Shown: in pieces, positions 1 to 64,000 of the stretch | Layout of the letters: every line of letters starts with the position of its first letter | Position numbering within the stretch: position 1 is the stretch's first letter | NCBI GenBank assembly: GCA_031548665.1 | Contig: JAVBQW010000029.1 | Location: 11,684-75,683 of the forward strand | Direction: 5' to 3' | Length of the DNA stretch: 64,000 nucleotides | DNA from: Thermoguttaceae bacterium | GTDB lineage: Bacteria; Planctomycetota; Planctomycetia; Pirellulales; Thermoguttaceae | Notes under the pieces: model-generated | What the model was told of the DNA's origin: nothing | The model's database searches: none | The model's input: the letters and a program-made list of their open reading frames with translations, nothing else | Made by a program: the position numbers and the translations under genes

Positions 1-2199
1 ATCGAATTCGAAAAGCCGTTTCAATTTTTCGGCCAACGAAATCACGAAGACCCGTTCTTCGAGCCAACCGGCGAAATGTCGCCGTTTTTCGCGTTCCTCT
101 TCGATTTCCTCTTCGGTTTTCGGAACGAGTTCCTCGACCGTCGCTAAGCCGAGCGTCAACAGCGTCGGATCGAGCCGCTCCATGGACAACGGCCCGTTCG
201 GCAAAACATCCTGTTTCGGTACGCGAACGTTCGGCCCGATCGACGCCGGAAGTTCCAACAAACTCTCGAAGGCCTGCAACCGCTCCGCCCGGTCCGCGAT
301 GCCGAGATGCTTCAGCAGGAACAAGCCGTACAGCGGATTGACGCCGCGCAACTTCATCAGCAACGGAAGACGCTCCGTGGGATACGCATAACGAAAAACA
401 ATTTTGTTTTCGCTTGCGTTTTTCTCGTCATCCCCGCGAAGGCGGGGACCTAGAGTGTTCGGCTTAACCTCCGTTTGCATCGTTTCCATTGTCCGGTTCT
501 GTAACGATGCAAACGAACTGGAAGGCTTTTCGTCTAGGTCCCCGCCTTCGCGGGGAGGACGGACGTTTTCTTCCGTTTCGATGACCGGTTCCGGATCGAG
601 TTTGATAAATCCGGCGGTCCAGAGCGTGAGGAGCATTTCGTCGAGCGACTTTTGTCCGACGTGGAGCCGTTTCGCTCCCATGAGACGCCGCGCAACGATT
701 TTTCGGATCGGTTCGATGTCGTGGTCCAGCGAAATGATATGGGCCAACAACCGCCACGGAAACTCGCCGCGACTGGTCAACTTGGCGGGGGGTAAGTCTT
801 TGAGTTTGAAAAACTGTTCTTCGCTCCAATACTGTTCGGTCGTCCGCCGGGTCGGCTGCTTTTTCTTCATTTTTTTCTTCATCTCACGAAGCACGGGATC
901 CTTCGTGTCCTCGGGAATCTGGTCGTACTTCGCTCTCCATCGGGCGATCTTTACGTCGTCTTCGTGAGCCAGAGCGAAGACGAATCCCTGCGTGTCGAAC
1001 TGCGGTCGACCGGCGCGGCCGAAGATTTGATGAGCGGAACTCGATTCGAGCATTTTTTTGTCGCCAGACGGTCCTTTCATCAAGCTCGGCAAGATAACGG
1101 ATCTCGCGGGCAGATTGATTCCGGCGGCCAGCGTTTCCGTACAGACGCAGTAGGAGAGCAATTTACGTTGAAAAAAATCTTCGACGATCCGACGGTATTT
1201 CGGTAACACTCCGGCGTGATGGATTCCGATTCCCCGGATCAGGATCTGTTTGAGTTTCGGACCGGCTCCCTGTGTCCAATCATACTGTTCGAGCAGTTTC
1301 GTGATTTCCTTCTGCCGTTCCGGCGTGATCATGTCGCGGCCTCGGATCTGGTCCGCGATCTCCCAACATTCGTTGCGGTCGAAACAGAAAACCAAGGCCG
1401 GCGTGAACCGGCTTTCCTCGTCGCCGCGAACCATGATTTCGAGCTGTTCGGTCAATAATTCGTCGCCGACCCAATGATAGGTTAACGGAACTTTCCGTTC
1501 CTTCGATTCGACCAACGTCAGTTTTCGTTGCTGATGGTCGCGCAACCAAGCGACGAATTCGTACGCGTTGCCGACCGTCGCCGAGATGAGCAGCGTCCGA
1601 ACGTGTTGGGGAAGGAGTCCCAACGTGAATTCCCAGACCATGCCGCGTTCCTCGTCGGCGAAATAATGGAACTCGTCCATCACAACGGTCGAAACTTCGC
1701 TCCAGGACCTGCCGTCCAGGCATCCAGGAGCTTCCGCTCCGGCGACAAAGTTCGCTCCCGTTGGTCGCTTCGCGTCAGACGGCGCAAACGTCGCCGAAGG
1801 AGAATGACCTTGCGCCGCCAGCAATCGGTTGAACAAAATTTCCGCGACGACGACGAGGATCGGGGCGTCGGGGTTTTCGCGACGGTTTCCCGTCACGAGA
1901 CCGACGTAGTGCTTGTTGTATCCCCAGCGTTCGAGGGCGTGTTGGATTTCGCGATATTTTTGTTCGCAAAGGGCAATCAACGGCGAGGTGTAATACGCTT
2001 TCTTACCGGTTTTGATCGCTTCGTAGATTCCGGCTTCGGCAATCAGGGTTTTTCCCATGCCGGTCGGAGCGCAGACCAGAACGCCCTGTTCGGCGGAAAA
2101 CCATGCAAGAACCGCTTCTTCCTGAAACGGATACGGTTCGAACGGCAGCGTGTCGAGATAAGCAAAGGCAAGGTCTTCGCGGGACGGCGTTGAATTCAT
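1..2199 (-). CDS. DExH-box superfamily-2 helicase (Ski2/HelY-like, probably the DUF3516-containing type); 3' end runs off the window
   Basis: Minus-strand frame is open from ATG at 2197-2199 to position 1, with no stop, so it is missing from the ORF track. Hand translation gives motif I CAPTGMGKT, motif II VVMDEFHYF, motif III LISATVGN, then GIGIHHAGVLP and TETLAAGINLPARSV. Plus ORF 1528..2193 is its phased shadow. Confidence 0.85.
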   Translation of the reverse strand, partial: MNSTPSREDLAFAYLDTLPFEPYPFQEEAVLAWFSAEQGVLVCAPTGMGKTLIAEAGIYEAIKTGKKAYYTSPLIALCEQKYREIQHALERWGYNKHYVGLVTGNRRENPDAPILVVVAEILFNRLLAAQGHSPSATFAPSDAKRPTGANFVAGAEAPGCLDGRSWSEVSTVVMDEFHYFADEERGMVWEFTLGLLPQHVRTLLISATVGNAYEFVAWLRDHQQRKLTLVESKERKVPLTYHWVGDELLTEQLEIMVRGDEESRFTPALVFCFDRNECWEIADQIRGRDMITPERQKEITKLLEQYDWTQGAGPKLKQILIRGIGIHHAGVLPKYRRIVEDFFQRKLLSYCVCTETLAAGINLPARSVILPSLMKGPSGDKKMLESSSAHQIFGRAGRPQFDTQGFVFALAHEDDVKIARWRAKYDQIPEDTKDPVLREMKKKMKKKQPTRRTTEQYWSEEQFFKLKDLPPAKLTSRGEFPWRLLAHIISLDHDIEPIRKIVARRLMGAKRLHVGQKSLDEMLLTLWTAGFIKLDPEPVIETEENVRPPREGGDLDEKPSSSFASLQNRTMETMQTEVKPNTLGPRLRGDDEKNASENKIVFRYAYPTERLPLLMKLRGVNPLYGLFLLKHLGIADRAERLQAFESLLELPASIGPNVRVPKQDVLPNGPLSMERLDPTLLTLGLATVEELVPKTEEEIEEEREKRRHFAGWLEERVFVISLAEKLKRLFEFD
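427..560. mobile_element. PAL-A MITE-like element, copy 1 (134 bp), located inside the helicase ORF
   Basis: 28-bp terminal inverted repeats GTCATCCCCGCGAAGGCGGGGACCTAGA / TCTAGGTCCCCGCCTTCGCGGGGAGGAC (27/28 match). Inner palindrome CGTTTGCATCG...CGATGCAAACG. Related copies at 20356, 23965 and 54863. Confidence 0.85.
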
Positions 2200-2439
2200 G
2201 GAAAAGTCGATTCAAAGAGCTGGAATTTGAGGTCCCGGAAACCCCGGTTTTGAAATTTGCTCCTCGATGTTGTTGGTGATGAAGCGGTAACGTCGGACAA
2301 CTCAGCAAGAAACTCCGTAGAAACCGGCGCGAGCGACCAGCGATTATACAGGACAACGAGGACGTTTTCCAGGCTCTCGCCAGAAAGTTCCCTATCGAAA
2401 ACGGAGACGGTTTATTCTTTGGCGAAAGCCTTGCGCCGC

Positions 2440-3648
2440 TCACCGTTCGTACAGAAAGTTGGCGAGCATTGCCTTGCCGAGGTTGTCGCAGACGGCGAGA
2501 ACGACCTCGTGCGGCGTGTTCTTTTCGGCGCGGAGTACGACCTTGACCCGACTGTTCGGTTTCGAGACGGCAAGGGCGTCGAGCATTTCGGCGAGTTTTT
2601 CGAGTTCAATGGTCTTGCCGTCCCATTGCACGGCGCCGGTTACGGAAATTTGCAGGGCGACGGGAATCGAAACTTCGGCTTTCGCCTTGTCGATCGTTTC
2701 GGCAACGGAAATCGGAACGCCGCCGTTCGCCTTACTGAGGTCGGCGGCCTGCATGAAGGCGAACATCTCGATCGTTTCCCGGGGATCGACCGGCGAGATT
2801 TTTGTTTGAAAAAACTTGCAGATTTCCGCGACCAACGGTTTGTATCCGTCGTAGGATCCGGCGTCGCCGTTTCCTTTTTCTCCGAAGACGACAGCTCCGT
2901 AACCCGGTTTGCCGGCGCGGATTCCCCGGAACGTTCCGACACGGCCGCCGTCCCAGACGCCGACGACGAATTCGGCCCCTTCGGTTTGTGTTCGGCTGAC
3001 CGTTTGGCAACCGGTTCCCATCAACGTGAAGAGTGTTTCGACGCCGTGGATTCCGTACCAAAAAAGGTCCGGATGCTTTTCGTTGAGGCTGCACGGACTC
3101 CAAGCGTCGCAACCGAGGATTTTTCCGAGCGGCTGTTCGTTTCTCATCTTTTGGTATCCGGCGGCGTAGCGAAGCGACGATGCGGAAAAGATCGAAACTT
3201 TTTTCTCGTCGGCCAACCGGAAGATTTCCAGGACGTCGGCGAGGCAGCCCGCCATCGGCTTGTCGACGAAGAGCGGTTTGCCTGCGGCGATCACCGGTTT
3301 GGCCTGTTCGAGATGCGGTCGACCGTCAACGCTTTCGAGGAGGATGCCGTCGACGTTCGGCAACAGGGCTTCGATGGTCGGATACAGTTTGATCCCTTGT
3401 TTTTCCAGTTCTTCGGCAAACTGTTCGACACGGCCCCAACTGTTGGGATTGTCCGGCATTCCGCCGGGATAGGCCGCGACGACCCGGCAAAAATTGAACG
3501 GCGCCTCGGCGTCCGGTGCGTTGATCGTCTTGACGAACGCCGGAACATGCGAGGTTGTCGTCCCGATAATTCCGAGTCGGAACTTTTCCTCCGCGTAAAG
3601 TTGAGAACTCAAAGACATCATCAGGAAAAAAACAAGGAGCCGTTGCAT
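2440..3648 (-). CDS. Secreted Gfo/Idh/MocA-family oxidoreductase with a C-terminal ExbD/TolR-like domain
   Basis: 402-aa ORF with ATG preceded by GGAGG. Signal-like N-terminus MQRLLVFFLMMSLSSQLYA. Rossmann start FRLGIIGTTTSH and GKPLFVDKP. The last ~80 aa (IPVALQISVTGAVQWDGKTIELEKL...KVVLRAEKNTPHEVVLAVCDNLGKA) follow the ExbD periplasmic-domain pattern. Confidence 0.75.
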   Translation of the reverse strand: MQRLLVFFLMMSLSSQLYAEEKFRLGIIGTTTSHVPAFVKTINAPDAEAPFNFCRVVAAYPGGMPDNPNSWGRVEQFAEELEKQGIKLYPTIEALLPNVDGILLESVDGRPHLEQAKPVIAAGKPLFVDKPMAGCLADVLEIFRLADEKKVSIFSASSLRYAAGYQKMRNEQPLGKILGCDAWSPCSLNEKHPDLFWYGIHGVETLFTLMGTGCQTVSRTQTEGAEFVVGVWDGGRVGTFRGIRAGKPGYGAVVFGEKGNGDAGSYDGYKPLVAEICKFFQTKISPVDPRETIEMFAFMQAADLSKANGGVPISVAETIDKAKAEVSIPVALQISVTGAVQWDGKTIELEKLAEMLDALAVSKPNSRVKVVLRAEKNTPHEVVLAVCDNLGKAMLANFLYER

Positions 3649-3689
3649 GGAAACCTCCGTTAAAGGGAGCCTCGGAAAATTCCGAAAAC

Positions 3690-3711
3690 GAGCCGGGACC
3701 TGTGGTCCCGG
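3690..3711. repeat. PAL-B hairpin GAGCCGGGACC-TGT-GGTCCCGG (terminator-like)
   Basis: Perfect 8-bp stem with a 3-nt loop. Same motif at 7041, 7071, 27338, 29806, 57264 and 63869. Confidence 0.85.
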
Positions 3712-3770
3712 TCATAAAAAATGAAGAGATGCTTTCGGTCTCAACGGCGTCTGTCCAGAAATAAACGATC

Positions 3771-3814
3771 CAAAGAGCCCCAAGTGGAGGCGGTACTCCG
3801 CCGTAACTTGGGGG
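3771..3814. repeat. PAL-E palindrome CAAAGAGCCCCAAGTGGAGGCGGTACTCCGCCGTAACTTGGGGG
   Basis: Identical base for base to 36940..36983, which lies inside the UbiD-family ORF. Nested stems CCCCAAGT/ACTTGGGG and GGCGG/CCGCC. Confidence 0.9.
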
Positions 3815-3815
3815 T

Positions 3816-4176
3816 GGGAGCGTTTTCCAATTGGGGGCGAAAGATGGAGCAAAATACCGCGAGAAAGTTGTTGACTTTTGAATCTTCGGCCTGAAAGGCC
3901 ATTGCATTTCAGCCCAAGGCAAGGCGTACTCGCCGCCGCCCTGGGACCGGTCGTATTCACCAGCCGCCGCCCTGTAAGGGCAATGCCAAGCCGAGGTTGC
4001 ACTGCCCTTTCAGGCCGAACATTTCTTGGGGGCCGCCAACCCAGGGCGACGCCTTCGGCTCTGCCCTGGGCTGTGATGCAATGCCCCTCCGGGGCGAAAT
4101 CGGTTAAATATCAAATTTACGCGACTCTCTCGACTTTTCACGATCATTTCCGCACCCAATCTGAAAACGCTCCCCT
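3816..4176 (+). mobile_element. PAL-H composite ~350-bp element, copy 1 (array of hairpins with imperfect ~40-bp termini); boundaries approximate
   Basis: A core of ~260 bp (3844-4105) aligns by eye at roughly 90 percent identity to the reverse complement of 8680-8937. Internal hairpins include CCCAGGGC...GCCCTGGG. The ends CCAATTGGGGGCG / CGCACCCAATCTG are inverted. Confidence 0.7.
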
Positions 4177-4235
4177 TGGGGGTTGAAGCGGCAATCAAAT
4201 TTGTACAGTTGTAAAGATTATTTCTGGACAGGTCC

Positions 4236-7004
4236 TTAAATCTTTCGGAGCGTGATTTTTCGGAGGAAGACTTCGCCGCTTGGAATCGCGATCCGGAAAT
4301 CGGCGCCGTTCGCGCCGCGTCCGAAACCGGGATACTTGATCGGAAACACCGCTTCGCTCCAACGGCCTGACGATTTTTCGTCCGGTTTCAGGTTCTTGAC
4401 GACCGAACCGCGAAAATGTCTGGCCGTACCGCTGAGAGCCGGATCCGCGCTGTCATACTGAATCGTGAGCCACGGACAGCAGTCGGCGGCGTTTTCCGGC
4501 GGAAGGTATTCGACGACCAATTCATATTCCGCTCCCGGAGCCGGAGCGAAATAAGGCTCCGTGATGTTGAAATAAAGATATTTCCCGGCGACACGCCAAG
4601 CCTTGACGGTTTCGCCGTCGCCTCTTTTTACGTCGCGAATTTCCAGGGGGCCGTCGCCGTTTTGGGCCGGTCCGAAATTGACCGCCGCGATTCCGGAGTC
4701 TTTTTCCGGCGTTCCGCTCGGCGTCGGAAATTTCGGCTGGACGGAAATCTCTTTGAGTTGAACGTTTCGATGAAACAGGTCGGCGTAGCGCTTCGTCAGG
4801 TCGATGTATTTTCGTCCGTATTCTTTCGTTTCGCAGATTTCGGTTCCTTCATGATACTCGGTCCAGGTTTCGACGTGGACCCATTTCGCCCGGGTTTTCG
4901 GATCCTTGAGCAAAAGCTGTTCCCAGGAAAATTCGTAAAACTTGCCGTCGTCGCGGGAATTGACCAGCGGCTTGCGCGACCTGACGGCGGAGTGATCGTA
5001 TCCGGGACCCACGGCGGCGGTTTCCAAAAGTTGCGGTTTCAATGCCGCGCCCCAGCGATACACGCTGTCCGCTTTGCCCGGCCAACTCGCTTCTTTGACG
5101 ATAAACAGGTCGCAGCCGAATTCCTTCTTGAACATTTCCTTGACGGCGGGGAACAGCGTGTCGTCAACCGCTCGGGCAAAGGCCGCAGCGTAAAGAAAAA
5201 CGACCGGTTTGCCGTCGATGGTCGCTCGATGTTTCGGCGGAACCAGCGAGAAGAAATCCCGAATCGTTGCGTAGAACCAACGCTTTCCTTCGTCCTTCGT
5301 CAGGTCGACTTGGATTTTCTCGGCATTGTGCATCAGCGTGCTGGTATCGTAAAACATTGCGATACCGGCCGGTTTTTTTCCTTCGGCGAGAAGTTTTTCC
5401 CGGGCTTCGACCATCGGCGGAATGCCTTCGTTGCTGAACGCGAATCCTCCGGGCTGCTGTTTTTCCGGTGTTCCCCAATAGACGAGGATCGCGACGTCGA
5501 TTCCGGCCTTTTCGATGTCGACGAGTTGCGCTTTATGCCAGTCGACGGACTTCCAACTGATTCCTTCCAGCGTCGGCGGATGGTCGGTCAGCGCGTCGGA
5601 TCCGTCGGCGTTCAAAATATGGGCTTTGCTCGGCGTGTCGTACCAATAGAAATACGAGGTCGCGACGACTGGCGTTTCCTTGGAAAAGTCGACACCGGGA
5701 CCGCTGCCCACGAATTTTCCCGGAGCCGGCGGCAGCGGAGCTTGTTTCGGACGTTCTTTCGGCTGCTGCTTCGGACTCTTTTTCAAGGCTTCCGCCGCGT
5801 TACCGACAAGTTTCAGGTAAAAGTCGCTGGGGAGTCCCTCATAAGTCGAAAAGGGACTTTCGCCGACCGGGGGATTATTCGAACACTTAAAGATCGCGGT
5901 GCCTTCGTCGATTTCGTCGAACATCGCCTGGTAGATCATTCGGACGCCGCCGGCGAGATGAGCGTCGTATTGTGTTTGGAGAAATTCGCCTTTCAAACGG
6001 GGGGTCGCATTGAGTTGGGCTTCCGTTGCACGGGCTTTCATCAGATTATACCAACTGAACCCCGGATAGACGACCGGCAGGAATTCCTTGCCGTTTTTCG
6101 TACACCAAGCCAAATCGTCGTAAGCCGTGTTGGCGGCGTAATCGAAGGCGCCTTTCGGCGTTTTGTAGCGACCGACGGTCCACGGACTGGCGATATCCGC
6201 TTTGAGAATGATTTCGTGCAGCAACGGATCCTTGAGACTGTCGCCTTTCAATTCCCGCCAATAGGTCGGAATGCCGAGCATCACGGTGTTGCCGCCGTAT
6301 TTCGGATCGTCTTTCAGGAACGTGACGAGTTCGAGACATTGTTTGAGCGTATATTTCCGGTTGTCGTTGAAGCCGATTCCCCAAACCGCGACGACCGGCT
6401 TGCCGTTATGTTTTTGATACATTTTGTCCGACGTGATCTTGTTTTCGTCGATCAGGCGTTTCCAGTCGGCGATCAACGCATTGGGAAGCATTTCCCCGTT
6501 CGCGCCGGAAAGGTCGTACATCATCGCCCAGGTCCGGCCGTGTTGCGAGGCGCCGGCCCGGACGTTTTCCATGACGTTCTGTCGGGCGTTGCGACGCTTT
6601 TCGTCCGTCGTCGCTCCGATGAAGCGTTGCAGGAAGACGCCGTCGATTTTATTGTCCTTCATCCATTGAAAATGTCGGACGACGGTTTTCTTGACATGGG
6701 GACTGAAAACGTACGCCGTGGAACCGTCGGCGTGTTTGAACGGCGTCGCGAATTTTTCGTCGTCGTCCATTTCGCTCATATCGGGCCAGAGATCGAAGCA
6801 GCAGAATCCCGGTTCGAACTTGCCGTGGGCTCCGTAATGGGTCCAGCCGAACCCGGAGCCGTCTTTGTCGGCGTGATGCCAACCTTGGTAGCCGCACATC
6901 ACCTTGCCGACGAGCGTCGACGGATCGGCGTCCTGCGCGAACAGTGTGGAAATCGAAAAAACGGCGAACAGCGCCAACGAAAAAACACGTAATCGTTTCA
7001 TCAT
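4236..7004 (-). CDS. Secreted putative glycoside hydrolase with two TIM-barrel-like catalytic-type domains and a C-terminal beta-sandwich; family uncertain
   Basis: Long ORF. The first ATG pair is at 7004/7001; the track start at 7016 is a TTG. Signal peptide MMKRLRVFSLALFAVFSISTLFAQ. CGYQGWH...DLWPD...IDGVFLQRF in domain 1 and YFYWYD...DVAILVYWG in domain 2, joined by a P/K/Q-rich linker. Confidence 0.7.
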   Translation of the reverse strand: MMKRLRVFSLALFAVFSISTLFAQDADPSTLVGKVMCGYQGWHHADKDGSGFGWTHYGAHGKFEPGFCCFDLWPDMSEMDDDEKFATPFKHADGSTAYVFSPHVKKTVVRHFQWMKDNKIDGVFLQRFIGATTDEKRRNARQNVMENVRAGASQHGRTWAMMYDLSGANGEMLPNALIADWKRLIDENKITSDKMYQKHNGKPVVAVWGIGFNDNRKYTLKQCLELVTFLKDDPKYGGNTVMLGIPTYWRELKGDSLKDPLLHEIILKADIASPWTVGRYKTPKGAFDYAANTAYDDLAWCTKNGKEFLPVVYPGFSWYNLMKARATEAQLNATPRLKGEFLQTQYDAHLAGGVRMIYQAMFDEIDEGTAIFKCSNNPPVGESPFSTYEGLPSDFYLKLVGNAAEALKKSPKQQPKERPKQAPLPPAPGKFVGSGPGVDFSKETPVVATSYFYWYDTPSKAHILNADGSDALTDHPPTLEGISWKSVDWHKAQLVDIEKAGIDVAILVYWGTPEKQQPGGFAFSNEGIPPMVEAREKLLAEGKKPAGIAMFYDTSTLMHNAEKIQVDLTKDEGKRWFYATIRDFFSLVPPKHRATIDGKPVVFLYAAAFARAVDDTLFPAVKEMFKKEFGCDLFIVKEASWPGKADSVYRWGAALKPQLLETAAVGPGYDHSAVRSRKPLVNSRDDGKFYEFSWEQLLLKDPKTRAKWVHVETWTEYHEGTEICETKEYGRKYIDLTKRYADLFHRNVQLKEISVQPKFPTPSGTPEKDSGIAAVNFGPAQNGDGPLEIRDVKRGDGETVKAWRVAGKYLYFNITEPYFAPAPGAEYELVVEYLPPENAADCCPWLTIQYDSADPALSGTARHFRGSVVKNLKPDEKSSGRWSEAVFPIKYPGFGRGANGADFRIAIPSGEVFLRKITLRKI

Positions 7005-7040
7005 TTGTTTTTCCAAAGAAGATTGATTTGCAAGAGCTTA

Positions 7041-7095
7041 GGAGCCGGGACCTGTGGTCCCGAAAGCCCGGAAGAGCCGGGACCTGTGATCCCGG
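7041..7095. repeat. Two tandem PAL-B hairpins downstream of the DUF1559 gene
   Basis: GGAGCCGGGACCTGTGGTCCCG at 7041-7062 and GAAGAGCCGGGACCTGTGATCCCGG at 7071-7095. Confidence 0.8.
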
Positions 7096-7204
7096 AGTAG
7101 CGGGATCTCTCCATTGTCGCCGCTTCAGGATCCCGTTTCAAGAGCTCGGCAAAGTTTTTTTCCAAACCGCGTCGGCAGACGACGCGGTTGATCGACCGAC
7201 GATT

Positions 7205-8407
7205 CTATTCCATAATCGTCACGCTTTTGCCGTCATTGACAACGCTCAGCGGCAACAGAACTTCCCCGACTGGCGTGGTCACGCCGAGGCCCTTGACGGC
7301 GCCGTCGCCGAGAAGGAAATGGCAGATGCCGGGATGATAGCTGCCGAAAGAGGCTCGGTTACGAAGGTTGTCGGTCAAGTGGTCATTGGGACGTGCAATA
7401 CTACATTCAGTATCTTCGACAACCCAGTCGCTGCCTCTGAATCGGAACGCAAAACCTCGGAATGCGCCAAAGTTACGGTGTTGACCGCCCGCCTGATAAC
7501 CGCAATCGCTGTAGTACAAATTACTGTACGGGGCGGCGCCACTGTCGTTGCAGAGCCCGAGATAAGTGGGATGAATATGCTTTTCTCCCACAAGAATTTG
7601 ATTGCTGGTTCCATCCGACAACCAGGAGAAATCGTCGCGGCACCCCCAAGCTTTCTCTCGGGTTCCGTGAGTTGGCGAGACGCTTTTGGAGAGAAAAACC
7701 CGAAACGGCCCCCGAAACGGTTGATAGAAATTCACCTTGTTATCTCCCCAATTGTCTCTCCATGTTCTGCTCCAAGCTTCGACCATACGGGAGTTGGCCG
7801 CATCCGGCGCTATATCGGTGGCACTCTGCATTTCACCGTCGTAGGCCATGACTGCGGCATAATCGCTTTGCGGGCCCGGTGGAATGTTTCCCGTCACTTG
7901 CACGAATTCCTCCGATTTGATGTAAAGCGGACCTCCGCCACGGCGCGAGGGGCAGCGATAGATCGGAACGGAGCCGAATTGCCTGCGAACTTCATCCGAA
8001 TTTGTCCCCAATGCACCGTTGGGATTACCGGAATGTCCCCACCAAGCCTGATTGAATTCCTGATCGAAGTTACGTTCGACAACTTTATCATAGAGCTGCG
8101 GCTGTTCGATGAACGGATAGAGAAACAACCACATCGTCGCCCGGTTGATACCGATCCCGCACGGCGGCAGGCCTTTCATGGTATCGTGAAAATTGTGAAT
8201 GCCGATACCAATTTGTTTCATATGGCTCGCACATTGCATACGCCGTGCCGCTTCCCGGGCCGCCTGAATGGCCGGCAGCAGCAGCGCGATCAAGACGCCG
8301 ATGATCGCGATCACCACCAAAAGTTCAACGAGAGTAAATCCTCGCAACTTACCCCTCCCCCTCAGACAGCCACGTTTCGCGAAAAACCGCAACACAAACT
8401 TTTCCAT
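7205..8407 (-). CDS. DUF1559 / H-X9-DG protein with prepilin-type N-terminal cleavage/methylation domain
   Basis: [37 protein letters not shown] near the N-terminus and [16 protein letters not shown] (H-X9-DG) near the C-terminus. Confidence 0.9.
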
Positions 8408-8599
8408 GGCAATACCTTTCTAATAGGAAATAGAAACACAGGCTTTGCTGAAAGAACATCCCCCAAGACGTGATTCATTTCACAATCGCAGGAGATCGAC
8501 AAACCGGGCACGAAGCTTTCAGATAAAACCCCACACTATTTTCAGGATAATTGATCCCGTCGACGTTGTCAAGAAAATAAGGGATAAAAGTCACTCCCT

Positions 8600-8968
8600 C
8601 GAAACGTTTTCCGATTGGGGGCGAAAAAGAGAGCAAAATACAGCGAAAAATCGAGAGTGTCGCGTAAAAGTTGGTCTTTTACCGATTTCGCCCCGAAGGG
8701 GCATTGCATCACAGCCCAAGGCAGAGCCGAAGGCGTCGCCCTGGGTTGGCGAACCTCAAGGATTGTTCGCCCTGAAGGGCAGTGCAACACCGGCTTGGCA
8801 TTGCCCTTACAGGGCGGCGGTTGGCGAATACGACCGGTCCCAGGGCGGCGGCGAGTACGCCTTGCCCTGGGCTGAAATGCAATAGCCTTTCAGGCCGAAG
8901 ATTCAAAAGTCAATGACTTTCTCGCTGTATTTTGCTCCATGTTCCACCCCCCATCGGCAAACGCTCCC
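8600..8968 (-). mobile_element. PAL-H composite element, copy 2, inverted relative to copy 1; boundaries approximate
   Basis: The reverse complement aligns with 3816-4176. Termini are CCGATTGGGGGCG and CCCCCCATCGG. Confidence 0.7.
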
Positions 8969-9009
8969 AACGCTGCCGCCGCCCCCAATCGGCAAACGTT
9001 CCCGGGTTT

Positions 9010-10185
9010 TCAGAAACTCGGCAAGGACACGTTGACGCCGTCGTTGACGCGAGAATACGCCGCGAGGATCGGATTCGCGGTAACCGTTACCGCCAGCGAA
9101 AAGACGGCTCCGTCACCGAGCAGCACATTGCACACGCCCGGATGCCAACTGCCGAAAGCGTTCGTGTTTTGATCGTTGATCCGTGCAAAACCTTCGTAAT
9201 AATCGTTGATTGCAGCGGTCGCACCCCCGGCGTTTTCAGCGCGAACGTAAAAATATCTCATGCTGGCAAAACGACGGTTTTCGCCGAAATTCAAAATCGA
9301 GCAATCGGCACGGAAAATGCCGGAATCCTCGCACCTTTCAAACGCATTGGGATGAATATGCTTTTCCGAAACAAGGAACTGATTGGAAGAACCGTCGGCC
9401 CACCACGCCATGGTGTCACGGGGAAGCCAAGTTCGGCCGTTGCCGCTGGTCAATACCGCTTGGCGAAACGGACTGGCGTCAAACTGGATTTGCGCGCCGC
9501 TGTTGCCGACGTGCCAGTGAATGGCGTTCTGCGAGACGCTTTTGTCCGCTTTATAAACGCACAAAACAGGGCTGTAATCACCACGAGGTCCCGCGGAAAG
9601 CCCCGCGCCGCTGCCGGTTCCGTCGTCGTTACAGGAGGACGGGAGCAGATATTCGGTGACGATGCACGGTCCGCCGCCGCGACGTGTCGGACAGCGGATG
9701 GTCGCGACCGACCCATGGCGATTGCGGCCTGCTTCATTGAGGGCTCCAGCCGTTGCCGCGTTGGCGAGATTCCACCAAGCGTTGGAATACCAAACGCTGA
9801 AACCGGTGTTGCCGTTGAAGACCGTGGTGTCGTATTCGTCAAAGAGCTGGGTCTGTTCAAGATACGGATACAAGAGCGGCCAAATCAGCACCCGGTTCCA
9901 ACGATTATTGTCCGCTCCGTTTTCGGAGCCGATCATCGACGGCGGCAAGCCGCGAACGGTATCGTGGAAATTGTGGACGGCAATACCGATTTGTTTGAGA
10001 TTCGTAATGCACTGGGCTCGTCGTGCCGCTTCCCGGGCCGCTTGAATGACCGGCAACAGCAGCGCAATCAAGATGCCGATGATCGCGATGACCACCAAAA
10101 GTTCAACGAGAGTAAAGCCTTGCAGCTTGCCTCCCTTCACTAAACGGCCACGCTTCGCGAGAAAACGCAACGAAAACTTTTCCAT
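9010..10185 (-). CDS. DUF1559 / H-X9-DG protein with prepilin-type N-terminal methylation domain (paralog of 7205..8407)
   Basis: Start chosen at [13 protein letters not shown] by analogy with the paralog [50 protein letters not shown] and [16 protein letters not shown]. Confidence 0.9.
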
Positions 10186-10501
10186 GACAATACCTTTCAA
10201 ATAGTAAACTGGAAAAAAGGACAGCAACTTGGCACCGCGTTAACGAAACAGTAAACTTGTTCGGCAACGGACTCCGCTACCCGAACACAATCGATTCCGT
10301 TTTCGCAGATTCGCCAAAAGGCACCTCGAAAAATCCATCCTGACGTCGTTGAAACCGAAAACACCTCTTGATTCTTTAAGACTGCGACCACAGGTCGCAG
10401 CTCGTTTTCAGAATTTTCCAAGGTACCTTAATGTTAATTGTCATCGACGGGAAAGTCAAGGAAAAATGTCCCTCGCTTCCGACGAAAAATAATGAAAGCC
10501 C

Positions 10502-11929
10502 CTAATTTTTCAATCTTTCCAGATATTTCGTCCGGATGCCGTTCAGTTCTTCGACGACTTCCGGATGCTTTTCGGCGAGGTTCGTCGTTTCGCCGGGATC
10601 GTTTTTCAAGTCGATCAGGACCAGCGGCGGCTCGGGAGGTTGTTGCGGAAACCTCGGATTATTCATGTTCCACGGCGTCGGCTTCGACACGTCGATCGGA
10701 TTGGCGAGCAACTTCCAGTCTCCTTTGCGGAGGGCCCATTGTCCGTTGAGCGGTTTGACGTCCCAATAGAGTTCTTCATGCGGCGACGGTCCGTCGTTCT
10801 TCAACGCGTCGGCAAAACTCTTGCCGTCGATCACTTCCTTGAGTTCCTGTTTCGGAAACGCGACGCCGCAGAGCTCCGCCAGGGTCGGCATCCAGTCGCA
10901 GCCGCTGAGTATCTGATTTCTGACGACGTCCTTCGGCAACGACTTCGGCCAGGAAACCACGGAAGGAACCCGGATGCCGCCTTCGTACATGCTGAACTTG
11001 CCGCCGCGATACGGACCGGCCCAACCGCCGCCGTAGCCGGTTCGCTCCTCGAAGGAATGTCCCTGATCCGCCTGGAACACGATGATCGTGTTCTCACGCA
11101 GCCCTTCCTTTTCCAATGCTTCGACGATCCGGCCGATCTGCTTGTCCATGTCGGTCAGGAACGCCGTGTACAGCCGCCGAACGTCGACCGTCGAATTGAA
11201 CTTGCCGGCGTAGAGAACTTCTTGGGGAACGACGTTTTCATACGATTCCATCGTTTCCGTCGTCGGCTGCACCGGATAATGCGGAATGTTGTAGGCAACG
11301 TACGTAAAAAACGGTTTCTCCTTGTTCCGCTTGATGAAGTCGATGCACTCGTCGGTCATCCGCTGAGGAAAATACTGCCCCGGTTCGTAGATTTCCTTGC
11401 CGTTCTTCCAAAGATCGTGTCGGCAGGCGCCTTCCCAGTAGATGTAGTGCGACCAGTTGTCGATGACGCCGCCCATGATCCCATAGTGTTCGTCGAATCC
11501 CTGTGCGGTCGGGATCGTCTCGGGCGAGTATCCGAGATGCCATTTTCCGAACAGACCCGTCCGATAACCGGCATCGTGGAAAAGTTCGGCGATCGTGTAC
11601 TGCTCGGTCGGCATTCCGGGGCGTCCGAACATGCAGGACACGTTGGCGGGAACACCGGCACGGGTCGGCATTTTGCCGGTCATCAGGCCGGCTCGGGAAG
11701 CGGAGCAGACCGGTGCCGGGGCGTACATTTGCGTGAAACGAACGCCGCTTTTCGCCAACCCGTCGATGTTCGGAGACAGAACGTCCTTTGTTCCGTAACA
11801 GCCGAGGTCGACGGCTCCTTGATCGTCGGAGTAGATCAGCACGACGTTCGGTCGCTGCATTTCAGCGGCGAACACCGAAACGGCAACAAGCAAGACGACC
11901 GAAGTCGCCAGAATTCGGACCGTGTTCAT
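10502..11929 (-). CDS. Arylsulfatase (formylglycine-dependent sulfatase family), secreted
   Basis: PNVVLIYSDDQG, the FGly motif CSASRAGLMTGK (a C-x-A-x-R variant), GKWHLG, and an N-terminal signal peptide. Confidence 0.9.
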   Translation of the reverse strand: MNTVRILATSVVLLVAVSVFAAEMQRPNVVLIYSDDQGAVDLGCYGTKDVLSPNIDGLAKSGVRFTQMYAPAPVCSASRAGLMTGKMPTRAGVPANVSCMFGRPGMPTEQYTIAELFHDAGYRTGLFGKWHLGYSPETIPTAQGFDEHYGIMGGVIDNWSHYIYWEGACRHDLWKNGKEIYEPGQYFPQRMTDECIDFIKRNKEKPFFTYVAYNIPHYPVQPTTETMESYENVVPQEVLYAGKFNSTVDVRRLYTAFLTDMDKQIGRIVEALEKEGLRENTIIVFQADQGHSFEERTGYGGGWAGPYRGGKFSMYEGGIRVPSVVSWPKSLPKDVVRNQILSGCDWMPTLAELCGVAFPKQELKEVIDGKSFADALKNDGPSPHEELYWDVKPLNGQWALRKGDWKLLANPIDVSKPTPWNMNNPRFPQQPPEPPLVLIDLKNDPGETTNLAEKHPEVVEELNGIRTKYLERLKN

Positions 11930-12010
11930 AGAAACTTTCAGGGTAAAGGTTTGAAAAAATCTATACTGCGAAACGGCATTCGACTGACATTATTTCGTCG
12001 CAATTTCCGA

Positions 12011-12646
12011 ATGATTTCCCGCAAACGACTCAACCGACCGAAGCTTTTCGTCGATAAACCGTATTGGGATTGTATCGACTTCACCGCCCTCTTTCAATCG
12101 TCGCCAATGGATACGCCGAATCTTGCCGCCGCTTCGATGCTGGTCGGAAAATGTTTGGACGACCACCATCCGGAGCGGAGCGGCGTGTCTCTCATTGCGT
12201 TTCCGGGCGAGGAAAGCGACTCGATTCAGGAAGCCTGGCTGGAATCGTTGAGCGGTGTCCGTGTTCGGCGATCCGATCGAGTGCTGCTGGCGCAGCCGTT
12301 GCATTGGCCGGTTCCGATCATTTTCGGCGTTCTCGGTGCTTCCGGGGCCGATTCTTCCGCCGATTCTTCTGTTTCAGGGTTTGAGGTTCGCGACAACAAC
12401 GTCATCGTGTTGAAGGGCGACTCGCCGATCCAAGTCGTCGCCCACGACGGCCGTAAGCTCGTCGAGATCGGCAAGAGCTTGAACGGTCCGACGATCCGGA
12501 TTTGCCAGCGCGACGCGGCGATCCAACTTCCCGGCAAGCTGAGCATTGCGGCGGCAGAGCTTCTGCTTCGTTCCCACGGCGGCGACGTCCGAATCGAAGC
12601 CGATCAGGAAGTCGTCGTTCAGGGCGACCTGATTCGTTTGAATTAG
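12011..12646 (+). CDS. Hypothetical protein (211 aa), hidden in the tail of the long shadow ORF 10565..12646
   Basis: ATG at 12011, in frame with the 3' part of the track ORF and beyond the sulfatase gene. GC3-rich codons. Convergent with the SDR gene. The sequence looks protein-like (…PVPIIFGVLG…VRIEADQEVVVQGDLIRLN). The start codon is uncertain. Confidence 0.5.
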   Translation: MISRKRLNRPKLFVDKPYWDCIDFTALFQSSPMDTPNLAAASMLVGKCLDDHHPERSGVSLIAFPGEESDSIQEAWLESLSGVRVRRSDRVLLAQPLHWPVPIIFGVLGASGADSSADSSVSGFEVRDNNVIVLKGDSPIQVVAHDGRKLVEIGKSLNGPTIRICQRDAAIQLPGKLSIAAAELLLRSHGGDVRIEADQEVVVQGDLIRLN

Positions 12647-12683
12647 CGATTCCCCGTTTCGCCGCATGTCGATGTCCGGCTCG

Positions 12684-13415
12684 CTATCGATCGACGTCGG
12701 CCGGTTTCTTTCCGCCGTTGAGCCGCAAGTCGATGCCGTCGACGAAGTCGGCGGACGGCGAAACGAGCCAAAGAACGGTTTCGGCGACGTCTTCCGGTTC
12801 GCCCCAGCGTCCGAGCAGCGACTGTTCGGCTCCGAACCGTCGAAACGTTTCGGAAGCCTGATCGCCCCAACGGGTTCGAATCCAGCCGAGCGACAGGCAG
12901 CGAACACGGACTTCCGGAGCGAGCGTCGCGGCCAGGGAGCGACAGAATCCGAGGACGGCTCCTTTTGCCGCTCCGTAAAGCTGAGCGGTTTCCCCGGCCA
13001 AACCATCGGCGACGCCGTCCCAACTGAAAAAGACGAGCGTTCCGCCGCCTTGTTCTTTCATCCGCTGTCCGACTCGCCGCGACAGGCTCAGCGTTGCGAA
13101 CACGTCGACCTCCATGAGCCGCCGCAGTCGTTCGTCGAAGGACAAATGTTTCAGCTCGGCCGACATCAGGTCGACGCCGGCGGCGTTCACCCAGAGATCG
13201 ATCTTCGGCAAGCGTTCGAATACGGCGTCGACGAACCGATCGGATTCGCCGGGCGTCGAAAAATCGGCGTTCAGGAAATTTTTTCCTACTGTTCGGTGAG
13301 CATGTCTTAAGACCGAAACGCCGGCTTGTTCCAGAATATCGGCCGTCGCCTTGCCGATACCGCCGGAAGCGCCGGTAATCACCGCGTTTCGACCATCAAG
13401 TTGCGAGTTCTTCAT
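12684..13415 (-). CDS. Short-chain dehydrogenase/reductase (SDR)
   Basis: VITGASGGIGKA (TGxxxGxG) and YGAAK (YxxxK). Confidence 0.9.
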   Translation of the reverse strand: MKNSQLDGRNAVITGASGGIGKATADILEQAGVSVLRHAHRTVGKNFLNADFSTPGESDRFVDAVFERLPKIDLWVNAAGVDLMSAELKHLSFDERLRRLMEVDVFATLSLSRRVGQRMKEQGGGTLVFFSWDGVADGLAGETAQLYGAAKGAVLGFCRSLAATLAPEVRVRCLSLGWIRTRWGDQASETFRRFGAEQSLLGRWGEPEDVAETVLWLVSPSADFVDGIDLRLNGGKKPADVDR

Positions 13416-13453
13416 TTCGAGGGACCTTTACGGTAGAATCTATTTTTCACCAA

Positions 13454-13497
13454 AAAGAGCCGGGGACGAAGCCGGTACTCCGGCGCAGTCCCCGGGC
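13454..13497. repeat. PAL-C palindrome AAAGAGCCGGGGAC-GAA-GCCGGTACTCCGGC-GCA-GTCCCCGG
   Basis: Outer stem CCGGGGAC/GTCCCCGG and inner stem GCCGG/CCGGC. Lies in the divergent intergenic region. Confidence 0.85.
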
Positions 13498-13514
13498 CGA
13501 ACAGATAAGCCGTC

Positions 13515-15089
13515 ATGAAAAATTTTCGTTTAATTTTCTTCGCCCTATTATCTCTTTTTGCGATATTTCTTGAAGCGGCGCCCCCCGACGCCTTGCGGCA
13601 GGCGGCGAACCAGGCGACGGTCGAGTATCGTAACGACTTGGAAAAGCTTGCCGACTGGGCCGCCAAACAGGGACTCCGTGCGGAGACGTTGCAGACACGG
13701 TCCGCCGTGTTGCCATCGGAGCCCGACAAAATTTTTCTGCCGAGTTTTCCGCTCGCCGTGGGAACCTTGGACCTTCCGAAGGGACTGCCGAGCAACCTGC
13801 CGAGAAAATACGCGGTCCTTTTTCTCTCCGGCGAAACGGCTTCGGAAAAGTCCGGTGACGCGTTGGAAAAAGAATCGGGCGTCGCGTTGGCGCCGCAAGA
13901 CGTTTGGCGGATTCAATTTCGTACGATCCGGACGAACTACGCCAAGCGGCTCCAGTTGCTGGCCAAGACGGCGGTCAAGGACCAGCGGGGTTCCCTGGCG
14001 GTCCAGTTGGCGGTCGCCGGACTCCACGCGAACCCCGATCACGAAGGTTTTCGAACCGTCTTCGGATTCGTCAAATACAAGGGCGAATGGCGAACGCCGT
14101 GGGAAGTCGAGCGACTGAAAAAGGATTTCGTCGATCATGAACGCTTCGGCTGGATCCCGAAGAAAGCGGTCGACCGTTACGAAAAAGGAGAACGGTATTG
14201 CAACGGCGAATGGATTCCCGAAACGGAAGACATCCGAAGGCATTCGGCGATTGAAAACGGTTGGAAAATCGAGTCGGAACACTACGATCTGACGACGAAT
14301 CACGGCATCGAGGAAGGCGTTCGGATGCTCCGGCAGAACGAGAATCTCTACCGGGCTTGGAAGCTGCTGTTTTTCCGTTACATGGCGACCGACGCGCAGC
14401 TTGCGACGCTTTTCAACGGCAAAATGGTCCCCGCGCCGCTTCGGCGGCACAAAATCGTTCTCTATCGGGACCGTGAAGATTTTCTCCGGGCCGAAAAGGC
14501 AAGGGGCGAAAAGGAACCCGAACGGTTCGCCGGAATGTACCGATATACCAACAAGGACGGTTGCTGTTATTTTTACGTCAGCGGTTCCCTGTCGATCATG
14601 TATCACGAGTCGACGCATCAACTGTTTCAAGAAACGAAAAACATCGCCGGGAACCAACTGTTGAGTGGCGTGGCGAAAAACGAACAGCCGTTGAACACCT
14701 GGCTCCGGGAGGGCGTCGCGATGCTCATGGAAACGCTCCAGGTCGACGAGGCCGGATATTACGTGATCGGCAACAAGAACAGCGGCCGGATCCGGTCGGC
14801 GAAACGGAATTTCCGTAACGATCGTTTTTTTCTGCCGTTTTCGGATCTCGCGGACATCGACGGTCGGGATTGGAAGTCTCACGAAAAAATGGGTTCGCTC
14901 TACGATCAATCGGCGGCGATGTTTTATTTTCTCATGTTTTACGAAAACGGTCGGTTGCGCGATCCGCTTGTCGTGTTGCTTCGGCTGCATTACGAGCAAA
15001 AGGACACGCGGCAGTCGATCGTCCAGTTGACCGGGATGAGTACCGACGAACTCGACGCCGCGTTCAAGGATTTTTTGAAAGAAAACTAA
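13515..15089 (+). CDS. Secreted HExxH protein (putative zinc metallopeptidase-like, DUF1570-like)
   Basis: Signal peptide MKNFRLIFFALLSLFAIFLEA and an HESTH motif in SIMYHESTHQLF. The family assignment is from memory. Confidence 0.7.
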   Translation: MKNFRLIFFALLSLFAIFLEAAPPDALRQAANQATVEYRNDLEKLADWAAKQGLRAETLQTRSAVLPSEPDKIFLPSFPLAVGTLDLPKGLPSNLPRKYAVLFLSGETASEKSGDALEKESGVALAPQDVWRIQFRTIRTNYAKRLQLLAKTAVKDQRGSLAVQLAVAGLHANPDHEGFRTVFGFVKYKGEWRTPWEVERLKKDFVDHERFGWIPKKAVDRYEKGERYCNGEWIPETEDIRRHSAIENGWKIESEHYDLTTNHGIEEGVRMLRQNENLYRAWKLLFFRYMATDAQLATLFNGKMVPAPLRRHKIVLYRDREDFLRAEKARGEKEPERFAGMYRYTNKDGCCYFYVSGSLSIMYHESTHQLFQETKNIAGNQLLSGVAKNEQPLNTWLREGVAMLMETLQVDEAGYYVIGNKNSGRIRSAKRNFRNDRFFLPFSDLADIDGRDWKSHEKMGSLYDQSAAMFYFLMFYENGRLRDPLVVLLRLHYEQKDTRQSIVQLTGMSTDELDAAFKDFLKEN

Positions 15090-15145
15090 ATTTTCACACG
15101 GCTTGCCGATCGTTTGCGTTTTAACCGCGCAGCGTGTCTTCGACG

Positions 15146-18100
15146 TTATTGTTCAACGAAAATTTCCACGTCGTCGATCCACAGCGTACCGGAAGCGCCG
15201 TTGAGACCGACCTGGACGGTGAGGCGTTCGAGCTTTTCCGGAACGGCGAATTCGGCAACGATTTGTTTCCAATCGAAGGTTCCGAGCAAATTCGGCGACG
15301 AATAATATTGCATTTTACCGCCGATTTGCGCGGCGAAGCGGATGCAGCCGACCTGCCAACCTTCGGGGCCCTTTTCGATCTTGTCCCCTTTGACCCACGC
15401 CGTGAGTTTCAGTTTCGAACCGACGGGAAACGCCTTGGCGTCGAGATCCTGGGCGAAGAGTCGATAATTCGCGATTTCGCCGACGACCTGGGCCGACGCG
15501 CTGCCGGAATGTTTTTCCGAAACGGATATCGAGCCTCCTTGCGGCGTCTGCCAACCGCCGAACTGTTTTCGGTCTCCCTTCAACACGACGCCGGTTCGGA
15601 GCGACACGAGATCGTTTCCGAACGAATTTTCGAACCCGCCGTCGGCGATGATCGAATTTTCAGAGCCCGACGCGTCAGCGAGGGGAGCGGCGTTGGTCCC
15701 TCGCTGACGCTTCGGGCTCTGTTGTTTGTCGTCGACGAAAACCGTTGCGGCAAACGAACGCCAACGGTTCGGCGGTCCGACCGCATCGCGATCGTCGAAC
15801 GTTACGAAAAAGTTCTTACGATCCAAAAAGAGCTTTGACGCGGCATCCCCGTCGACATTCGAAAACCGCAACAACACCGATTGATCGGACGATCTCAACA
15901 CGGCGGCATCCACCTCATTTAGCCGGTACTCCGGCGATCTTCCCTTGGCGTCGACGTTCGTTCCCGTCGCAACGGATTTCCCGTCCTTAAAATACTCGAA
16001 CGTTTCGACCCGATCCATGGGAAAGATCGCCGCGAGAAAGCCCTTGTTGTCGGTCGGCATTCGGGACGTTTTGACACCGTAATTCAGATCGAACGCCGAA
16101 TCGTCGCCGAGAGCGTATTCGATGAAATACTCGACGGGAGGCCGCAGCAAATCGAAGCGACCGTTATGCCGGAGTTGTCCTTCGAATCGCAGCCGCATCA
16201 CGTCGCCGTCCTGCACGATTCGGCAGGCCGCTTCGACGTCGTCCGCGGCGGCGTAACGCATTTTCTTGTCGCTGTAACCGTAATCGGTGTAAAGATCGCC
16301 TTGCCGTATTAAAGAGCCGGGGACGGAGCGGTACTCCGCGCAGTCCTCGGATTGAGCGACGTTCCCGGTCCGGGGATTGCGCTCCGCTCCATCCCCGGCT
16401 CTTTGCGTGTCGTTCGAGACTTTTCGATCGAGCGACGTAATCGTACCGCTCCGCGATATTCGCAATCGATAATGATCGTTCTCGTAAATCCAACCGCCGA
16501 TTGCGCGACGGAAATTCGGATTCGGCGGATCTTTGGGATCGGTCGGCGGTAGTCCGAAGAACAACGTGAACGCCGGTTCCGTCGCCAATCGGGGAGCCGT
16601 TTCGTCGGTCCACGAAACGAGCAACGACAATTCCTTCTTTTCACCGATTCGATCCAATATCCGTACACGGGCCGGTGGGGTGTCGTCTAAAAGCACCGGC
16701 AACAGACCGCATGAAACCGAGTTGTTGGAGCGCAACGGATAAAACGGCGTCAACAACGAATCGAAGATCACGTTCGTTCCTTGCGGTCGCCAATAGATGG
16801 AGCCGTAAACGCCGTCCGTTGTCAAATGTCGTGGTTGATAATGTTCGACAAAGAAATCCCACGGCGTCAGGACGTTCCAATGCGGAAATCGGCTGTCGGG
16901 CACCGAAAAGTTAATTGCCGCATTGGGGGGAATGTCCGTTCCCGTCCAACGGCTCGTCATCCGAAAACAAGGAAGGAAGTAATCCCTTTTTCCTTCGTTG
17001 GAATAAACGATTTCAAGTGTTGCGTTTCCGAACTTTCGGTGGACGGTAATCTCTTTGTCTTTTTGAACGATAATCGGTTTCTCGGCCTTTGCAAGGTATT
17101 CGGGCGGCAGGAACAGGTCCGCTTTGCCGAGAAGAGACGGATCTTTCTCCCAATTACACAACGCGAGAAGTCCGTCTTTGGGATCAATGTAAGCCGTATA
17201 TTTGTTTTCCAAGGGAAAAACAATCGCATCGACTTCGGGCTTGAGTTGCTCGGGAGCTTCCTCTTTTCGTGTCGCTTTCGAAATGGACCCAATAACGTTT
17301 TTGAAACCCTTCAACTTGTCGATTTCAGACTGATTTTTCCTGAAAACGATAAAATTGACACCAAAGGGACCGGGCGAAAAATACTTTATTTGAACATGAT
17401 CGTCGACAATCTCCATATTCGATATTTTGTCCAAAATCCAAGGGGGTGAAACATAGCAAGCCTCGGCGTCTTTCGTTTTCAATATCGATGGAAGTTTGTT
17501 CAACGGCATCCGAAGCGTTCCGTTCTCAACCTTGTCACGAAAATCGATCATCGCGATGCAGGCGTCGTCCCCTTTGGTACGCAACACGGCGAACACGCCC
17601 GGCGGCACATCGACGGCAAGATAATCGGCGTCGCCGCCTTGCAATTCCGGTAACACATTCCGTTGTGAGAATATTTTGCGTACATCATCGAAATTGCCGT
17701 CTTCCTGTTCGTGATACACGAGCGGAATGCCGTGGATGAACGCCGTCAGCGCAACCAGCGCCCGATGCGGTTCGACGCCGTACCAAAGTTGTCCCCGTAG
17801 CGAATCGTGAGACTCGACATGCCGCAACCGCAGCAGGTCGGGGATGTCCGAATACTGTTGTTCGTGCAGCCAACGGCGTAAACGTTTCACAAATTCTTCC
17901 GGCGTCTGCTTGCGAGAGTCCTGAAGCACGCTGTAACATAAATCGAAATCGTACACCGCGTCGCTCACCGCTCCGAAAATGCTGCCGTTCACCTCGGCGA
18001 GGATCGCGCCGTCCGGTTTCTGGTCCTTCACCGCCTTGCGAATCGCCCGGAGCATGTTAAAGCCTCCCTGCGATTGCGAATGGGACGCCCGACTGTACGG

Positions 18101-19477
18101 AATCGCCGGATTCCAGTTCGGAATCTTGCTCCCGCCGCAAGCGTCGACGCGGTATCCGTCGATATCGTACTCTTTCACATAATACCGTGACACGTCGGCC
18201 ATGTAGTCGATCCAACTCGGCCAATTGAAATCGAAACACCAATAATCGAGCGTCGAACCGTCTTCTTCCTGCACGAGCCATTCCGGATGTTTTTTGGCCC
18301 GGTCGTTCGTATTGCTCCCGCCGTGCGGCACGTTGTCCTGGAGAACCTTCAAGCCGAGTTCGTGAGCCCGCTTCACCAAGGTTCGATATTCTTCCGCCGC
18401 TTTTTCCGGCGTCGAACCCAAGCCGTCCTGAAATTTGTAATAGTCCCGCGGATGGTAAATCGACTTGTCCTCCAGCGGCATCAACCAGATCGCGTTGCAG
18501 CCGAGTTCCTTGATCCGATCCAACAATTTCGTCGCCGGAACGAACCCGCCGAGATCCTTGCAACCGCTCCCGATGGTTCCACCGGGATGGAAACTGTACA
18601 GGATCGCCGATTCGAACCATTTCGGACGGTCCTTCGGGACAACGTGTCCGAGCCGTCGCATCAAATCGTGGATTTTGAGCAGCGCGGTTTCCGAGTCGCC
18701 GTCGACGATTTTTAAATATCCGACGCCGAGGTATTGCTTGCCCGCAAGTCCCGGCTTGACGTGTCCCTTGACGTCGAAACTCTGCGTCAGCCGCACGCCG
18801 CCGTCCCGTCGCTCGATTCCGCTGCTCGGTCTGTCGGCGTAGTCGATCAAATTGTCCGAAAGAAGGATCACGCTCTTTGTCTTGTCGAGTTGAAAGACCA
18901 GCGGAGCGGAATCCTTCCAACTTCCCTGTCGAGCCCCCTGGGGAAAATTGTCCGGCGTGAACTTTTTCGGGGGATATTGGGCCGGAACGAAAAATTCGGC
19001 GTTCGTTTCAAACGGAAAGGTCGGGTACGCCATCCAGAAATTTTTGAGCTTTGTCGGTTCCTTGCCGTTCCAAGTCAGTTCGACGTTTCGGCCGAGCGTT
19101 GCCGTGGGAATATCGACGGAATACCGAAACATTACGGTCCAGTCGCCGAGTTTGTACGTTGCGTTGACGACGGAATCCGACTCTTTTTTGATTTCGACGA
19201 GCTTCGGCGGGTTTTTGTGGAAGATCCAGTCCGCGTCCTGCATCACGTCGAAGAACTGCGGGACGACGGCGCTGTCCGGGGACTGCGCCGAGTACGGCTT
19301 CGTCCCCGGCTCTTTGAGGGAGATTATTTCGCCTTTGGAAAGAATTTCCGTGAGGACGCCGGTTCGGTCGTCAAAACGGATCGCAAAGGTTTCCGAATTG
19401 CCGAGCTCCAGGGCCGGACAAACGGAACAGGAAAAAACGAACGCCAAAAAAAGAAGATAGTGTTTCATGAACCCCAT
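15146..19477 (-). CDS. Giant secreted GH13 (alpha-amylase family) enzyme with a C-terminal CBM4/9-like module
   Basis: GH13 regions GCNAIWLMP, DGYRVDA, ILAEVNG and HVESHD. The C-terminal segment IADGGFE...TLWIDDVEIFVEQ is typical of CBM4/9. Alternative start at MKHYLL (19468). Confidence 0.85.
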   Translation of the reverse strand: MGFMKHYLLFLAFVFSCSVCPALELGNSETFAIRFDDRTGVLTEILSKGEIISLKEPGTKPYSAQSPDSAVVPQFFDVMQDADWIFHKNPPKLVEIKKESDSVVNATYKLGDWTVMFRYSVDIPTATLGRNVELTWNGKEPTKLKNFWMAYPTFPFETNAEFFVPAQYPPKKFTPDNFPQGARQGSWKDSAPLVFQLDKTKSVILLSDNLIDYADRPSSGIERRDGGVRLTQSFDVKGHVKPGLAGKQYLGVGYLKIVDGDSETALLKIHDLMRRLGHVVPKDRPKWFESAILYSFHPGGTIGSGCKDLGGFVPATKLLDRIKELGCNAIWLMPLEDKSIYHPRDYYKFQDGLGSTPEKAAEEYRTLVKRAHELGLKVLQDNVPHGGSNTNDRAKKHPEWLVQEEDGSTLDYWCFDFNWPSWIDYMADVSRYYVKEYDIDGYRVDACGGSKIPNWNPAIPYSRASHSQSQGGFNMLRAIRKAVKDQKPDGAILAEVNGSIFGAVSDAVYDFDLCYSVLQDSRKQTPEEFVKRLRRWLHEQQYSDIPDLLRLRHVESHDSLRGQLWYGVEPHRALVALTAFIHGIPLVYHEQEDGNFDDVRKIFSQRNVLPELQGGDADYLAVDVPPGVFAVLRTKGDDACIAMIDFRDKVENGTLRMPLNKLPSILKTKDAEACYVSPPWILDKISNMEIVDDHVQIKYFSPGPFGVNFIVFRKNQSEIDKLKGFKNVIGSISKATRKEEAPEQLKPEVDAIVFPLENKYTAYIDPKDGLLALCNWEKDPSLLGKADLFLPPEYLAKAEKPIIVQKDKEITVHRKFGNATLEIVYSNEGKRDYFLPCFRMTSRWTGTDIPPNAAINFSVPDSRFPHWNVLTPWDFFVEHYQPRHLTTDGVYGSIYWRPQGTNVIFDSLLTPFYPLRSNNSVSCGLLPVLLDDTPPARVRILDRIGEKKELSLLVSWTDETAPRLATEPAFTLFFGLPPTDPKDPPNPNFRRAIGGWIYENDHYRLRISRSGTITSLDRKVSNDTQRAGDGAERNPRTGNVAQSEDCAEYRSVPGSLIRQGDLYTDYGYSDKKMRYAAADDVEAACRIVQDGDVMRLRFEGQLRHNGRFDLLRPPVEYFIEYALGDDSAFDLNYGVKTSRMPTDNKGFLAAIFPMDRVETFEYFKDGKSVATGTNVDAKGRSPEYRLNEVDAAVLRSSDQSVLLRFSNVDGDAASKLFLDRKNFFVTFDDRDAVGPPNRWRSFAATVFVDDKQQSPKRQRGTNAAPLADASGSENSIIADGGFENSFGNDLVSLRTGVVLKGDRKQFGGWQTPQGGSISVSEKHSGSASAQVVGEIANYRLFAQDLDAKAFPVGSKLKLTAWVKGDKIEKGPEGWQVGCIRFAAQIGGKMQYYSSPNLLGTFDWKQIVAEFAVPEKLERLTVQVGLNGASGTLWIDDVEIFVEQ
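15661..15721. repeat. PAL-F long hairpin inside the GH13 ORF
   Basis: CAGAGCCCGACGCGTCAGCGAGGG...CCCTCGCTGACGCTTCGGGCTCTG with a 23/24 stem. Read on the minus strand as QSPKRQRGTNAAPLADASGSE. Relative at 32447-32505. Confidence 0.85.
15914..15936. repeat. PAL-G 23-mer CTCATTTAGCCGGTACTCCGGCG inside the GH13 ORF
   Basis: Identical to 37991..38013. Read on the minus strand as SPEYRLNEV. Confidence 0.9.
16311..16350. repeat. PAL-C palindrome inside the GH13 ORF
   Basis: AAAGAGCCGGGGACGGAGCGGTACTCCGCGCAGTCCTCGG. Read on the minus strand as SEDCAEYRSVPGSL. Confidence 0.85.
19276..19314. repeat. PAL-C palindrome (opposite orientation) inside the GH13 ORF
   Basis: CCGGGGACTGCGCCGAGTACGGCTTCGTCCCCGGCTCTT. 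Read on the minus strand as KEPGTKPYSAQSPD. Confidence 0.85.
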
Positions 19478-19538
19478 TTTACGGGATCCAACCGGCGGCG
19501 TCCAGCGATCCGCTTGCGTTTTAGCCGCGCAGCGCGTC

Positions 19539-20315
19539 TTAAACTCCCGGAACGACGATTTTGAGCGGCAGCGTCGGATGGTCGACGAACTGGAAGTCGA
19601 CGTGATAGATGCTCCGAAGATGTTCCGGCTCCATCAGGTATTTCGGACTGCCGTCGAAGCAAATCGAGCCGTTGGACAGGGCGATGACGTGAGTTGCGTC
19701 GAGGACCGCCCGATTGACGTCGTGAGTTACCTCGACGATCGTTTTCCTCCGTTGTTGGTTGAACGTTCGCAGAAGGTTGCCGATCTCGCGTTGATGTTTG
19801 TAATCGAGATAGGTCGTCGGCTCATCGAGGAACAGCACGTCGGCTTCCTGGGCGAGCGCCGCCGCGATTTGGACCTTTTGCCGTTCGCCGCCGCTGAGCG
19901 AGTCGACGAACCGGTCGGCAAGGTCCGTAACGCCCATCGTTTCCATGGCGTCGTCGACGATCCGTTGATCGGCTTCCGAAATCGGCGAAAACGGCTTCAG
20001 ATGCGGATACCGCCCCATTTCGACGATCTGCCGAACTTTGAACGCGAAGACCGGCTGCATCGCCTGCCGAACGTACGCAATTCGCCGGGAAAGGATTTTG
20101 CGCGGAATCCGTTTGACGGAGGTTCCGTCGAAAAAAATCTCACCGCTCCAGGAATTCAGGAGCAGGTCGATACATTTCAAGAGCGTCGTCTTTCCGGCGC
20201 CGTTCGGACCGATGATCGCAAGGTATTCCCCTTGTTCCACGTCGAACGACAGGTCGTCCAACAGGAGCCGGTCGTTGCGACGGAGAGCCAGATGGCGGAC
20301 GGAAAGCAAGGACAT
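19539..20315 (-). CDS. ABC transporter ATP-binding protein (FepC/BtuD-like), with no permease or binding protein nearby
   Basis: Walker A GPNGAGKTT, signature LSGGERQK, Walker B VLFLDEP. Start moved to MSLLSVRHL because the first ATG (20360) lies inside the PAL-A element. Confidence 0.85.
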   Translation of the reverse strand: MSLLSVRHLALRRNDRLLLDDLSFDVEQGEYLAIIGPNGAGKTTLLKCIDLLLNSWSGEIFFDGTSVKRIPRKILSRRIAYVRQAMQPVFAFKVRQIVEMGRYPHLKPFSPISEADQRIVDDAMETMGVTDLADRFVDSLSGGERQKVQIAAALAQEADVLFLDEPTTYLDYKHQREIGNLLRTFNQQRRKTIVEVTHDVNRAVLDATHVIALSNGSICFDGSPKYLMEPEHLRSIYHVDFQFVDHPTLPLKIVVPGV

Positions 20316-20355
20316 GGAAAATCTCAGAAAATCGCTTTTCTGAAAGCTAAATTCC

Positions 20356-20477
20356 GTCATCCCCGCGAAGGCGGGGACCTAGAGAACAGATTTCAATAGG
20401 CTTCTTGCACACGTTATTGACGGATGCAAACGGTCGACAACATCTTCCGTCTAGGTCCCCGCCTGCGCGGGGATGAC
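20356..20477. mobile_element. PAL-A MITE-like element, copy 2 (122 bp)
   Basis: GTCATCCCCGCGAAGGCGGGGACCTAGA...TCTAGGTCCCCGCCTGCGCGGGGATGAC. The internal part is the reverse complement of the internal part of copy 4. Confidence 0.9.
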
Positions 20478-20497
20478 GAAAAAGAGACCACACGATC

Positions 20498-23400
20498 TCA
20501 ATCGCCGCGTCGGACCATGATTTCGTCTTCCTCTTCGGCGTGGCGTTCCGCTTTTTTACGGCTGTATTCCAAGCGGGCGTTGATATGCTTCTCGCAGTAC
20601 TCGGCGAAGCCCTGCATGATCACGAAGAGGACCGGCGAGACGTACACGCCGACCATCGTTTCCATGAGCAGACCGCCGAAGACGCAGCTTCCGATCGCGT
20701 TGCGGCTGTTGGCTCCGGCGCCCGACGCGACGACCAGCGGCAGCACGCCGAGGATGAACGCGAACGACGTCATCATGATCGGCCGGAGCCGCAATCGCCC
20801 CGCTTCGTAGGCCGCCTGGACCAACGGCGTGCCGTGATGCCGCTTTTCCCGGGCGAATTCCGTGATCAGAATCGCATTCTTCGCCGAGAGACCGACCATG
20901 AGCACCAGACCGATCTGCGTGTACAGGTTGATTTCCATTTTACCGTGGACCACGCCGCTGACGACGACCGCCGTGAGCGCCCCGGCAACCCCGAGAGGAA
21001 CCGCCATCATGATGATCAGCGGCGTCGACCAGCTTTCGTACTGGGCCGCCAAAATCAGGAAGCCGAACACGATCGACAGCGCGAAGATAATAATCGTCTG
21101 GTTGCCGACCCGTTTTTCCTGGAACGACATACCGGTCCATTCATAGCTGAAGCCGTCAGGAAGCGGAATTCCTTCCATCTTCGCCATCGCCTGTCCCGTG
21201 CTTTTGTCGGGACGATTGATTCCCATGAGCGACGCGCTGGGGAACAGATTGTACCGCGTAAGGAGTTGCGGACCGGAGATTTCCTTGATCGTTACGAAGG
21301 AGCTGAGCGGAACCATCGTTCCGTTATTGTTTTTGACCTTCATCGTCAGGATGTCGCTCGGATTGTCACGGAAATCGCCGCGCGCCTGGACGTAAACGCG
21401 GAAGGTTCGACTGAACTTATTGAAGTCGTTGATATACGCCGAACCGATGTTCGTCTGGAGGGCCGCGAAAACTTCCGTCAGCGAGAGCCCCATCTTGATC
21501 GCCTTGTCGCGGTCCATATCGAGATAAAGTCGCGGCGCATTCGGATTGAACGGCGTCATCGCCATCATGATCGTTCCGACGGGGATTCCCCGGGCCGTGT
21601 CTTCGTCGTCGACGGTCGTCGCTTTGGCTTTCAGATCTTCCAACACGTTGTACATCGTTTCCGGGGTCGTTCCGCGTTCGTCGAGCAGCACGTACTGGAC
21701 GCCGGTCGTCATGCCGAGCCCCATGATCGGCGGCGGCGTGAACAGTCGGATTTCCGCTTCCGGAATCGTGTTGAACGCTTTTTCCAAACGGTCTTTGAGC
21801 GCCTGAAGTTTCAGCTCCGGCACACTGCGCTCATCCCACGGTTCGAGCGGCAGAATCGCGATGCCGAGATTGGAGCCCGCGCCGCCGAGGAACGAAAAGC
21901 CGTTGATCAGCATCCAATATTTGACGCCCTGTTTGGGTTCGCCGTACTTTTCCTTCGTCAATTTCTGTTCGTCGAGCTTGTTTTGACCGAGTAGTTGTTC
22001 CACGCGGTTGAGTACCTCGGCGGTTCGTTGCTGCGTCGCTCCTTCCGGCAGCTTGATATCGACGAAAATCACGCCCTGATCTTCGTCTGGAAGGAATCCC
22101 TTCGGCAGGAGGGTGAATCCTTGGTAGAGGACGAAGATCAAACCGCACCAAAGCAGCAGGATCAGCGGCGCGATGTAAATCATTCCCCTGACGGTCTGCA
22201 GATAAAAGGCGGCGAATCCATCGAAGAAGAAGTTGAACACGCGGAACGGAATCGCTTTGCGGTTCTTCGGAATCGACGGCCGCAGCAAGATGCCGCAGAG
22301 GGCCGGCGCCAACGTGATGCCGCAGATTCCGGAAATTCCGACCGCTCCGGCGATTGTCAACGCGAATTGTTTGTACAGTTTGCCGACGATTCCCGGCATC
22401 ATGGCGGTCGGGAGGAAAATCGCCATCATGACGAGCACCGTGGCGACGACGGGACCGAACACTTCGTTCATCGACTTCTTCGCCGCGTCGTGCGGATTGA
22501 GTTTCTCCTCGTCGATGATCCGCTGAGTGTTTTCGACGACGACGATTGCGTCGTCGACCACGATCCCGATCACGAGAATCAGGCCGAAAAGCGTCATCGT
22601 GTTGATCGAGAAGCCGAACAGGCTCATCAGGAAGAACGTTCCGACGATCGACACCGGAATCGTGAGCGTCGGAATGAGGGCCGCCCGCCAGTCTTGCAGG
22701 AAGATATACACCGTGGCGACGACGAACAACACGCAAAGGAGCAGCGTTTCGTAAAACTCGTCGACCGTTGCCCGAATGAAGCTCGTTGCGTTGAACGCGA
22801 CGTCGTAGGTCAAACCGCTTCGACGTAAACTTTCCTTGAGCGCTTCCATCGTCTTGATCGCGTCGGCGGAGACTTCCAGGGCGTTGGCTCCCGACCGCTG
22901 CGCAACCGCCATGCCGGTCGCCGTTTGTCCGTTGAAGCGGCATTCCATCGTGTAGTTCGCCGCTCCGAGTTCGATCAACGCAATGTCTTTCAACCGGAGA
23001 ATGCTGCCGTTCGGATCACGGCGCAAAATGATGTTTTCGAATTGGGAGACGTCCTCCAAACGGCCCAGCGTGACAATCGCGAGGTTCGTCTGGATTCCTT
23101 CCGGAATGGGCGGAACGCCGATTCGTCCCGAGGCGACTTGAACGTTCTGTTCGCGGATCCGGGCGTTGACTTCCTGGACGGAGATTCCCCGGGCGGCCAT
23201 CGCGTCTTCGTCGAGCCAGATTCGCATACTGAAGTCGCGGTTGTCGAACATCATGACCTGGCCGACGCCCTTGACCCGGGCGAGTCGGTCTTTGACGTAC
23301 AACGAGGCGTAGTTCGCGAGGTACGGACCGCTCTTCGTTTCCTCCGGCATGTCGGGATCGTTGGCGACTTCTTCCGCTTGTTTGGCGGCTCGTTCCAACG

Positions 23401-23911
23401 CTCCGGAGATTCCGCCCTTTTCGTGGACCGGCCCCGGTTTTCCTCCCTTGAGCGGATTGTGTCCGCCTTCGAGATATTCATGGATGTTGAGGAAGAGTAC
23501 GAAGCTGGTCGATCGTTTTTCGACCTTGATTCCCATGCGGCGAACTTCTTCGGGAAGCAGCGGTTCGGCGATCTTGACCCGGTTCTGGACGAGCACCGAG
23601 GCGATGTCCGGGTTCGTACCGACTTCGAACGACACGGTGATCGACATGGTTCCGTCGCTGGTACACGAGGTCGCCATGTACATCATGTTATCGACGCCGT
23701 TGATCTGCTGTTCCAGCGGAATCGCGACGGTGTTCGCGACGTCTTCCGCGCTGGCACCGGGATAGACCGCTTCGACCGTCACGGTCGGCGGCACGATGTC
23801 CGGAAACTGTTCGACGGGAAGCGACTGCAACGAAACGGCACCGAGCAGCGTGATCACAAGACAGATGACGCACGCGAAAATCGGTCGGTCGATGAAGAAA
23901 TGAGAAAGCAT
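20498..23911 (-). CDS. RND efflux transporter permease (AcrB/HAE1-like), 1137 aa, with no adjacent MFP or OMF genes
   Basis: N-terminus MLSHFFIDRPIFACVICLVITLLG matches the AcrB-type start. The two large periplasmic loops and the repeated 6-TM pattern are visible. An extra ~60-aa insert (EYLEGGHNPLKGGKPGPVHEKGG...) lies in the first loop. Confidence 0.9.
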   Translation of the reverse strand: MLSHFFIDRPIFACVICLVITLLGAVSLQSLPVEQFPDIVPPTVTVEAVYPGASAEDVANTVAIPLEQQINGVDNMMYMATSCTSDGTMSITVSFEVGTNPDIASVLVQNRVKIAEPLLPEEVRRMGIKVEKRSTSFVLFLNIHEYLEGGHNPLKGGKPGPVHEKGGISGALERAAKQAEEVANDPDMPEETKSGPYLANYASLYVKDRLARVKGVGQVMMFDNRDFSMRIWLDEDAMAARGISVQEVNARIREQNVQVASGRIGVPPIPEGIQTNLAIVTLGRLEDVSQFENIILRRDPNGSILRLKDIALIELGAANYTMECRFNGQTATGMAVAQRSGANALEVSADAIKTMEALKESLRRSGLTYDVAFNATSFIRATVDEFYETLLLCVLFVVATVYIFLQDWRAALIPTLTIPVSIVGTFFLMSLFGFSINTMTLFGLILVIGIVVDDAIVVVENTQRIIDEEKLNPHDAAKKSMNEVFGPVVATVLVMMAIFLPTAMMPGIVGKLYKQFALTIAGAVGISGICGITLAPALCGILLRPSIPKNRKAIPFRVFNFFFDGFAAFYLQTVRGMIYIAPLILLLWCGLIFVLYQGFTLLPKGFLPDEDQGVIFVDIKLPEGATQQRTAEVLNRVEQLLGQNKLDEQKLTKEKYGEPKQGVKYWMLINGFSFLGGAGSNLGIAILPLEPWDERSVPELKLQALKDRLEKAFNTIPEAEIRLFTPPPIMGLGMTTGVQYVLLDERGTTPETMYNVLEDLKAKATTVDDEDTARGIPVGTIMMAMTPFNPNAPRLYLDMDRDKAIKMGLSLTEVFAALQTNIGSAYINDFNKFSRTFRVYVQARGDFRDNPSDILTMKVKNNNGTMVPLSSFVTIKEISGPQLLTRYNLFPSASLMGINRPDKSTGQAMAKMEGIPLPDGFSYEWTGMSFQEKRVGNQTIIIFALSIVFGFLILAAQYESWSTPLIIMMAVPLGVAGALTAVVVSGVVHGKMEINLYTQIGLVLMVGLSAKNAILITEFAREKRHHGTPLVQAAYEAGRLRLRPIMMTSFAFILGVLPLVVASGAGANSRNAIGSCVFGGLLMETMVGVYVSPVLFVIMQGFAEYCEKHINARLEYSRKKAERHAEEEDEIMVRRGD

Positions 23912-23964
23912 ATGAAATGGGAGATATTTTGATATTTCCGTACAGATTTCGCGAAAAAACGTTC

Positions 23965-24066
23965 GTCATCCCCGCGAAGGCGGGGACCTAGACGGAAGGC
24001 GTTATTAACCGTTTGCACACTCTTAACTTGCGGCGATGCAAAGGGTTGGAAAATTTACTCTCTAGG
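23965..24066. mobile_element. PAL-A MITE-like element, copy 3, truncated in its right terminal repeat
   Basis: The full left TIR and internal region are present. The right TIR stops after TCTAGG, where the 154-bp element begins. Confidence 0.8.
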
Positions 24067-24216
24067 GCGTGTTGACACTATAACAATAGGCGAACAAGGT
24101 AAATGTCTGGGCAAAATAGGACATTGCAAGATGATCGAAAAATACTTTAATACACCGCAACACCCGGTTTTTTACTTCGGTTTTTGTCAAATCCTCGTTA
24201 GTGTCAACAGGCCCTA
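24063..24216. mobile_element. 154-bp AT-richer MITE-like element with 18-bp terminal inverted repeats
   Basis: TAGGGCGTGTTGACACTA (24063-24080) against the reverse complement of TAGTGTCAACAGGCCCTA (24199-24216), 17/18 match. The interior is clearly less GC-rich than its surroundings. Single copy in this window. Confidence 0.7.
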
Positions 24217-26383
24217 AGGGACGGGCAAAGCCATTCCATCGTCGACCGCAGCGAAGACACGGACCGATGGTACGAAATCACGAGTTTTCCGATCCGCGAC
24301 GCCGATTCCGGTGAATTGAGTCGCGTCCTCGAATTCATCCAGGATATCACCGAACGTCTTGAACAGGAAGCGGAGTTGAAACGGCGGGAAGAACAGCTTC
24401 GGTCGCTGCTGAACTCGATGACCAACAGCCTGCTCCTGCTCGACATCGTGCGTGACGAGAAAGGCAAACCGATCGATTTCGTCGTGACCGACGCCAATCC
24501 GGCCTACTGCGCGACGTTCGACACGTCGATGGATGAACTTCGCGATCGATCGTTTCTGGTTCGAGGGAATGAACGAGGCGTGCTTTCGACAGATTTCGGC
24601 GAACAATGGCGGAAAGGACTCGAACTCGCCGCGGAAGGAATCGGAGGCTCGTACCACATCGAAATCCCTAACGTTCCCACCGCGCCCTATCAGGAAGCGA
24701 TCGTGTTTCCCGCCGGAAAAAAACAAATCGGCCTGCTCCTGTACGACGAAACCTTCCGCGTTCGGTCGGACAAAAAACTGCGCATGATGCAGTTGATCAT
24801 CGACCGGATTTCGCAGCCGGTCATCTGGTTGTTCCCGAACGGAACCATCCAGTACGCCAACGATTCAGGATGCCGCGCTGACGCCCGACGGGCCCATCGG
24901 CGAAAAAATCTGGAAATTCGATCCAGCGTATTCTCTTGGCGTTTGGAAGACGCTGATTGCTGGACTTTCAACGGAAAAAGTCCAGCGATTCGATACCGTC
25001 ATGCGACGTAACGATGGAACCACCTTTCCGACCGTGGTAACGGCCAACCTGCTGGAACAGTACGGCGAGCCGTTCATCGTGGTCGGTTTCCAGGATTTGA
25101 GCGACCAGACGAAACGGATCAAGGCGGAACAAACGGCTCTCGCCAAGTCGCGGTTCCTCGATCACATGTCGCACGAGGTCCGTACGCCGCTCAACGGCAT
25201 GCTCGGTATCGCCGACCTGCTGCTCGAAACCGAATTGACGGAGAAGCAGCGTGAGTTTGTCGACATGTCCCGTGTTTCCGGACAGCAATTGCTCGCGATC
25301 GTCAACAACATCCTCGACTTCTCCGTGATCGACGAAGGAACGTTGAAACTCCAGAAAAACGAATGCGATTGGTCGAATTTGTTGGAATCCCAACTCAAGA
25401 TTTTCCGGACCTTGGCGGCTGAACGGCAAGTCGACGTGGTCTTTTCGCTGACGATCGCCCCCGGACTTCCCCGCCGGATTCTTTGCGATGAAAAAAGGCT
25501 GCGGCAAGTCCTGTTCAACCTGTTGGACAACTCGCTGAAATTCACACCGCGGGGAAACGTCGCCGTGCGCGTTACCGAAGCTCCCACGACGCCGGAGTCG
25601 TTTCGAAAAGACGACAAAGACGCCGGCGGCGGCCCGATTCACCGATTTTCCTTCGAGGTCACGGACACGGGCGTCGGCATCTCGAAGGAAAAGCTCGCCA
25701 ACTTGTTCGAAGCGTTCACCTTGGGCGACGCTTCCTTTTCGAGGAAATACGGCGGGACCGGTTTGGGATTGGCGATTTCACGCGCGCTGATCTTGAAAAT
25801 GAATGGAGAAATCATCGTCGAAAGCGAAACGGACGTCGGTTCGACCTTCCGTTTCACCTTGCCGTTCGAGGCCGCTGAGGAACGGACGCCGCCGGAAAAC
25901 GAGCCCGTCACGAAAAAGGAATCGCCGAAATCCGTCGCAGCGAAATCACCGGACGAAACACGGATTCTCGTCGTCGAAGACAATCGAATCCACCGGATCG
26001 TAACCGGCGAAATCCTCAAGAAGCCCGGATTCCTGTATGAATTCGCCGAAGATGGTCTTCAAGGTTGTGAAGCGATTGCCACGAAACCATACGATCTCGT
26101 GTTAATGGACTGCCAGATGCCCGTCATGGACGGCTTCGACGCCACGAAACGCATCCGGGCCATGGAAGCGGGCGTCGACGAATGGAAGCCGACACACCAA
26201 GGCCGGATTCCGATTATCGCCCTTACGGCTAACGCGTTACCGGGCGACGAGAAAGCCTGCTACGACGCCGGCATGGACGACTTTTGCAGTAAACCGGCCA
26301 ATGCCGTTCAATTGTTGGAAGCGATTAGTAAATGGATTCCGTTGAAAAAATCAGCGCCGGTAGAATCAGGACCGCGTCCGTAA
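24217..26383 (+). pseudogene. Hybrid sensor histidine kinase (PAS-PAS-PAS-HisKA-HATPase-REC), 5'-truncated and carrying a +1 frame break near 24865
   Basis: The frame is open from just after the 154-bp element and starts in the middle of a PAS fold (…DRWYEITSFPIRDADSGELSRVLEFIQDITER). The third PAS is split between track ORFs 24316..25011 and 25001..26383 (…PNGTIQYANDS | DAALTPDGPIGEKIWKFDP…). H-box HMSHEVRTPLNG, GGTGLGLAISRAL, and a receiver ILVVEDNRI…DLVLMDCQMPVMDG. Confidence 0.6.
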
Positions 26384-26476
26384 GGAGGCGGTCGTTTCGA
26401 CGACATCGACCGAACTCAACCGCTTCCTCACGGTCGCGGCTCCGAATTCACCCTATCGACACGAAAGACTCCAGCC

Positions 26477-27319
26477 ATGATGAGTGTATCAGCTCTTCCA
26501 AGCATTTTGATCGTCGACGACGTCAACGAGGATATCGCCATCTTAAACCATATCCTTAAGAAGAATTATGAGATCCACATCGCCAAGACGGGAGAATCCG
26601 CCCTGAAAATGGCGGAAGAGATCAAACCGGATTTGATCCTGCTCGACATCATCTTGCCCGACATGACCGGGTTCGTCGTCCTCGAAAAATTGAAACAATC
26701 GTCGACGACGCAGGGAATTCCCGTGATTGTCATCACGGGCATCAACCATGTTCAATACGAACAAAAAGGGCTCCAGCTCGGCGCGGTGGATTACGTCACG
26801 AAGCCGTTTCACAACACGGTCGTTCTCGCGAGGATCAAAACGCACATCCAGATTCTGCAATATATTCGTACGATTGAGGATCTCGGTTTGATCGATTCCG
26901 GAACGGGCGTCTCGAACCGCCGCGGATTTGAAAACCAAATCGAAACGGAATGGGCCCGGGCCGTCCGGGAGAAAAAACCGCTGAGCCTCCTTCTCATCGA
27001 TATCGACGCATTCGAAAAGGCCGACAACGGCGCCGACGGAAAGGATCACCGATTTCAAGCCATTGTGTCGCAGTTCACCCTTTCTCTCCGTCGCCCGGCG
27101 GATTTCCTGGCCAAGTTGGACGATCGAACGTTCGCCGTGCTGTTGCCGAACACGGACGAAACCGGAGCGCAAACGGTCGCCGATGATATTCGCCGTCACA
27201 TAATGGAAAACGTGCCGGAAGCCAATCACGGATCGTTGCGGATCGGCGTCGCTTCGATGCAACCGACAACGGAAAGCTCTTTCGATGGATTGATTTTCAA
27301 AGCTCAAAATGGTCTTTGA
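26477..27319 (+). CDS. Response regulator: REC domain plus a degenerate GGDEF domain
   Basis: REC: ILIVDDVNED…DLILLDIILPDMTG…K. The GGDEF-fold region begins DSGTGVSNRRGF, but the active-site motif reads DDRTF and is preceded by RPAD (RxxD). Confidence 0.85.
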   Translation: MMSVSALPSILIVDDVNEDIAILNHILKKNYEIHIAKTGESALKMAEEIKPDLILLDIILPDMTGFVVLEKLKQSSTTQGIPVIVITGINHVQYEQKGLQLGAVDYVTKPFHNTVVLARIKTHIQILQYIRTIEDLGLIDSGTGVSNRRGFENQIETEWARAVREKKPLSLLLIDIDAFEKADNGADGKDHRFQAIVSQFTLSLRRPADFLAKLDDRTFAVLLPNTDETGAQTVADDIRRHIMENVPEANHGSLRIGVASMQPTTESSFDGLIFKAQNGL

Positions 27320-27337
27320 AATAATTACGCGTGGGAC

Positions 27338-27361
27338 AAGAGCCGGGACCTGCGGTCCCGG
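27338..27361. repeat. PAL-B hairpin between convergent genes (likely bidirectional terminator)
   Basis: AAGAGCCGGGACC-TGC-GGTCCCGG, lying between stop 27319 (+) and stop 27380 (-). Confidence 0.8.
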
Positions 27362-27379
27362 TTCCCGAGTCTATCTCGC

Positions 27380-29764
27380 TCAATCGGCGACACGGTACAG
27401 TTCGATCTCCCAAATTCGTGCGAGGTTGCCCGGCGTCTCCGTGATCAGGAGTCGGAAGGCGTCGCTCGTCACCGGATCGAAGCGTTTACCGAAGTCGCAG
27501 TCTTCGTTTTTCTCCGTTTTGGCGCCGGGAATATCGCCCCATTGTCCGCCGTCTTTGCGTTGCAGGACGAAAGCACGGATCGGCGTCGTGGGACCGACTT
27601 GACCGGTCAGAATTCGCAGAGCGTTGACGTTGACCGATTTGTCGAAATTCAATTCGACCCAATGCGGATCGGCGTCCATTCCCTCCTCGCCGGCGTCGCT
27701 GACCCAGCGTCCGGCGTTGTTCTTGAGATCGAATTTGCCGTCGTTGAGATACTTGGCGTCGTAGCCGCCTTCTTTTCGCGTCGTCGACACGGAAACCTTG
27801 GCGTCCCGAGCGAAATTCTTGCCGGCTTTCGGCAACCAAGTCGGTGGAACCGCCTTTTTGGCCGGTTCGCTGGGAGTCCGCGGCATGGCGGTATGCCAGA
27901 ATTTGTCCGTTTTCGCTCCGATGCCCGCCGTCATGAGACCCTTGAGATCCTCAAGATGCTTCTCCACGACGCCGCGCGGCGTCGTGTCGTATTTTTTGCA
28001 CAGCGACGCCGCCATGCCGACGACTTCGCCCATCATGCCGCCGGTTCGCATCACGCGGATCGTTCCCAAGGCGACGTGCGTCACGCTGATGCAGCGGCCC
28101 GCCATGAAAAGGTTCGTGACGTTCTTCGAATAGAAGCAACGATAGGGAATCGCATAGGGCTGGATCGGCTTGTGCTTGGCGATGGTTCGGAATTCTTCGC
28201 CGGGGAAGAATTTCGAGTTGCGGGCCTCCGGATAATGGAGGTCGATGGTCCACGTCGTCACGACGCTGGCGTCCGGCCATTCTTTTCGGCCGACGATATC
28301 CTGTTCCTTGAGGACGACGTCGCCCATCAGGCGGCGGGACTCCCGTTTTCCGGCGACGTACGCCACCCAACCGAGTTTCCGCGTGTCGGCCTTTTCCCTC
28401 CATTTCGGTTCGCTATGGTTCTTCATGTAGGCCCAATGTCCGTATGCGGCACGCAGACCATTGTCCCGGACCCGTTCGAAGTCCCAAACCTGATCGAGAT
28501 TCATGCCGGTTTCCCAATCCCAGTCGCCGTGGACCATCGGATGGGCGCTTTCCGCCGTGAATTGGTGGGCCCAGGGAAGATCGGGGAATTCCGTCTTGAC
28601 CGGATTGCCGTTTTCGTCCTTCGCCGGAATCGAGTACCATTGGACGGAGGCGCCCATCGTCATTTTGTCGCCTTCTTCCGGAGCGAGTTCCTCGTCGGTT
28701 TCGGCTTTGGATTCGCGGCCCATTCTCCATTCAGCGCCGGCGAGGAATCCGAGGTTGCCGTCTCCCGTGCAATCGGCGAAGTTTTTGCCGACGAACTTCG
28801 TTTCCGCTCCGGTTTCGATGTGCTTGCCGATCACCGTTTTGACCGTGATCGAACCGTCGGCGTTTTTGTCCGTTTCAACGGCGATCATCCGGGTGCTGAA
28901 ATACAGCGTCAGATTTTTCTCCGCCTTCAGAACGGCGATTTTCTTGCCGTCGTTGTAGACTTCGCCGGTTTGCGCGTTGCCGTCCTGCTGCGGGTCGAGT
29001 TCATGAACGAGATTGCCGAGGTTCGGATACGGCGGATAGCCCATCCGGCCTTGGAGATGGACGCGGACTTCGGAGCTGTTGTTTCCACCGGGAACGGGCC
29101 GATCATGAACCAGCGCGACTTTGCAGCCGAGCCGGGCGGCGCTGACTGCGGCACACATTCCAGCCGTTCCGCCGCCGACGACCACGAAATCGAAGGGTCC
29201 TTCCTTGGCAAGCGGAGCGTCCGTCGGTTTTTCAGTCAGCCCCAGCGTCTTTCGTCGGAGAATGTCGATTTGTTTAATATCTTCCGGCGGCGTGTAATTC
29301 GGATCCGCCGAGAAAATAATCGCATCAAGTCGGCCGTCGAAACCGGTCAAATCGTGTAGCGTGAGTTTCGCCTTCGTTCCTTTGACCGAAATCGTTCCGC
29401 CGGCTTGCCAATGCCAGGGATTTCCTTCGGTTCCGAACACGGTGTCAAGCTTTTTGTCGTCGACGCTGAGTTCGAACTTGCCGGGAGCGTGTTTTTCGGT
29501 CCATGGAGCGACCCAGTTTCGGGTCCGGACGAAGACGCGGTAGTCGCCGGGCTTCGGAAACGCGACTTCGGTGTCGGCGTCGGCGACCGGAACGCCCATT
29601 CCGTGGGCGAGGAGGATCGAGGAGCCTATCACGTCGATGAACTGCTGATCGACGACCCAACCGCCTTTATTGGCAAAGGATTCGGCTTCGACGAACACGG
29701 GATCGTTTTGGGCGACGGCCAGTGAAGCGACCAACAAAAGACCGGCAAAAAGAACGAATCTCAT
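27380..29764 (-). CDS. Secreted FAD-dependent oxidoreductase with N-terminal CBM-like and C-terminal discoidin (F5/8 type C)-like domains
   Basis: FDFVVVGGGTAGMCAAVSAARLG dinucleotide fold. C-terminal HWVELNFDKSVNVNALRILTGQ…RIWEIELY. Start set at MRFVLFAGLLLVASLAVAQ, which has AAGGAG upstream; the longer track ORF begins inside a repeat. Confidence 0.8.
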   Translation of the reverse strand: MRFVLFAGLLLVASLAVAQNDPVFVEAESFANKGGWVVDQQFIDVIGSSILLAHGMGVPVADADTEVAFPKPGDYRVFVRTRNWVAPWTEKHAPGKFELSVDDKKLDTVFGTEGNPWHWQAGGTISVKGTKAKLTLHDLTGFDGRLDAIIFSADPNYTPPEDIKQIDILRRKTLGLTEKPTDAPLAKEGPFDFVVVGGGTAGMCAAVSAARLGCKVALVHDRPVPGGNNSSEVRVHLQGRMGYPPYPNLGNLVHELDPQQDGNAQTGEVYNDGKKIAVLKAEKNLTLYFSTRMIAVETDKNADGSITVKTVIGKHIETGAETKFVGKNFADCTGDGNLGFLAGAEWRMGRESKAETDEELAPEEGDKMTMGASVQWYSIPAKDENGNPVKTEFPDLPWAHQFTAESAHPMVHGDWDWETGMNLDQVWDFERVRDNGLRAAYGHWAYMKNHSEPKWREKADTRKLGWVAYVAGKRESRRLMGDVVLKEQDIVGRKEWPDASVVTTWTIDLHYPEARNSKFFPGEEFRTIAKHKPIQPYAIPYRCFYSKNVTNLFMAGRCISVTHVALGTIRVMRTGGMMGEVVGMAASLCKKYDTTPRGVVEKHLEDLKGLMTAGIGAKTDKFWHTAMPRTPSEPAKKAVPPTWLPKAGKNFARDAKVSVSTTRKEGGYDAKYLNDGKFDLKNNAGRWVSDAGEEGMDADPHWVELNFDKSVNVNALRILTGQVGPTTPIRAFVLQRKDGGQWGDIPGAKTEKNEDCDFGKRFDPVTSDAFRLLITETPGNLARIWEIELYRVAD

Positions 29765-29805
29765 GGTTTCTCCTTGTTGAAGGAAATCGAAGCCTGAAGG
29801 AAATC

Positions 29806-29828
29806 GGAGCCGGGACCTGCGGTCCCGG
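29806..29828. repeat. PAL-B hairpin
   Basis: GGAGCCGGGACC-TGC-GGTCCCGG. Confidence 0.85.
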
Positions 29829-29941
29829 TCTTTCGTCGTCATTGTACCTTGGACGCCTTCGAAAGAAAACCGGTAAAAAGTGAATTTTTCGAGGGCGATT
29901 TGTCACAGAGGAAAAGAAAACGTGAAATTGTGGGGCCGTCC

Positions 29942-29969
29942 TTGCCAGCTGGGTGAGAGGGATTATAAT
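29942..29969 (+). promoter_or_regulatory. Sigma70-like promoter TTGCCA-N16-TATAAT
   Basis: -35 box at 29942-29947 and -10 box at 29964-29969. About 80 nt upstream of the 33-codon ORF. Confidence 0.4.
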
Positions 29970-30052
29970 CCGAAAAGACGTCGCGGAACTAAAAGGTTAT
30001 ATTCCTTTTTTTCGTGATCTCCGCATCCACACCCCCAAATAGGAGAAGACCC

Positions 30053-30154
30053 ATGAACAAGCGACGACGACATTGGTGGAAGGGCCCGCTACTTTACACA
30101 GCGGCGAGTCTTTTAATGTTCATGATGAGTGTTCCTTGTTCGCCGATCGGTTGA
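30053..30154 (+). CDS. Candidate small membrane protein, 33 aa (MNKRRRHWWKGPLLYTAASLLMFMMSVPCSPIG)
   Basis: ATG preceded by AGGAGAAGACCC. A basic N-terminus is followed by one hydrophobic helix. Bracketed by a promoter-like site and a canonical terminator. Below the track length cutoff. Confidence 0.4.
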   Translation: MNKRRRHWWKGPLLYTAASLLMFMMSVPCSPIG

Positions 30155-30178
30155 ACGGCGACGTTCTTTTATGAATGG

Positions 30179-30216
30179 AACGGGACGAATCTTACGGGGT
30201 TCGTCCCGTTTTTTTT
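30179..30216 (+). terminator. Rho-independent terminator
   Basis: Stem AACGGGACGAA / TTCGTCCCGTT with a 10-nt loop, followed by a T8 run. Confidence 0.75.
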
Positions 30217-30218
30217 GT

Positions 30219-30229
30219 GGGGGGGGGGG
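30219..30229. repeat. G11 homopolymer tract
   Basis: Eleven consecutive G, two nt after the terminator T-run and 67 nt upstream of the hydrogenase -35 box. Confidence 0.95.
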
Positions 30230-30295
30230 AATTGTATCGGTCGGCCAATTTTTTCTGTAATCCTTACGGCTTTCCGGCTCTGTTTGAGGACGTCC

Positions 30296-30323
30296 TTGCA
30301 AGGAATTTTTTTTCTTGTAGAAT
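30296..30323 (+). promoter_or_regulatory. Sigma70-like promoter TTGCAA-N16-TAGAAT for the hydrogenase gene
   Basis: Boxes at 30296-30301 and 30318-30323. AAGGAG RBS at 30379-30384. Confidence 0.4.
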
Positions 30324-30391
30324 ACTACGAGTTCTTTGACTGGATAAAATTTTATCGATAACAAAGTTTCCAATATTCGAAGGAGTCAACC

Positions 30392-32413
30392 ATGATCGAT
30401 ACCGTGAAAACGCTGACTATCAACGGAATGTCGGTTCCGATTCAAGGAGAACGTAATCTTTTAGAGGTCGCCCGGAAAGCGGGGATCGATATTCCGACGT
30501 TTTGCTATCATTCGGAATTGAGTATATACGGGGCCTGTCGACTCTGTCTCGTCGACGTCAAGGGCTTGGGAATCGTCGCCGCCTGTTCGACGACGCCGAC
30601 CGAAGGCATGGAAGTCAAGACGCATACGGAAGAAATCCGGCAAATGCGTAAAGTCGCCTTGGAATTGATCCTGGCGAATCACGACCAGAATTGTACGACT
30701 TGTCCCAAAAACACGAATTGCCGGCTCCAAGAGCTGACGCGGCAGCTCGGCGTCACCGAAGTCCGCTTCAAGAGGACTTTCGTCCAACGACCGATCGACC
30801 GTTCCAGTTTGTCGTTGGTCCGCGATCCGAATAAATGTATTCTCTGCGGCGACTGCGTTCGGGCTTGCTCGGAAATCCAAGGTGTCGGAGCGATCGGTTT
30901 CGCCGGTCGGGGAGCCAAGGCAAGCGTCGTGCCGCCGTTCAACAAGAATCTGGCGGACGTCGAATGCGTCAACTGCGGACTCTGCGCCTCGGTCTGTCCG
31001 GTCGGAGCCCTGACGCCGCGAGACGACGTCGACGACGTTTGGAAAGCGATCAACGATCCGAAGAAAAAGGTGATCGTTCAGGTTGCCCCGGCGGTTCGTG
31101 TCGCGATCGGCGAAGCGTTCGGCGGAGTGCCCGGAAGCGTCGAAATGGGCCGGATCGTCGCCGCCCTGAAAGCGATCGGATTCGATCAGGTTTACGATAC
31201 GAGCTTCGCCGCCGATATGACGGTCCTTGAGGAAGCGAATGAATTCATCGAACGGAAGACGAAAAACGAAAAACTGCCGCAGTTTACGTCCTGCTGCCCG
31301 GCATGGATCAAATACGCTGAACAGTTCCTGCCCGACTTTTTGCCCAACTTGTCGAGCTGCAGCTCGCCGCAACAGATGTTCGGCGCGACGGCAAAGAGAA
31401 TCCTGCCGGAACAGCTCGGCGTCGCCAAGGAAGATCTGATCGTCGTCTCCGTCATGCCGTGCACGGCGAAGAAATTCGAAGCGAAACAGTCAAAATTCAT
31501 CAAGGACGGAATCGCCGACGTCGACGTCGTGCTGACGACGCAGGAATTGGTCCGGATGATCGAAGAAGCCGGTCTCCGTTTCAACGATTTGCTGCCGCAG
31601 TCGCTGGACAATCCGTTCGGCTTCAAAACCGGCGCCGGCGTGATCTTCGGAGCGTCCGGCGGCGTGACTGAAGCGGTACTCCGCTACGCCGTGGAAAAAA
31701 TCAAGGGCGTCAAGCTCGACAACTTCGAGTTCAACGAAGTTCGCGGCGACGAGAATATTCGGGAAGCGGAATTCAACCTCAACGGTTTAATCGTCCGGCT
31801 TTGCGTCGTCCACGGTCTGGGCAACGCCCGGAAAGTCGCCGACATGATCAAAAAAGGCGAAAAGCAATACGATCTTGTCGAAGTCATGGCGTGTCCCGCC
31901 GGTTGCGTCGGCGGCGCCGGCCAGCCGGTCTCCAACGACTGGGAAGTCCGCCGCAGCCGCGCCGAAGGTTTGTACAAGGCCGACAAAATGCTGCAGCTCC
32001 ATAAATCGCAGGACAACCATCTGCTGACGGAGTGCTACGAAAAGCATTTCGAAGGCGGAGTCGGCGGACACACGGCGCACGAACTGCTCCACACGACGTA
32101 CCATAATCGCCGCCGGATTTACGGCCTCACGATGCCGGTGCTCGACGAAACGACCGGCGAACCCGAAGTCCGCGTTTCGGTCTGCGTCGGAACGAGTTGC
32201 TTCGTTCGCGGCAGCCAGGCGCTTTTGAAGAAGATCGTCGATCACATTCAGGACCAGGCGCTCGGACATCTCGTCCAAGTCGAAGCGACGTTCTGCACCG
32301 AAAACTGTGATCGCGGTCCGACCGTGACGGTCGGCAACAACGTGATTTTCAAGGCAACACCGGAAGTCGTCGTCGCGGCGATCAAGAACCAACTCGACGC
32401 CGCCAAAGTATAA
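30392..32413 (+). CDS. hydA: [FeFe]-hydrogenase catalytic subunit, HydA-like, with N-terminal 2Fe-2S/4Fe-4S ferredoxin modules and a C-terminal thioredoxin-like 2Fe-2S domain
   Basis: H-cluster motifs TSCCPAW, MPCTAKKFE and EVMACPAGCVGGAGQP. N-terminal CYHSELSIYGACRLCLV and two CxxCxxCxxxCP clusters. C-terminal VCVGTSCFVRGS…FCTENCDRGP. Confidence 0.85.
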   Translation: MIDTVKTLTINGMSVPIQGERNLLEVARKAGIDIPTFCYHSELSIYGACRLCLVDVKGLGIVAACSTTPTEGMEVKTHTEEIRQMRKVALELILANHDQNCTTCPKNTNCRLQELTRQLGVTEVRFKRTFVQRPIDRSSLSLVRDPNKCILCGDCVRACSEIQGVGAIGFAGRGAKASVVPPFNKNLADVECVNCGLCASVCPVGALTPRDDVDDVWKAINDPKKKVIVQVAPAVRVAIGEAFGGVPGSVEMGRIVAALKAIGFDQVYDTSFAADMTVLEEANEFIERKTKNEKLPQFTSCCPAWIKYAEQFLPDFLPNLSSCSSPQQMFGATAKRILPEQLGVAKEDLIVVSVMPCTAKKFEAKQSKFIKDGIADVDVVLTTQELVRMIEEAGLRFNDLLPQSLDNPFGFKTGAGVIFGASGGVTEAVLRYAVEKIKGVKLDNFEFNEVRGDENIREAEFNLNGLIVRLCVVHGLGNARKVADMIKKGEKQYDLVEVMACPAGCVGGAGQPVSNDWEVRRSRAEGLYKADKMLQLHKSQDNHLLTECYEKHFEGGVGGHTAHELLHTTYHNRRRIYGLTMPVLDETTGEPEVRVSVCVGTSCFVRGSQALLKKIVDHIQDQALGHLVQVEATFCTENCDRGPTVTVGNNVIFKATPEVVVAAIKNQLDAAKV

Positions 32414-32418
32414 ACGGT

Positions 32419-32505
32419 CGGTTTTTCAGAGCCCGAAGCCGGTTTTTCAGAGCCCGAAGCGTAAGCGCGGGGTTAGAACACAACCCCTCGCTTACGCTTC
32501 GGGCT
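32419..32505. repeat. PAL-F hairpin preceded by a direct duplication of its head (20 bp, 21-bp period)
   Basis: GGTTTTTCAGAGCCCGAAGC occurs at 32419-32438 and 32440-32459. Hairpin CAGAGCCCGAAGCGTAAGCGCGGGG…CCCCTCGCTTACGCTTCGGGCTC (22/23) at 32447-32505, just after the hydrogenase stop. Confidence 0.85.
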
Positions 32506-32577
32506 CCGTTTCACTCAAGGAGTACAATCCCTCGGACCCTGTTCGTTTCGGGTTCGACGTTTGATGTTGTATTCGCT

Positions 32578-32892
32578 CTACCCGGTCAGGCCGTAAAACT
32601 TTGCCGCTTTGGCGATATCGTCGTGATATCCTTTTTCGTAACTGTTCCAGTTGTCGGCGGGAATCAACGTAATCGCTTCGAGCGTTGCCGCCAACGATTC
32701 CGTAATCGGAAGACGCCCGGCAAACAGGAGTTCGGCCGCTTCGACGGGCAATCCGGATTTTTGGGCGAATTCCTCTTTACTCATCCCCATTTCGCCGAGT
32801 TTCTCTTCCAGAATTTCACCCGGGGCAACAGGAATAATGTAGTCCGGTTCGTGTGAAAAAAGTTGTTTCCCGGCTCGTGTCGTCGTTGACAT
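32578..32892 (-). CDS. higA: HigA-family antitoxin (XRE-type HTH)
   Basis: 104 aa. PGEILEEKLGEMGMSKEEFAQKSGLP is typical of the HigA/VapI HTH. Located 12 nt downstream of the toxin gene. Confidence 0.8.
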   Translation of the reverse strand: MSTTTRAGKQLFSHEPDYIIPVAPGEILEEKLGEMGMSKEEFAQKSGLPVEAAELLFAGRLPITESLAATLEAITLIPADNWNSYEKGYHDDIAKAAKFYGLTG

Positions 32893-32904
32893 GGTACACC
32901 TCGA

Positions 32905-33237
32905 CTAATGGTAATCGACGATTTCAATGATCGTCACGGTAGTAATTCGCGACCAATCCAAGCCTCCGTCCGGTTTCATCGGCGGCGGATCATCTGTCGG
33001 TTTCAGTATCAAACGAAACGGACCGCCGATGCTCGTCGCGATTTGTCCGGCTCGATCCTGCCCCAGTTCATGCCAATGGCCGGGATCATGCCGAAGCGAT
33101 TCAAGATTCCCAACCTTTTGGAGCTGCGACAATCGTACATTCAGTGTTTTGGCTCGAACAGGCCCGAACTCCTTTTGCATCGTGGCAATGGAGGAACAAG
33201 CTTTTTGGATCCGTTTATTCTCATAGCTGATGTCCAT
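32905..33237 (-). CDS. higB: HigB-like toxin (RelE/ParE superfamily, plasmid maintenance system killer type)
   Basis: 110 aa. …LESLRHDPGHWHELGQDRAGQIATSIGGPFRLIL… and a C-terminal IIEIVDYH matching the HigB pattern. The toxin-first gene order is typical of higBA. Confidence 0.75.
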   Translation of the reverse strand: MDISYENKRIQKACSSIATMQKEFGPVRAKTLNVRLSQLQKVGNLESLRHDPGHWHELGQDRAGQIATSIGGPFRLILKPTDDPPPMKPDGGLDWSRITTVTIIEIVDYH

Positions 33238-33265
33238 CGAAACAATCCTTCTTAATTACATCGAC

Positions 33266-33294
33266 ATTCTACGACATTGGATCGACCTTTTCAA
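33266..33294 (-). promoter_or_regulatory. Sigma70-like promoter TTGAAA-N17-TAGAAT for higBA, with a direct repeat AATGTCG x2 over the -10 box
   Basis: The minus strand reads CTTGAAAAGGTCGATCCAATGTCGTAGAATGTCGATG. The repeat is a plausible HigA operator. Confidence 0.45.
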
Positions 33295-33337
33295 GCCGAT
33301 TTCCTGACGCGTAGAACCGGGAACGCGTTGCCCTTCC

Positions 33338-33366
33338 TTGAATCGTTGCGCCGGCATCGATACAAT
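33338..33366 (+). promoter_or_regulatory. Sigma70-like promoter TTGAAT-N17-TACAAT for argH
   Basis: Boxes at 33338-33343 and 33361-33366. GGGAG lies 9 nt before the ATG at 33400. Confidence 0.4.
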
Positions 33367-33399
33367 TGGGGAGACCCATACATACCGGGAGCGAAAACA

Positions 33400-34809
33400 A
33401 TGCAAGAAAAAGAAAAGGAAAAAGCGTGGAGCGGCGTCTTCACGGAGGGAACCGACCGCCGCGTCGAATTGTTCACGGAAAGTATCAGTTTCGACCGACG
33501 GCTCTACGAAGTTGATATTCGAGGCTCCATCGCCCACGCCCGGATGTTGCAGGACGTCGGTATCCTGACGGAGGACGAATTCCGTCAAATCGAGGAATCG
33601 TTGGTCGAGATTCGTCGGAACATCGAAGACGGAACCTTCGTGTTCAACATCGAGCTCGAAGACATTCATATGCACATCGAGCACGCGCTGATCGAAAAAA
33701 TCGGCGACGTGGGGCGGAAGCTGCATACGGCACGCAGCCGGAACGATCAGGTCGTTACGGATCTTCGGCTCTGGGTTCGGGACGCCCTCGACCGAATCGA
33801 CCGCCGATTGTTGGATGTCCAGGCGGCGTTTGTCGGTCGCTGCGAATCGGATTTCGACGTGATCTTGCCGGGATACACCCATCTCCAGCGGGCTCAGCCG
33901 GTGCTTGCGCCCCATTATTGGCTGGCGTACTGCGAAAAGTTCCAACGGGACCGGGAACGACTCCGGGATTGTCGAAAGCGAGTCAACATTCTCGGTCTCG
34001 GTGCCGCGGCCCTTGCCGGAACCAGTCTTCCCATCGACCGAGCCAAGACGGCGGAGTATCTCGGCTTCGAACGCATCGCGGCAAACAGTCTCGACGTGTC
34101 CAGCGATCGGGATTTCGTTCTCGAAGCGGCGTTCTGCCTCGTTGAAATCGCGATCCATACGAGTACCTTGGCCGAGGAATGGATTCTCTGGTCGACCTCG
34201 GAGTTCAATTTTCTGCGACCGCCGCAGCCGTTCTGTACCGGTTCGTCCATCATGCCGCAGAAGGTCAATCCGGACGTCCTCGAACTGATCCGCGGCAAGA
34301 CGGCAAGAGTCGTCGGCAGCCTTCAAACGCTGCTCGTTCTGACGAAGGGACTTCCCTTGGCGTATAATCGGGACCTGCAGGAAGACAAGCAGCCGATTTT
34401 CGACGCCTTCGATACCGTGGAAGCCGTGCTGAATCTCGCCGCTCCGCTGGTCGAAGGGGCGACGCTGCAACGGGAGTCGATCCGCGCTCGTTTGGAGCTC
34501 GGATATCTCGACGCCACGGTCCTGATGGAATATCTCATCAAGAAAAACGTTCCGCAACGGACGGCCCACGGAATCGTCGGCCGACTCGTCCGGACCGCCA
34601 TGGAACGCGGCAAGCCGCTCGCCGCGCTGCCGTTGCAGGTCTTCCACGAGGTTTACGAAGGCTTCGATTACAACGTCTTTGAAGAGGTTCTGGGCTCGGA
34701 AAAAGCCGTCGCCGCAATGAAAAGCTACGGTTCGACCGCTCCGTCCGAAGTTCGGCGTCAGATCGAGTTCTGGAAGGAAAAAATCGACAAGGACTACCGC
34801 AACATTTAG
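33400..34809 (+). CDS. argH: Argininosuccinate lyase
   Basis: [10 protein letters not shown]…, [10 protein letters not shown], and the fumarate-lyase signature [11 protein letters not shown]. Start set at [12 protein letters not shown]; the track ORF starts upstream at 33277. Confidence 0.92.
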
Positions 34810-34874
34810 CCGGTACTCCAGTCATCCCCTTTAGCCGGTACCCCGGTCCTCCCCATTTAGCCGGTATTCCGGCT
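34802..34874 (+). repeat. Three tandem PAL-G units (about 25-bp period) overlapping the argH stop codon
   Basis: TTTAGCCGGTA begins at 34805, 34830 and 34856. The argH TAG stop is the TAG of the first unit. Confidence 0.85.
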
Positions 34875-34880
34875 TTTTTT
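34859..34880 (+). terminator. Rho-independent terminator formed by the last PAL-G unit
   Basis: AGCCGG-TATT-CCGGCT followed by T7. Confidence 0.65.
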
Positions 34881-34882
34881 GC

Positions 34883-34911
34883 TTGCCGGACGTTCCTCGC
34901 CGTCGTATAAT
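34883..34911 (+). promoter_or_regulatory. Sigma70-like promoter TTGCCG-N17-TATAAT
   Basis: Boxes at 34883-34888 and 34906-34911, upstream of the DUF1559 gene. Confidence 0.4.
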
Positions 34912-35035
34912 AGATCTTTCCTTATTTTGCTCGTCGGCCGTGATCGACCTCTCGAAAGGGTGTCGCAGAGAAGGCAAAACGTTTTCAAGCAAATACTGGT
35001 CTGGCGAGCGTCTCATCCCTTTGGCTGGAGATACC

Positions 35036-36172
35036 ATGAAATCATCATCCGTTCGTTTTTGCAGGGAAAGGAAAATTCCTTTCGGGTTCACGCTCGTGGA
35101 ACTTCTCGTCGTCATCGCGATCATCGGCGTGTTGATCATGCTCCTCCTTCCGGCCATCCAGGCCGCTCGGGAAGCGGGACGTCGCATGCAATGTTCCAAC
35201 CACCTCAAGCAAATCGGTTTGGCAGTCCATAATTTCCACGACTCGTTGCGAGGCACTCCTCCGGCGGCGATCGGCGGTTTACCGCGAGGCCTGACGACGG
35301 GAACCACACACTCCACGAACCGCGCTTCGATCTTCGTGTTGATTTATCCTTTTATCGAACAGCAATCGCTCTACACGATGCTCCGCGAAGAGAACGCCAC
35401 CCGCCGAGCCGCGTGTACGTCGCCGTCGGATCATGCCAATAATTATTACAATGGAATCGGTTCCTACTTCGACATGCCGTGGTGGAATCAATTGTCGGAA
35501 GAAGAGAAAAAGGCGTTGGGCTCCGTGAGTAATTATCTCTGTCCTTCCCGTCGCGGCGGTAATAAGGGGGTTGAAGAGCGTGTCGGATCGAATGCGCAAT
35601 TCATTTCCGGTCCGGTTACCGATTACGGTTTCGTGGTCAATTTCGCCGACCCGCCGACCGGAGCATCGGCCGAAGCACGATATATTCACTGTCTCGACCC
35701 GGAGTTTCGCGTGACCTGTCACAACGGGCCCTTCCGCCAATCCACGATGGAAAACTTCCGAAGTCCGAACGACTGGCAGGTTCGGGATGATTTCGCCCGT
35801 TGGGCGGACGGACTCAGCAATCAAATCTGCTTCGGAGAAAAGCATGTTCATGTCAGTCGAGCCGGAGGGGCTTGCGACGACAGCGATCCCTATTCGCGGG
35901 TCAATTGTTCCTATCTCGTGATCGGACACGAAAGAGTCTCGTCGACCTATGCCTTGTGCCGGAATAAAACGGACGTTTCGACGTTCAGGATTCGTTTTCC
36001 GGAAGATTCACCGCTGGGATACAATAACGCTTTCGGAAGTTTTCATCCGGGAGTCAGCCAGTTTTTGATCGGTGATGGTTCTGTAAGGGCCTTTCCGAAC
36101 ACGACGACAACGACGATCTTGGACGCGCTGTCTGATGTTCGAGACGGAAAAAACGTTCCCTTGCCGCAATAG
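35036..36172 (+). CDS. DUF1559 / H-X9-DG protein with prepilin-type N-terminal methylation domain
   Basis: Start at [54 protein letters not shown]-terminal [16 protein letters not shown]. Confidence 0.9.
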
Positions 36173-36187
36173 ATTCGAACCGCGCCG

Positions 36188-37999
36188 ATGGGATACCGAA
36201 CGCTGAAACAATGTATCGTCGATCTTCGAAAGACGGGTCGGCTCGTCGACGTCGACGAACCGGTCGATCCGAACCTCGAACTTGCGGCCGTCCAGCGGAG
36301 GGTGTTCGAACGCGGCGGTCCGGCCCTGTATTTTTCGAAACCGATCGGGTGCTCTTTTCCGATGGTCTCGAATCTTTTTGGAACCGAGGAGCGGATCGAA
36401 TATATTTTCCGTGACGGCGTCGAACCGTTGCGGAAGGCGATCCAATGGGGCGCCGATCCCTTGCAATCCCGGCTCGAAATCTCGACGGGACTTTTTTCGC
36501 TCGGTATGTCCGGCTGGTTTTCAAGGCCGAAATTCGTCCGTCGCGCCCCGGTCTTCGCCTGTCGGACGACGCTCGACGTTTTGCCGAAGCTCGTTTCCTG
36601 GCCGAGGGACGGCGGTCCCTATATCACGTTGCCGCAGGTTTACACGGAGGATCCCGATCATCCCGGCGTCGGTCGGTCGAATCTCGGCATGTACCGGGTC
36701 CAGCTTTCCGGCAACGATTACGAGCCGAATCGGGAAGTCGGGCTCCATTATCAGATCCAACGAGGCATCGCGGCCCATCACGCGGCGGCAATCCGACGGG
36801 GCGAGCCGTTGCCGGTCAACGTTTTCGTCGGCGGCGCCCCCGCAATGACGCTCGCCGCCGTCATGCCGCTGCCCGAAGGACTCAGCGAACTGCTCTTCGC
36901 CGGACTTCTGGGCCGCCACCGAATCCCTCTATATTCCCCCAAAGAGCCCCAAGTGGAGGCGGTACTCCGCCGTAACTTGGGGGTTCCGCTATCGGTCTAT
37001 GCCGAAGCCGATTTCTGCCTCACCGGATTTCTCGACGCCGGAATAATCAAGCCGGAAGGCCCCTTCGGCGACCATCTCGGATATTACAGCCTGCGGCACG
37101 ATTTCCCGGTATTTCGGGTCGAAAACGTTTTCCATCGCAAGGACGCCGTTTGGCCGTTCACGGTGGTCGGGCGTCCGCCGCAAGAAGACTCGATGTTCGG
37201 CCGCTTCATCCACAAAATCGTCGGATCGGTCGTCACGCAAAAGCTGCCCGGCGTCCACGCGGTCCACGCCGTGGACGAAGCCGGCGTCCATCCGCTGCTC
37301 TTGGCGATCGGCAGCGAGCGTTACGTTCCCTATGAAAAAAACCGTCGGGCGGCGGAACTCCATACCTTGGCCCACGCGGTTCTCGGCTTCGGTCAACTTT
37401 CGTTGGCGAAATTTTTGTTCCTCGCCGCCCGGGAAGACGATCCGGGACTCGACGTTTATAACACGGAGAAATTCCTGAAACACGTTTTATGCCGGGCCGA
37501 TTGGCGGCGGGACGTTCATTTCGTCACCCAAACGACGGCGGATACCTTGGACTATTCCGGCGGCGAACTGAATCGTGGCTCGAAAATGTTCGTTGCCGTG
37601 AGCGGTCCGCCGATCCGGGAGCTGCCGACGGAATTCGACGGCGATGTGAAGTCGAAAAATCCTCGAATCGCGTTTCCCGGTGTCGTCTGTATCGAGGGAA
37701 ACGTCGTTCCGAACGACGGGGCCTTGGAAAAATTCCCGTTGATCGTGATCGTCGACAATTCGGAGTTCACGGCAGCGAGTTTACGGAATTTCCTTTGGAC
37801 GACGTTTACGAAGAGCGATCCGGCCGTCGACGTTCACGGCGTTGGCGAATTCACGGAGAACAAGCATTGGGGCTGCACGGGTCCGCTGATCGTCGACGCC
37901 CGTCGCAAGCCGCATCACGCTCCGGAATTGGAGGAGCCGCCGGAAATCGCCCGCCGCGCCGACGCCCTCACCGACCGGATTCTCCGCTCCCTCATTTAG
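36188..37999 (+). CDS. UbiD-family (prenyl-FMN dependent) decarboxylase, long form
   Basis: N-terminus MGYRTLKQCIVDLRKTGRLVDVDEPVDPNLELAAVQRRVFERGGPALYF and downstream blocks typical of the UbiD family. The stop codon lies inside a PAL-G repeat. Confidence 0.85.
   Translation: MGYRTLKQCIVDLRKTGRLVDVDEPVDPNLELAAVQRRVFERGGPALYFSKPIGCSFPMVSNLFGTEERIEYIFRDGVEPLRKAIQWGADPLQSRLEISTGLFSLGMSGWFSRPKFVRRAPVFACRTTLDVLPKLVSWPRDGGPYITLPQVYTEDPDHPGVGRSNLGMYRVQLSGNDYEPNREVGLHYQIQRGIAAHHAAAIRRGEPLPVNVFVGGAPAMTLAAVMPLPEGLSELLFAGLLGRHRIPLYSPKEPQVEAVLRRNLGVPLSVYAEADFCLTGFLDAGIIKPEGPFGDHLGYYSLRHDFPVFRVENVFHRKDAVWPFTVVGRPPQEDSMFGRFIHKIVGSVVTQKLPGVHAVHAVDEAGVHPLLLAIGSERYVPYEKNRRAAELHTLAHAVLGFGQLSLAKFLFLAAREDDPGLDVYNTEKFLKHVLCRADWRRDVHFVTQTTADTLDYSGGELNRGSKMFVAVSGPPIRELPTEFDGDVKSKNPRIAFPGVVCIEGNVVPNDGALEKFPLIVIVDNSEFTAASLRNFLWTTFTKSDPAVDVHGVGEFTENKHWGCTGPLIVDARRKPHHAPELEEPPEIARRADALTDRILRSLI
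36940..36983. repeat. PAL-E palindrome inside the UbiD-family ORF
   Basis: 44 bp identical to 3771..3814 (46 bp with the flanking C and T). Read as PKEPQVEAVLRRNLGV. Confidence 0.9.
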
Positions 38000-38013
38000 C
38001 CGGTACTCCGGCG
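37991..38013. repeat. PAL-G 23-mer overlapping the UbiD-family stop codon
   Basis: CTCATTTAGCCGGTACTCCGGCG. The codons CTC ATT TAG end the ORF. Confidence 0.9.
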
Positions 38014-38045
38014 CAAGACATTTCGCGAGATTCAACTTGCGATCA

Positions 38046-38074
38046 TTGAAGTTCGGTACGGATGAGTTTATAAT
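38046..38074 (+). promoter_or_regulatory. Sigma70-like promoter TTGAAG-N17-TATAAT
   Basis: Boxes at 38046-38051 and 38069-38074, 36 nt upstream of the phosphatase ATG. Confidence 0.4.
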
Positions 38075-38109
38075 ATCGAGGTCGAATTCTTTTCACGCGA
38101 CGTCGATCC

Positions 38110-40032
38110 ATGAAATTATCCATCCGCCAAAAACTGTTCCTTGGTATCGTTCCGCTCTGCCTGATCGTCTACGCGCTGGTCGTCTTTTTTCAGACCCGCG
38201 GCGCTACACGAACGGCGATCGAGAACGTCAAAGTCTTGTTGCGGGAAACGACCTCGAAATACGCCGCCGAATGCGACGTCGTTCTGACTCGGGCGGCCCA
38301 GGCGACGGAAACCGCCGCCGATGTCATGACGGTCGCTCCGCAAACGGAAACCGACGAAATCAACGCGTTGTTCCGACGAATTCTCGAAGCGAACACCGAC
38401 GCCGTCGGATTCGGACTCGGTTTCGAACCGAACAAGCGAACGCCCGGTGTTCGGCTGTTCGATCCCTACGTTTACCGGGACAACGAAAAAAAAGATGAAA
38501 TCGGAGCGAATCCGATCGGCGAATTCGATTATTTTGTCCGGGATTGGTATGCCGACGTCAAGAAAACGGGACGAGCCCTTTGGACCGAGCCCTACGTTGG
38601 CAGCGTCGGCAACACCTCGACGATGTGTACGTATTCGGTTCCTTTTTTCCATCATCCCTCCGAGGGACCGTCGGAGTTGCTCGGCGTCGTCGCGATCGAC
38701 GTTTCGCTCGACAATTTGCGAGGAATTCTCGCTCGATTTCATGGAAATCGCATCGCGCTCCGTTTGGTCAGCGTCAAGGGAACGATCATCGCGGATTCTG
38801 ATCCAGCCCTTGAAATGAAGGAAACCCTTTCATCGCTCGCGGAAAAATCGAAGAATCCCTCTTTGATCGAGATCACGAAACAAATGATGTCCGGCAATCA
38901 GGGAACCGTCTCTTACCAGCCCGATTCCGGACAGGAGCGAATTTGGTTGGCCTACGCCCCGCTTCCTCGAACCGGTTGGAAGCTGATCGCGTCGCTCCCG
39001 GAATCGCAGGTTTTGACGCCGATCTATCGCCAGGCTTATCAGAGTATTGCGTTGTTTTTCATCGGCCTGTTTTTGATCGTCGGAATCATCAGCATCGTTT
39101 CTTTTCGAATCACGGCCCCATTGAAGCGATTGACGACGTTCGCAGGCAAGTTGGCGAAGGGCGATTTCGACGCGACCATCGACGGCGAGGTCGGGTCCGA
39201 CGAAATCGGCGATTTGGCTCGAACCTTCGAAACAATGACCGCCGAACTCAAACGGAACGTCAAGCGACTGATCGACGAGGAATCCGCTCGAAAAGTCGTC
39301 GAGAAGGAGCTTCAGTTCGCCCGTCGGATTCAGGCGTCGCTCCTTCCGAGGATTTTTCCGCCCTTTCCCGAGATGAAGGAATTCAATCTCCACGCGATGA
39401 ACGAACCGGCGACTTTCATGGCCGGCGACTTTTTCGACTTTTTCTTCATCGACCAGACGACGCTGGTCGTCGTGTTGGCCGATGTCAGCGGAAAAGGGGT
39501 CCCGGCCGCGATGTTCATGGCGGTGTCCCGAACGGCGATTCGCAACTATACCGTTCCCGGTCGTTCCGTCGAGGAAATCATCGAGAGCGTTAATCGGACG
39601 CTGGCCTCGGACAATGTCGACATGATGTTCGTAACCTGTTTTTACGGACAGTACGACATCCGAACGGGACGTTTGACCTATGTCAACGCCGGACACAATC
39701 CGCCTTATATTATGAGGCAAACCGGCGGATTCGAGACGCTTGGAGCAACCGGAACATTCCTGGGGCCCTTTCCAGACCTTCCGTTTTCGGCCAAAGAGGT
39801 CGTTCTCGCCCCCGGAGACCTGCTCGTAACGTTTACGGACGGTGTAACCGAAGCGTATGACAAAACCCCGGACGACCTTTACGGTGAAACGCGTCTCGAA
39901 ACCCTGCTCGAAAAAATTCGTGACGAACCGGTCGAAGATATTTGCGACATCGTTTTCGAGGACGCCATCGAATTCAGTCACGGCGAGCGGCACGACGACA
40001 TCACGCTCCTCGTGTTGAGAAGAAATATTTGA
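38110..40032 (+). CDS. Membrane sensor phosphatase: Cache-like periplasmic domain, HAMP, PP2C/SpoIIE (RsbU-type) phosphatase
   Basis: An N-terminal TM, then a ~270-aa extracytoplasmic region, a second TM, HAMP (RITAPLKRLTTFAGKLAKGDFD…IGDLARTFETM), then ARRIQASLLP…AGDFFDF…LADVSGKGVPAAMFMA…ITLLVLR. Confidence 0.85.
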   Translation: MKLSIRQKLFLGIVPLCLIVYALVVFFQTRGATRTAIENVKVLLRETTSKYAAECDVVLTRAAQATETAADVMTVAPQTETDEINALFRRILEANTDAVGFGLGFEPNKRTPGVRLFDPYVYRDNEKKDEIGANPIGEFDYFVRDWYADVKKTGRALWTEPYVGSVGNTSTMCTYSVPFFHHPSEGPSELLGVVAIDVSLDNLRGILARFHGNRIALRLVSVKGTIIADSDPALEMKETLSSLAEKSKNPSLIEITKQMMSGNQGTVSYQPDSGQERIWLAYAPLPRTGWKLIASLPESQVLTPIYRQAYQSIALFFIGLFLIVGIISIVSFRITAPLKRLTTFAGKLAKGDFDATIDGEVGSDEIGDLARTFETMTAELKRNVKRLIDEESARKVVEKELQFARRIQASLLPRIFPPFPEMKEFNLHAMNEPATFMAGDFFDFFFIDQTTLVVVLADVSGKGVPAAMFMAVSRTAIRNYTVPGRSVEEIIESVNRTLASDNVDMMFVTCFYGQYDIRTGRLTYVNAGHNPPYIMRQTGGFETLGATGTFLGPFPDLPFSAKEVVLAPGDLLVTFTDGVTEAYDKTPDDLYGETRLETLLEKIRDEPVEDICDIVFEDAIEFSHGERHDDITLLVLRRNI

Positions 40033-40138
40033 TCAACCCTTCGCAAATTATTCCCGCAGCGGAGTTTTCACGAACTTCCGCGCGTCGCAAGGCGACGCGG
40101 CTAAATTATCGTTCGCATTCAACCTCCAACGTCGACCA

Positions 40139-42715
40139 ATGAACCGAATTTTCTTCGCTCTGCTCCTGATCGTTTCCGTTGCTCTTGAGGCCTTCGCCCA
40201 GGACGATCATTACGCGATAACGCCGACCGAAAAGGAAGCTCTCCTGACGAAAGCGCAATCCGCTCTGACATGGTTCCGAACGATGGACCGCGATTCGCGT
40301 ACCAACACTCCGATGGCGACCTACCGCAAGCAAATTTCGCCGTTGGAGTTGATGCAGGCCGCAGCCCTGATGAAGGAGGCCAAGCAAGACGACGTCTCCC
40401 GGATGATGCGCGAAATGTTCCCGTATATGCAGCCGACGAACGAGGAATGCTTCGCCGTGCAAGAGCGGCTCGGCGACGAAATGCTCGATTCCTTCAAGGA
40501 TTTGAGGGAGGTCCAGCAAGGGGAGATCACGACGGATTCCGTGACGATGGTCCGGGAACGTTCCGCATTGTTTCTCAAGGAGTCGTTGAATCCGGCCGAG
40601 CGAATGATTTTGTACAACGAGCCGACGACGCCGTTGGAAATCATGCGAGTGGTTTCCAACCTTCTTTCTCCGGGTCGGCCCGGTTTGGTTCGGTTTTATC
40701 TGCGACGATTCCTGAAAAACGATCTTCAACCGGAGGAAGCGGCGGCGATCATCGACAACGTCGGTTCGTCGACGTTGATGCAGCTTTCCCGGAAGAGGGA
40801 TTTCGCGCCGCAGGGGGAGGAGGTCGTGTCGAAAATCTTTGCCGAAGCTCGGAAATATTGGCGGGACCCCGAAACGCTCAAGGAGCCGCTTGATCGTTTG
40901 GGGAGCGGCGAAAAGGCCGAGGTTGTCGAATCCGTCCGGGCGCTCTGGAAAGGCGCCGACGTTTCCGTCGACTTGCTGTTGGATAAGTTGGAGCGGAGCG
41001 ACGACGAAAAAGAGGTCGCCGCGATCCAGGATTTTTTGCCGTCGTTCGGCAGCGGAATCGCCGAAGCGTTGAGCGAAACGTTCCGGAGCGGCAACGCCAA
41101 GTTGATCAGTCGAGCGGCAAAGGCGTTGGACAAAATTCTGCCGAATGAGGAAGGATTCCTGTTTTACGCCCCGATGTTCGACGAGCAGTTGCCCGCCGAA
41201 CTGCGCAACGAGATTTCTTCTTATGTCGAAAGGCGACAGGATTCGAAGCCGACCGCCGAAAAAGCGGCCGTTGTCCTGTACAAACGGGCAAAGGATTATT
41301 TTGAAAAGAATCGTGGCGTAAAAACCGACGCCGACGGATACGTCAAGTTCTGGAACTGGGACGCCAACGAGTTCAAGGTGAAGCATATTCGGATGTTGGT
41401 CCCGGCGGCGTATCGACTTTTCGCCTGGCGCTATGCGTCGCTTGCCCACCAAATTCTGCCGGACGACGACGGAATCAAGCGGCTCTATCTGTTGACCTTG
41501 TTCGATCGGACGGCGAACCTGAACGGTTTGGACACGCCGCTTGGCGACGATCCTTCGAAGCTCCGGGTTGCCGCCGCCGAGTTGAGCGTCGCCCAGCTCG
41601 AAGCAATGTTGAAGGAAGGAATCGAGTCGGAGCATTTCGCCGCCGCCCAAATCGCGGCGACGTTGCTCGGCGAACGCAACGTCGACGAATTGCTGTACGA
41701 TTCGAACTCCGACAAACCGCGAATTCTTGTCCAAGCTCTTTCCGCTCCGGACCGCCGTGTTCGCTACGCCGCTCTTGAGGCCGTCGTCAAATTGAAGCCG
41801 CAGCGTCCGTTTCCCGGCTCCAGTCTGGTCGTCGACAATTTGACGTGGTTCGCCCGGTCCTCGGGCAAACGGGTGGTCGTCGTCGCTCATCCAAGGCAGT
41901 CGATTGCGGCGAAAGTCGGCGGACATTTTTCTTCTTGCGGATACAAAGCCGAACTTGCCGAAACGAGCGCCCGCGCGCTGCGGGCCGCCGCGAGCTCGCC
42001 GGACGTCGAGCTCCTGGTGATCGATTTGCTCTGTTCGAAGCCGCCGGTCCCCGAAATGTTGCAGGCGATGCGGCAGGACAACAGGACCTACGATATTCCG
42101 GTTGCCGTCTTGACCGACGACGACCGGGCCTTGGCGACCGCGACCGATTTTCGTTCGTTGCCGTCGATGCAGAAGATTGAAAAGCAGCGGGGCGACAATC
42201 CCTTTGCTTTGTCGCTCTCGGCCGTGTATCCGCCGGTCGGCGACGACGAAACCGCGAAGAAGGTCAACCTCGATTTGTTCGAACGCTGCGGTGTGGAACC
42301 GGTTCCCGCGACGTTACGGCTTCAACAGGCTCGGCAATCGCTGGTCTGGCTGAAGGAGATCATCGAATCGCCGTCGAAGATTTATCAGGTCGAGGGGCTC
42401 GATTCCGTGGTCCGTTCGGCGGTTTACAGCGAGACGAAAATCTGGCAGGGCCTCGACTTGGCGGCGTCGATCAAATCCGGCGCGATGCAGGACTTGCTTT
42501 ACGATGTGATCTCGCAGGAGATGAATCCGATCGAGTTACGAAAAGAGGCCGCCGAAAAGTTCAAGGAGAGCGTCGACAAGTTCGGCGTCCTGCTTCGCGG
42601 CAAACAGGTCCAACGGCTTTACGACCGGTACAACGCCAGCGAAAAGGAGCCGAAGGAATCGCAGGAAATCCTCAGCGGCGTGATCGACCTCGTCGAAGAA
42701 AAAACGTTGAAGTAA
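40139..42715 (+). CDS. Secreted hypothetical protein (858 aa) with a HEAT-like repeat and a receiver-like (CheY-fold-like) segment
   Basis: Signal peptide MNRIFFALLLIVSVALEAFAQ. ALSAPDRRVRYAALEAVVKL looks HEAT-like. KRVVVVAHPRQS…VELLVIDLL…IPVAVLTDDD resembles a receiver fold. Coding-like codon usage throughout. Confidence 0.7.
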   Translation: MNRIFFALLLIVSVALEAFAQDDHYAITPTEKEALLTKAQSALTWFRTMDRDSRTNTPMATYRKQISPLELMQAAALMKEAKQDDVSRMMREMFPYMQPTNEECFAVQERLGDEMLDSFKDLREVQQGEITTDSVTMVRERSALFLKESLNPAERMILYNEPTTPLEIMRVVSNLLSPGRPGLVRFYLRRFLKNDLQPEEAAAIIDNVGSSTLMQLSRKRDFAPQGEEVVSKIFAEARKYWRDPETLKEPLDRLGSGEKAEVVESVRALWKGADVSVDLLLDKLERSDDEKEVAAIQDFLPSFGSGIAEALSETFRSGNAKLISRAAKALDKILPNEEGFLFYAPMFDEQLPAELRNEISSYVERRQDSKPTAEKAAVVLYKRAKDYFEKNRGVKTDADGYVKFWNWDANEFKVKHIRMLVPAAYRLFAWRYASLAHQILPDDDGIKRLYLLTLFDRTANLNGLDTPLGDDPSKLRVAAAELSVAQLEAMLKEGIESEHFAAAQIAATLLGERNVDELLYDSNSDKPRILVQALSAPDRRVRYAALEAVVKLKPQRPFPGSSLVVDNLTWFARSSGKRVVVVAHPRQSIAAKVGGHFSSCGYKAELAETSARALRAAASSPDVELLVIDLLCSKPPVPEMLQAMRQDNRTYDIPVAVLTDDDRALATATDFRSLPSMQKIEKQRGDNPFALSLSAVYPPVGDDETAKKVNLDLFERCGVEPVPATLRLQQARQSLVWLKEIIESPSKIYQVEGLDSVVRSAVYSETKIWQGLDLAASIKSGAMQDLLYDVISQEMNPIELRKEAAEKFKESVDKFGVLLRGKQVQRLYDRYNASEKEPKESQEILSGVIDLVEEKTLK

Positions 42716-42743
42716 AAATAAAAGCCGTAAGGTTTTTTATACC

Positions 42744-42789
42744 CAAGAGCCGGGGGTGTAGGCGGTACTCCGCCGTAGCCCCCGGATGG
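42744..42789. repeat. PAL-D' hairpin (PAL-D head plus GGTACTCC core)
   Basis: CAAGAGCCGGGGGTGTAGGCGGTACTCCGCCGTAGCCCCCGGATGG. A reverse-oriented relative lies at 52515-52572. Confidence 0.8.
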
Positions 42790-42928
42790 TTAGTGTTCCG
42801 AACAGAATGAAACCTCGAATATGTTTTTTCGAGCGGCAATCGCAACAACGGTGATTGAAGTTCGTTCCGTCCGTCAGTGCGCCAGAATACCGGCTCCCTT
42901 CCGGCTGTTGTATTACCCCCAACGAATC

Positions 42929-45900
42929 ATGAAACGATTACTTCTCTTCATCGTCCTTTTCTTCGCCGCGACGACGGCGTTCGGACAGGTTTCGAAACTG
43001 AACACGATCAAGAATCCGTCGCTGGACGAGTTGCGGAAAAACTTTGCGAAGCCGCATCGGGATTACAGCACCGGCCCGCTCTGGACCTGGAACGACATGC
43101 TGACGGAAGAACAGGTCCGTTCGACGCTCCGGGACTTGGCGGGACAGCACGTCAAACAGGTCTGGGTGCATCCGCGGCCGGGCCTGATGACGCCGTATCT
43201 TTCCGACGACTGGTTCCGGCTCTGGAAGGTTGCGCTGGACGAAGCGGAAAAGCTCGACATGAACGTCTGGATTTACGACGAGAACTCGTATCCGAGCGGT
43301 TTCGCCGGCGGTTTCGTGCCGGAAGCACTCCCCGACTCAAGGGGCATGGGCCTGAAATTCGAGGAAATCGACGCCGCTGAAAAAATCGACGAAAACATCT
43401 GGTACGTTTTCCAGCCGTCAGGTTTTAGCCCGCGCAGCGGCGAACCCGACCAACAAACGTACAAAAACATCACCGAAACCGCCAAGAAAAACGGCAAGTT
43501 GGAAAAACTCGAAAACGAACAAAAATACCTCGTCGGCAAGATCCACACCACGCCGCAGGGCGGTTGGTTCGGCGGCAAATGGTACGTCGACCTCTTGAAA
43601 AAAGGCGTTACGGAAAAGTTCATCGAAATCACGCATGAATCGTACAAAAAGAACGTCGGTGACCAGTTCGGCAAGCGGGTTCCGGGCCTGTTCACGGACG
43701 AGCCGCATCCGGCGGGGTCCTACGTCGGAACGTGGGTCCACTGGAACGACGACATTCCCGTACAGTTCGAGAAAAAATTCGGATATTCGCTCATCGACAA
43801 TCTCCCGTCGTTACAGAAAAAAGTCGGCGACTGGAAAAAGGTGCGGCACAATTTCCATCAATTGATCCTCGAACTGTTCGTCGACCGATGGTCGAAGCCG
43901 AACTTCGAATGGTGCGAAAAGAACAACCTTGAATGGACCGGACATTATTGGGAACACGGTTGGCCCAGCACGGGACACGGCCCCGACAACATGGCGATGT
44001 ACACCTGGCATCAACGGCCCGCGATCGACTTGTTGATGAACACGTACAACGACAAGTCGCCCAACGCCCAGTTCGGCAACGTCCGGGCGGGGAAAGAACT
44101 TTCCTCCATTGCGAACCAGATGGGCCGCAGCCGAACGCTGTCCGAAAATTACGGCGCCGGCGGTTGGGACATTCGGTTCGAAGACCTGAAACGGCTCGGC
44201 GATTGGTCCTATGCGATGGGCGTGAACACCTGCAACGAGCATTTATCGTACGTCACGATCCGGGGCGCCCGCAAGCGCGACCATCCCCAATCGTTTTCGT
44301 ACCATGTCCCGTGGTTCGAAGGATATCACGTTCTGGCCGATTATTTTACGAGATTGTCGTACGTTTTGTCGCAGGGTCGGCAAATTAACCGCATCGTGGT
44401 TCTCGAACCGACGACGACGGCGTGGATGTATCAGGGGGAAGGAAAACTGAACGAAATCGGGCAGAGTTTCACCGATTTCGTGAACGCTCTGGAACACGCG
44501 CAAGTCGAATACGATCTGGCGTCGGAAGACACGATTTCCCGTTTCGGCGGTGTCGACGACAAGACGTTTTCGATCAATCTCGGCAAGTACGATCTGGTGA
44601 TCCTGCCGCCGAACATGGAGAACGTCAACAAACGCACGGCGGAATTATTGGCGCAATATGTCAAAAACGGCGGCAAGCTGCTCTGCGCCGGCGACTGGCC
44701 GACCCTCTGCGATGGTTCGGAGCCCGGCGGCGTCGAAGCCCAATGGTTGAAACTGCTCGTCGATCTGCCGAACGCGGAACGGACTTCGACCGCTGATGCC
44801 GTAACCGCCGCAAAAAAACGAACGACCGAAGATGGAATTTCGTTCAACGTCCCCGAAGGAACGACCGGTGTGTTTCATCATCGGCGACGTTTGCCGGACT
44901 GCGAAATCTTCTTTGTCTGCAACGTGGACCAGGAAAATCGTGCGAATATTTCGATCAATTGGCCGGCGGGGAAGCATCTTTCTCTTTGGAGCTTGCAGAA
45001 CGGCGAAATCGTCAACACGAGACCGGGCCCGGCCGACATCGCCATGTATATGTTGCCGAGTTCCAGTCAGCTGCTTGTTTTTACCGATACGAAAATAATG
45101 GGTGCCGGTCGCGGCGAGGCCATACCGAAACAAAAGAAAGTGTTCGGCTCCGAAACGACGATCAAGCGACTGGACGACAACGTGTTGACGCTGGACTTCG
45201 TGGACGTCAAAATCGGCGACGAAGAACGCAAGGGGATTTATACTTACGCCGCGAACCGTTGGATTTTCGAGAAGCACGGCACCGGCGTCGTGAGTCGCGG
45301 CGGCCAGAGTTTCTTCGGCAATCCATGGGACAGTTGCGTCCAATTCAAGGACGAACTGATCACGAAAACCTACCCGGAAGGCAGCGGCTTCGAAGCGGTT
45401 TATCGCTTCAATATCGACAAAGAATACTTCTCGCAAAAAGAGCCGGGGACGGAGCGTACTCGCGCAGTCCCCGGACCCTTCGCGATCGTGATCGAGCGCG
45501 CCGATCTGTACAAAATTTATTGCAACAACGAACCGGTTGCTGTGCAACCGGAGTCTTGGTGGTTAGACAAATCGTTCGGTAAAATCGACATTTCAAAACA
45601 CGTCAAGCCCGGCGAGAACGAAGTCAAAATCGTCGCCGATCCGATGACGATCTACCACGAACTGGAACCGGCGTACCTGCTCGGCGACTTTTCGTTACGC
45701 CCTACCCTGAAGGGTTTCGTCGTCTGTCCGCCGCAGCCGCTCACCATGCAACCGGCGGAAAAAATCACCCCGGAAACCTGTCACGACGAGGAAATCGAGC
45801 GGGTTGCCTGGCTGTCCAGCGGCGTCGGATTCCGTCCGACGCGGCCCGAACACAAGGACGACCGGGCTCCGTGGATCGAGTTCGATCTCGGCAAGGAACA

Positions 45901-46741
45901 GGAAATCGTTGCGCTGCGGATTTGGAACTACAACGAACGGAATATCAAACAGCGCGGAGTCGCCGAAATGGACGTTACGGAAATCGGTTCCGTGTCGCTG
46001 CCGATCGGCAACGGTCTCGCCGTCGATATTCCGTTCGAAAAACCGACCAAAATGAAGACGGTCCGGTTCACGATCCGCTCAAGCCACGCCGGAGCGAAGT
46101 TTCCAATCGCCGAAGGGGATGAAGTTCGAGGAACCGGTTTCGTCGGTCTCGCCGAGGTACAATTCCTCGTCCGGGATTCCAACGATCCGAAAAAACTGGT
46201 CCCGCTCAAAAACGTAACGGCAACGGCGTCGAGCGAACTCGTGATCGATTCTCACGACAGAAAAGCAAAGTACGTCGTCGACGGCAGTGGTCTCGGCGCC
46301 GAACCGCCGTCCCGAAACGGCTGGAATTTCCAGGGGATGCCGTTCTACGCCGGAAAGGTCGAGTATTCCCGGAGCTTCGACGTCGAAAAAATGGACGGCA
46401 AGTATTCGGTAAAACTGCCGGACAGTCCGAACGGTTGGTACGGCGCGACGGCTCGGATTTTCGTCAACGGCTGTAATGCCGACAGTGACGCCGGATTCGT
46501 CGTCTCTTCGCCGTGGACGGTCGACGTCACGAAATTCGTGAAACCGGGCAAAAACGACGTTTTCGTGCAAATTTACGGAACGCCGAAGAATCTGCTCGGT
46601 CCGCACCACGCCGGTCGGCTTCGCGGCAGCGCCTGGCCGAACGCCTTCCAACGGGGACCGGACAAACAGCCCGCCGGAACCGCTTACGATACCATCGGTT
46701 ACGGACTGTTCGAACCGTTCGAGTTGATCCAGACGAAATAA
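42929..46741 (+). CDS. Large secreted glycoside-hydrolase-like protein (GH106/GH2-sugar-binding-like N-terminal region) with a discoidin (F5/8 type C) domain
   Basis: Start at MKRLLLFIVLFFAATTAFGQ. PHRDYSTGPLWTWNDMLTEEQV…VWVHPRPGLMTPYLSDDWF is a pattern seen in rhamnosidase-like GHs (from memory). PWIEFDLGKEQEIVALRIWNYN is the discoidin part. Family uncertain. Confidence 0.75.
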   Translation: MKRLLLFIVLFFAATTAFGQVSKLNTIKNPSLDELRKNFAKPHRDYSTGPLWTWNDMLTEEQVRSTLRDLAGQHVKQVWVHPRPGLMTPYLSDDWFRLWKVALDEAEKLDMNVWIYDENSYPSGFAGGFVPEALPDSRGMGLKFEEIDAAEKIDENIWYVFQPSGFSPRSGEPDQQTYKNITETAKKNGKLEKLENEQKYLVGKIHTTPQGGWFGGKWYVDLLKKGVTEKFIEITHESYKKNVGDQFGKRVPGLFTDEPHPAGSYVGTWVHWNDDIPVQFEKKFGYSLIDNLPSLQKKVGDWKKVRHNFHQLILELFVDRWSKPNFEWCEKNNLEWTGHYWEHGWPSTGHGPDNMAMYTWHQRPAIDLLMNTYNDKSPNAQFGNVRAGKELSSIANQMGRSRTLSENYGAGGWDIRFEDLKRLGDWSYAMGVNTCNEHLSYVTIRGARKRDHPQSFSYHVPWFEGYHVLADYFTRLSYVLSQGRQINRIVVLEPTTTAWMYQGEGKLNEIGQSFTDFVNALEHAQVEYDLASEDTISRFGGVDDKTFSINLGKYDLVILPPNMENVNKRTAELLAQYVKNGGKLLCAGDWPTLCDGSEPGGVEAQWLKLLVDLPNAERTSTADAVTAAKKRTTEDGISFNVPEGTTGVFHHRRRLPDCEIFFVCNVDQENRANISINWPAGKHLSLWSLQNGEIVNTRPGPADIAMYMLPSSSQLLVFTDTKIMGAGRGEAIPKQKKVFGSETTIKRLDDNVLTLDFVDVKIGDEERKGIYTYAANRWIFEKHGTGVVSRGGQSFFGNPWDSCVQFKDELITKTYPEGSGFEAVYRFNIDKEYFSQKEPGTERTRAVPGPFAIVIERADLYKIYCNNEPVAVQPESWWLDKSFGKIDISKHVKPGENEVKIVADPMTIYHELEPAYLLGDFSLRPTLKGFVVCPPQPLTMQPAEKITPETCHDEEIERVAWLSSGVGFRPTRPEHKDDRAPWIEFDLGKEQEIVALRIWNYNERNIKQRGVAEMDVTEIGSVSLPIGNGLAVDIPFEKPTKMKTVRFTIRSSHAGAKFPIAEGDEVRGTGFVGLAEVQFLVRDSNDPKKLVPLKNVTATASSELVIDSHDRKAKYVVDGSGLGAEPPSRNGWNFQGMPFYAGKVEYSRSFDVEKMDGKYSVKLPDSPNGWYGATARIFVNGCNADSDAGFVVSSPWTVDVTKFVKPGKNDVFVQIYGTPKNLLGPHHAGRLRGSAWPNAFQRGPDKQPAGTAYDTIGYGLFEPFELIQTK
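45437..45474. repeat. PAL-C palindrome inside the large GH ORF
   Basis: AAAGAGCCGGGGACGGAGCGTACTCGCGCAGTCCCCGG, read as KEPGTERTRAVPG. Confidence 0.85.
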
Positions 46742-46750
46742 GGACATTCA

Positions 46751-49700
46751 ATGAGACTTTTTTTCCTGCCGATATTGCTTGTTCTTGTTGTGTTCTGTAA
46801 TTTCACAACGGCTCAAGAGAAAAAAACCTTCGACGGCGACTTCGCCCCTTCCGACGGCTGGTTGAAACCGGCGGAGCGGGAATTTCGGCACGAAATCTGT
46901 CTCAACGGTTCGTGGGAGTTCCAGCCGGTTCCGGTTCCCGCCGATTGGAAGCCGAACCAGGGCGTTCCGCCGGAACTCGTCAAACCGCACGAAAACGGTT
47001 GGGAGAAAACGCGGATAAAAATTCCGTCGCCGTGGAACGTCAATACCTGGGGCAACGGCCGCAACGTCGGCGAGGGAACGAAGCATCCGTATTGGCCGGA
47101 CTCGGTGTACTATCCGAGCTATCCCGAACACTGGGACGGCGTCCGCATGGCGTGGATGAAAAGAGAATTCGCCCTTCAGAGCCGCGACCGTGAGGAAGCG
47201 GTTCGGTATATTCTCCATTTCGAAGCCGTCGGCGGCAACTGCGAAGTGTACGTCAACGGCAAAAAGGTCGGCGAGCATTTCGGACGTTTTTTACCGTTCG
47301 AGTTCGACATCACCGACGCGGTGCAATTCGACAAACCGAACGAAATCCTCGTCGGCGTCCGGAGTCTGCGTCTGTACGATAAAGTGAGCGAAAAGTTCAC
47401 GAAGATGCGGACGCCGTACCCGCCGGGCTCGAACATGGACAACATCTGCGGAATTTGGCAGGACGTTTATCTGCTTACGGTCCCCGCCGTGCGGATCGAC
47501 GACGTCTTTGTAAAACCGTTCGTCTCGAAGGACACGCTGGAAGTCGACGTCACGCTGAAAAACGATTCGGATAAACCCGTCAACGTTTCGATCGACGCTT
47601 GCGTTTTAGCCGCCAACGGCGCGCAAACGCCAATGAAATTGCAACGAACAACTGAAACGGAAATCCTCGCCGGAAAAACCGCAACGATAACGCTCACCGA
47701 AAAGGTCGGCGACAAACTGAAGCACTGGTCGATGGACGACCCGAATCTGTACAATATCGTCCTCGACGTGTCGGCGGACGGTAAAAAGATCGACACGAAG
47801 CAGACACGATTCGGTTGGCGGGAATTCAAAATCGTCGGTAAGGAGTTGCAACTCAACGGCAAGCCGGTGAAGTTGTTCGCCGATTTGTTGCATCCGTTCG
47901 GGCCGTTCATCTGTTCGCGGGACTACGTGAAGGCGTGGTACACGATGGTCAAAGACATGCACGGCAACGCGGTGAGACCGCACGCGCAGCCGCATCCGCG
48001 GATTTACCTCGAATTAGCGGACGAAATGGGAATCGCCGTACTCGACGAAACCGCTCTGTTCGGCAGTTCGATCCAATTGAACTTCGAGGAGCCGATTGCG
48101 TGGGACCGATTTTCGGAGCATTATCGCAAACTGATTTTGCGCGACAGGAACCATCCGTCGGTGTTCGGTTGGAGTTGGGGAAACGAACTGTTCGCGATTT
48201 TCATTTACGACAAGAACATCACGCCTGAATTGACCGACATCTGGTGGGACAAGCTAGCGGCGTACGGAAAAGAGGGCGAAAAGTTGGACCCCTCCCGGAA
48301 CTGGTTTTCCTGCGACGGGGACGGCGATGTTCGGGGAACGAGTCCGGTCTGGAACAAGCACATCGGACACGGCCTGCCGCCGAAAGATTTTTTACCTGAG
48401 AATCTCGACAAACCGTTGATGATCGGCGAACAGGGGGGCTCGTATTACGCCAGACCGGGACAGCTTGCGGTGTTCAACGGCGATCGGGCTTACGAAGACT
48501 ACCGGGGCCGTAGCGAGGCGCTCGGGATCGACGTGTATCAAAATATCGTACAGGTCGCGATTCCGAAGTTGGCGTTCTTCTCCCCGGCGGAAACGGCGTG
48601 GTTCGGTTTGGAGCATTTACCGCTGGGATATTCCGATTTCAGCCGCCTGCCGAATAAACGGGACGGAATATTCTTCACGAAACCTTGCGAAGAAAACAAG
48701 CCCGGCGTGCAGATCGAACGGTTGCCGCCGTACGTCTGTACGTTTAATCCCGGTTGGGACAAGACGCTGCCGCTCTACAAACCGCTCCCGCTCTTCGAAG
48801 CCCAGAAAGCGGCGCAGGATCCGCGAGGTCCGCAACCGTGTCCGATAGGACAGAAACTCAATTTTCGGGCCGTCAGCATCCGAAGCATGGAGACCGATCA
48901 GGTTTTGTTTCACGGCGACCCTCAAGGGGAATTGTTCCGACAGCTCACGGCAATCGGTGTACCGCTCGTTTTACCGAAGGACTGGTCGAAAGAAAGACGG
49001 AATTCCTTCGTCATCGTCGACGGCAATACATTTTCCGACACGAATACGCTTAACGCCGATGAGAACTGGCGAACCGTCGTCGTGTTCCGGCGGAAAACGG
49101 AGATTCCAAAATCGTTCGAGAAATGGTTGGGCAAGACGACGCTCGTCGATCGAACGGCAACACAACTCAAAGGGGTCGAATTATTTTACTATGCCCAAGG
49201 TTGCGGCGTCGACGACTATTATTTTGCCGAAGAGCCGGGGGACCGTAACGTGATCAAATGCGGCTTCGAACTTGATCCGGCGAAGGAATACAACGTTTAT
49301 TACGAAGCGGCGGCGGTCGATTGGTCGTTGTTCAACGAGAGTCCAGAAGCGGCGAAATGCGGGGCCGTCTGCCTTTACGAATCGCTTGAAAAACCGTCCG
49401 GCATCGCGGCTGTCGCCTGCAAGACGAACCGAAGCGAAATTCTCTTTACAACGATCGACGTGATTCCGACGTCGCCGAAAAACGTTGCGCTATGGAAAAT
49501 GTTGCTTTACGGCGTGAAATTCGTCGAGCCGAAATCGGATTGGCTCGTGAAACCGTTCGAAAAAGACGAACCGGGAGTCGAGTGGAATTATACGTTCGAT
49601 AAACCGGCGGACGATTGGATGAAACCGGACTTCGACGCCGCTGTGTGGAAAACCGGCAAGGCGGGCTTCGGAACCCGTGTTCCCGGAATCGAAAAAAGCA

Positions 49701-50041
49701 CCACGCCGTGGACCGGAACCGATATTTGGCTCCGCAAAAAATTCGAGAGCAACGACGAAATCGAATTTTCAAAACTCTTTTTGAACGTCTACCACGACGA
49801 AGACGTCGAAGTTTACCTGAACGGCGATCTCGTCCTGAAACGGGGCGGACATCTCGTCAAGTACGAAAACTTCGAACTGCAGGGAGAACAGAAAAAGTTA
49901 CGAAAAGGCGAAAACGTCCTCGCCGTCCATTGCAAACAGACGGCGGGGGGCCAATACATCGACGTCGGCCTCGGAGTCAAAGCGTCCGGCGCAACGAAAA
50001 AGAAGGAACACGATCTGCTCATGGACGGACCCGTTCAATAA
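46751..50041 (+). CDS. GH2-family glycoside hydrolase (beta-galactosidase/glucuronidase-like) with an extra C-terminal sugar-binding-like jelly roll
   Basis: LHFEAVGGNCEVYVNGKKVGEH, GIWQDVYL, HGNAVRPHAQPHP, RDRNHPSVFGWSWGNE. C-terminal W…PDFDAAVWKTGKAGFG…IWLRKKF…VYLNGDLV. Confidence 0.85.
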   Translation: MRLFFLPILLVLVVFCNFTTAQEKKTFDGDFAPSDGWLKPAEREFRHEICLNGSWEFQPVPVPADWKPNQGVPPELVKPHENGWEKTRIKIPSPWNVNTWGNGRNVGEGTKHPYWPDSVYYPSYPEHWDGVRMAWMKREFALQSRDREEAVRYILHFEAVGGNCEVYVNGKKVGEHFGRFLPFEFDITDAVQFDKPNEILVGVRSLRLYDKVSEKFTKMRTPYPPGSNMDNICGIWQDVYLLTVPAVRIDDVFVKPFVSKDTLEVDVTLKNDSDKPVNVSIDACVLAANGAQTPMKLQRTTETEILAGKTATITLTEKVGDKLKHWSMDDPNLYNIVLDVSADGKKIDTKQTRFGWREFKIVGKELQLNGKPVKLFADLLHPFGPFICSRDYVKAWYTMVKDMHGNAVRPHAQPHPRIYLELADEMGIAVLDETALFGSSIQLNFEEPIAWDRFSEHYRKLILRDRNHPSVFGWSWGNELFAIFIYDKNITPELTDIWWDKLAAYGKEGEKLDPSRNWFSCDGDGDVRGTSPVWNKHIGHGLPPKDFLPENLDKPLMIGEQGGSYYARPGQLAVFNGDRAYEDYRGRSEALGIDVYQNIVQVAIPKLAFFSPAETAWFGLEHLPLGYSDFSRLPNKRDGIFFTKPCEENKPGVQIERLPPYVCTFNPGWDKTLPLYKPLPLFEAQKAAQDPRGPQPCPIGQKLNFRAVSIRSMETDQVLFHGDPQGELFRQLTAIGVPLVLPKDWSKERRNSFVIVDGNTFSDTNTLNADENWRTVVVFRRKTEIPKSFEKWLGKTTLVDRTATQLKGVELFYYAQGCGVDDYYFAEEPGDRNVIKCGFELDPAKEYNVYYEAAAVDWSLFNESPEAAKCGAVCLYESLEKPSGIAAVACKTNRSEILFTTIDVIPTSPKNVALWKMLLYGVKFVEPKSDWLVKPFEKDEPGVEWNYTFDKPADDWMKPDFDAAVWKTGKAGFGTRVPGIEKSTTPWTGTDIWLRKKFESNDEIEFSKLFLNVYHDEDVEVYLNGDLVLKRGGHLVKYENFELQGEQKKLRKGENVLAVHCKQTAGGQYIDVGLGVKASGATKKKEHDLLMDGPVQ

Positions 50042-50053
50042 ACGAGGATTTTT

Positions 50054-50128
50054 TCACACGGAGGCACAGAGGCACGGAGAGGAAGATGAATTGAAAATAT
50101 TCCTCCGTGCCCCCGTGCCTCCGTGTGA
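50054..50128. repeat. Long imperfect inverted repeat TCACACGGAGGCAC-NNN-GGCACGGAG … CTCCGTGCC-NNN-GTGCCTCCGTGTGA
   Basis: Two ~26-nt arms with a 3-nt internal mismatch and an AT-rich ~22-nt loop. Lies between the GH2 and GH43-like genes. Confidence 0.8.
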
Positions 50129-50162
50129 AACAAAATGAATTACATTTCAGTATCGATCCATC

Positions 50163-51245
50163 ATGAAAACAACACCATTCATTTTATTTCCGTTCGTCGT
50201 TTTGCTGAACATTTCACTTCGGGCGCAAGATACACCGAAAGTTCTGTATCCGACGGACAACAACGTCCAATGGATCACGAATCCGACAACGGAAAAAATT
50301 GCGCAACCGAAAATGAAATGGGCCGACACCGCGAAGAAATTCGACAAGGACGGCAAGCCGATTCCGTACTCGAAAGATCCCACGGTCGTTAAATTCGGCG
50401 GACGGTATCTGATGTACTTTTCGCTGCCGCCCAGCGATAAAGTCAAGACGCCGTGCGGTTGGATCATCGGAATCGCCGAGAGTTCCGATCTCGTCAACTG
50501 GAAAACCGTTCGGGAAATTGCGCCGATGCAGGATTGCGACCAAAAAGGACTTTGCGCTCCCTGCGCCCGGGTTTGGGACGGCAAGGTGCATCTCTTTTAC
50601 CAAACGTACGGAAACGGAAAGAACGACGCGATCTGTTACGCTTCGTCGGAAAACGGGCTCGATTTCACGCCGCATCCGGAAAACCCGGTGTTCCGACCGC
50701 ACGGCGATTGGACCTGCGGCCGCGCGATCGACGCCGACGTGTTCCGCTTCAAGGACAAACTCTTTCTGTACGTTGCGACCCGCGATCCCGACATGAAAAT
50801 CCAAAAGCTCGCCGTCGCAACCGCCGATCCGAACTCCGATTACGGCCCGAAATGTTGGACGCAAGCCGCCGACCGCTCCATTCTCGAACCGGAATTGCCG
50901 TGGGAGACGAAATGCATCGAAGCGGCGACCGTCTGTGAGCGCAACGGAAAACTCGTCATGTTCTACGCCGGAGGATACAACAACGATCCGCAGCAAATCG
51001 GCGTTGCGCAAAGTTTCGACGGCGTCAACTGGACCCGGCTCTGGTCGGTTCCCTTCCTTCCGAACGGTCCCGCCGGACAATGGAATTCCTCGGAGTCCGG
51101 ACATCCCGGCGTGTTCGTCGACGACGACGGGAAAACGTACCTTTTTTACCAGGGAAATCCCGACAAGGGAAAAACCTGGTTCCTCTCCGTCGTCGAAATC
51201 GGCTGGAACGGCGACGAGCCGTTCGTTGTTACGGAAAATCAATGA
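50163..51245 (+). CDS. Secreted five-bladed beta-propeller glycosidase (GH43-superfamily-like)
   Basis: DPTVVKFGGRYLMYFS, WIIGIAESSDLVNW, ARVWDGKVHLFYQ, LFLYVATRD and KLVMFYAGG form repeated blade-like motifs. The exact family is not resolved. Confidence 0.6.
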   Translation: MKTTPFILFPFVVLLNISLRAQDTPKVLYPTDNNVQWITNPTTEKIAQPKMKWADTAKKFDKDGKPIPYSKDPTVVKFGGRYLMYFSLPPSDKVKTPCGWIIGIAESSDLVNWKTVREIAPMQDCDQKGLCAPCARVWDGKVHLFYQTYGNGKNDAICYASSENGLDFTPHPENPVFRPHGDWTCGRAIDADVFRFKDKLFLYVATRDPDMKIQKLAVATADPNSDYGPKCWTQAADRSILEPELPWETKCIEAATVCERNGKLVMFYAGGYNNDPQQIGVAQSFDGVNWTRLWSVPFLPNGPAGQWNSSESGHPGVFVDDDGKTYLFYQGNPDKGKTWFLSVVEIGWNGDEPFVVTENQ

Positions 51246-52462
51246 AGCACCGGAAAAAGAACAGGCAGGTTCTCCTCCTCATCGAATCGTCCCGGGCGTA
51301 CGGCCGGGGAATCATCGAGGGCGTTTCCCGTTACGTTCAGGAGCGCGATCACTGGACGGTTTTTTACGAGGAACAGGGGATCCTCTCGACGTTGCCGCCG
51401 TGGCTGAGGGAATGGAAGGGCGACGGCATTATTTGTCGCACGGGAATCTCGACGCTCGGACTCCATCTCCGGAAGCTGGGTCTGCCGCTGGTTGAACTTC
51501 TCGGCGACGGCCGGCGTTTCGTCAGCGAGGTCCAGTCGGACGCCGTCGTCGCCGGCCGGATGGCGGCGGACCATTTCATCGAGCGGGGATTGAGACATTT
51601 CGCTTATTACAATTACGGAAATTCCTGGTGGGGCGAAGCACGGGGAAACGCTTTCGCCGGGGCATTGAGCCAAAAGGGACTCGACTGCCATACGCTGCTC
51701 TCCCGGCACGGCGAAAAGGCGGAGGCGTTCCCCGAATGGAAGCCGCTTTACGAACCGAAATTGCTGCGTTGGCTCTCGACGCTTCCCAAACCGGTCGGTA
51801 TTTGGTGCGCCGCCGATACGATTGCACAACGAGTTCACGCGGCCGTTCTCAAGCTCGGATTCTCGATTCCCGACGACGTTGCGCTGCTCGGCATCGACAA
51901 CGACGAACATCTCTGCAACGTCCTGACGCCGACGCTTTCGAGCATCGAGCCGAACTCCATCGTCGTCGGTTACCAGGCGGCGAAACGGTTGGACGCCAAG
52001 ATGGATCGGAAAACGTCCAGAAATCGAGAAAAGCCGCCGGACGAAACGCCGATCAGGATTGCGCCGCAGGGTGTCGTCCAGCGGCAGTCGAGCGACGTGA
52101 TCGCGGCCGCCGACCCGCTGCTCGTCGCCATCGCCCGGTACATTCGGAGCAACGCCCTGAAAGGATTGCTCGTTGCCGACGTCGCGCGGGAATTCGATAT
52201 TTCGAAACGGACTCTCGAACGGCGTTACAGAAACCATTTCGGACGAACCGTCGACCGGGAAATTACGCTGCTCCGCATGGAACACGCGAAATTCCTGTTG
52301 CGGGAAACTCTCCTGCCGGTCGCGGAGATCGGCGAACAGACCGGATTCGATCGCAACTATTTCATCAAGGCGTTCCACCGGATCGTCGGCGTCTCGCCCA
52401 GCGTTTATCGGAACGAACACCGTGTCGGTACGCCGTGGAAAGATCGACGCGAGGATCATTAG
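51242..52462 (+). CDS. XylR-like regulator (periplasmic-binding-protein-like sensor domain plus AraC-type HTH)
   Basis: Start at MKHRKKNRQVLLLIESSRAYGRGIIEGVSRY, overlapping the upstream stop as ATGA. C-terminal ISKRTLERRYRNHFGRT…IGEQTGFDRNYFIKAFHRIVGVSPSVYR. Confidence 0.85.
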   Translation: MKHRKKNRQVLLLIESSRAYGRGIIEGVSRYVQERDHWTVFYEEQGILSTLPPWLREWKGDGIICRTGISTLGLHLRKLGLPLVELLGDGRRFVSEVQSDAVVAGRMAADHFIERGLRHFAYYNYGNSWWGEARGNAFAGALSQKGLDCHTLLSRHGEKAEAFPEWKPLYEPKLLRWLSTLPKPVGIWCAADTIAQRVHAAVLKLGFSIPDDVALLGIDNDEHLCNVLTPTLSSIEPNSIVVGYQAAKRLDAKMDRKTSRNREKPPDETPIRIAPQGVVQRQSSDVIAAADPLLVAIARYIRSNALKGLLVADVAREFDISKRTLERRYRNHFGRTVDREITLLRMEHAKFLLRETLLPVAEIGEQTGFDRNYFIKAFHRIVGVSPSVYRNEHRVGTPWKDRREDH

Positions 52463-52514
52463 ATTTTCGCTCGACAACAACATCGCCGAGGTTTTCTACT
52501 GTCCGGAACACCAA

Positions 52515-52572
52515 CCATCCGGGGGCTACGGCGGGGTATTGTTTCTCTGGCCGCCTACACCCCCGGCTCTTG
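52515..52572. repeat. PAL-D' hairpin between convergent genes
   Basis: CCATCCGGGGGCTACGGCGG-loop-CCGCCTACACCCCCGGCTCTTG. Confidence 0.8.
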
Positions 52573-52586
52573 AGTTGAACCTTTTT

Positions 52587-54623
52587 TTAATAGAGGCCCG
52601 GATAGGACGTGTTGCCCATGTACAGGTTGTAGAAGCCGCCGTAGTTCGCGGTTTCCTGCGGACCGACCTGGGCGCCGAAGTATCCGTACGGATAAGCATT
52701 GCGAGACGGCATCCGCATCGCGGTGTCCGTCGGCATGTACGGCGTGCACCAAGCCTGCATCATCTGCTGGAACATGTCGTTCTGGCCGCCGCCCATCCGT
52801 TGTTCACGACGCTCGGCCCGACGCGCCGCAAGCCGGGCGAACAATCCCTGGCGACGCGGTTGCTGGTCCTTCATCAGGGCCATCAACATGAGAACGTCGG
52901 TCATCGACATTCCACCCTGATTGAAACCACCTCCGCCGTTCATACCGCACATCGTGTACGGATTTCCCCCCATCATGGGATTCATTCCCATCATCGGGTT
53001 CATGCCCATCATGTTCGGATTCGCGTACATCATCATCATCGGGTTCATTCCCATCGCCATGGGATTACCCATCGACGGATTCAGCGAGGCGGTCGGATCG
53101 GTCGGATTCATTCCCCCCATCATGTTCGCGTTGGCGTCGGCGGCGTACATTTGGGCGTACGGAGCGTAAGCACCGAACATTTGCATTTGCTGCAACTGTT
53201 GCATCTGCTGCTGCATCTGTTGTTGCTGTGCGGCCTGCGGATTGATCGGCAGCGGAGCCTGAAGGTCGTTGCCCGCAAAGGAATCCTTGGCTTCGCCCTC
53301 CGCAGTCGGCTGCGGCGCCCGGCCCATCAATTGGTCGTTCTGCTGCTGGAGCAATTGAATCTGCTGCTGGAGCTGTTGAATTTGCTGGGCGTAAGCCGCT
53401 TGGTAGGGATTCATCGCAGCACCCATCATCGGATTCATCGCGGGGTTCATGCCGCCCATCATCGGATTCATCACGGGATTCATGCCGCCCATCATCGGAT
53501 TCATCATCGGCATCGGAGCCGCTTGATAACCGACGACGACCATTCCGTAAGGCGTCATCGCGGTGATCGGTCGCGGCTGCTGCATGGCCTGCATCGCTCG
53601 CATCTGCTGCATCATCATCATCGCGGCGGGATCCACGGCCGGAGCCATGGAAGGCCCGGGAATGTTCATGTCGCCGCCCATCGGCCCCATCGGACCGGGC
53701 GGCAGGACCATCCATTGCGGACCGGACTGACGGCAACGGAGCAATCCGCAACCGTTATGCGACGGAGGCATGGAAACCATCGTGAATCCGTTCGGCAGCG
53801 TGAAGCACTGCGGACCGCCGGGCATTCCGGGACCGCAGCCGCTCATTCGGCTGTTCATCGGCATTCCGGACATTCCGTAACCGTCCCCGCCCATCATCGG
53901 ATTGAATCCGACCTGCGTCGTGCAACCGTGAAGACCCGTCTGGTTGATGTATCCGTTGTTACCCATCGGAACCGACGCGGCCTTGAACAAGGGCGACGAG
54001 AACGACCACGCGGTCGGCGTTTTTTCCGACGAGCAGAAAATTCCTGCCTGCGTGATTTCGTTCGGCGTGTTCGCGGTCGGCGTCGCCGGAACGACTTCCT
54101 CGGTGTTCGAGGCGAGTTGAATCGGCGTTTTTTCCTCCGCGGCTTTCAAGGCTTTCGGTTCCTGCAGCGTCAATTCGTCGGAGACGGTCGCTTCCGGAGC
54201 GACCTCCGCTTTCGCCGGATTGGCTTCGGGCAGCGGCTGCGGCAACATCTTCGGCGAGACCGGATAAACCGATTGGTTCACGGTTTTCATCGCCGTCGGA
54301 TACGGAAGATTGTAGGAGGGAAACGCCGTATACGTCGCGACGAACGGCGAAACGATTCCGTTGTCCGGCGACGTGTTCAAACTCCGCGACGCCAATTGAT
54401 TTTGGCTCTTGGCACTCGGCAGGTATTGGATCGATTCCGGCAGCACGACATGGGGAACCATTTCGTACTGGACGTTCGGAACACCTCTGGATATTCCGGC
54501 GGGCGTTCCGGACGCTTTGTGTAGACAATCTCCTCCGAAGGCGGGCAAGCCGAACCCCAATCCGAGGACGAGAATTCCAGCGGTCAACTGTTTCCGGACC
54601 GACTTGTTGCGTTTCTTTTTCAT
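52587..54623 (-). CDS. Secreted or membrane-anchored methionine-rich low-complexity protein (678 aa)
   Basis: ATG with GAGGG 6 nt upstream. N-terminus MKKKRNKSVRKQLTAGILVLGLGFGLPAFG. GC3-rich codons on this strand, unlike the His-rich mirror ORF on the plus strand. MNPMMGG-type repeats and a Q-rich coiled-coil-like stretch. Confidence 0.75.
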   Translation of the reverse strand: MKKKRNKSVRKQLTAGILVLGLGFGLPAFGGDCLHKASGTPAGISRGVPNVQYEMVPHVVLPESIQYLPSAKSQNQLASRSLNTSPDNGIVSPFVATYTAFPSYNLPYPTAMKTVNQSVYPVSPKMLPQPLPEANPAKAEVAPEATVSDELTLQEPKALKAAEEKTPIQLASNTEEVVPATPTANTPNEITQAGIFCSSEKTPTAWSFSSPLFKAASVPMGNNGYINQTGLHGCTTQVGFNPMMGGDGYGMSGMPMNSRMSGCGPGMPGGPQCFTLPNGFTMVSMPPSHNGCGLLRCRQSGPQWMVLPPGPMGPMGGDMNIPGPSMAPAVDPAAMMMMQQMRAMQAMQQPRPITAMTPYGMVVVGYQAAPMPMMNPMMGGMNPVMNPMMGGMNPAMNPMMGAAMNPYQAAYAQQIQQLQQQIQLLQQQNDQLMGRAPQPTAEGEAKDSFAGNDLQAPLPINPQAAQQQQMQQQMQQLQQMQMFGAYAPYAQMYAADANANMMGGMNPTDPTASLNPSMGNPMAMGMNPMMMMYANPNMMGMNPMMGMNPMMGGNPYTMCGMNGGGGFNQGGMSMTDVLMLMALMKDQQPRRQGLFARLAARRAERREQRMGGGQNDMFQQMMQAWCTPYMPTDTAMRMPSRNAYPYGYFGAQVGPQETANYGGFYNLYMGNTSYPGLY

Positions 54624-54862
54624 CTGATCCCTCAGCGTATGTTTTGACGGACTCCATTCCAGGCGCGCAGACGCCGCCGGTTCTTTTCGTATGATCGAAC
54701 CAATCGTTAGGAACCGATTGCGAAACGTACCGGTTTCGACGTATTTTCTCGTCGAGTCGGTCGGGTGATGCCGGTTTGTTCGGTCGATCCGAAGAATCCG
54801 GTCGTTCCGTAGATACCGAACGTTCCGGTTCGGTAAGATTTAAGGGCGATGCAGATAGGAAC

Positions 54863-54983
54863 GTCATCCCCGCGAAGGCGGGGACCCAGACGGAAAACGT
54901 GATTGATCGTTTGCATCCGTCAATAACGTGTGCAAGAACCTATTGGAATCTGCTCTCTAGGTCCCCGCCTGCGCGGGGATGAC
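54863..54983. mobile_element. PAL-A MITE-like element, copy 4 (121 bp)
   Basis: GTCATCCCCGCGAAGGCGGGGACCCAGA…TCTAGGTCCCCGCCTGCGCGGGGATGAC. Confidence 0.9.
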
Positions 54984-55011
54984 GGAATGAGGAGCGAATC
55001 GTTTCGACGGA

Positions 55012-57120
55012 CTATTCTTCGTCTTCCGCGAGGACGGCGGACGCGATGACCTGTTGCTGGATGTTGCCCGGAACGGGTTCGTAACGCAGGAACTCGATTC
55101 CGTAGCTTCCCTGACCGCCGGTCATGCTGGCGAGGGTCCGATTATAGGTCATCACTTCGGCCATCGGAGCCTCGGCGAAAATCGTCGTCATGCCGCCGCC
55201 GGCCGGTTGCGAATCCTTGAAACGACCGCGCCGCGACGGGGTTCCCAAATCGCCGGACACGTCGCCGACGTTCGATTCCGGAACCGTGATTTCCATCTTC
55301 ACGATGGGTTCGAGCAGCACCGGCTTCGCCTTTTGGAAGACTTCCTTGAACGCCATGGAACCGGCCGTTCGGAAAGCGTGTTCGTTCGAGTCGACGTCGT
55401 GATATTTTCCGTGGAACAGTTCGACGGCGACGTCCTGAACCTGATATCCCGCGATGACGCCTTTCGCCATCCGCTCCTTGAATCCCTTTTCGATCGCCGG
55501 GAAAAAGTTCGACGGAATCACGCCGCCGACGATCGAGTCGATCCAGAGGAAATTGTACACCGGATCGTAATGGAACGATTTCATCGACGGGAACATCGCC
55601 TTGTCGCTCGCAAAGGTTTCCGGATCGGTGTCCTTGGGGAACGGATACATCCGGATATGAACTTCGCCGAACTGGCCGGCGCCGCCGGACTGCTTTTTAT
55701 GGCGGTACATGCCTTCCGTTTTCGGGGTTTGAATCGTTTCCCGATAAGCGATCTTCGGTTCCTTCGTGTCGAGTTCGACCTTATCACGCCGTTTGAGCCG
55801 TTCGCGCACCACGGTGAGATGGAGTTCGCTCATTCCGGTGATCACGAGCTGTTTCGTCTGCTCGTTCCGTTCCGTGACGAAAGTCGGATCTTCCTGCGAA
55901 ATCTTCGCCAAGGCTCCGGAAAGCTTCGCTTCGTCGCCGCGGCTCTTCGGTTGAGCGGCGAGTCCGACCATCGGGGTCGGGAACGGGAATCGGTCCATCG
56001 TGAAATCGCCGAGCGTTGCGCAGGTTTCAAGTTCTTCGATTTTCGCGACGGCGACGATCATTCCGGGGCCGGCTTCGTCGATCGGTTTCGTTTCGTTCGC
56101 CTGCATTTGGAAAAGCTGCGCGATCTTGATGCCCCGGCGACTGGTCGACGCGGCGAGCGGCTGCCCGTTTTTGAGGGTTCCGCTGTAGACCCGGATGAAA
56201 TTGAGCTTCTGAACGAACGGGTCGATTCGGGTCTTGAAAACTTGCGCGATGACCGGACCGTTCGGATCGGCGACGATTTCGGTTTCTTCACCGGCCTGAT
56301 TTTTCGCTTTACGAACGACCATATCCGGCGGGAGCGCGCAGAGGGGCAGGGCGTCCATCATTTCCTTGAATCCGGCCTTCGTTTTCGCGGAGAGACAGAG
56401 GATCGGAATCAATACGCCTTGGTGAATCGCCTTCTTCATCAGATCGGCGAGCTCGGCGCCGGAGGGAATTTCGCCTTCGAAGTATTTTTCCATGACGGCG
56501 TCGTCGACCGTAACAATCGCTTCGATCAGCGATTCGTTGACTTTTTTCGGATCGAGAACCGCTCCCTCCGCATCGGCGGGGGGATCGAGCGTACTGACAA
56601 CGCCCTTGAAGGAATGTCCCTGACCGATCGGAACGTTCAACGGCACGCATTCCGGCCCGAAAACGTCCTTGATCAGCTTCAGGAGCTTCTCGAAGTCGAC
56701 GTTCTCGTTGTCCATGTTGTTGATAATGATCATTCGTCCAAGTCCGGCTTTTTCCGCTTCGGCGAAGACCCGACGCGTGTTGACCTGAATTCCGGCTTGG
56801 GCGTTGATCACAATGGCCGCGGTGTCGACACCGTACAGGGCGCCGACCGTCTGCCCGATGAAGTCGGGATAGCCCGGCGTGTCAACCACGTTGAAGAGTT
56901 TTCCGGCGTGTTCGAAATGGATCACGCTCGCTTCGATCGTATATTTATGGACTTTTTCCTCTTCGTCGAAGTCGCAGATGCTCGTTCCGTCGTCGACGCT
57001 CGCTAAACGCTTGACCAAGCCGGTTTCGTGGAGAATGGTGTCCGCAATCGTCGTTTTTCCCGAGCCTCCGTGTCCGCAAAGGGCGATGTTCCGAATATCC
57101 GCAACGCTGTACTTGGCCAT
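55012..57120 (-). CDS. Elongation factor G paralog (EF-G II-like translational GTPase)
   Basis: Start at MAKYSVADIRNIALCGHGGSGKTT. G3 reads DTPGYPDF and G4 reads NNMD. EF-G domains II to V are recognisable (…RVYSGTL…, …GELHL-like MSELHLTVV…, C-terminal LEPIVKMEITVP). Confidence 0.85.
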   Translation of the reverse strand: MAKYSVADIRNIALCGHGGSGKTTIADTILHETGLVKRLASVDDGTSICDFDEEEKVHKYTIEASVIHFEHAGKLFNVVDTPGYPDFIGQTVGALYGVDTAAIVINAQAGIQVNTRRVFAEAEKAGLGRMIIINNMDNENVDFEKLLKLIKDVFGPECVPLNVPIGQGHSFKGVVSTLDPPADAEGAVLDPKKVNESLIEAIVTVDDAVMEKYFEGEIPSGAELADLMKKAIHQGVLIPILCLSAKTKAGFKEMMDALPLCALPPDMVVRKAKNQAGEETEIVADPNGPVIAQVFKTRIDPFVQKLNFIRVYSGTLKNGQPLAASTSRRGIKIAQLFQMQANETKPIDEAGPGMIVAVAKIEELETCATLGDFTMDRFPFPTPMVGLAAQPKSRGDEAKLSGALAKISQEDPTFVTERNEQTKQLVITGMSELHLTVVRERLKRRDKVELDTKEPKIAYRETIQTPKTEGMYRHKKQSGGAGQFGEVHIRMYPFPKDTDPETFASDKAMFPSMKSFHYDPVYNFLWIDSIVGGVIPSNFFPAIEKGFKERMAKGVIAGYQVQDVAVELFHGKYHDVDSNEHAFRTAGSMAFKEVFQKAKPVLLEPIVKMEITVPESNVGDVSGDLGTPSRRGRFKDSQPAGGGMTTIFAEAPMAEVMTYNRTLASMTGGQGSYGIEFLRYEPVPGNIQQQVIASAVLAEDEE

Positions 57121-57263
57121 AAAATGTTCCTTGTCGACGAAAATGGATGAAAAAGAGGATCGGAAAACGAGAAACCTGCATTTTACAGAGAATCCCGACA
57201 GGTTCAATCCCCCGAACCAACCGCGTTTTCGGTGTTTGGGTGAGAAGGGGACCTTTTCAGGAT

Positions 57264-57285
57264 CGGGACCGCAGGTCCCGGCTCT
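57264..57285. repeat. PAL-B hairpin downstream of the FGGY kinase gene
   Basis: CGGGACC-GCA-GGTCCCGGCTCT. Confidence 0.85.
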
Positions 57286-57307
57286 GCGTTGATTTTTTCG
57301 GCCGTTC

Positions 57308-58804
57308 CTATTTGTCGGCGATGTAACCCTGCTCCACCATGAGGGTCACGAAATTCTCAAAATGTTCGTTGTAGGCACCGACCAGCTCCGAACGAGGAAA
57401 GAACATCTTTTCCGTGCTGATCATCGCCTCGGCGGTTTCTGCAAGCGAAGGAAAATAGACGCCCATCGCCCCCATCATGGCGGCTCCGAAGGCGGCTCCG
57501 GCGCGTCCGACCATTCGACGATTGACTCGACCGGTCATGTCGGCTCGACTTTGCATCCAAGAATCGGAAGCACTCCAGTCGCCGCCGGAGTAGATGTCGC
57601 CCTGAGAACCTTTGGCGTCGGCGAGTTTGTCGAGTTTTTGATAGCAGAGCCGTTCGAAGAAGGCCGTTCCTTGCAAACATGACGCAAACTGCACGACTCG
57701 ATTGTCGGTAGCCGGAGAAATAAATCCTTCGGCGCTCCCGGAGACGAAGGGAAACGTTTCGCCTTTTCGAGCGTTGGGATACGCCAGATAATCCGTGGGA
57801 AGCAGATTCTGCGCCTGGTGTTCGAGTTCCGTGAACGCGCCGTCGGAAAACCAGACCTTGATCCATTCGGCCCCGGTTTTGCTTTCCGTCGTGAAGAACC
57901 AAGCGTGATTCGGCAACTTGAAACTTCGGATTTGTCCGCTCGAAAAATTGATCAATTTCGGCGAAATGCCGCTGATCGACATGCCGTCGTGAAGAATCGT
58001 GTAAAAGTCGCCCTGCCGCCGCGCTCCGGAAGCGAGAAACGATGCCGTGTCGGAAGTCGTTCCCATCACAACCGGGATTCCAGCGGGCAAACCGGTCAGG
58101 GACGACGCCTTGGCATTGACTTTGCCGACCGGACGTCCCAAGGGAACCAGCTTGGGAAGCCGATCGCGAACGCCCAAATGCAGATCGTAGTCGAGCCAGT
58201 CCGGCCAACATTCGTCGATCAGGTCGCAACCGGTTCGCATGGCGATCGAGTATTCCGTGCAATCGATCTCGCCCTTGAGCATTCCGAGAATATAGTCCGT
58301 CGGATGCGCGAAATAAGCGTTTTCGTAAAGCTCCGGAAGATTGTCCTTGATCCAGGAGATTTTGGCGATCGCGTAATCGGCTTGAAACTGGAACCCCATT
58401 TTTTTGCAGTGTTCCTGACCGAGATAATTCAAGCTCGGAACCTGATCGACCGCGCGGACGTCGTCGCCGAGGATCGCCGGCATCAAGGGATTGCCGCGTT
58501 TGTCGAGAACCAGAATGGGACCGGGATCTCCACAGACGGAAATCGCCTTCAACTGGCTCGGACTGGAAACCTTTGAACGGAGTTGATTGATCAATTGTCC
58601 CAACGCCGAACGGGTCGCGTCCCACCAAACTTCCGGACTCAGTTCGCTGTATCCTTTGACCGTGACCGGATGGCGTTGCACAGCAAACGGAGCATGCGTT
58701 TCGCAAAGAATAACGCCGTTTTCCGTGACGGCGGCGACGTTCACTCGATCCGCCGCCAAATGAATTCCAAGAAAAACAGCCGCTTGGGTGGGAGTCGTAC
58801 TCAT
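57308..58804 (-). CDS. FGGY-family carbohydrate kinase (xylulokinase-like)
   Basis: Start at MSTTPTQAAVFLGIHLAADRV. GTTSDTASFLASGA, IYSGGDWSASDSWMQSRADMTGR and GAAFGAAMMGAMG match FGGY C-terminal blocks. The N-terminal phosphate-1 motif is divergent. Confidence 0.7.
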   Translation of the reverse strand: MSTTPTQAAVFLGIHLAADRVNVAAVTENGVILCETHAPFAVQRHPVTVKGYSELSPEVWWDATRSALGQLINQLRSKVSSPSQLKAISVCGDPGPILVLDKRGNPLMPAILGDDVRAVDQVPSLNYLGQEHCKKMGFQFQADYAIAKISWIKDNLPELYENAYFAHPTDYILGMLKGEIDCTEYSIAMRTGCDLIDECWPDWLDYDLHLGVRDRLPKLVPLGRPVGKVNAKASSLTGLPAGIPVVMGTTSDTASFLASGARRQGDFYTILHDGMSISGISPKLINFSSGQIRSFKLPNHAWFFTTESKTGAEWIKVWFSDGAFTELEHQAQNLLPTDYLAYPNARKGETFPFVSGSAEGFISPATDNRVVQFASCLQGTAFFERLCYQKLDKLADAKGSQGDIYSGGDWSASDSWMQSRADMTGRVNRRMVGRAGAAFGAAMMGAMGVYFPSLAETAEAMISTEKMFFPRSELVGAYNEHFENFVTLMVEQGYIADK

Positions 58805-58933
58805 AGACGAAAACTGCAGGAAGGAACCGAAAGAGAAACAAACATTCAGTCTAACGAAAAGCCCCTCTTGTGCCAAGAGGGTGTCGAATGATGAACGACC
58901 GATGGGTGCCGTATCTCGCCGGAACAAAACCGC

Positions 58934-58961
58934 TTGTCTCCCGGGAACAATACGGTAGAAT
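58934..58961 (+). promoter_or_regulatory. Possible promoter TTGTCT-N16-TAGAAT reading into the tandem repeat array and the ATPase gene
   Basis: Boxes at 58934-58939 and 58956-58961. Confidence 0.3.
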
Positions 58962-58984
58962 TGACGTTGTTTGGAGGACGACAA

Positions 58985-59120
58985 GACCGGAGTACCGGCT
59001 AAATGAGGACCGGGGTACCGGCTAAATAAGGACCGGAGTACCGGCTAAATAAGGACCGGAGTACCGGCTAAATAAGGACCGGGGTACCGGCTAAATGAGG
59101 ACCGGAGTACCGGCTAAAAT
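58985..59120. repeat. Tandem array of about 5.9 PAL-G units of 23 bp (GACCGGRGTACCGGCTAAATRAG)
   Basis: Units start at 58985, 59008, 59031, 59054, 59077 and 59100 and abut directly. The unit is the reverse complement of the 23-mer at 15914 and 37991. Confidence 0.95.
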
Positions 59121-59145
59121 TTTCCTTTTTGTATCGAGAGGTTCA

Positions 59146-62100
59146 ATGGACGATCGCACCATCACGTTTGACGGCCTTTCGATCAATCTTCAACAGGGAC
59201 TCGACACGGAACAGGTCCGACGTTCCACGGAAAAATACGGTCGAAACACTCTCACGCCGCCGCAGCGCGATCCGTGGTGGAAACTGCTTCTCGAAAAATT
59301 CGAGGATCCGACGATCCGTATCCTGATCATCGCGGCAGTTGTCTCGCTCCTCATGACGGTCCTTGAAAAAACCGTCCTCCAACACAAAGAAGCGAGTTTC
59401 ATCGACTCCATCGGCATCATTCTCGCCGTGCTTTTGGCGACGCTTGCCGGATTCTTCAGCGAACTGAAAAGCGCCGGGGAATTCGAGCTTTTGAACAAGG
59501 TCAAGGACGACATCCTGATCAAGGTCTTGCGGAACGGCCAGATTGTCGAGATTTCGATCAACGACGTCGTGATCGGCGATCTTGTCCGACTCGACCTCGG
59601 CGACAAGGTTCCCGCCGACGGCGTCGTTCTCGACGCCATGGGCCTGGTGCTCGACCAGTCCGTGATGACCGGCGAGTCCGTTCCCGTCGAGAAACATCCC
59701 ATCGCGCAAGAGCCGGGGGCGTCAGCCCCCGGATGCGCGGCGACGCTTGAAGACGCAACCCATCCGGGGGCTTACACCCCCGGCTCTTGCGCGGATATCG
59801 ACGAGGTTCATCTCGTTTACCGGGGAACCATGGTTTCGGACGGACACGGCTTGTTCCTCGTCACGGCGGTCGGCGACAAGACCCGACTCGGCCAGATCGC
59901 GGCGAATCTCGGTTCGACGGAGTCGGACTCCGACACGCCGCTGACGCAAAAACTGTCGAAGCTCGCCAAACAGATCAGCGTCGTCGGAATTACCGGCGCG
60001 ATGACGATTTTCACCGTGATGGCCGCCGAGGCGATCTGGAAGTCGACCCTCTTCGGCGAAAACTGGGCGGGAATCCTCCATTTTGAGGACGTCGGTCCCT
60101 TCATCGTACTGAGCTTGATCTCGCTCCTGTTCGGTTTCCTGGCGATGCGCTTCGCCCTGAAGCCGTTCTTCGAGAGCATGGACATTTCCCTGAAGAACCC
60201 GGGACTCCAAGCCTTGGCCTGCGTTCCGATGGTCGTCGGCGTCTTCGGCGTCGGACTCGGCTTGATGGAAATCCTCGACGCCCAAGACTCTTCAGTCGTC
60301 TTCTTCCAGCCGTCGGGAGAATCGAAACTCCTTGAGGGGCCCGAAGCGATGAAATGGATCGTCGGCGAAGCAATGTCGCTCGTTCGGGAATTGTTGACTT
60401 GCTTCGTCGTTGCCGTGACGATTATCGTCGTCGCCGTGCCGGAGGGACTCCCGATGATGGTTACGGTCTCGCTGGCCCTGAATATGATGAAAATGGCTCG
60501 CGAAAACTGTTTGATTCGAAAGCTCGTCGCTTCGGAAACCATCGGCTGCGCAACGGTCGTCTGCTCCGACAAGACCGGAACGCTGACCCAAAACCGGATG
60601 ACCGCGACCTGGCTTTATATTGGCCAACAAGAATTCGATGGAACGGATTTCGCCACGATACACGCCCTGCCGGAATGGTCGAAACTGGTCGACTCGATTT
60701 CCGCCAACAGCGAAGCGTCGCTGCATATCGAGACGGGCGGAGGCCGTTCCGGCGGCAAGAAAGTCGTCGAAGGAATCGGCAACCCGACCGAATGCGCCCT
60801 GTTGCGGCTGCTGTACGACGCCGGAGCCGACTACCGCAAACATCGCGACAAATATCCCCGACTTTGGGAGCTGAACCATAATTCGCAGCGAAAACTGTCG
60901 CTGGTCCTCGTCGAAGTCGACGGCAACAAACTTTGTTGGGCGAAGGGAGCTCCGGAACGGTTGATCGAACGCTGTGCTTCCGTTTACATCAACGGCGTGA
61001 CGCAACCGATTGATGAACATCTGGAAGCGATCCACGCCGCTCTCGACAAGGCCGCAAGCCAGGCGCTGCGGGTGATCGCGCTGACGGAAAAACAGGGAGA
61101 AGGAAACTGCTTCGACGAGTCGCATCCCGATCACTGTTTGAGCTGTCGCTGCCATACGTTGCTCGCCCTCGTCGGAATCGCCGATCCGATCCGGCCCGAA
61201 GTCGCCAAAGCGGTCGAAACCTGCCGCCAAGCCGGCGTCGACGTCAAAATGATTACCGGCGACTCCGAACCGACGGCGGTCGCGATCGCCCGCCAAGCGG
61301 GGATTCTTGCGCAAGAGCCGAGGATTCTTGCGCAAGAGCCGGGGGTGTCAGCCCCCGGATGCGCGACGACGCTTGAAGACGCAACCCATCCGGGGGCTAA
61401 CACCCCCGGCTCTTGCGCTGCCGCCCCCGGCTCTTGCGCGGAGGAACTTGTTCTAACCTCGGACGAACTCGCGAAGATCTCCGACGAGGAGCTGCCCGGA
61501 GTCGTCAAACGGCTGCGGGTTCTCGCCCGATCGACGCCGATGGACAAGCTCCGTTTGGTCAAGGCGATGCACCGTGACGGCGAAGTCGTCGCGATGACCG
61601 GCGACGGAACGAACGACGCTCCCGCGTTGAAATTCGCCGACGTCGGCATCTCGATGGGAATCGCCGGCACCGAAGTCGCGAAGGAAGCCAGCGACATCGT
61701 GCTGATCGACGACAATTTCAAGAGCATCGTCACGGGAATCTGGTGGGGCCGCACGCTGTACCAAAATATCCAACGGTTCCTGCAATTCCAGCTTTCCGTG
61801 AACGTCGTCGCGATGACCTGCGCCCTGATCGGTCCGATGGTCGGCATTCCGTTGCCGCTGACGGTTCCGCAGCTTTTGTGGATCAATATCATCATGGATA
61901 CGTTCGCGGCGATTGCGTTGAGTACGGAGCCGCCCCGGGAAAGTTCGATGCGGCGGCGCCCCGTTGCCCGGGACGCGTCGATCGTTACGCCGTCGATGGG
62001 CGTCTCGATTTTGCTCAACAGTTTTTACCAGGTCGTGATTCTGTTCCTCGCCCTGTATTTCGGCTGGTTCCTCGCTCCGGAACATCGATTTACGTTCAAT

Positions 62101-62448
62101 TTGGCGCCGAGAGCGGAGGAAAACATCGAGGCGTTGACCGTGTTTTTCACGATTTTCGTGATGTTCCAATTTTGGCGGATCTTCCTCTGCCGTTCATTGC
62201 GTTACGAAGAGCCGCCCTTTGCGCAGCTTTTGAAGAACCGGGCCTTCCTCGTGATCGTTTTGATTATCGCCGTCGTCCAATTCGGGATGGTTCAGGCGAG
62301 CGGCTTCGTGGGAATCGGCGAGATTTTTCGAACGGTTTCGCTCTCGGTCGGCCAATGGGGCGGCATCGCCTTGCTCACGGCGACGATCCTCCCGATCGCC
62401 TGGGCCGTTCGGCTTTTCATCTGTCGAGCGGGGCTGGAAGATTGGTAA
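59146..62448 (+). CDS. P-type ATPase, Ca2+-transporting type (P2A/P2B-like)
   Basis: Start at MDDRTITF with GAGAGG upstream. Cation_ATPase_N-like GLDTEQVRRSTEKYGRNTLTPP, TGESVPVEK, VAVPEGLP, CSDKTGTLTQNRM, MTGDGTNDAPALK. Confidence 0.9.
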   Translation: MDDRTITFDGLSINLQQGLDTEQVRRSTEKYGRNTLTPPQRDPWWKLLLEKFEDPTIRILIIAAVVSLLMTVLEKTVLQHKEASFIDSIGIILAVLLATLAGFFSELKSAGEFELLNKVKDDILIKVLRNGQIVEISINDVVIGDLVRLDLGDKVPADGVVLDAMGLVLDQSVMTGESVPVEKHPIAQEPGASAPGCAATLEDATHPGAYTPGSCADIDEVHLVYRGTMVSDGHGLFLVTAVGDKTRLGQIAANLGSTESDSDTPLTQKLSKLAKQISVVGITGAMTIFTVMAAEAIWKSTLFGENWAGILHFEDVGPFIVLSLISLLFGFLAMRFALKPFFESMDISLKNPGLQALACVPMVVGVFGVGLGLMEILDAQDSSVVFFQPSGESKLLEGPEAMKWIVGEAMSLVRELLTCFVVAVTIIVVAVPEGLPMMVTVSLALNMMKMARENCLIRKLVASETIGCATVVCSDKTGTLTQNRMTATWLYIGQQEFDGTDFATIHALPEWSKLVDSISANSEASLHIETGGGRSGGKKVVEGIGNPTECALLRLLYDAGADYRKHRDKYPRLWELNHNSQRKLSLVLVEVDGNKLCWAKGAPERLIERCASVYINGVTQPIDEHLEAIHAALDKAASQALRVIALTEKQGEGNCFDESHPDHCLSCRCHTLLALVGIADPIRPEVAKAVETCRQAGVDVKMITGDSEPTAVAIARQAGILAQEPRILAQEPGVSAPGCATTLEDATHPGANTPGSCAAAPGSCAEELVLTSDELAKISDEELPGVVKRLRVLARSTPMDKLRLVKAMHRDGEVVAMTGDGTNDAPALKFADVGISMGIAGTEVAKEASDIVLIDDNFKSIVTGIWWGRTLYQNIQRFLQFQLSVNVVAMTCALIGPMVGIPLPLTVPQLLWINIIMDTFAAIALSTEPPRESSMRRRPVARDASIVTPSMGVSILLNSFYQVVILFLALYFGWFLAPEHRFTFNLAPRAEENIEALTVFFTIFVMFQFWRIFLCRSLRYEEPPFAQLLKNRAFLVIVLIIAVVQFGMVQASGFVGIGEIFRTVSLSVGQWGGIALLTATILPIAWAVRLFICRAGLEDW
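59704..59792. repeat. PAL-D 89-bp double-hairpin element inside the ATPase ORF (first copy)
   Basis: 16-bp perfect termini GCGCAAGAGCCGGGGG / CCCCCGGCTCTTGCGC. Read as AQEPGASAPGCAATLEDATHPGAYTPGSCA. Confidence 0.9.
61301..61439. repeat. PAL-D element inside the ATPase ORF (second copy, 61330-61418) with both termini duplicated at a 21-bp period
   Basis: 86/89 positions identical to the first copy by hand alignment. GGATTCTTGCGCAAGAGCCG x2 (61301, 61322) and CCCCCGGCTCTTGCGC x2 (61403, 61424). Confidence 0.9.
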
Positions 62449-62511
62449 CCGTTCACGGACATTTGAAAACAGGCGTTCCCGTTGGGGTCGGTTTTCTATT
62501 CCGTTCCATGA

Positions 62512-62551
62512 CCGGGGACTGCGCGGAGTACCGCTTCGTCCCCGGCTCTTT
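62512..62551. repeat. PAL-C palindrome (reverse orientation), intergenic
   Basis: CCGGGGACTGCGCGGAGTACCGCTTCGTCCCCGGCTCTTT. Confidence 0.85.
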
Positions 62552-62616
62552 AGTTTGGCGACAAAACAACAGCCGGAATGGAGGCGTACTCGCCGCAATG
62601 ACGGTCGTTCGGCGTG

Positions 62617-62778
62617 TTACTCCGAAAGAAACAGGCGTTCCGGCGGGTTGCCTTCGTAATATTCGTTCAGGTCGAACAGCTTGCTGGAAAGCATGGCGAA
62701 GTTCACGATGTCTTGAAGGTCTTTCCCGACAGGATAAATCGTGTAGTCGTCTTGCGGCGAAACAATTCGTTCGATCAT
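62617..62778 (-). CDS. Candidate small protein, 53 aa (MIERIVSPQDDYTIYPVGKDLQDIVNFAMLSSKLFDLNEYYEGNPPERLFLSE)
   Basis: Its ATG overlaps the TGA of the upstream hydrolase gene (ATGA). Balanced, non-repetitive composition. Below the track cutoff. Confidence 0.45.
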   Translation of the reverse strand: MIERIVSPQDDYTIYPVGKDLQDIVNFAMLSSKLFDLNEYYEGNPPERLFLSE

Positions 62779-63782
62779 CGTTCAGATTTTTTTTCCGCGA
62801 AGCAGCCGTGTTCGAGAAATCGGAACACGGCTTCGTAAACGTCTTCGGTGAGGAGCATCTCGCCGTGTCCGACGTGAAATTGGATCCAATCGTCGGCTCC
62901 CAGCAGCCGGGTTCCTTCCGTGCTGACGATTCCGTCGTCGTCGCCGGCAATCAAGAGGCTGAATCCCCGATCGTCGCCGCGTCCCCCGGCGATGATTCCG
63001 AACGAACAGCAGGGAATTCCCAACGAAAGCTCCGTTCGGGGCCAATGAATGCCGAGTTCGTCGCCGCTTTCGCCGCCGACCCGTCGATTTAACGGATTGT
63101 TGCCGATCAACTTGACCGCGATTTCGGCGCCGTGGTTCGGCGGACCCAGCATCACAAATCGACCGATCCGACGATCCGGAACGAAGGCTCCACGAGCTTC
63201 CATCTTGTCGAGCGGCGTCTGCCAGTTTTCGTCCAACGGACCGCTCAAATACCGCCGAATGACGATGCTGCCGAGACTGTGTCCGATAAAGTCGATGCGA
63301 TTCACGGAATCCGGCAGGCCGCGAACAACCTGATCCAGCATCCGGGCGTGATCCAAAATCGACTGCTGCGTCGAAGGATACGACATGTTGAACACGGCGT
63401 CGTACTCCGGACGGTTGCGGAGACTCTCCGCGACGTGCCGCATCGTAAAACAGCCGGAGCCGAATCCGTGCAATACGATCGCGACCCGGCCCCGGAGCGG
63501 AACAATGTTTTCCTCCGACTCGATCTCCGTCAAACGACGACGGCATTCCTCCAGAGTCCCTGCCGTCCGTTGGATGGAGCGGGAGTCGAGCAGACGATAA
63601 GTTTCCGTCTTGACGTTTTGCTGGAGATGGTGCTCCCGGGAAAAATAGACGTCGCCCCAAAAAAATAAGCCGCCGGTCGTCTTGAACGGAACAATCTCCT
63701 CAATCTTCGGCGGGAAATTCTCCTGGCCGAAAACCGTGACGGCGAACAGTAAAAAAATCGGAAGAAAATGCTGCCCCTTCAT
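62775..63782 (-). CDS. Secreted alpha/beta hydrolase (lipase/esterase-like, GHSLG nucleophile elbow)
   Basis: Start at MKGQHFLPIFLLFAVTVFGQ. VAIVLHGFGSG and IDFIGHSLGSIVIRRYL. Confidence 0.8.
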   Translation of the reverse strand: MKGQHFLPIFLLFAVTVFGQENFPPKIEEIVPFKTTGGLFFWGDVYFSREHHLQQNVKTETYRLLDSRSIQRTAGTLEECRRRLTEIESEENIVPLRGRVAIVLHGFGSGCFTMRHVAESLRNRPEYDAVFNMSYPSTQQSILDHARMLDQVVRGLPDSVNRIDFIGHSLGSIVIRRYLSGPLDENWQTPLDKMEARGAFVPDRRIGRFVMLGPPNHGAEIAVKLIGNNPLNRRVGGESGDELGIHWPRTELSLGIPCCSFGIIAGGRGDDRGFSLLIAGDDDGIVSTEGTRLLGADDWIQFHVGHGEMLLTEDVYEAVFRFLEHGCFAEKKSER

Positions 63783-63851
63783 GACGTCCTCGCTCGTTTG
63801 AGGAGGAAAGTTTACCAAGGAAAGGGAGAAAAATCAAGATCGAACGACGGA

Positions 63852-63891
63852 CCGGGACCGCAGAGGGACCGGGACCGCAGGTCCCGGCTCT
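63852..63891. repeat. PAL-B hairpin with a partial duplication of its left arm
   Basis: CCGGGACCGCAG at 63852 and again within CCGGGACC-GCA-GGTCCCGGCTCT at 63869-63891. Confidence 0.8.
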
Positions 63892-63909
63892 GAGTTGAGG
63901 GGCGATTTT

Positions 63910-64000
63910 TCAACGTTTGTAGAGGAATCCGAGGCCGACGTAGTTTCCTTCCGTAATGGGGAAAATCGTCAGGCCCCTCGGAAGTTTCGCTCCGTCGGTC
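63910..64000 (-). CDS. 3' end of an unidentified minus-strand gene (…ITEGNYVGLGFLYKR-stop), partial
   Basis: Open minus-strand frame from the window edge to TGA at 63910-63912. Only 30 codons are visible. Confidence 0.3.
   Translation of the reverse strand, partial: TDGAKLPRGLTIFPITEGNYVGLGFLYKR

Follow-up and report, generated by a model that had tools for sequence, protein, structure and literature searches.

Palindromic repeats apparently translated in frame within a GH13 gene of a Thermoguttaceae genome

The stretch of DNA analysed, referred to here as the window, spans 64 kb and carries a GH13 gene at 15146–19477 on the minus strand. The gene is intact as judged from Pfam matches and ortholog colinearity, and it encodes 1443 aa without stops, confirming that the 1443-codon ORF remains in one frame. 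The protein consists, in order, of a signal peptide, an N-terminal beta domain, the GH13 catalytic domain, a beta-rich C-terminal region, a linker and a CBM_4_9-like domain. The proposed GH13 assignment was borne out by a Pfam search of the ORF (PF00128, E=4.5e-16), while the proposed C-terminal CBM corresponds to a CBM_4_9 match at aa 1275–1425 that lies below the Pfam cut-off (20.1 vs 25.9 bits). More than 100 orthologs of roughly 1350–1420 aa are colinear with the whole protein, and alignment to them showed the catalytic residues to be intact. The exact protein sequence was found on a single contig. In the gene tree of the orthologs, ((WIN,P0002),(P0003,P0004)), where WIN is the sequence of the window, each of the element events described below fits a single origin.

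The gene holds five repeat units in total, of the types PAL-C, PAL-F and PAL-G. Four elements had been listed in the original prediction, in which only 16311–16350 was recorded of what is a dimer at 16311–16404; the four peptides read from the listed elements agreed exactly. Every element is bounded on both flanks by sequence colinear with the orthologs, and the net length changes are all multiples of three. Translation of palindromic repeat DNA in frame within an otherwise intact GH13 gene is thereby supported at the sequence level. A protein carrying the element-encoded residues is probably made, and the junction peptides predicted at the in-gene elements include IISLKEPGTKPYSAQSPDSAVVPQ and NDTQRAGDGAER...VPGSLIR. 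Structural placement was based on AlphaFold models with pTM of 0.88 and 0.92. The dimer, PAL-F and the N-terminal PAL-C unit all fell in coils with pLDDT of about 40–65, and PAL-G fell in an ordered segment. The expected location in surface loops and linkers was therefore recovered for both PAL-C sites and, as low-confidence coil, for PAL-F, but not for PAL-G (pLDDT ~94). Hairpins were scored as z-scores from folding against shuffled controls.

Near the N-terminus a single PAL-C unit at 19275–19315 on the minus strand, with the head AAAGAGCC on the sense strand, is read as KEPGTKPYSAQSPD (aa 55–68). This 42-nt unit adds 14 codons relative to most orthologs and 8 relative to P0002. It was absent in 21/21 aligned orthologs and is specific to this genome, as represented by one assembly. 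The segment was modelled as coil with pLDDT<50 at residues 60–65, and its DNA hairpin had z=-4.3. The second PAL-C site, 16311–16404, comprises two units arranged tail-to-tail about a 19-nt spacer: unit A with the spacer (16351–16404, minus strand) is read as QRAGDGAERNPRTGNVAQ (aa 1025–1042), and unit B (16311–16350, plus strand), with its head on the antisense strand, as SEDCAEYRSVPGSL (aa 1043–1056). The two units give a net insertion of ~30–32 codons, or ~96 nt (aa 1025–1056). The dimer was present in P0002, an 80%-identical ortholog, and absent in all other aligned orthologs; an independent MAG, EPI_MAG_00135, carries both the dimer and PAL-F at identical codons. A hairpin of z=-6.3 is formed by the dimer DNA, and the encoded residues were predicted to form a loop of pLDDT<50 (model residues 325–350) flanked by two strands. 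No flanking direct duplication was apparent by eye at 16311–16404 or 19275–19315, where the empty sites are too diverged for exact boundaries. Judged from the alignments and models, the true net insertions in the GH13 gene are the PAL-C sites only, both in predicted disordered loops. Four insertions had been proposed; ortholog alignment upheld the two at PAL-C sites, but PAL-F adds no length and PAL-G has the same length as its counterparts.

PAL-F (15661–15721) is a 61-nt near-perfect palindrome read as QSPKRQRGTNAAPLADASGSE (aa 1253–1273). It lies in the hypervariable, disordered interdomain linker before the CBM, and the segment was modelled as coil with pLDDT 54–64. The linker is 32 aa long in WIN and also in P0052, which is without the element. 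The hairpin had z=-9.6 in WIN vs -1.6 in P0002, where the copy has decayed at the background rate. Four matches to the PAL-F arm were found in the window against 0.00 expected by chance. The intergenic relative at 32444–32510 is 74% identical (45/61), with conserved arms and a different loop. In P0003 an independent D9-like hairpin (z=-3.6) occupies the PAL-F-bearing linker; a candidate palindrome in the P0004 linker was rejected as not significant (z=-1.0).

The PAL-G-like 23-mer at 15913–15935 on the plus strand is read as SPEYRLNEV (aa 1181–1189) and is a same-length replacement common to a clade of four orthologs, P0001–P0004. Its length equals that of the orthologous segment (RSPEYRLNEVDAAVL vs RSFETKNVLPQKIVL), with no change relative to P0052 and P0008, and the peptide motif [ST]-x-[EQ]-x-[KR] at this position is family-wide. 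P0004 keeps the peptide (SQESRINEVD) with much diverged DNA (CAAGAATCTCGAATCAACGAAG), the loss of the palindrome being judged by eye. At the DNA level, the 23-mer had 8 matches in the window vs 0.00 expected, including one 23/23 copy at 37990–38012. WIN and P0003 match at the site by at least 20/21 nt, a level of agreement reached at only 11 places in the gene. The PAL-G core was found in 10 copies in the window vs 4 in 303 kb of related genomes, 2 of these inside the P0003 ortholog. From alignment and model, PAL-G in the GH13 gene is not an insertion, and the proposal that it is one was contradicted by the conserved peptide over diverged DNA in P0004. As an observation common to both segments, simple insertion does not explain PAL-F and PAL-G, neither of which changes length.

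The elements form a superfamily in which all families have a common head of the (A)AGAGCC type, seen as AAAGAG/CC in PAL-C and D9, CAGAG/CC in PAL-F, CAAGAG/CC in D8 and TTTAG/CC in PAL-G. In the PAL-C copy at 13451–13495, moreover, the inner hairpin is the PAL-G core AGCCGGTACTCCGGCG, which has that place in PAL-C copies of several genomes too; the earlier division into three families was thus overstated. A separate family with CGTC (CGTCATCCCCGCGAAGGCGGGGAC) also occurs in the window and is absent from the GH13 gene. Units of ~25–60 nt carry the head beside a G+C-rich stem and often form 90–135-nt tail-to-tail dimers, and 40-nt units are also common as dispersed singles. Short-spacer inverted dimers were found at 16311–16404 (19-nt spacer), 59703–59792 and 61330–61418. 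As RNA, the elements folded at -23 to -104 kcal/mol. The number of stop-free frames in the elements equalled that of composition-preserving shuffles, and coding adaptation of the elements was rejected on that count.

A census by self-BLAST gave ~30 element sites in the 64 kb, roughly two thirds intergenic and a third intragenic; an exact-stem hairpin search was too strict and missed imperfect elements. The PAL-C head had 8 matches in the window vs 0.35 expected. The near-identical relatives claimed for each element were found for PAL-G (23/23) and PAL-C (88–95% identity among copies) but not for PAL-F, and not all relatives are intergenic, as the one at 45434–45476 lies inside a GH106 gene. 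Intergenic copies of PAL-C include those at 13451–13495 (plus strand) and at 62512–62552 (minus strand), the latter just downstream of an ATPase gene. PAL-G forms an intergenic tandem array of 3–4 units at 34796–34888 (plus strand) and another of ~6 units with a 23-bp period between divergent genes at 58985–59118 (minus strand). The PAL-G copy at 37990–38012 (plus strand) overlaps the 3' end of a UbiD gene and provides its TAG stop. Overall, the underlying sequence observation holds, with repeats far beyond chance, and its initial interpretation was partly right.

In-frame copies were also found in other genes of the window. In the GH106 gene (42821–46741) the PAL-C copy at 45434–45476 (plus strand) is in frame as KEPGTERTRAVPGP (aa 873–886). 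Comparison with a 26%-identical paralog weakly suggests that it is an insertion, and the GH106 protein had no match in a comparison with the PDB. A D9 unit (AAAGAGCCCCAAGT...) is in frame in the UbiD gene (36188–37999) at 36939–36984 on the plus strand (aa 251–266) and is 46/46 identical to an intergenic copy at 3770–3815; it and the N-terminal PAL-C unit of the GH13 gene would be the youngest copies. A P-type Ca-ATPase carries in its actuator domain a 90-nt tail-to-tail dimer of the CAAGAGCCGGGGG... family (59703–59792, plus strand), in frame at aa 203–233, and farther on a second dimer with an extra unit (61309–61440, plus strand), in frame at aa 739–782, whose 89-nt core matches the first at 97% identity. 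Structural alignment to PMCA left ATPase query residues 202–240 and 743–783 with no counterpart, coinciding with the elements, and two in-frame insertions are clear in this ATPase. The ORF at 52173–54524 (plus strand) was rejected as an element-bearing gene since it is spurious; the true gene runs on the opposite, minus strand, which leaves the elements intergenic.

Outside the window, PAL-C was concentrated in Thermoguttaceae/Planctomycetaceae MAGs, with 42 copies at 40 loci, a number to be read against the ~35 chance matches expected in 596 Gb. ORFs contain approximately 16 of the 42 copies, and in 10 cases the ORF is at least 634 aa long; 26 copies are not inside long ORFs. Among the related-MAG genes with intragenic PAL-C is that for Pol I, whose copy falls in the linker between domains; others encode a Ser/Thr kinase, DsbD, M56 peptidases and a secretin. 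The reading varies by gene (KEPGT..., QRAGDG..., ...CAEYxSVPGSL and VRGLR...RPRLL), with several frames and both orientations used. In-frame repeat insertion is real and common in this Thermoguttaceae clade.

A RAYT was sought by tblastn with one distant probe (E. coli RayT) in the window and 303 kb of Thermoguttaceae loci, where the best match (E=0.43) fell in a non-transposase gene. Pfam scans of 31 window ORFs gave no transposase of any kind. The same weak match, lying between two PAL-C copies in the related locus L060, had suggested a 'REPtron', which was rejected as the gene is that of an AT-rich secreted protein. Rfam searches at gathering thresholds gave zero matches across the whole window. 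Terminator-like sites in 15000–19700 numbered 4 vs 9.0 in shuffles, and the in-gene elements were not among them; an intrinsic terminator role for these copies was rejected, since no element has the pattern of a G+C-rich hairpin and a T-run.

The elements are best read as REP/REPIN-like and tolerated in loops and linkers. In full, we propose, at a probability of about three in four, that the segments are copies of a REP/REPIN-like hairpin superfamily that proliferated in a Thermoguttaceae clade (PVC group) and is tolerated at permissive sites. Most copies of these small hairpin repeats lie between genes and a large minority in coding regions. A G+C content of ~70% is by itself enough to leave most frames of the units without stops, so that the ORF stays open whenever the length changes by a multiple of three. 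Selection would then keep only copies at surface loops or interdomain linkers, where they encode 13–45 mostly disordered residues. In the GH13 gene the oldest event may have been the PAL-G-type patch, common to four orthologs and by now integrated into the ordered fold; the PAL-C dimer and PAL-F were probably gained in an ancestor of this genome and EPI_MAG_00135, and the PAL-C unit confined to this genome would be recent. We infer that spread occurred by a hairpin-recognising single-strand transposase (RAYT or IS200-like) or by short-patch recombination. A bolder version is unlikely to be right as it stands: the repeats would constitute a REP superfamily, 'AGAG-tagged' and so far undescribed, whose in-frame intragenic density would exceed any seen yet, at least 10 units in five genes in 64 kb. 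That density would be several-fold above a rough estimate for Opitutus terrae, ~70 entries in a genome of ~6 Mb. Repeat units would then routinely supply conserved enzymes with new loop and linker sequence, including same-length 'patch' replacements such as PAL-G, which would have been domesticated, become ordered and been retained through the history of the four-ortholog clade.

PAL-G, and possibly PAL-F, might instead be native sequence or a same-length conversion patch and not a transposed insertion; the gene could itself have given rise to the intergenic copies, or short-patch gene conversion could have involved a loosely similar native segment. We regard this as possible, though doubtful. 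The constant lengths of the PAL-G segment and the PAL-F linker, the family-wide motif, the peptide kept in P0004, the order of the modelled segment and the near absence of the PAL-G core from the related genomes speak for it, but a 23/23 match that includes the non-palindromic tail and the close agreement of WIN and P0003 at the site do not, and the presence of the core inside PAL-C copies of several genomes points to a repeat-to-gene direction. The PAL-F palindrome, with its z-score, is likewise unexpected for native coding sequence. There is very little likelihood that the in-gene hairpins are more than tolerated passengers and have been kept by selection for what they do as nucleic acid, such as stabilising the mRNA, pausing translation where domains meet or serving as a site of DNA binding or topology. 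The dimer differs between WIN and P0002 at 6/99 nt vs 18.5% gene-wide, 2 of the 6 changes being a compensatory pair in the inner stem, and WIN PAL-F has stayed near-perfect though the P0002 copy decayed. That decay, however, proceeded at background rate, and the low divergence of the dimer is regional and not element-specific because its flanks show the same conservation (7.3% nt divergence on the right, 16% at third positions). Purifying selection specific to the dimer was indicated at first (binomial P=3e-4) and was removed by a flank control in which the neighbouring 100 codons were equally conserved. The elements moreover occur in unrelated genes in many frames and orientations, match no Rfam family and, within the gene, are not terminator-like.

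The dimers could also be MITEs, derived by deletion from an insertion sequence of the DDE type, and not REP/REPIN-type, which is improbable. Bacterial MITEs in coding regions, Correia/NEMIS and Nezha, are known (listed in PMC3733652). These are small non-autonomous repeats with terminal inverted repeats, as here, and can be co-transcribed and occasionally extend ORFs. The 90–135-nt dimers fall within the MITE size range, bear terminal inverted repeats (AAAGAGCCGGGGA... / CAAGAGCCGGGGG...) and are accompanied by no RAYT in the window and 303 kb. MITEs, however, have a DDE insertion-sequence origin and target-site duplications, while the elements here consist of a 40-nt hairpin module that is common and dispersed as single units, unlike MITE halves, with no duplication apparent by eye at the filled sites inspected and no transposase among the window ORFs scanned. 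That the ORF is an assembly artefact or a pseudogene, in which repeat-induced misjoins in a MAG gave apparent read-through, is scarcely credible. The source is apparently a MAG, only one contig carries the exact protein and the N-terminal copy comes from one assembly, but EPI_MAG_00135 independently has the dimer and PAL-F at identical codons, and colinear flanks, net changes in multiples of three and intact catalytic residues do not fit such an origin.

With the REP/REPIN-like reading preferred, the elements were compared with known systems. Ogata and co-workers (2000 and 2002) reportedly described Rickettsia palindromic elements (RPE) as in-frame palindromic repeats in many unrelated functional genes. 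As with RPE, palindromes lie in frame in functional genes, surface or non-core positions are tolerated and copies are of different ages. RPE-1 keeps to a single reading frame and yields one peptide family; the present elements are read in several frames and in both orientations, and no single-frame peptide family results. The consensus here is not known to resemble RPE-1, and the taxa are unrelated: the RPE host is a reduced, obligate intracellular alphaproteobacterium and the present one a gut planctomycete with a presumably large genome.

REPINs or BIMEs and their RAYT transposases (Bertels & Rainey 2011; Nunvar et al. 2010; both via PMC3733652) offer a closer architecture. The tail-to-tail dimers at 16311–16404, 59703–59792 and 61330–61418, each with a short spacer and folding as one long hairpin, are REPIN-like; REPINs, however, are defined by RAYT association and described as extragenic, while the elements here are partly intragenic and no RAYT was found in the window and 303 kb of related loci. 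Intragenic REPs tagged with GTAG/CGTC were described by Di Nocera, De Gregorio & Rocco 2013, who proposed flexible loops and linkers as their sites (PMC3733652). In the original prediction, in-frame colonisation was not known as a described feature of PVC bacteria, yet that study contains ~70 intragenic REP entries for Opitutus terrae (Verrucomicrobia, PVC), two families having entered the same gene in one case, and 8 for Rhodopirellula baltica (PMC3733652). The phenomenon is already known from Rickettsia and Opitutus terrae. Like the Opitutus terrae REPs, the present elements are short G+C-rich stem-loops with a conserved unpaired head, occurring as singles and inverted dimers, mostly extragenic, with some read in frame in known proteins and DNA Pol I a target in both. 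Dimers in Opitutus terrae encode 20–30 aa, and one gene can carry two families, as here. As in REPs, which are short imperfect palindromes of about 20–40 bp, the units are short (PAL-C 40–42 nt; PAL-F 61 nt), dispersed and multi-copy. Unlike them, the unpaired tetranucleotide GTAG/CGTC is replaced by a conserved head of other sequence, AGAG(CC) or TTAG(CC), the hosts are Thermoguttaceae (Planctomycetota), and a REP-type RAYT was not found in the window and the 303 kb of related loci.

In-frame palindromic colonisation is hereby extended from Rickettsia and Opitutus to gut-associated Planctomycetota, and the GH13 gene offers an unusually clear dated series (old, intermediate, recent) in one gene with a confident structural model. 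In metagenome CAZyme catalogues such elements inflate protein lengths, give spurious 'novel' loops and can seed misassemblies. If the high intragenic density holds genome-wide, the passage of selfish hairpin DNA into protein sequence could be studied well in this clade as a natural system. The intragenic share, about a third of the window sites and ~16 of 42 PAL-C copies, is much higher here than the ~70 entries per Opitutus terrae genome.

The open reading frame at 15146-19477 on the minus strand, 1443 codons open throughout, encodes a GH13 catalytic domain (PF00128, E=4.5e-16 in a Pfam search of the ORF) and a C-terminal CBM_4_9 match (aa 1275-1425) that falls under Pfam's cut-off. The original prediction was that four palindromic repeats are read through in frame in this gene, and the four segment peptides were reproduced exactly on translation. 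Hairpin folding of all the repeat segments was well beyond that of shuffled controls. Relatives of each segment elsewhere in the window were far more numerous than chance predicts, with 8 matches against 0.35 expected for the PAL-C head, 4 against 0.00 for the PAL-F arm and 8 against 0.00 for the PAL-G 23-mer. The description of these relatives as near-identical was correct for PAL-C (88-95% identity among copies) and PAL-G (a perfect copy at 37990-38012) but not for PAL-F, which is 74% identical to its intergenic relative, the arms being conserved and the loop different. The count was also too low. Segment 16311-16404 is a tail to tail pair of PAL-C units with a 19-nt spacer, one of which had been overlooked, and the gene therefore contains five units.

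Comparison with orthologs was utilized in order to evaluate which segments are insertions. More than 100 full-length orthologs of the protein were found, 21 of which were aligned with intermediate ones added later, and DNA was back-aligned for the three nearest, P0002 (80% identity), P0003 (63%) and P0004 (64%). In the gene tree the window gene pairs with P0002 and P0003 with P0004, the P0005-8/P0052 group being sister to all four. The N-terminal PAL-C (aa 55-68) is missing in every ortholog and is specific to this genome, adding 14 codons relative to most orthologs and 8 relative to P0002. The PAL-C dimer (aa 1025-1056) corresponds to a clean gap of roughly 30-32 codons (~96 nt) in all orthologs but P0002, where these codons carry the dimer too; the dimer arose in the common ancestor of these two genes. 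The proposal that each segment is an insertion held, as a net gain of length, for the two PAL-C sites only. PAL-F (aa 1253-1273) lies within a hypervariable linker whose length, 32 aa in the window protein, is not increased relative to orthologs lacking the element (also 32 aa in P0052). The P0002 copy of PAL-F has decayed (z=-1.6 for folding against shuffled controls, compared with -9.6 in the window gene), and P0003 has a different hairpin in this linker, resembling the window's D9 repeat (z=-3.6), meaning that the linker has been struck more than once. PAL-G (aa 1181-1189) does not represent an insertion, its length being unchanged relative to P0052 and P0008 (RSPEYRLNEVDAAVL vs RSFETKNVLPQKIVL). 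The peptide type S-x-E-x-R-[LI]-N-[ED]-V-D is common to all four clade members, encoded in P0004 by much-diverged DNA. At least 20 of 21 nt at this site match between the window gene and P0003, genes that are only 67% identical in DNA, and only 11 places in the gene are as conserved between the two. On sequence comparison PAL-G would fit an old repeat-derived patch, direction and mechanism left aside. The P0003 locus also contains PAL-G-like 19-20-mers in opposite orientation at ~5194-5220 and ~5590-5615, one at the site of the window's PAL-C dimer without length change and the other at the PAL-G site. Divergence between the window gene and the 80% ortholog (positions 10001-14275 of its locus) is strongly mosaic: between 12% (aa 401-450) and 56% (aa 51-100) of third positions differ, a pattern suggestive of recombination tracts or of highly uneven constraint.

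AlphaFold modelling from 56-sequence alignments gave two models, covering aa 1-720 (pTM 0.92) and aa 700-1443 (pTM 0.88). The dimer was predicted as a loop between two beta-strands (pLDDT <50, model residues 325-350), PAL-F as a coil linker preceding the CBM (pLDDT 54-64) and the N-terminal PAL-C as coil (pLDDT <50 at residues 60-65). These agree with the surface loops or linkers that had been expected, whereas the PAL-G segment was predicted to be ordered (pLDDT ~94).

A self-BLAST census returned roughly 30 repeat sites in the 64-kb window. PAL-C, PAL-F and the further units D8 and D9 all start with (A)AGAGCC, after which comes a G+C-rich stem that varies, and the PAL-C copy at 13451-13495 has the PAL-G core AGCCGGTACTCCGGCG as its inner hairpin. 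The proposed division into three families makes them look more different than they are; judged by these shared parts, the five are one superfamily. Other window genes carrying in-frame elements were judged real by Pfam. A P-type Ca-ATPase has two in-frame 90-130-nt dimers (aa 203-233 and 739-782), and query residues 202-240 and 743-783 have no counterpart in aligned PMCA structures. Its 89-nt dimers at 59703-59792 and 61330-61418 are 97% identical, in direct orientation and 1626 nt apart; they look recent and may be a substrate for recombinational deletion. The UbiD gene contains an in-frame unit identical at 46/46 positions to the intergenic copy 3770-3815. Its stop codon TAG (37997-37999) falls within the PAL-G unit 37990-38012, so that the repeat provides the last codons and the stop of this 603-aa ORF, which exceeds E. 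coli UbiD in length by ~100 aa. In the GH106 gene a PAL-C unit is read in frame as KEPGTERTRAVPGP. PAL-G also forms tandem arrays of the 23-bp unit, an intergenic one of 3-4 copies at 34796-34888 and one of 6 copies at 58985-59118, between divergently oriented genes, that overlaps the first ATG of the ATPase ORF.

When 185,579 species genomes were scanned for the PAL-C head, 42 copies turned up in 40 loci of Thermoguttaceae/Planctomycetaceae MAGs, including EPI_MAG_00135, the source of P0002; matches outside these groups were scattered singles in numbers near chance expectation. Of the 42, roughly 16 are located within ORFs, 10 of them in ORFs of at least 634 aa, 8 of these 10 with Pfam support. 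The Pfam-supported genes encode DNA Pol I (in the linker that joins the 5'-3' exonuclease to the Klenow part), a Ser/Thr kinase, DsbD, two M56 peptidases (one with two copies), a secretin and a WD40 protein. Intragenic copies occur in both orientations and use several frames. Stop-free frames are as numerous as in shuffled sequence at the same 70% G+C, so that a length change by a multiple of three is all that read-through requires. On a 1.7-kb Thermoguttaceae contig (WFFMC_MAG_220), directly oriented PAL-C units at 334-374 and 1579-1619 flank an AT-rich gene that encodes a ~390-aa secreted protein and whose base composition looks foreign against the 56% G+C of the window.

The elements are best read as a REP/REPIN-like family. 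Intragenic copies would persist at sites where 13-45 additional disordered residues are tolerated by the protein, and mobilization, purely by analogy, might involve a hairpin-recognising Y1 (RAYT/IS200-like) transposase. With an E. coli RayT probe, neither the window nor 303 kb of related DNA gave a credible match, and Pfam scans of 31 window ORFs gave no transposase. None of the in-gene elements resembles a terminator and Rfam held no matching family. Selection on the dimer itself at the nucleic-acid level was rejected because its flanks are just as conserved.

In-frame palindromic repeats had been thought undescribed for PVC bacteria. In fact, Di Nocera et al. 2013, whose work defined the REP superfamilies tagged with GTAG or CGTC, described in-frame REPs within genes of many species, above all the PVC bacterium Opitutus terrae, with ~70 supplement entries including an HrpA gene struck by two families (PMC3733652). 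Pol I and UvrA are decorated with REPs according to their main text, loop and linker positions were already proposed, and Rhodopirellula baltica has 8 entries, those displayed lying in small hypothetical ORFs (PMC3733652). The Thermoguttaceae elements are alike in architecture and behaviour but are headed by AGAGCC, without a GTAG or CGTC tag. The original observation is thus real and its interpretation right in part: the phenomenon is known, while the AGAGCC-head family, its host clade within the PVC group and the high intragenic density are new. Our literature search yielded no paper describing repeats of this kind in Thermoguttaceae.

A separate window family, (T)CGTCATCCCCGCGAAGGCGGGGACCTAGA, combines a stem-loop with the classic CGTC tag. 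Its copies (421-455, 527-569, 20351-20483, 23956-24017 and 54862-54988) lie between genes or at ORF edges and form inverted pairs ~66 nt apart, e.g. 20352-20383 and 20450-20481, that resemble REPINs of the published CGTC superfamily. Inverted repeats of ~370 nt (3770-4139 and 8605-8969, 88-92% identical), with smaller palindromes within, bound a block with a GH99-like gene (4236-7016) and a DUF1559 gene (7205-8407). This arrangement may represent a composite mobile unit or, alternatively, the duplication of a regulatory region. A 678-aa secreted protein (52587-54623, minus strand) contains long low-complexity repeats, Met/Asn/Pro/Gly and Gln-rich (MNPMMGG..., QQQMQQ...); the plus-strand ORF 52173-54524 overlapping its gene was rejected as spurious. 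At least 7 copies belong to a further small hairpin family, GAGCCGGGACCTGYGGTCCCGG, among them 3690-3713, 7042-7097, 27339-27362, 29807-29830, 57260-57292 and 63866-63898. Almost all are between genes; one copy falls in codons 1-12 of an FAD-oxidoreductase ORF, whose true start is probably further downstream. The region between the GH2 gene and the gene that follows contains, at 50052-50130, an isolated inverted repeat (TTTCACACGGAGGCACAGAGGCACGGAG / CTCCGTGCCCCCGTGCCTCCGTGTGAAA) with no relation to the other families.

Follow-up and report, generated by a model that had tools for sequence, protein, structure and literature searches.

A methionine-rich, probably exported protein of Thermoguttaceae belongs to an unannotated two-ended family in which the methionine tracts appear to be variable spacers

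Exported bacterial proteins with a methionine content of 12-18% are rare, and the characterised examples found, SilE, the PcoB NTD and MrpX, all have a link to defence against metals or oxidants. SilE, at about 140 aa, is much smaller than the 678-aa protein described here, and peptides of the Ctr1 'Mets motif' type, with a spacing like that of the 15 three-Met motifs reported below, bind Cu(I)/Ag(I) at micromolar affinity. Met-rich disordered periplasmic regions are described as handling metal in SilE (PMC5008109) and in the PcoB NTD (PMC12509749). The apo form of SilE is reported to be disordered (PMC5008109) and the PcoB NTD to be poorly conserved in sequence and tolerant of swaps and truncations (PMC12509749); for both proteins, which are encoded in sil/pco operons, His matters as well as Met (PMC5008109, PMC12509749). 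MrpX, found in Proteobacteria, is co-regulated with a periplasmic Met-sulfoxide reductase (PMC4436054). In eukaryotic Met-rich prion-like domains, Met acts as a hydrophobic 'sticker', and its oxidation can tune cohesion (reviewed in PMC8394241 and PMC9312190).

The sequence analysed here, referred to as the window, is a stretch of 64,000 nucleotides from a Thermoguttaceae bacterium. On its minus strand, positions 52587..54623 (stop codon 52587-52589) hold a gene for a 678-aa, Met/Pro/Gly/Gln-rich and putatively exported protein. A homology search detected 69 homologues of this protein, with E-values down to 1e-251, while an exact look-up of its sequence returned no record. Comparison with three orthologues gave 113/80/257, 141/110/250 and 187/141/289 differences at codon positions 1/2/3. 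Because third-position changes dominate, the minus-strand frame is the gene, in agreement with the strand chosen in the earlier note, and the pattern shows the ORF to be a genuine gene under purifying selection.

The extreme Met content noticed at first reading was confirmed by a recount. The whole protein contains 82 Met (12.1%), along with 11.2% P, 10.6% G and 9.0% Q; for the long ORFs of the window the median Met content is 1.4% and the next highest value is 4.1%, and the excess corresponds to a binomial P of ~1e-39 against a 2.5% background. A hand count of about 77 Met in the last ~430 residues became 75 (17.4%) in residues 249-678, where M+P+G+N+Q reach 60%, versus 7 in the first 248 residues. 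The N-terminal region previously described as P/S/T/A-rich is made up of these residues for 41% (residues 32-240), and residues 405-482 contain 36% Gln (41% Q+N). The near lack of His and Asp in the repeats also held: four His are present in the entire protein, and residues 249-570 contain 7 Asp and 2 Glu.

The family, not recognised at first reading, is not found in the databases searched either. Pfam and NCBIfam gave no match to the window protein at E <= 10, and a Pfam search with all 70 aligned members at E <= 1 returned scattered one-off noise only (e.g. TFIIA, DARPP-32), none of it recurrent. A PDB profile search gave only noise, at E = 0.24 and 0.98, and the Foldseek comparison of the AF2 model with PDB reached a best E of 1.3, which is meaningless. 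An exhaustive search with a profile of the C-terminal module against 1.84 billion (1.84e9) representatives produced 49 hits, 48 of them real and always located at the C-terminus, and the module was restricted to the two-ended family of Thermoguttaceae. Similarly, all 35 loci detected by a GTDB scan belong to Thermoguttaceae/'Planctomycetaceae' MAGs, as do all named family hits, many of which are of termite-gut origin. Members range between 440 and 830 aa, one per MAG. These searches show a small, unannotated family confined to Thermoguttaceae-type planctomycetes, i.e. anaerobic, saccharolytic, gut/digester lineages. Metagenome assemblies are interrupted at the repeats, and the family is represented in databases by many fragments.

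Every complete member shows the same two-ended plan, as predicted from sequence: a putative signal peptide followed, after about 20-50 residues, by Pro/aromatic linear motifs; a long low-complexity middle, predicted to be disordered; and a C-terminal module of ~105 aa, with short helices of which one is Arg-rich, which ends the proteins in a Tyr/Gly/Pro tail at invariant position. In most members, a small beta module with Cys residues and a coiled coil of Gln-rich heptads are present too. The family signature consists of the signal peptide, VPHVVLPE[TS]IxY and ATYTAFPSY near the N-terminus and AYP[YW]GYFG...GG[YF], 31-38 aa from the C-terminus; in the window protein these motifs are found at residues 55-66, 95-103 and 642-662. 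A further candidate, the NP[M/Y/F] motif, was rejected as a universal trait, being common in several clades and absent in others (P0050, P0055).

Residues 1-31 of the window protein (54531..54623, minus strand, as for all the protein parts that follow) form a predicted Sec-type signal peptide, with the basic n-region MKKKRNKSVRKQ (+6), the h-region LTAGILVLGLGFGLPAF and then GG/D. The hydrophobic stretch, residues 13-31, corresponds to the hydropathy maximum, and a hydropathy scan of the 678 residues revealed no second TM-like segment. A signal-peptide-like N-terminus is present in 66/73 family members scored, and the same layout in the window protein makes the export proposed earlier probable. 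A lipoprotein was discarded upon sequence inspection, as no canonical lipobox precedes Cys33, and so was a twin-arginine signal, the n-region having no RR motif. The conserved linear motifs YEMVPHVVLPESIQY, SPFVATYTAFPSYNLP and MKTVNQSVYPVSP (residues 50-123, 54255..54476) lie at a fixed distance from the N-terminus across the family, in a region of AF2 pLDDT <55; near-invariant columns of the family alignment are V55, P56, H57, V58, V59, L60, P61, I64, Y66, A95, Y97, P101, S102, Y103, P106, Q116, Y119 and P120. They are followed by a variable acidic/Pro/Ala/Thr linker (residues 124-185, 54069..54254), which aligns poorly, differs in length within the family and has a pLDDT of ~45-64.

The small Cys-containing beta module, with Met/Gly/Pro loops, occupies residues 186-366 (53526..54068). 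Its conserved segments are GIFC, AWSFSSPLFKAASVPMG, LPNGF, CGLLRCR and ITAMTPYGMVVVGY, and AF2 places strands at residues 223-228, 234-239, 271-274, 280-284, 302-306, 350-356 and 359-366, with pLDDT 70-88; it is kept in most members and missing from the most distant clade, and no fold match was found for it in PDB. Met tract 1 (residues 367-404, 53412..53525), of the (MNPMMGGMNPx)n type, contains additional units relative to orthologues P0001-P0004; residues 351-400 include 15 Met. The adjacent Q-rich stretch, formerly described as heptad-like, is a clean a/d heptad coiled coil (residues 405-431, 53331..53411; YAQQIQQLQQQIQLLQQQNDQL), with Y, I, L, I, L, N, L in the a/d positions, the heptad spacing being taken straight from the sequence. 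AF2 predicts a helix over the same residues (pLDDT ~71), and Q420 and Q425 are nearly invariant. A predicted-disordered linker (residues 432-500, 53124..53330; pLDDT <50) holds a Q/M-rich stretch (QQQQMQQQMQQLQQMQM) as well as PLPINPQ, a conserved motif. Met tract 2 (residues 501-569, 52917..53123; NMMGGMNP...GMNPMMMMYANPNMMGMNPMMGMNPMMGGNPY), with 18 Met in residues 501-550, is an indel hotspot relative to the closest orthologues.

The family-defining C-terminal module (residues 570-678, 52590..52916), about 105 aa long, contains three short helices, predicted by AF2 at residues 573-585, 593-609 and 616-624, one of them Arg-rich (RRQGLFARLAARRAERRE), followed by the tail RMPSRNAYPYGYFGAQVGPQETANYGGFYNLYMGNTSYPGLY. 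It is the best-conserved part of the protein, with 60-70% identity vs 30-45% elsewhere, and its YPYGYFG motif lies 31-38 aa from the C-terminus in every case. The AF2 model has a mean pLDDT of 51, 414/677 residues being below 50, and its confident regions are restricted to the strands within residues 223-366, helix 405-431 and helices 573-624; most of residues 367-569 fall below 50, a value which alone does not prove disorder.

At the DNA level, the cryptic tandem repeat described earlier was recovered: its unit CCCATCATCGGGTTCAT occurs in 7 copies at <=3 mismatches, vs 0.16 expected, all within the ORF. TRF detected a 33-nt in-frame tandem repeat within Met tract 1 (53422..53506, no strand assigned; unit CCCATCATCGGATTCATCACGGGATTCATGCCG as read on the plus strand, 2.6 copies, 96% identity) and 18/21-nt periodicities at 52964-53066, underlying Met tract 2. 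The Met tracts hold the indels that separate the protein from its closest orthologues, and the repeat length, suspected from the start of being unstable, is so on an evolutionary timescale; the only three loci yielded by a metagenome scan for strain-level relatives are 52-82% identical, and none comes from a nearly identical strain. The Met tracts are fast-evolving spacers, made by in-frame tandem duplication.

The distribution of Met within the family was evaluated next to that of other residues. Met content varies between 2.9 and 17.9% across orthologues and Met-rich members are scattered over the family tree; three-Met motifs (M-x1-2-M-x1-2-M) number 0-1 in 25 orthologues, vs 15 in the window protein. 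High-Met members gain 7.5 points in Met and 2.1 in Gly, and lose 2.1 in Tyr, 1.3 in Leu and 1.2 in Ile. Retention at aligned positions in the closest orthologues is 73% for Met, 71% for Gly, 76% for Gln, 83% for Pro and 88% for Tyr; Met is substituted mainly by Leu/Ala/Gly/Val/Ile, and indels affect 25% of its positions. Met in the tracts takes hydrophobic positions held by Tyr, Leu and Ile in Met-poor orthologues, and the MNPMMGG-type tracts are lineage-specific filling between strongly conserved ends, not a family-defining feature. GC content was rejected as the main driver of Met-richness, the correlation being weak (rho 0.35); FYNKI content follows GC strongly (rho -0.70). Several clades have gained or retained a Met-rich state, and the members called 'Met-poor' still contain 3-6% Met, above the median of 1.4% for the long ORFs of the window; some selection acting on Met chemistry is therefore possible.

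The gene is preceded by a 388-bp intergenic region (54624..55011, minus strand), which contains a GAGGGA Shine-Dalgarno-like box 6 nt 5' of the ATG and one copy of a REP/MITE-like element (about 54864-54979); upstream gaps of homologous genes are likewise 290-470 bp. A promoter/terminator scan around the gene found nothing exceeding shuffles and no sigma-70-type promoter match, and an Rfam scan of the window gave no matches. Neighbours in the window include an EF-G-like gene, an FGGY kinase, a XylR/AraC regulator, GH43, GH2 and a P-type ATPase, the latter with Cation_ATPase_N/C domains and not of the heavy-metal type. When neighbours were clustered over 38 loci, the sole recurrences were a DUF1559-type paralogous family (5 loci) and an RsmD-like methyltransferase (4 loci), both discarded as functional linkages and judged to reflect chance or local synteny; Pan_kinase and ApbE lie near the gene in just two loci. 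In the loci examined the gene stands alone, with unconserved neighbours, and synteny indicates no docking partner.

The best explanation is a two-ended family with Met tracts as spacers, whose architecture suggests an envelope or periplasmic scaffold or tether, a reading given slightly less than an even chance. After Sec export, the protein would self-associate in this role: the coiled coil would oligomerise it, its Asn in an 'a' position favouring a dimer by analogy with GCN4, and each conserved end would bind either a partner or the opposite end. Between them, the Met/Pro/Gly/Gln/Asn middle would serve as a flexible linker or gel of the 'sticker-and-spacer' type, with a weak cohesion that would respond to Met oxidation. 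If the tracts also bind Cu(I)/Ag(I) or scavenge oxidants, these would be side properties of the Met-rich lineages and not what selection has kept across the family. Of the interpretation proposed in the earlier note, export, the unknown family, the coiled coil, the unstable tracts and the coding strand are retained, while the metal-binding device is not supported.

A location outside the cell, instead of the periplasm, is rather unlikely. In this case the protein would be a secreted or surface matrix, adhesive or amyloid-like structural component, whose Tyr/Gly-rich tail and Q/N-rich segments would seed the formation of cross-beta or cross-linked structures, such as a holdfast, a biofilm or a cell-wall protein layer. 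The Q/N/G/Y/P-rich, prion-like composition fits this proposal, as do the predicted signal peptide, the conserved Cys residues and the invariant tail AYPYGYFG...NYGGYYNLY, which recalls aromatic-Gly low-complexity segments; single-copy stand-alone genes are also common among structural proteins. However, genes for secretion systems or sorting signals are not linked, imperfect repeats of constant length, of the amyloid type, are not seen, and 11% proline argues against extended cross-beta. The proposal overlaps with the periplasmic scaffold, and the chief differences concern location and material state.

The Met tracts had been proposed as a Cu(I)/Ag(I)-binding device; as the main function, a periplasmic sponge or buffer, in which thioether-only MxxM/MxM clusters would sequester soft metals, is unlikely. 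The setting would be suitable, the host being an anaerobe with [FeFe]-hydrogenase, in whose periplasm Cu(I) predominates; the signal peptide is predicted, the C-terminal two thirds of the exported protein hold 17% Met and 15 M-x1-2-M-x1-2-M motifs, and the chemistry is analogous to that of SilE/PcoE, the PcoB N-terminal region, the CueO Met-rich insert and the Ctr1 Mets motifs. Nevertheless, Met-richness is patchy and unconserved, with Met exchanged mainly with Leu/Ala/Gly/Val/Ile and the three-Met motifs nearly absent from 25 orthologues, and the strongly conserved parts are the Met-independent motifs at both ends. A single His is present among the 255 residues of the Met-rich regions, whereas both SilE and the PcoB NTD are reported to need His as well. 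No cop/cus/pco/sil efflux, multicopper-oxidase or heavy-metal (P1B) ATPase genes, and no copper, silver or methionine-sulfoxide-reductase genes, turned up close to the gene, either in the window or among the homologous loci examined, and searches for a folded domain of the CusF/CopC-PcoC kind (Pfam CusF_Ag or CopC type) gave no Pfam, NCBIfam, PDB sequence or fold match. The tracts are not a recognisable copper-binding domain; since thioether chemistry is possible in vitro, metal binding is conceivable as a lineage-specific side property.

Quite improbable is a reading in which the family is the bacterial equivalent, exported by Sec, of the Met-rich prion-like domains of eukaryotes and forms a cohesive, redox-tunable condensate or gel in the periplasm or envelope. 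Met/Tyr 'stickers' and the coiled coil would give cohesion and the conserved end motifs would anchor the assembly, which might determine the spacing of the envelope or serve as a selective phase within the unusually elaborate envelope of planctomycetes. If true, the family would supply the first described case of a phase-forming protein based on Met in an extracytoplasmic compartment of bacteria.

Highly doubtful is a sacrificial oxidant sink, in which exported Met tracts would scavenge H2O2, HOCl and other oxidants at the oxic-anoxic gut wall and a periplasmic methionine sulfoxide reductase would then restore them, as for MrpX/YedY in Azospira. The very high surface-accessible Met of a probably periplasmic, predicted-disordered protein, the MrpX precedent (PMC4436054) and the nature of the host, an oxygen-sensitive fermenter, speak for it. 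Against it, MsrP/YedY, MsrA/B and SigF/NrsF-type genes are adjacent in none of the loci examined, neither YedY/MsrP nor an oxidant-sensing sigma/anti-sigma pair being found in the flanks of the window gene and of its homologues; Met-poor orthologues share the same architecture, and a large protein with conserved non-Met modules would be superfluous for a simple sink.

The least tenable alternative, namely that no real gene exists and the minus-strand frame is a chance ORF in repetitive DNA, or that the plus-strand 'mirror' ORF at 52173..54524 (783 aa, 11% His, 18% Arg) is the expressed one, derives from the repeats at the locus and from the overlap of this ORF with nearly the entire gene region, and is effectively refuted by the third-position bias of the minus-strand frame and by the motifs shared in that frame by the 69 protein homologues. 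On the opposite strand of five orthologous genes the longest stop-free run is 195-640 aa, and just 195-383 aa in 3/5; the plus-strand ORF also extends into the convergent XylR/AraC-type gene at 51080-52462, and is rich in His because CAT is the reverse complement of ATG. It is an antisense ATG/CAT shadow, interrupted in orthologues and not conserved.

These data flag a conserved, single-copy, unannotated putative envelope protein of gut/digester Thermoguttaceae, organisms which became cultivable only recently (PMC11929135), and place an extreme Met composition on another chassis, large, with two conserved ends and without a defence context. The coexistence of Met-rich and Met-poor orthologues represents a natural experiment on Met in disordered extracytoplasmic sequence, where its candidate roles are those of flexible hydrophobic sticker, soft-metal ligand and redox buffer.

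Compared with known systems, the window protein resembles SilE/PcoE and the PcoB N-terminal region as an exported, intrinsically disordered, Met-containing low-complexity sequence, the disorder and export features being predicted. It differs from them in its 678-aa size, in tracts nearly without His, unlike the His- plus Met-containing motifs of SilE/PcoE, in the lack of a metal-resistance context and in its conserved, Met-independent terminal modules. The MxM/MxxM thioether spacing of its 15 three-Met motifs is that of the Ctr1 'Mets motifs' and the CueO insert; those, however, are carried by a defined transporter or multicopper-oxidase scaffold, which the window protein does not have, and its three-Met motifs are missing from many orthologues. 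With MrpX of Azospira suillum (PMC4436054) it shares the nature of a soluble exported protein dense in oxidisable Met, but no sequence similarity and no linked reductase partner; high Met density is not kept across orthologues, where it is patchy (2.9-17.9%). Eukaryotic Met-rich prion-like domains, such as those of yeast Pbp1/ataxin-2 and the TDP-43 C-terminal domain, also combine disordered sequence rich in Met and Gln/Asn/Gly/Pro with short helical self-association elements, and the window protein contains a predicted-disordered segment, rich in Q/N and Met and no shorter than about 60 residues, as is typical of this compositional, not homologous, class; the eukaryotic proteins are cytoplasmic or nuclear, whereas the window protein is bacterial and predicted to be Sec-exported, and the likeness is compositional only. 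TonB/TolA-type proteins show a similar general plan, with an N-terminal hydrophobic anchor or signal, a long, variable, Pro-rich spacer and a conserved C-terminal module of ~100 aa. No TonB_C/TolA Pfam match and no ExbBD/TolQR neighbours were found for the protein, the family members and the loci examined, and the window protein is set apart from this type by an extra conserved N-terminal motif block and by predicted C-terminal helices followed by an aromatic tail.

The minus-strand ORF at 52587-54623 (the Met-rich gene) belongs to a new, unannotated, clade-specific family of exported proteins, whose Met-rich low-complexity core is unusual and evolutionarily labile. Its translation contains 678 residues, 82 of which are Met (12.1%): the first 248 residues hold 7 of them and the last 430 hold 75 (17.4%), with 15 and 18 in the 50-residue windows 351-400 and 501-550, respectively. 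The median Met fraction of the long ORFs of the window is 1.4%, and the value second to that of the Met-rich gene is 4.1%. The enrichment (binomial P ~1e-39, background 2.5%) is far above chance expectation. P, S, T and A make up 41% of residues 32-240, and Gln 36% of residues 405-482; the entire protein contains 4 His, and residues 249-570 include 7 Asp and 2 Glu. At the DNA level, the repeat unit quoted in the earlier note occurs 7 times at <=3 mismatches, against 0.16 expected, and Tandem Repeats Finder detected a 33-nt unit (2.6 copies, 96% identity) at 53422-53506 and periodicities of 18/21 nt at 52964-53066. Translation, composition counts and repeat scans bore out all descriptive statements of that note, including the Met-dense C-terminal part and the cryptic tandem repeat.

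The note had recognised no family, and database searches agreed. Neither Pfam nor NCBIfam returned matches to the Met-rich protein at E <= 10, a Pfam search of all 70 aligned family members at E <= 1 gave scattered noise only, and no match was obtained by comparing the family profile with PDB sequences, or by Foldseek with the AlphaFold2 (AF2) model. A large protein collection yielded 69 homologues (best E = 1e-251, 62% identity), all labelled 'hypothetical'; every named one derives from a MAG of Planctomycetaceae or Thermoguttaceae, and termite gut is the source of many. When one genome was scanned for the pattern in each GTDB species, 35 loci came up, again confined to Thermoguttaceae/'Planctomycetaceae' MAGs; each MAG has a single locus, except for one gene split over two contigs. 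The C-terminal module also served as an HMM in an exhaustive search of 1.84 billion representative proteins, which produced 49 matches only; one was a spurious repeat protein, and in all the others the module lies at the extreme C-terminus. These sequence comparisons show the family to be real, narrow and unannotated.

Many database entries are C-terminal pieces of 57-390 aa, starting at internal Met codons; the homologues P0070-P0080, P0088 and P0093-P0096 are fragmentary, and in MAG JBOFGF01 the loci L024 and L025 are the N-terminal and C-terminal halves of the gene, on different contigs. The family gene is often split in metagenome assemblies, presumably by its repeats. The database start of homologue P0002 (L042:8001-10139) is located ~88 residues too early, the conserved signal peptide (MKTNQNKS...) beginning internally, and homologue P0026 carries a similar N-terminal extension of ~48 residues.

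The anatomy of the protein was drawn from alignments, motif positions and an AF2 model based on the 70-sequence alignment (mean pLDDT 51; 414 of 677 residues below 50). A signal peptide is predicted at residues 1-31, where a basic n-region precedes residues 13-31, the protein's sole hydrophobic segment; the same layout, anticipated by the earlier note, was found in 66 of the 73 family members scored, with AxA-type sites in several. Three Pro/aromatic linear motifs in residues 50-123 are nearly invariant (YEMVPHVVLPESIQY, ATYTAFPSYxLP and VxQSVYPV); they are placed at constant distance from the N-terminus and not predicted to fold autonomously. A variable acidic/Pro/Thr linker (124-185) leads to a small beta module (186-366) that has conserved Cys residues and motifs (GIFC, AWSFSSPxFK, LPNG, CGLLRCR, AMTPYGxxVVGY), is modelled as 7 strands at pLDDT 70-88 with loops also rich in Met, Gly and Pro, and is missing from the most distant clade. 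A first Met tract (367-404) is followed by a confidently modelled helix, YAQQIQQLQQQIQLLQQQNDQL (405-431), which, having hydrophobic residues at 4-3-4-3 spacing and an Asn at one 'a' position, is read as a canonical short coiled coil. A disordered linker (432-500), which carries the conserved motif PLPINPQ as well as a Q/M-rich run, separates it from a second Met tract (501-569). Conservation peaks in the C-terminal module (570-678), at 60-70% identity vs 30-45% elsewhere; of its three helices, one is hydrophobic, one Arg-rich (RRQGLFARLAARRAERRE) and the third MFQQMMQAW, and the module ends in the tail RMPSRNAYPYGYFGAQ...TANYGGFYNLYMGNTSYPGLY. In a family-wide survey of motif positions, the N- and C-terminal blocks always co-occurred.

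The composition is surprising, and orthologues offer a natural comparison between Met-rich (at least 9% Met) and Met-poor (at most 6%) members. Their Met fraction varies from 2.9% to 17.9% with unchanged architecture, and on a neighbour-joining tree of 311 conserved columns the two kinds of clade interleave, so that the Met state switched several times. Relative to Met-poor members, Met-rich ones gained Met (+7.5 points) and Gly (+2.1), and lost Tyr (-2.1), Leu (-1.3), Ile (-1.2), Asn and Gln. Locus GC accounts for little of this shift (rho 0.35), although in the low-complexity parts it is a strong driver of F/Y/N/K/I content (rho -0.70). Over residues 240-570, the five closest sequences keep Met at 73% of aligned positions, about as often as Gly (71%) and Gln (76%) and less often than Pro (83%) and Tyr (88%); replaced Met residues mostly become Leu, Ala, Gly, Val or Ile, and indels take in a quarter of the Met positions, more than for any other residue. 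The repeat length, suspected from the outset to be unstable, does vary: indels between close orthologues coincide with DNA tandem repeats, and the Met-rich protein has additional MNPxMNPMMGG units with respect to its nearest relatives. Motifs of three Met, a spacing competent for Cu(I), number 15 in the Met-rich protein and 0-1 in 25 orthologues. Met therefore acts like a flexible hydrophobic residue open to exchange, rather than a conserved ligand, within a spacer that quickly grows and shrinks. As a caveat, Met-poor members still contain 3-6% Met, and MNP[MY]M-type repeats recur in the most distant clade (e.g. homologues P0056 and P0090), so some Met preference persists.

The Met-rich gene stands alone, flanked by an EF-G-like gene, 388 bp upstream on the same strand, and by a convergent XylR/AraC-type regulator; GH43, GH2, FGGY kinase and P-type ATPase (Cation_ATPase_N/C domains) genes are close. 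Neighbours are entirely different in the 7 homologous loci listed with called genes (5 distinct contigs), including the two closest relatives, and no conserved partner emerged when 175 neighbour ORFs of 38 loci were clustered. No copper/silver-resistance, multicopper oxidase, CusF/CopC-type or Met-sulfoxide reductase gene was found in the flanks examined. Type III pantothenate kinase and ApbE flavin-transferase genes lie near the family gene in loci L001 (6697-7527, 10315-11229) and L004 (2200-3141, 14038-15162), which represent distant branches; neither gene is found around the family gene of the window or of its closest relatives.

The window (56% GC), with its GH2/GH43/GH99/GH106 genes, a DUF1559 protein and a [FeFe]-hydrogenase, looks like that of an anaerobic, saccharolytic planctomycete. 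The hydrogenase large subunit (30392-32413, plus strand), fused to NuoG-like, ferredoxin and thioredoxin-like [2Fe-2S] domains, indicates a fermentative, anaerobic host. An intergenic REP/MITE-like element of ~115-130 bp has inverted 24-nt ends (GTCATCCCCGCGAAGGCGGGGACC ... GGTCCCCGCCTGCGCGGGGATGAC), each itself a GC hairpin. It is present in full at ~428-556, ~20357-20473 and ~54864-54979 and as a half copy at ~23966-23990; one copy falls within the intergenic DNA 5' of the Met-rich gene. Four window ORFs of 347-858 aa (40139-42715, 10565-12646 and 13515-15089, plus strand; 62775-63818, minus strand) have no Pfam match at E <= 1e-5, and may be further unannotated proteins or chance ORFs.

The Met-rich protein is a real, selected, signal-peptide-bearing member of a clade-restricted family, in which a coiled coil and a low-complexity, hypervariable middle lie between two conserved ends. 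As to its role, we tentatively favour, at slightly less than an even chance and with the uncertainty mostly in the functional half, a scaffold or tether which, after Sec export, would self-associate in the envelope or periplasm. The end motifs, conserved and not autonomously folded, would be putative sites at which partners, or the two ends themselves, dock; oligomerisation would come from the coiled coil, and the Met/Pro/Gly/Gln/Asn middle would act as a flexible, weakly cohesive spacer, with Met as sticker here and Tyr or Leu in other lineages. A secreted matrix or adhesive, amyloid-like protein, a reading which overlaps with the scaffold or tether, is unlikely. A Cu(I)/Ag(I) sponge is decidedly unlikely: the three-Met motifs speak for it in the window protein, and metal binding, the chemistry that the earlier note brought up, finds no support as a family-wide function, given the variable Met content, the near absence of these motifs from many orthologues and the lack of metal-gene context. 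A sacrificial oxidant sink like MrpX is very improbable, and functions beyond these readings take the remaining probability. It is also quite improbable that the protein forms, in the planctomycete envelope, a Met-based condensate or gel whose state is redox-tunable.

That the ORF is no gene, or that the plus strand is the true one, has a negligible chance. The plus-strand ORF (52173-54524; 783 aa, 11% His, 18% Arg), which runs into the XylR/AraC-type gene and overlaps its end, merely mirrors the Met-rich gene, since ATG (Met) reads as CAT (His) on the opposite strand. Codon alignment of the minus-strand gene to three orthologous genes gave 113/80/257, 141/110/250 and 187/141/289 differences at codon positions 1/2/3, the mark of purifying selection in that frame, and the antisense ORF is not kept in five orthologous genes (longest stop-free runs of 383, 195, 640, 199 and 293 aa). 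The minus-strand ORF is therefore the gene, and the His-rich alternative is an antisense shadow. A GAGGGA box is located 6 nt 5' of the ATG.

Chemistry like that of the Met-rich protein is found in SilE/PcoE and the N-terminal region of PcoB (PMC5008109, PMC12509749), and in the CueO insert and the Ctr1 Mets motifs. Three features that define such systems were looked for and are lacking here: a domain that can be recognised, a ligand set of His plus Met, and an operon context. MrpX (PMC4436054) shares with the Met-rich protein only export and Met-richness. The family should not be placed in any of those compared. Eukaryotic Met-rich prion-like domains (PMC8394241, PMC9312190) are nearest in composition, although the Met-rich protein is bacterial and extracytoplasmic, and its layout recalls, without homology, that of TonB/TolA.

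Follow-up and report, generated by a model that had tools for sequence, protein, structure and literature searches.

The window (the whole 64,000-nt stretch of DNA that was analysed) contains a gene for a cation-transporting P-type ATPase within which lie two copies of a short palindromic element (Table 1). The assignment of the host protein to the P2B/PMCA type is given by its TGES, PEGL, DKTGT and TGDGTNDAP motifs, which are invariant in the alignment of its homologues, together with five Pfam domains: Cation_ATPase_N, E1-E2_ATPase, Cation_ATPase, Hydrolase and Cation_ATPase_C. Homologues in the database bear the name 'calcium-translocating P-type ATPase, PMCA-type', and among solved structures the host protein is closest to ACA8 (8qmp) and PMCA1 (6a69), the top relatives being ACA8 and PMCA1/2; the database copy of the protein itself (P0001) starts at 59146 and is 1100 aa in length. 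An earlier note on this DNA had stated that the catalytic motifs downstream of the first element, namely, PEGL, DKTGT and TGDGTNDAP, stay in frame, and all three are indeed retained. The gene is intact and, with a dN/dS of about 0.14 relative to the closest ortholog, under overall purifying selection.

Copy 1 lies directly past the TGES motif, and its sequence, termini and inner hairpins are exactly as the earlier note had described them. The termini read GCGCAAGAGCCGGGGG and CCCCCGGCTCTTGCGC, and the two inner hairpins are CCGGGGGC-GTCA-GCCCCCGG (59713-59732) and CCGGGGG-CTTACA-CCCCCGG (59764-59783). The length of 89 bp given there holds for the span of the palindrome; the coding insert is one nucleotide longer (59704-59793; 90 nt, 30 codons) and is translated in frame as AQEPGASAPGCAATLEDATHPGAYTPGSCA. 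Likewise, the description as a double hairpin is correct in that both inner hairpins are present, but the minimum-energy fold of the RNA is a single long hairpin rather than two small ones, with an energy of -77.2 kcal/mol (z = -9.8); the two arms, each of 40 nt (59703-59742 and 59754-59793), are 88% complementary and stand 11 nt apart. Within the window, the 16-mer terminus has nine matches at three or fewer mismatches where 0.9 would be expected, and the hairpin pattern has five where 0.03 would be expected. Given these excesses and the z-score of the fold, the palindrome is confirmed as real and beyond chance.

Copy 2 is found 1.6 kb further downstream within the ATPase gene and differs from copy 1 at three positions in 89 nt (97% identity). 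All three differences are non-synonymous and fall in unpaired hairpin loops or in the spacer, none being in a stem, a pattern that appears to carry no sign of selection at the level of the peptide. Moreover, the 25-nt spacer is common to both copies and was seen in no other member of the family; this, together with their near identity, shows that the doublet was duplicated as a unit. The ATPase gene may have received two insertions, or one insertion followed by a local second event.

Table 1. Features of the window discussed in the text (window coordinates)
Feature	Position	Strand	Description
Host ATPase gene	59095..62448	+	PMCA-type (P2B-like) cation-transporting P-type ATPase, 1117 codons
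REP dimer copy 1	59704..59792	+	89-nt imperfect palindrome; left unit core 59707-59735, spacer 59736-59760 (25 nt), inverted right core 59761-59789
REP dimer copy 2	61330..61418	+	P-domain linker after RQAGIL; orientation, frame and spacer as in copy 1
Left terminal reiteration of copy 2	61309..61329	+	Partial element terminus GCGCAAGAGCCGAG and repeated host heptamer GATTCTT
Right terminal reiteration of copy 2	61419..61439	+	TGCCG and second CCCCCGGCTCTTGCGC, giving PGSCAAA-PGSCAEE
Single REP unit, long-loop variant	42741..42791	+	CCGGGGG-TGTAGGCGGTACTCCGCCGTAG-CCCCCGG; intergenic, 26 nt past the stop of ORF 40139-42715; nhmmer E = 2e-6
Single REP unit, long-loop variant	52513..52576	-	Intergenic, 12 nt past the stop of ORF 52587-54623(-), before ORF 51239-52483(-)

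The second copy is bordered on both sides by reiterations of its own termini. On the left, there is a 21-nt tandem duplication (61302-61322 and 61323-61343) that is translated as ILAQEPR-ILAQEPG; on the right, the reiteration gives a weak nhmmer match at 61438-61422. Relative to the homologues, the full insert at this site extends from 61309 to 61440 and comprises 44 codons. The 21-nt repeats were considered as a target-site duplication and rejected, as they contain element sequence and are tandem reiterations of the junctions. Indeed, neither ATPase copy shows a visible target-site duplication, the flanks (...CCCATC|element|GGATATC... and ...GATTCTT|element|GGAGGAA..., respectively) holding no direct repeat in common.

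Both inserts are absent from all 17 of the closest ATPase homologues (60-81% identity), and when the solved PMCA-type pumps are aligned to the protein with HMMER, the alignment is interrupted precisely where the insert lies, which bears out the earlier view of a discrete insertion. The expectation of an exact gap was borne out only in part: the insert is missing from the relatives, but the first site is not of fixed length in them: the loop that joins ...VEK to the conserved (V)YRGT varies from 13 to 24 residues (mostly 13-21), as against 39 here. Only nine of these 39 residues do not derive from the element and, since the host loop thereby falls short of the 13-24 residues of the relatives, the insertion at this site was not clean. 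A homologous loop in a protein whose gene lacks the palindrome had been named as the finding that would speak against insertion; in the closest ortholog (P0002, from a Thermoguttaceae MAG; 77-81% identity), the loop at this site has 18 residues and is unrelated. In the solved PMCA-type structures, both sites hold 4-6 residues, as against about 40 in this protein. Structure prediction for the ATPase returned a mean pLDDT of 58 and a pTM of 0.45, with both inserts modelled as low-confidence coil, which is weakly suggestive of disordered surface loops. The functional import that had been read into the proximity of the first insert to the TGES loop finds no support, in view of this low-confidence coil and the uniformly non-synonymous differences between the copies.

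Each copy is an inverted pair of a REP-type unit with the consensus GCnCAAGAGCCGGGGG-CGTNAG-CCCCCGGATG (the left arm is also given as nGCnCAAGAGCCGGGGG), derived from 71 units whose loop is 6 nt long, taken from 50 metagenome loci and from Thermoguttaceae MAG contigs. Across the 50 metagenome contigs and the related MAGs, the unit is found both singly and as inverted dimers with variable spacers; a scan of the genome collection, which does not include the source genome, found it at only four loci. The 71-unit profile (nhmmer) matches copy 1 at 59705-59737(+) and 59792-59759(-), and copy 2 at 61330-61363(+) and 61418-61385(-), in each case with E about 2e-11. The loop is a conserved YGTNAG (CGTCAG, CGTAAG or TGTCAG). 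No GTAG or CGTC terminal tag is conserved outside the stem in the 71-unit alignment, where the flanking positions are only GC-biased; in the long-loop variants, GTAG lies inside the loop. The window holds four full units and two long-loop variants, against an expectation of 0.03. A further match at 49226 (GCCGAAGAGCCGGGGG), inside a GH2 gene and with no hairpin partner, was judged to be due to chance. Partial reiteration of the terminus affects 17% of units, and the tandem partial reiterations have periods of 13-23 nt. We conclude that the element belongs with the REP sequences: it is built from a short palindromic unit present in many copies, here as an inverted pair that is separated by a short spacer and forms one long hairpin. 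The earlier note had missed the second copy, the dimeric REP-type structure with a RayT-like transposase in relatives, and the documented precedents of REP dimers in frame.

REP dimers and REPINs are reportedly mobilized by RAYT transposases (Nunvar 2010; Bertels & Rainey 2011; Di Nocera et al. 2013). A search for RayT motifs by regular expression found no transposase gene in the 64-kb window or in most of the other loci, which is explained by the motif of this clade, Y(V/I/L)xxQ, not being the YxxxNP sought. The gene was located through ORFs lying between inverted units. In contig L006, a 174-aa ORF scores 36.3 bits against Pfam Y1_Tnp (gathering score 23) and has dimers of the same REP unit on either side of it; contig L056 repeats this arrangement around a transposase of 87% identity, and in L058 a transposase of 59% identity is bordered by a diverged form of the unit. 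The REPtron arrangement is therefore present, in the related contigs L006 and L056 only, and it is in a REPtron that the terminal reiterations reach their highest number, up to six. Among 25 homologues of the transposase, His96 and Tyr157..Gln161 are invariant and His98 is nearly so. A single transposase sequence found no significant match in the PDB; only the profile search succeeded, matching the IS200/IS608-type TnpA structures (IS200, ISHp608 and ISDra2) with the HUH and YxxxQ motifs aligned; the E. coli TnpA-REP structure was not among its matches at E <= 1. Homologues bear the JGI label 'REP element-mobilizing transposase RayT', and the protein itself falls below the NCBIfam RayT equivalog cut-off (NF047646 REP_Tyr_transpos; 30.9 bits versus 80); judged from its sequence, it is best called RayT-like. 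The REP family thus appears to be abundant in Thermoguttaceae-like planctomycetes and to be associated there with a RayT-type Y1/HUH tyrosine transposase.

The ATPase is not the only protein to carry the element in frame. The clearest further cases are PriA (inside the 3'BD domain), Lnt, BlaR1 and an ABC-2 permease; in a DEAD helicase, a BatA/VWA protein, a Ser/Thr kinase and a DUF2339 protein, the element has recognized domains to one side only. Most intragenic copies have Pfam domains on either side of the insert, or spanning it. REP sequences are expected mainly outside genes, near their 3' ends. Here, the two single units of the window lie 12-26 nt past stop codons, whereas element sites inside verified genes number at least 11 of about 72, on contigs that are mostly short and unannotated; intragenic copies are most frequently read in the Pro/Gly-rich frame. 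A protein-database search with the element's four ORFs concatenated returned a single spurious ORF of 86 aa (P0121); as it missed P0001 itself, it carries little weight. In Lnt, the dimer lies exactly between LNT_N and CN_hydrolase, and two orthologues with 76% identity have the element at the same site, where they differ only by indels of 12 and 15 nt, a pattern that fits a translated and presumably frame-constrained sequence.

These observations bear on two explanations that would do away with the insert altogether. Mis-assembly, in the form of a chimeric join or a wrongly placed repeat, has to be considered with a metagenome-type assembly, in which repeats are prone to such errors; however, the reading frame of a conserved gene runs through both junctions, the two copies are not identical, and in-frame insertions of this kind recur across many independent contigs that stem from several metagenomes and MAGs, so that an artefact is extremely unlikely. 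Loss of the insert on the way to the mature protein, a prospect that the earlier note had raised, is just as improbable, whether in the manner of an intron, of an intein or through translational bypass. A strong hairpin could in principle promote bypassing, which is the only point in favour of removal and not a direct one, but the 89 nt have no catalytic RNA features and are below the size of a self-splicing intron, the Rfam scan of the window matched no family, the 30 residues hold no intein motifs, and both the insert and the indels of the orthologues are in frame and free of stops, which removal would not need.

More serious is the prospect that the pump is impaired or inactive as a result of the insertions and the gene on its way to decay, with a frame that is unbroken so far. 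Two insertions and terminal reiterations within one gene would be in keeping with decay, as would the position of one of them directly after the TGES dephosphorylation loop, with the host loop cut to nine residues. Against this, the ORF of 1117 codons is intact, the catalytic motifs and the invariant columns are all conserved, the dN/dS is low, every length change is a multiple of three, and similar inserts persist in essential genes, priA and lnt among them; we therefore regard decay as quite unlikely. An exapted insert, whose hairpins would delay ribosomes where domains meet or adjust the level of expression, or whose Cys/Pro/Gly-rich loops, beside TGES and within the P domain, would modulate regulation of the pump, is also unlikely. 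It could draw on the location of both copies at domain-linker positions of the pump, the very stable RNA fold, the placement of the Lnt dimer at a domain boundary and its persistence in two lineages, and the predominance of the Pro/Gly-rich frame. Yet, every difference between the copies alters an amino acid, the host proteins are unrelated to each other, the closest ATPase orthologues lack the insert, and linkers are simply positions that tolerate insertions.

Probably, then, what the gene carries is a selfish insertion of a REP dimer (REPIN-like), which is tolerated and translated as a Pro/Gly-rich loop. According to the scheme that we favour, a transposase would act in trans on single-stranded hairpin DNA and copy the doublet into the ATPase gene. 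Both insertions would have survived because they are free of stops, have a length that is a multiple of three, and lie in variable surface loops, namely, that of the A domain after TGES and the P-domain linker after GIL, respectively. The element would be transcribed and translated with the gene, adding a loop rich in Pro, Gly, Ala and Ser of 30 residues at the first site and 44 at the second, and the pump would most likely still work, the insert having no dedicated function. A more far-reaching proposal, which we put forward as doubtful, is that this REP family is unusually prone to enter coding sequence, with a preference for the Pro/Gly-rich frame and for domain linkers, and so reshapes proteins; the terminal reiterations could then be the trace of a step in RayT-type transposition that is as yet undescribed, for example, repeated rounds of abortive cleavage and ligation, or a switch of template, at the foot of the hairpin, or, alternatively, the in-gene hairpins could be translational pause sites between domains.

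The locus offers a natural example of a mobile REP doublet that has lengthened two cytoplasmic loops in a P-type ATPase by 30-44 residues with the ORF unbroken and, for protein engineering, would mark two insertion-tolerant sites in PMCA-type pumps. It extends both REP/RayT systems and protein-decorating repeats to Thermoguttaceae that are presumably gut-associated, the metagenome identifiers pointing to a termite-gut-like host lineage. Additionally, with its numerous intragenic copies and its unusual terminal reiterations, the family provides material for the study of REPIN transposition and of its cost to the host.

Three kinds of known element invite comparison. Classical MITEs (such as Correia, ERIC and Nezha) have terminal inverted repeats and target-site duplications; they resemble the present element in being small, non-autonomous and palindromic, and can give in-frame fusions when intragenic. 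However, the units here can also stand alone, the spacers between them vary, and the associated enzyme is of the Y1/HUH type, not a DDE transposase; a MITE with terminal inverted repeats and a target-site duplication was rejected, as the flanks of the ATPase copies carry no direct host repeat.

Closer in its effects on proteins is the Rickettsia palindromic element (RPE). RPEs are described as mobile palindromic repeats, found in frame in many unrelated and often essential genes, whose translation adds segments to the protein surface in a way that leaves function possible (Ogata et al. 2000, 2002; summarized in PMC10969869). The likeness, palindromic repeats in frame within unrelated genes, is functional only: RPE-1 is about 150 bp long, belongs to AT-rich obligate intracellular alpha-proteobacteria and has no known transposase, whereas the present element is a G+C-rich dimer of a 29-34-nt unit from a planctomycete, with a candidate transposase in relatives. 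The two appear to share no sequence similarity.

The closest match is with the REP/REPIN systems, from which the present family differs in several respects. REP units carry an unpaired, conserved GTAG or CGTC tetranucleotide at one end (Di Nocera 2013, PMC3733652), whereas the element here appears to lack this canonical tag and has YGTNAG in the loop instead; its transposase falls below the NCBIfam RayT cut-off, reiteration of the terminus is frequent, and the host, a Thermoguttaceae planctomycete, lies outside the REP surveys compared. The shared features are a short G+C-rich palindrome that is found as single units, those of the window being intergenic and placed just past stop codons where neighbouring genes run in one direction, and as inverted dimers folding into one long hairpin, together with a Y1/HUH transposase gene flanked by its own units (here in related contigs). 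The kind of event recorded in the ATPase gene is itself already known and calls for no new mechanism: intragenic REP dimers have been described that encode 20-30 aa, at times two per ORF (Di Nocera 2013, PMC3733652), the Rickettsia palindromic elements are a further precedent (PMC10969869), and the intragenic dimers seen here, of about 20-30 residues and sometimes two in one ORF, follow the same pattern.

The 89-nt element GCGCAAGAGCCGGGGGCGTCAGCCCCCGGATGCGCGGCGACGCTTGAAGACGCAACCCATCCGGGGGCTTACACCCCCGGCTCTTGCGC (copy 1; see table) lies inside ORF 59095–62448, with its first codon at 59704, and supplies 30 codons (59704–59793) that read AQEPGASAPGCAATLEDATHPGAYTPGSCA immediately C-terminal to TGESVPVEKHPI. 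Both the in-frame placement in a P-type ATPase and the pair of small perfect hairpins claimed in the earlier note are borne out. The arms, each of 40 nt (59703–59742 and 59754–59793), are 88% complementary; as RNA, the element folds into a single long hairpin of −77.2 kcal/mol (z = −9.8 versus shuffles), and as DNA, it reaches −44.6 kcal/mol (z = −8.2). Its motif occurs far above chance expectation in the window: the terminus is matched nine times at up to three mismatches (0.9 expected), and the pattern CCGGGGG-N-CCCCCGG five times (0.03 expected). A terminus match at 49226–49241 (GCCGAAGAGCCGGGGG; two mismatches), within a GH2 gene, has no hairpin partner and was judged to be chance. The surrounding region (40000–58000) encodes many glycoside hydrolases (GH106-like, GH2 and GH43), together with an FGGY sugar kinase and EF-G, a content that fits a polysaccharide-degrading planctomycete.

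The gene contains another copy, overlooked in the earlier note, which follows ...TAVAIARQAGIL and encodes AQEPGVSAPGCATTLEDATHPGANTPGSCA. Its orientation, reading frame and 25-nt spacer are identical to those of copy 1, and only 3 of 89 positions differ, of which one lies in the spacer and the other two in loops of the small hairpins; all three differences are non-synonymous, and it is the nucleic-acid palindrome, not the peptide, that is conserved. Because 21-nt reiterations containing the element terminus flank copy 2, one on each side (as peptide, ILAQEPR-ILAQEPG and PGSCAAA-PGSCAEE), the insert at this site amounts to 44 codons relative to homologues (61309–61440). No target-site duplication is visible at either ATPase copy.

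The host is a PMCA-type ATPase with five Pfam domains, for which ACA8 (8qmp) and PMCA1 (6a69) are the best relatives of known structure, and whose homologues, named calcium-translocating P-type ATPase, come from Planctomycetaceae and Thermoguttaceae MAGs. Neither insert is present in any of the 17 closest homologues (60–81% identity), and TGES, PEGL, DKTGT and TGDGTNDAP are invariant throughout the alignment, the last three being retained downstream of copy 1, as had been claimed. Aligned to the solved pumps with HMMER, the protein breaks off precisely at both inserts, query residues 201 to 241 equating to chain residues 297 to 304 at site 1, and 742 to 784 to 707 to 712 at site 2. The insertion at site 1 is not clean: only 9 non-element residues are left there, versus 13–24 (mostly 13–21) in relatives. 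The closest ortholog (P0002, on contig L005 of Thermoguttaceae MAG EPI_MAG_00135) has unrelated loops of 18 and 15 residues at sites 1 and 2, respectively, and both sites are loops of variable length. The idea that the repeats are an artefact either lacks positive evidence or is contradicted, and we judge likewise incipient pseudogenisation of the gene, for which dN/dS against the ortholog is ~0.14 (dS ~0.87). In the AlphaFold model, both inserts are coil and form the lowest-confidence regions (199–252 and 741–782), which is consistent with flexible loops, albeit in a model that is weak overall (pLDDT 58, pTM 0.45).

Each half of the palindrome is one unit, CAAGAGCCGGGGG-loop-CCCCCGGATG, and the consensus derived from 71 units is nGCnCAAGAGCCGGGGG-CGTNAG-CCCCCGGATG. 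Exact-pattern scans found the unit in two Thermoguttaceae MAGs, within a genome collection that does not include the source genome, and in 50 metagenome contigs, the majority of them belonging to three or four related metagenomes. Some units stand alone and others form inverted dimers, whose spacers vary; this organisation is of the REP/BIME/REPIN type rather than that of a fixed-sequence MITE. Partial terminal reiterations accompany 15 of 88 units, versus 2% of background windows; these repeat the terminus (CAAGAGCC...) immediately beyond the unit at intervals of 13–23 nt (18 or 21 nt inside genes), and number up to 5–6 copies beside the transposase gene of contig L006. The two single units of the window lie 12–26 nt past the upstream stop codon. 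After each comes a stretch of ~60 nt common to the two (GGTTRGTGTTCCGRACAG..AAACCTCG...ATGTT.TT.TCGAGCG.AATC; regions 42741–42880, +, and 52400–52576, −), which reaches the next ORF start (42821 for a GH106-like gene; 52483 for an unannotated ORF of 414 aa) and could represent either a longer repeat or a 5' leader that both have. An Oscillochloris MAG (Chloroflexi; L001 5660–5710) and another metagenome contig (L012 230–280) contain an almost identical hairpin, CAAGAGCCGGGGGCTTCAGCCCCCCGGATGC, which GGCTTCGTA(G/A) precedes; convergence, or a related REP in a distant phylum, may account for it.

Locations of the REP-type elements (L numbers are metagenome or MAG contigs; other coordinates refer to the window)
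Feature	Location	Strand	Setting
ATPase, copy 1	59704–59792		intragenic; A-domain loop after TGES
ATPase, copy 2	61330–61418		intragenic; P-domain linker
Single unit, long-loop variant	42741–42791	+	between unidirectional genes, after upstream stop codon
Single unit, long-loop variant	52513–52576	−	between unidirectional genes, after upstream stop codon
PriA (810 aa)	L003 6672–6772	−	diverged dimer, in frame within 3'BD (3' DNA-binding) domain; EPI_MAG_00135
Lnt (apolipoprotein N-acyltransferase)	L046 9850–9923; L049 959–1038		between LNT_N and CN_hydrolase
DEAD-box helicase			intragenic
ABC-2 permease			intragenic
BlaR1-type M56 peptidase			intragenic
BatA/VWA			intragenic
Ser/Thr kinase			intragenic
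DUF2339			intragenic
Terminal reiterations	61302–61343, 61403–61439; L006 40–135, 900–950; L018, L025, L028, L049, L019, L036

A candidate mobilizing enzyme is found in relatives. On L006, a 174-aa ORF between two dimers of the ATPase-type unit matches Pfam Y1_Tnp (36.3 bits; gathering score 23), its best NCBIfam match being the RayT model, below cut-off (30.9 versus 80). L056 encodes a transposase 87% identical to it in the same dimer-flanked arrangement, likewise upstream of dnaJ; that of L058 is 59% identical and its flanking unit has diverged to AGAGCCGGGGGCGTTAGCCCCCGGAG. In these relatives, unit and transposase co-vary. Across 25 homologues, the HUH histidines and the Y..Q tyrosine are fully or almost fully conserved, and the profile aligns them to those of the IS200, ISHp608 and ISDra2 TnpA structures. 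Many homologues bear the JGI name 'REP element-mobilizing transposase RayT'. This is a REPtron arrangement, present in relatives only; no RayT-like gene was found within the 64-kb window. Two RayT-like ORFs, P0126 (L058 599–1219) and P0189, are annotated as running into the flanking dimer, which makes the C-terminal part of each REP-encoded (PEPGALAPG...LRGLTAPA and GGRQPPDA...HQGADAPRSP).

The ATPase is not the only gene entered: at least 11 of about 72 element sites (loci and window), the two ATPase copies included, lie inside genes verified by Pfam, with domains on both sides or spanning in PriA, Lnt, BlaR1 and the ABC-2 permease, and on one side in the remaining hosts. EPI_MAG_00135 carries a dimer in PriA, yet its ATPase ortholog has empty sites; the PriA dimer is read in a different frame (TRAGGEGVLAATPGC...). 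Indeed, several frames are used (QEPGASAPGC, RAGGVSPRM, HPGADAPGSC and IRGLTPPAL), the commonest being Pro/Gly-rich. Two Lnt orthologues (76% identity) have the dimer at an identical position, with 12- and 15-nt indels there, both multiples of three, a pattern that a translated, frame-constrained insert would predict. The shared dimer reflects either a hot spot or inheritance of one old, in-frame insertion; if inherited, it suggests that such inserts can persist through speciation.

Set beside the observed anatomy and family of the element, the empty sites, the REPtron of relatives and the recurrence in other genes, the most likely mechanism is that, in this genome, presumably a RayT-like Y1/HUH transposase acted on hairpin single-stranded DNA and a REP doublet was copied into the ATPase gene. 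Copy 2 would derive from copy 1, or from the same master, because a unique spacer is common to both. Selection would retain only stop-free, multiple-of-three events in tolerant loops (in + orientation, two of the three frames through the ATPase dimer are open), and the insert, probably translated and neutral, would then be carried as a flexible loop. Its exaptation as a pause site or regulatory loop, and its removal at the RNA or protein level, are readings that lack positive evidence or are contradicted.

The ATPase inserts mark two insertion-tolerant loops in PMCA-type pumps and are a tidy example of in-frame REP dimers. Classic in-frame palindromic inserts are the Rickettsia RPEs (PMC10969869). 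Di Nocera et al. 2013 (PMC3733652) report intragenic REPs from several species, with replication and repair genes as frequent hosts; more than half of these inserts are dimers or groups encoding 20–30 amino acids, and some ORFs hold two, examples being uvrA of Opitutus terrae and of Thioalkalivibrio. They also report REPs, together with numerous tyrosine transposases, from the planctomycete Rhodopirellula baltica. The ATPase element is of the same kind as these intragenic REPs, with three differences: no terminal GTAG/CGTC tag is conserved in the unit, the loop of which has a conserved YGTNAG, the transposase is divergent and partial terminal reiterations are frequent.
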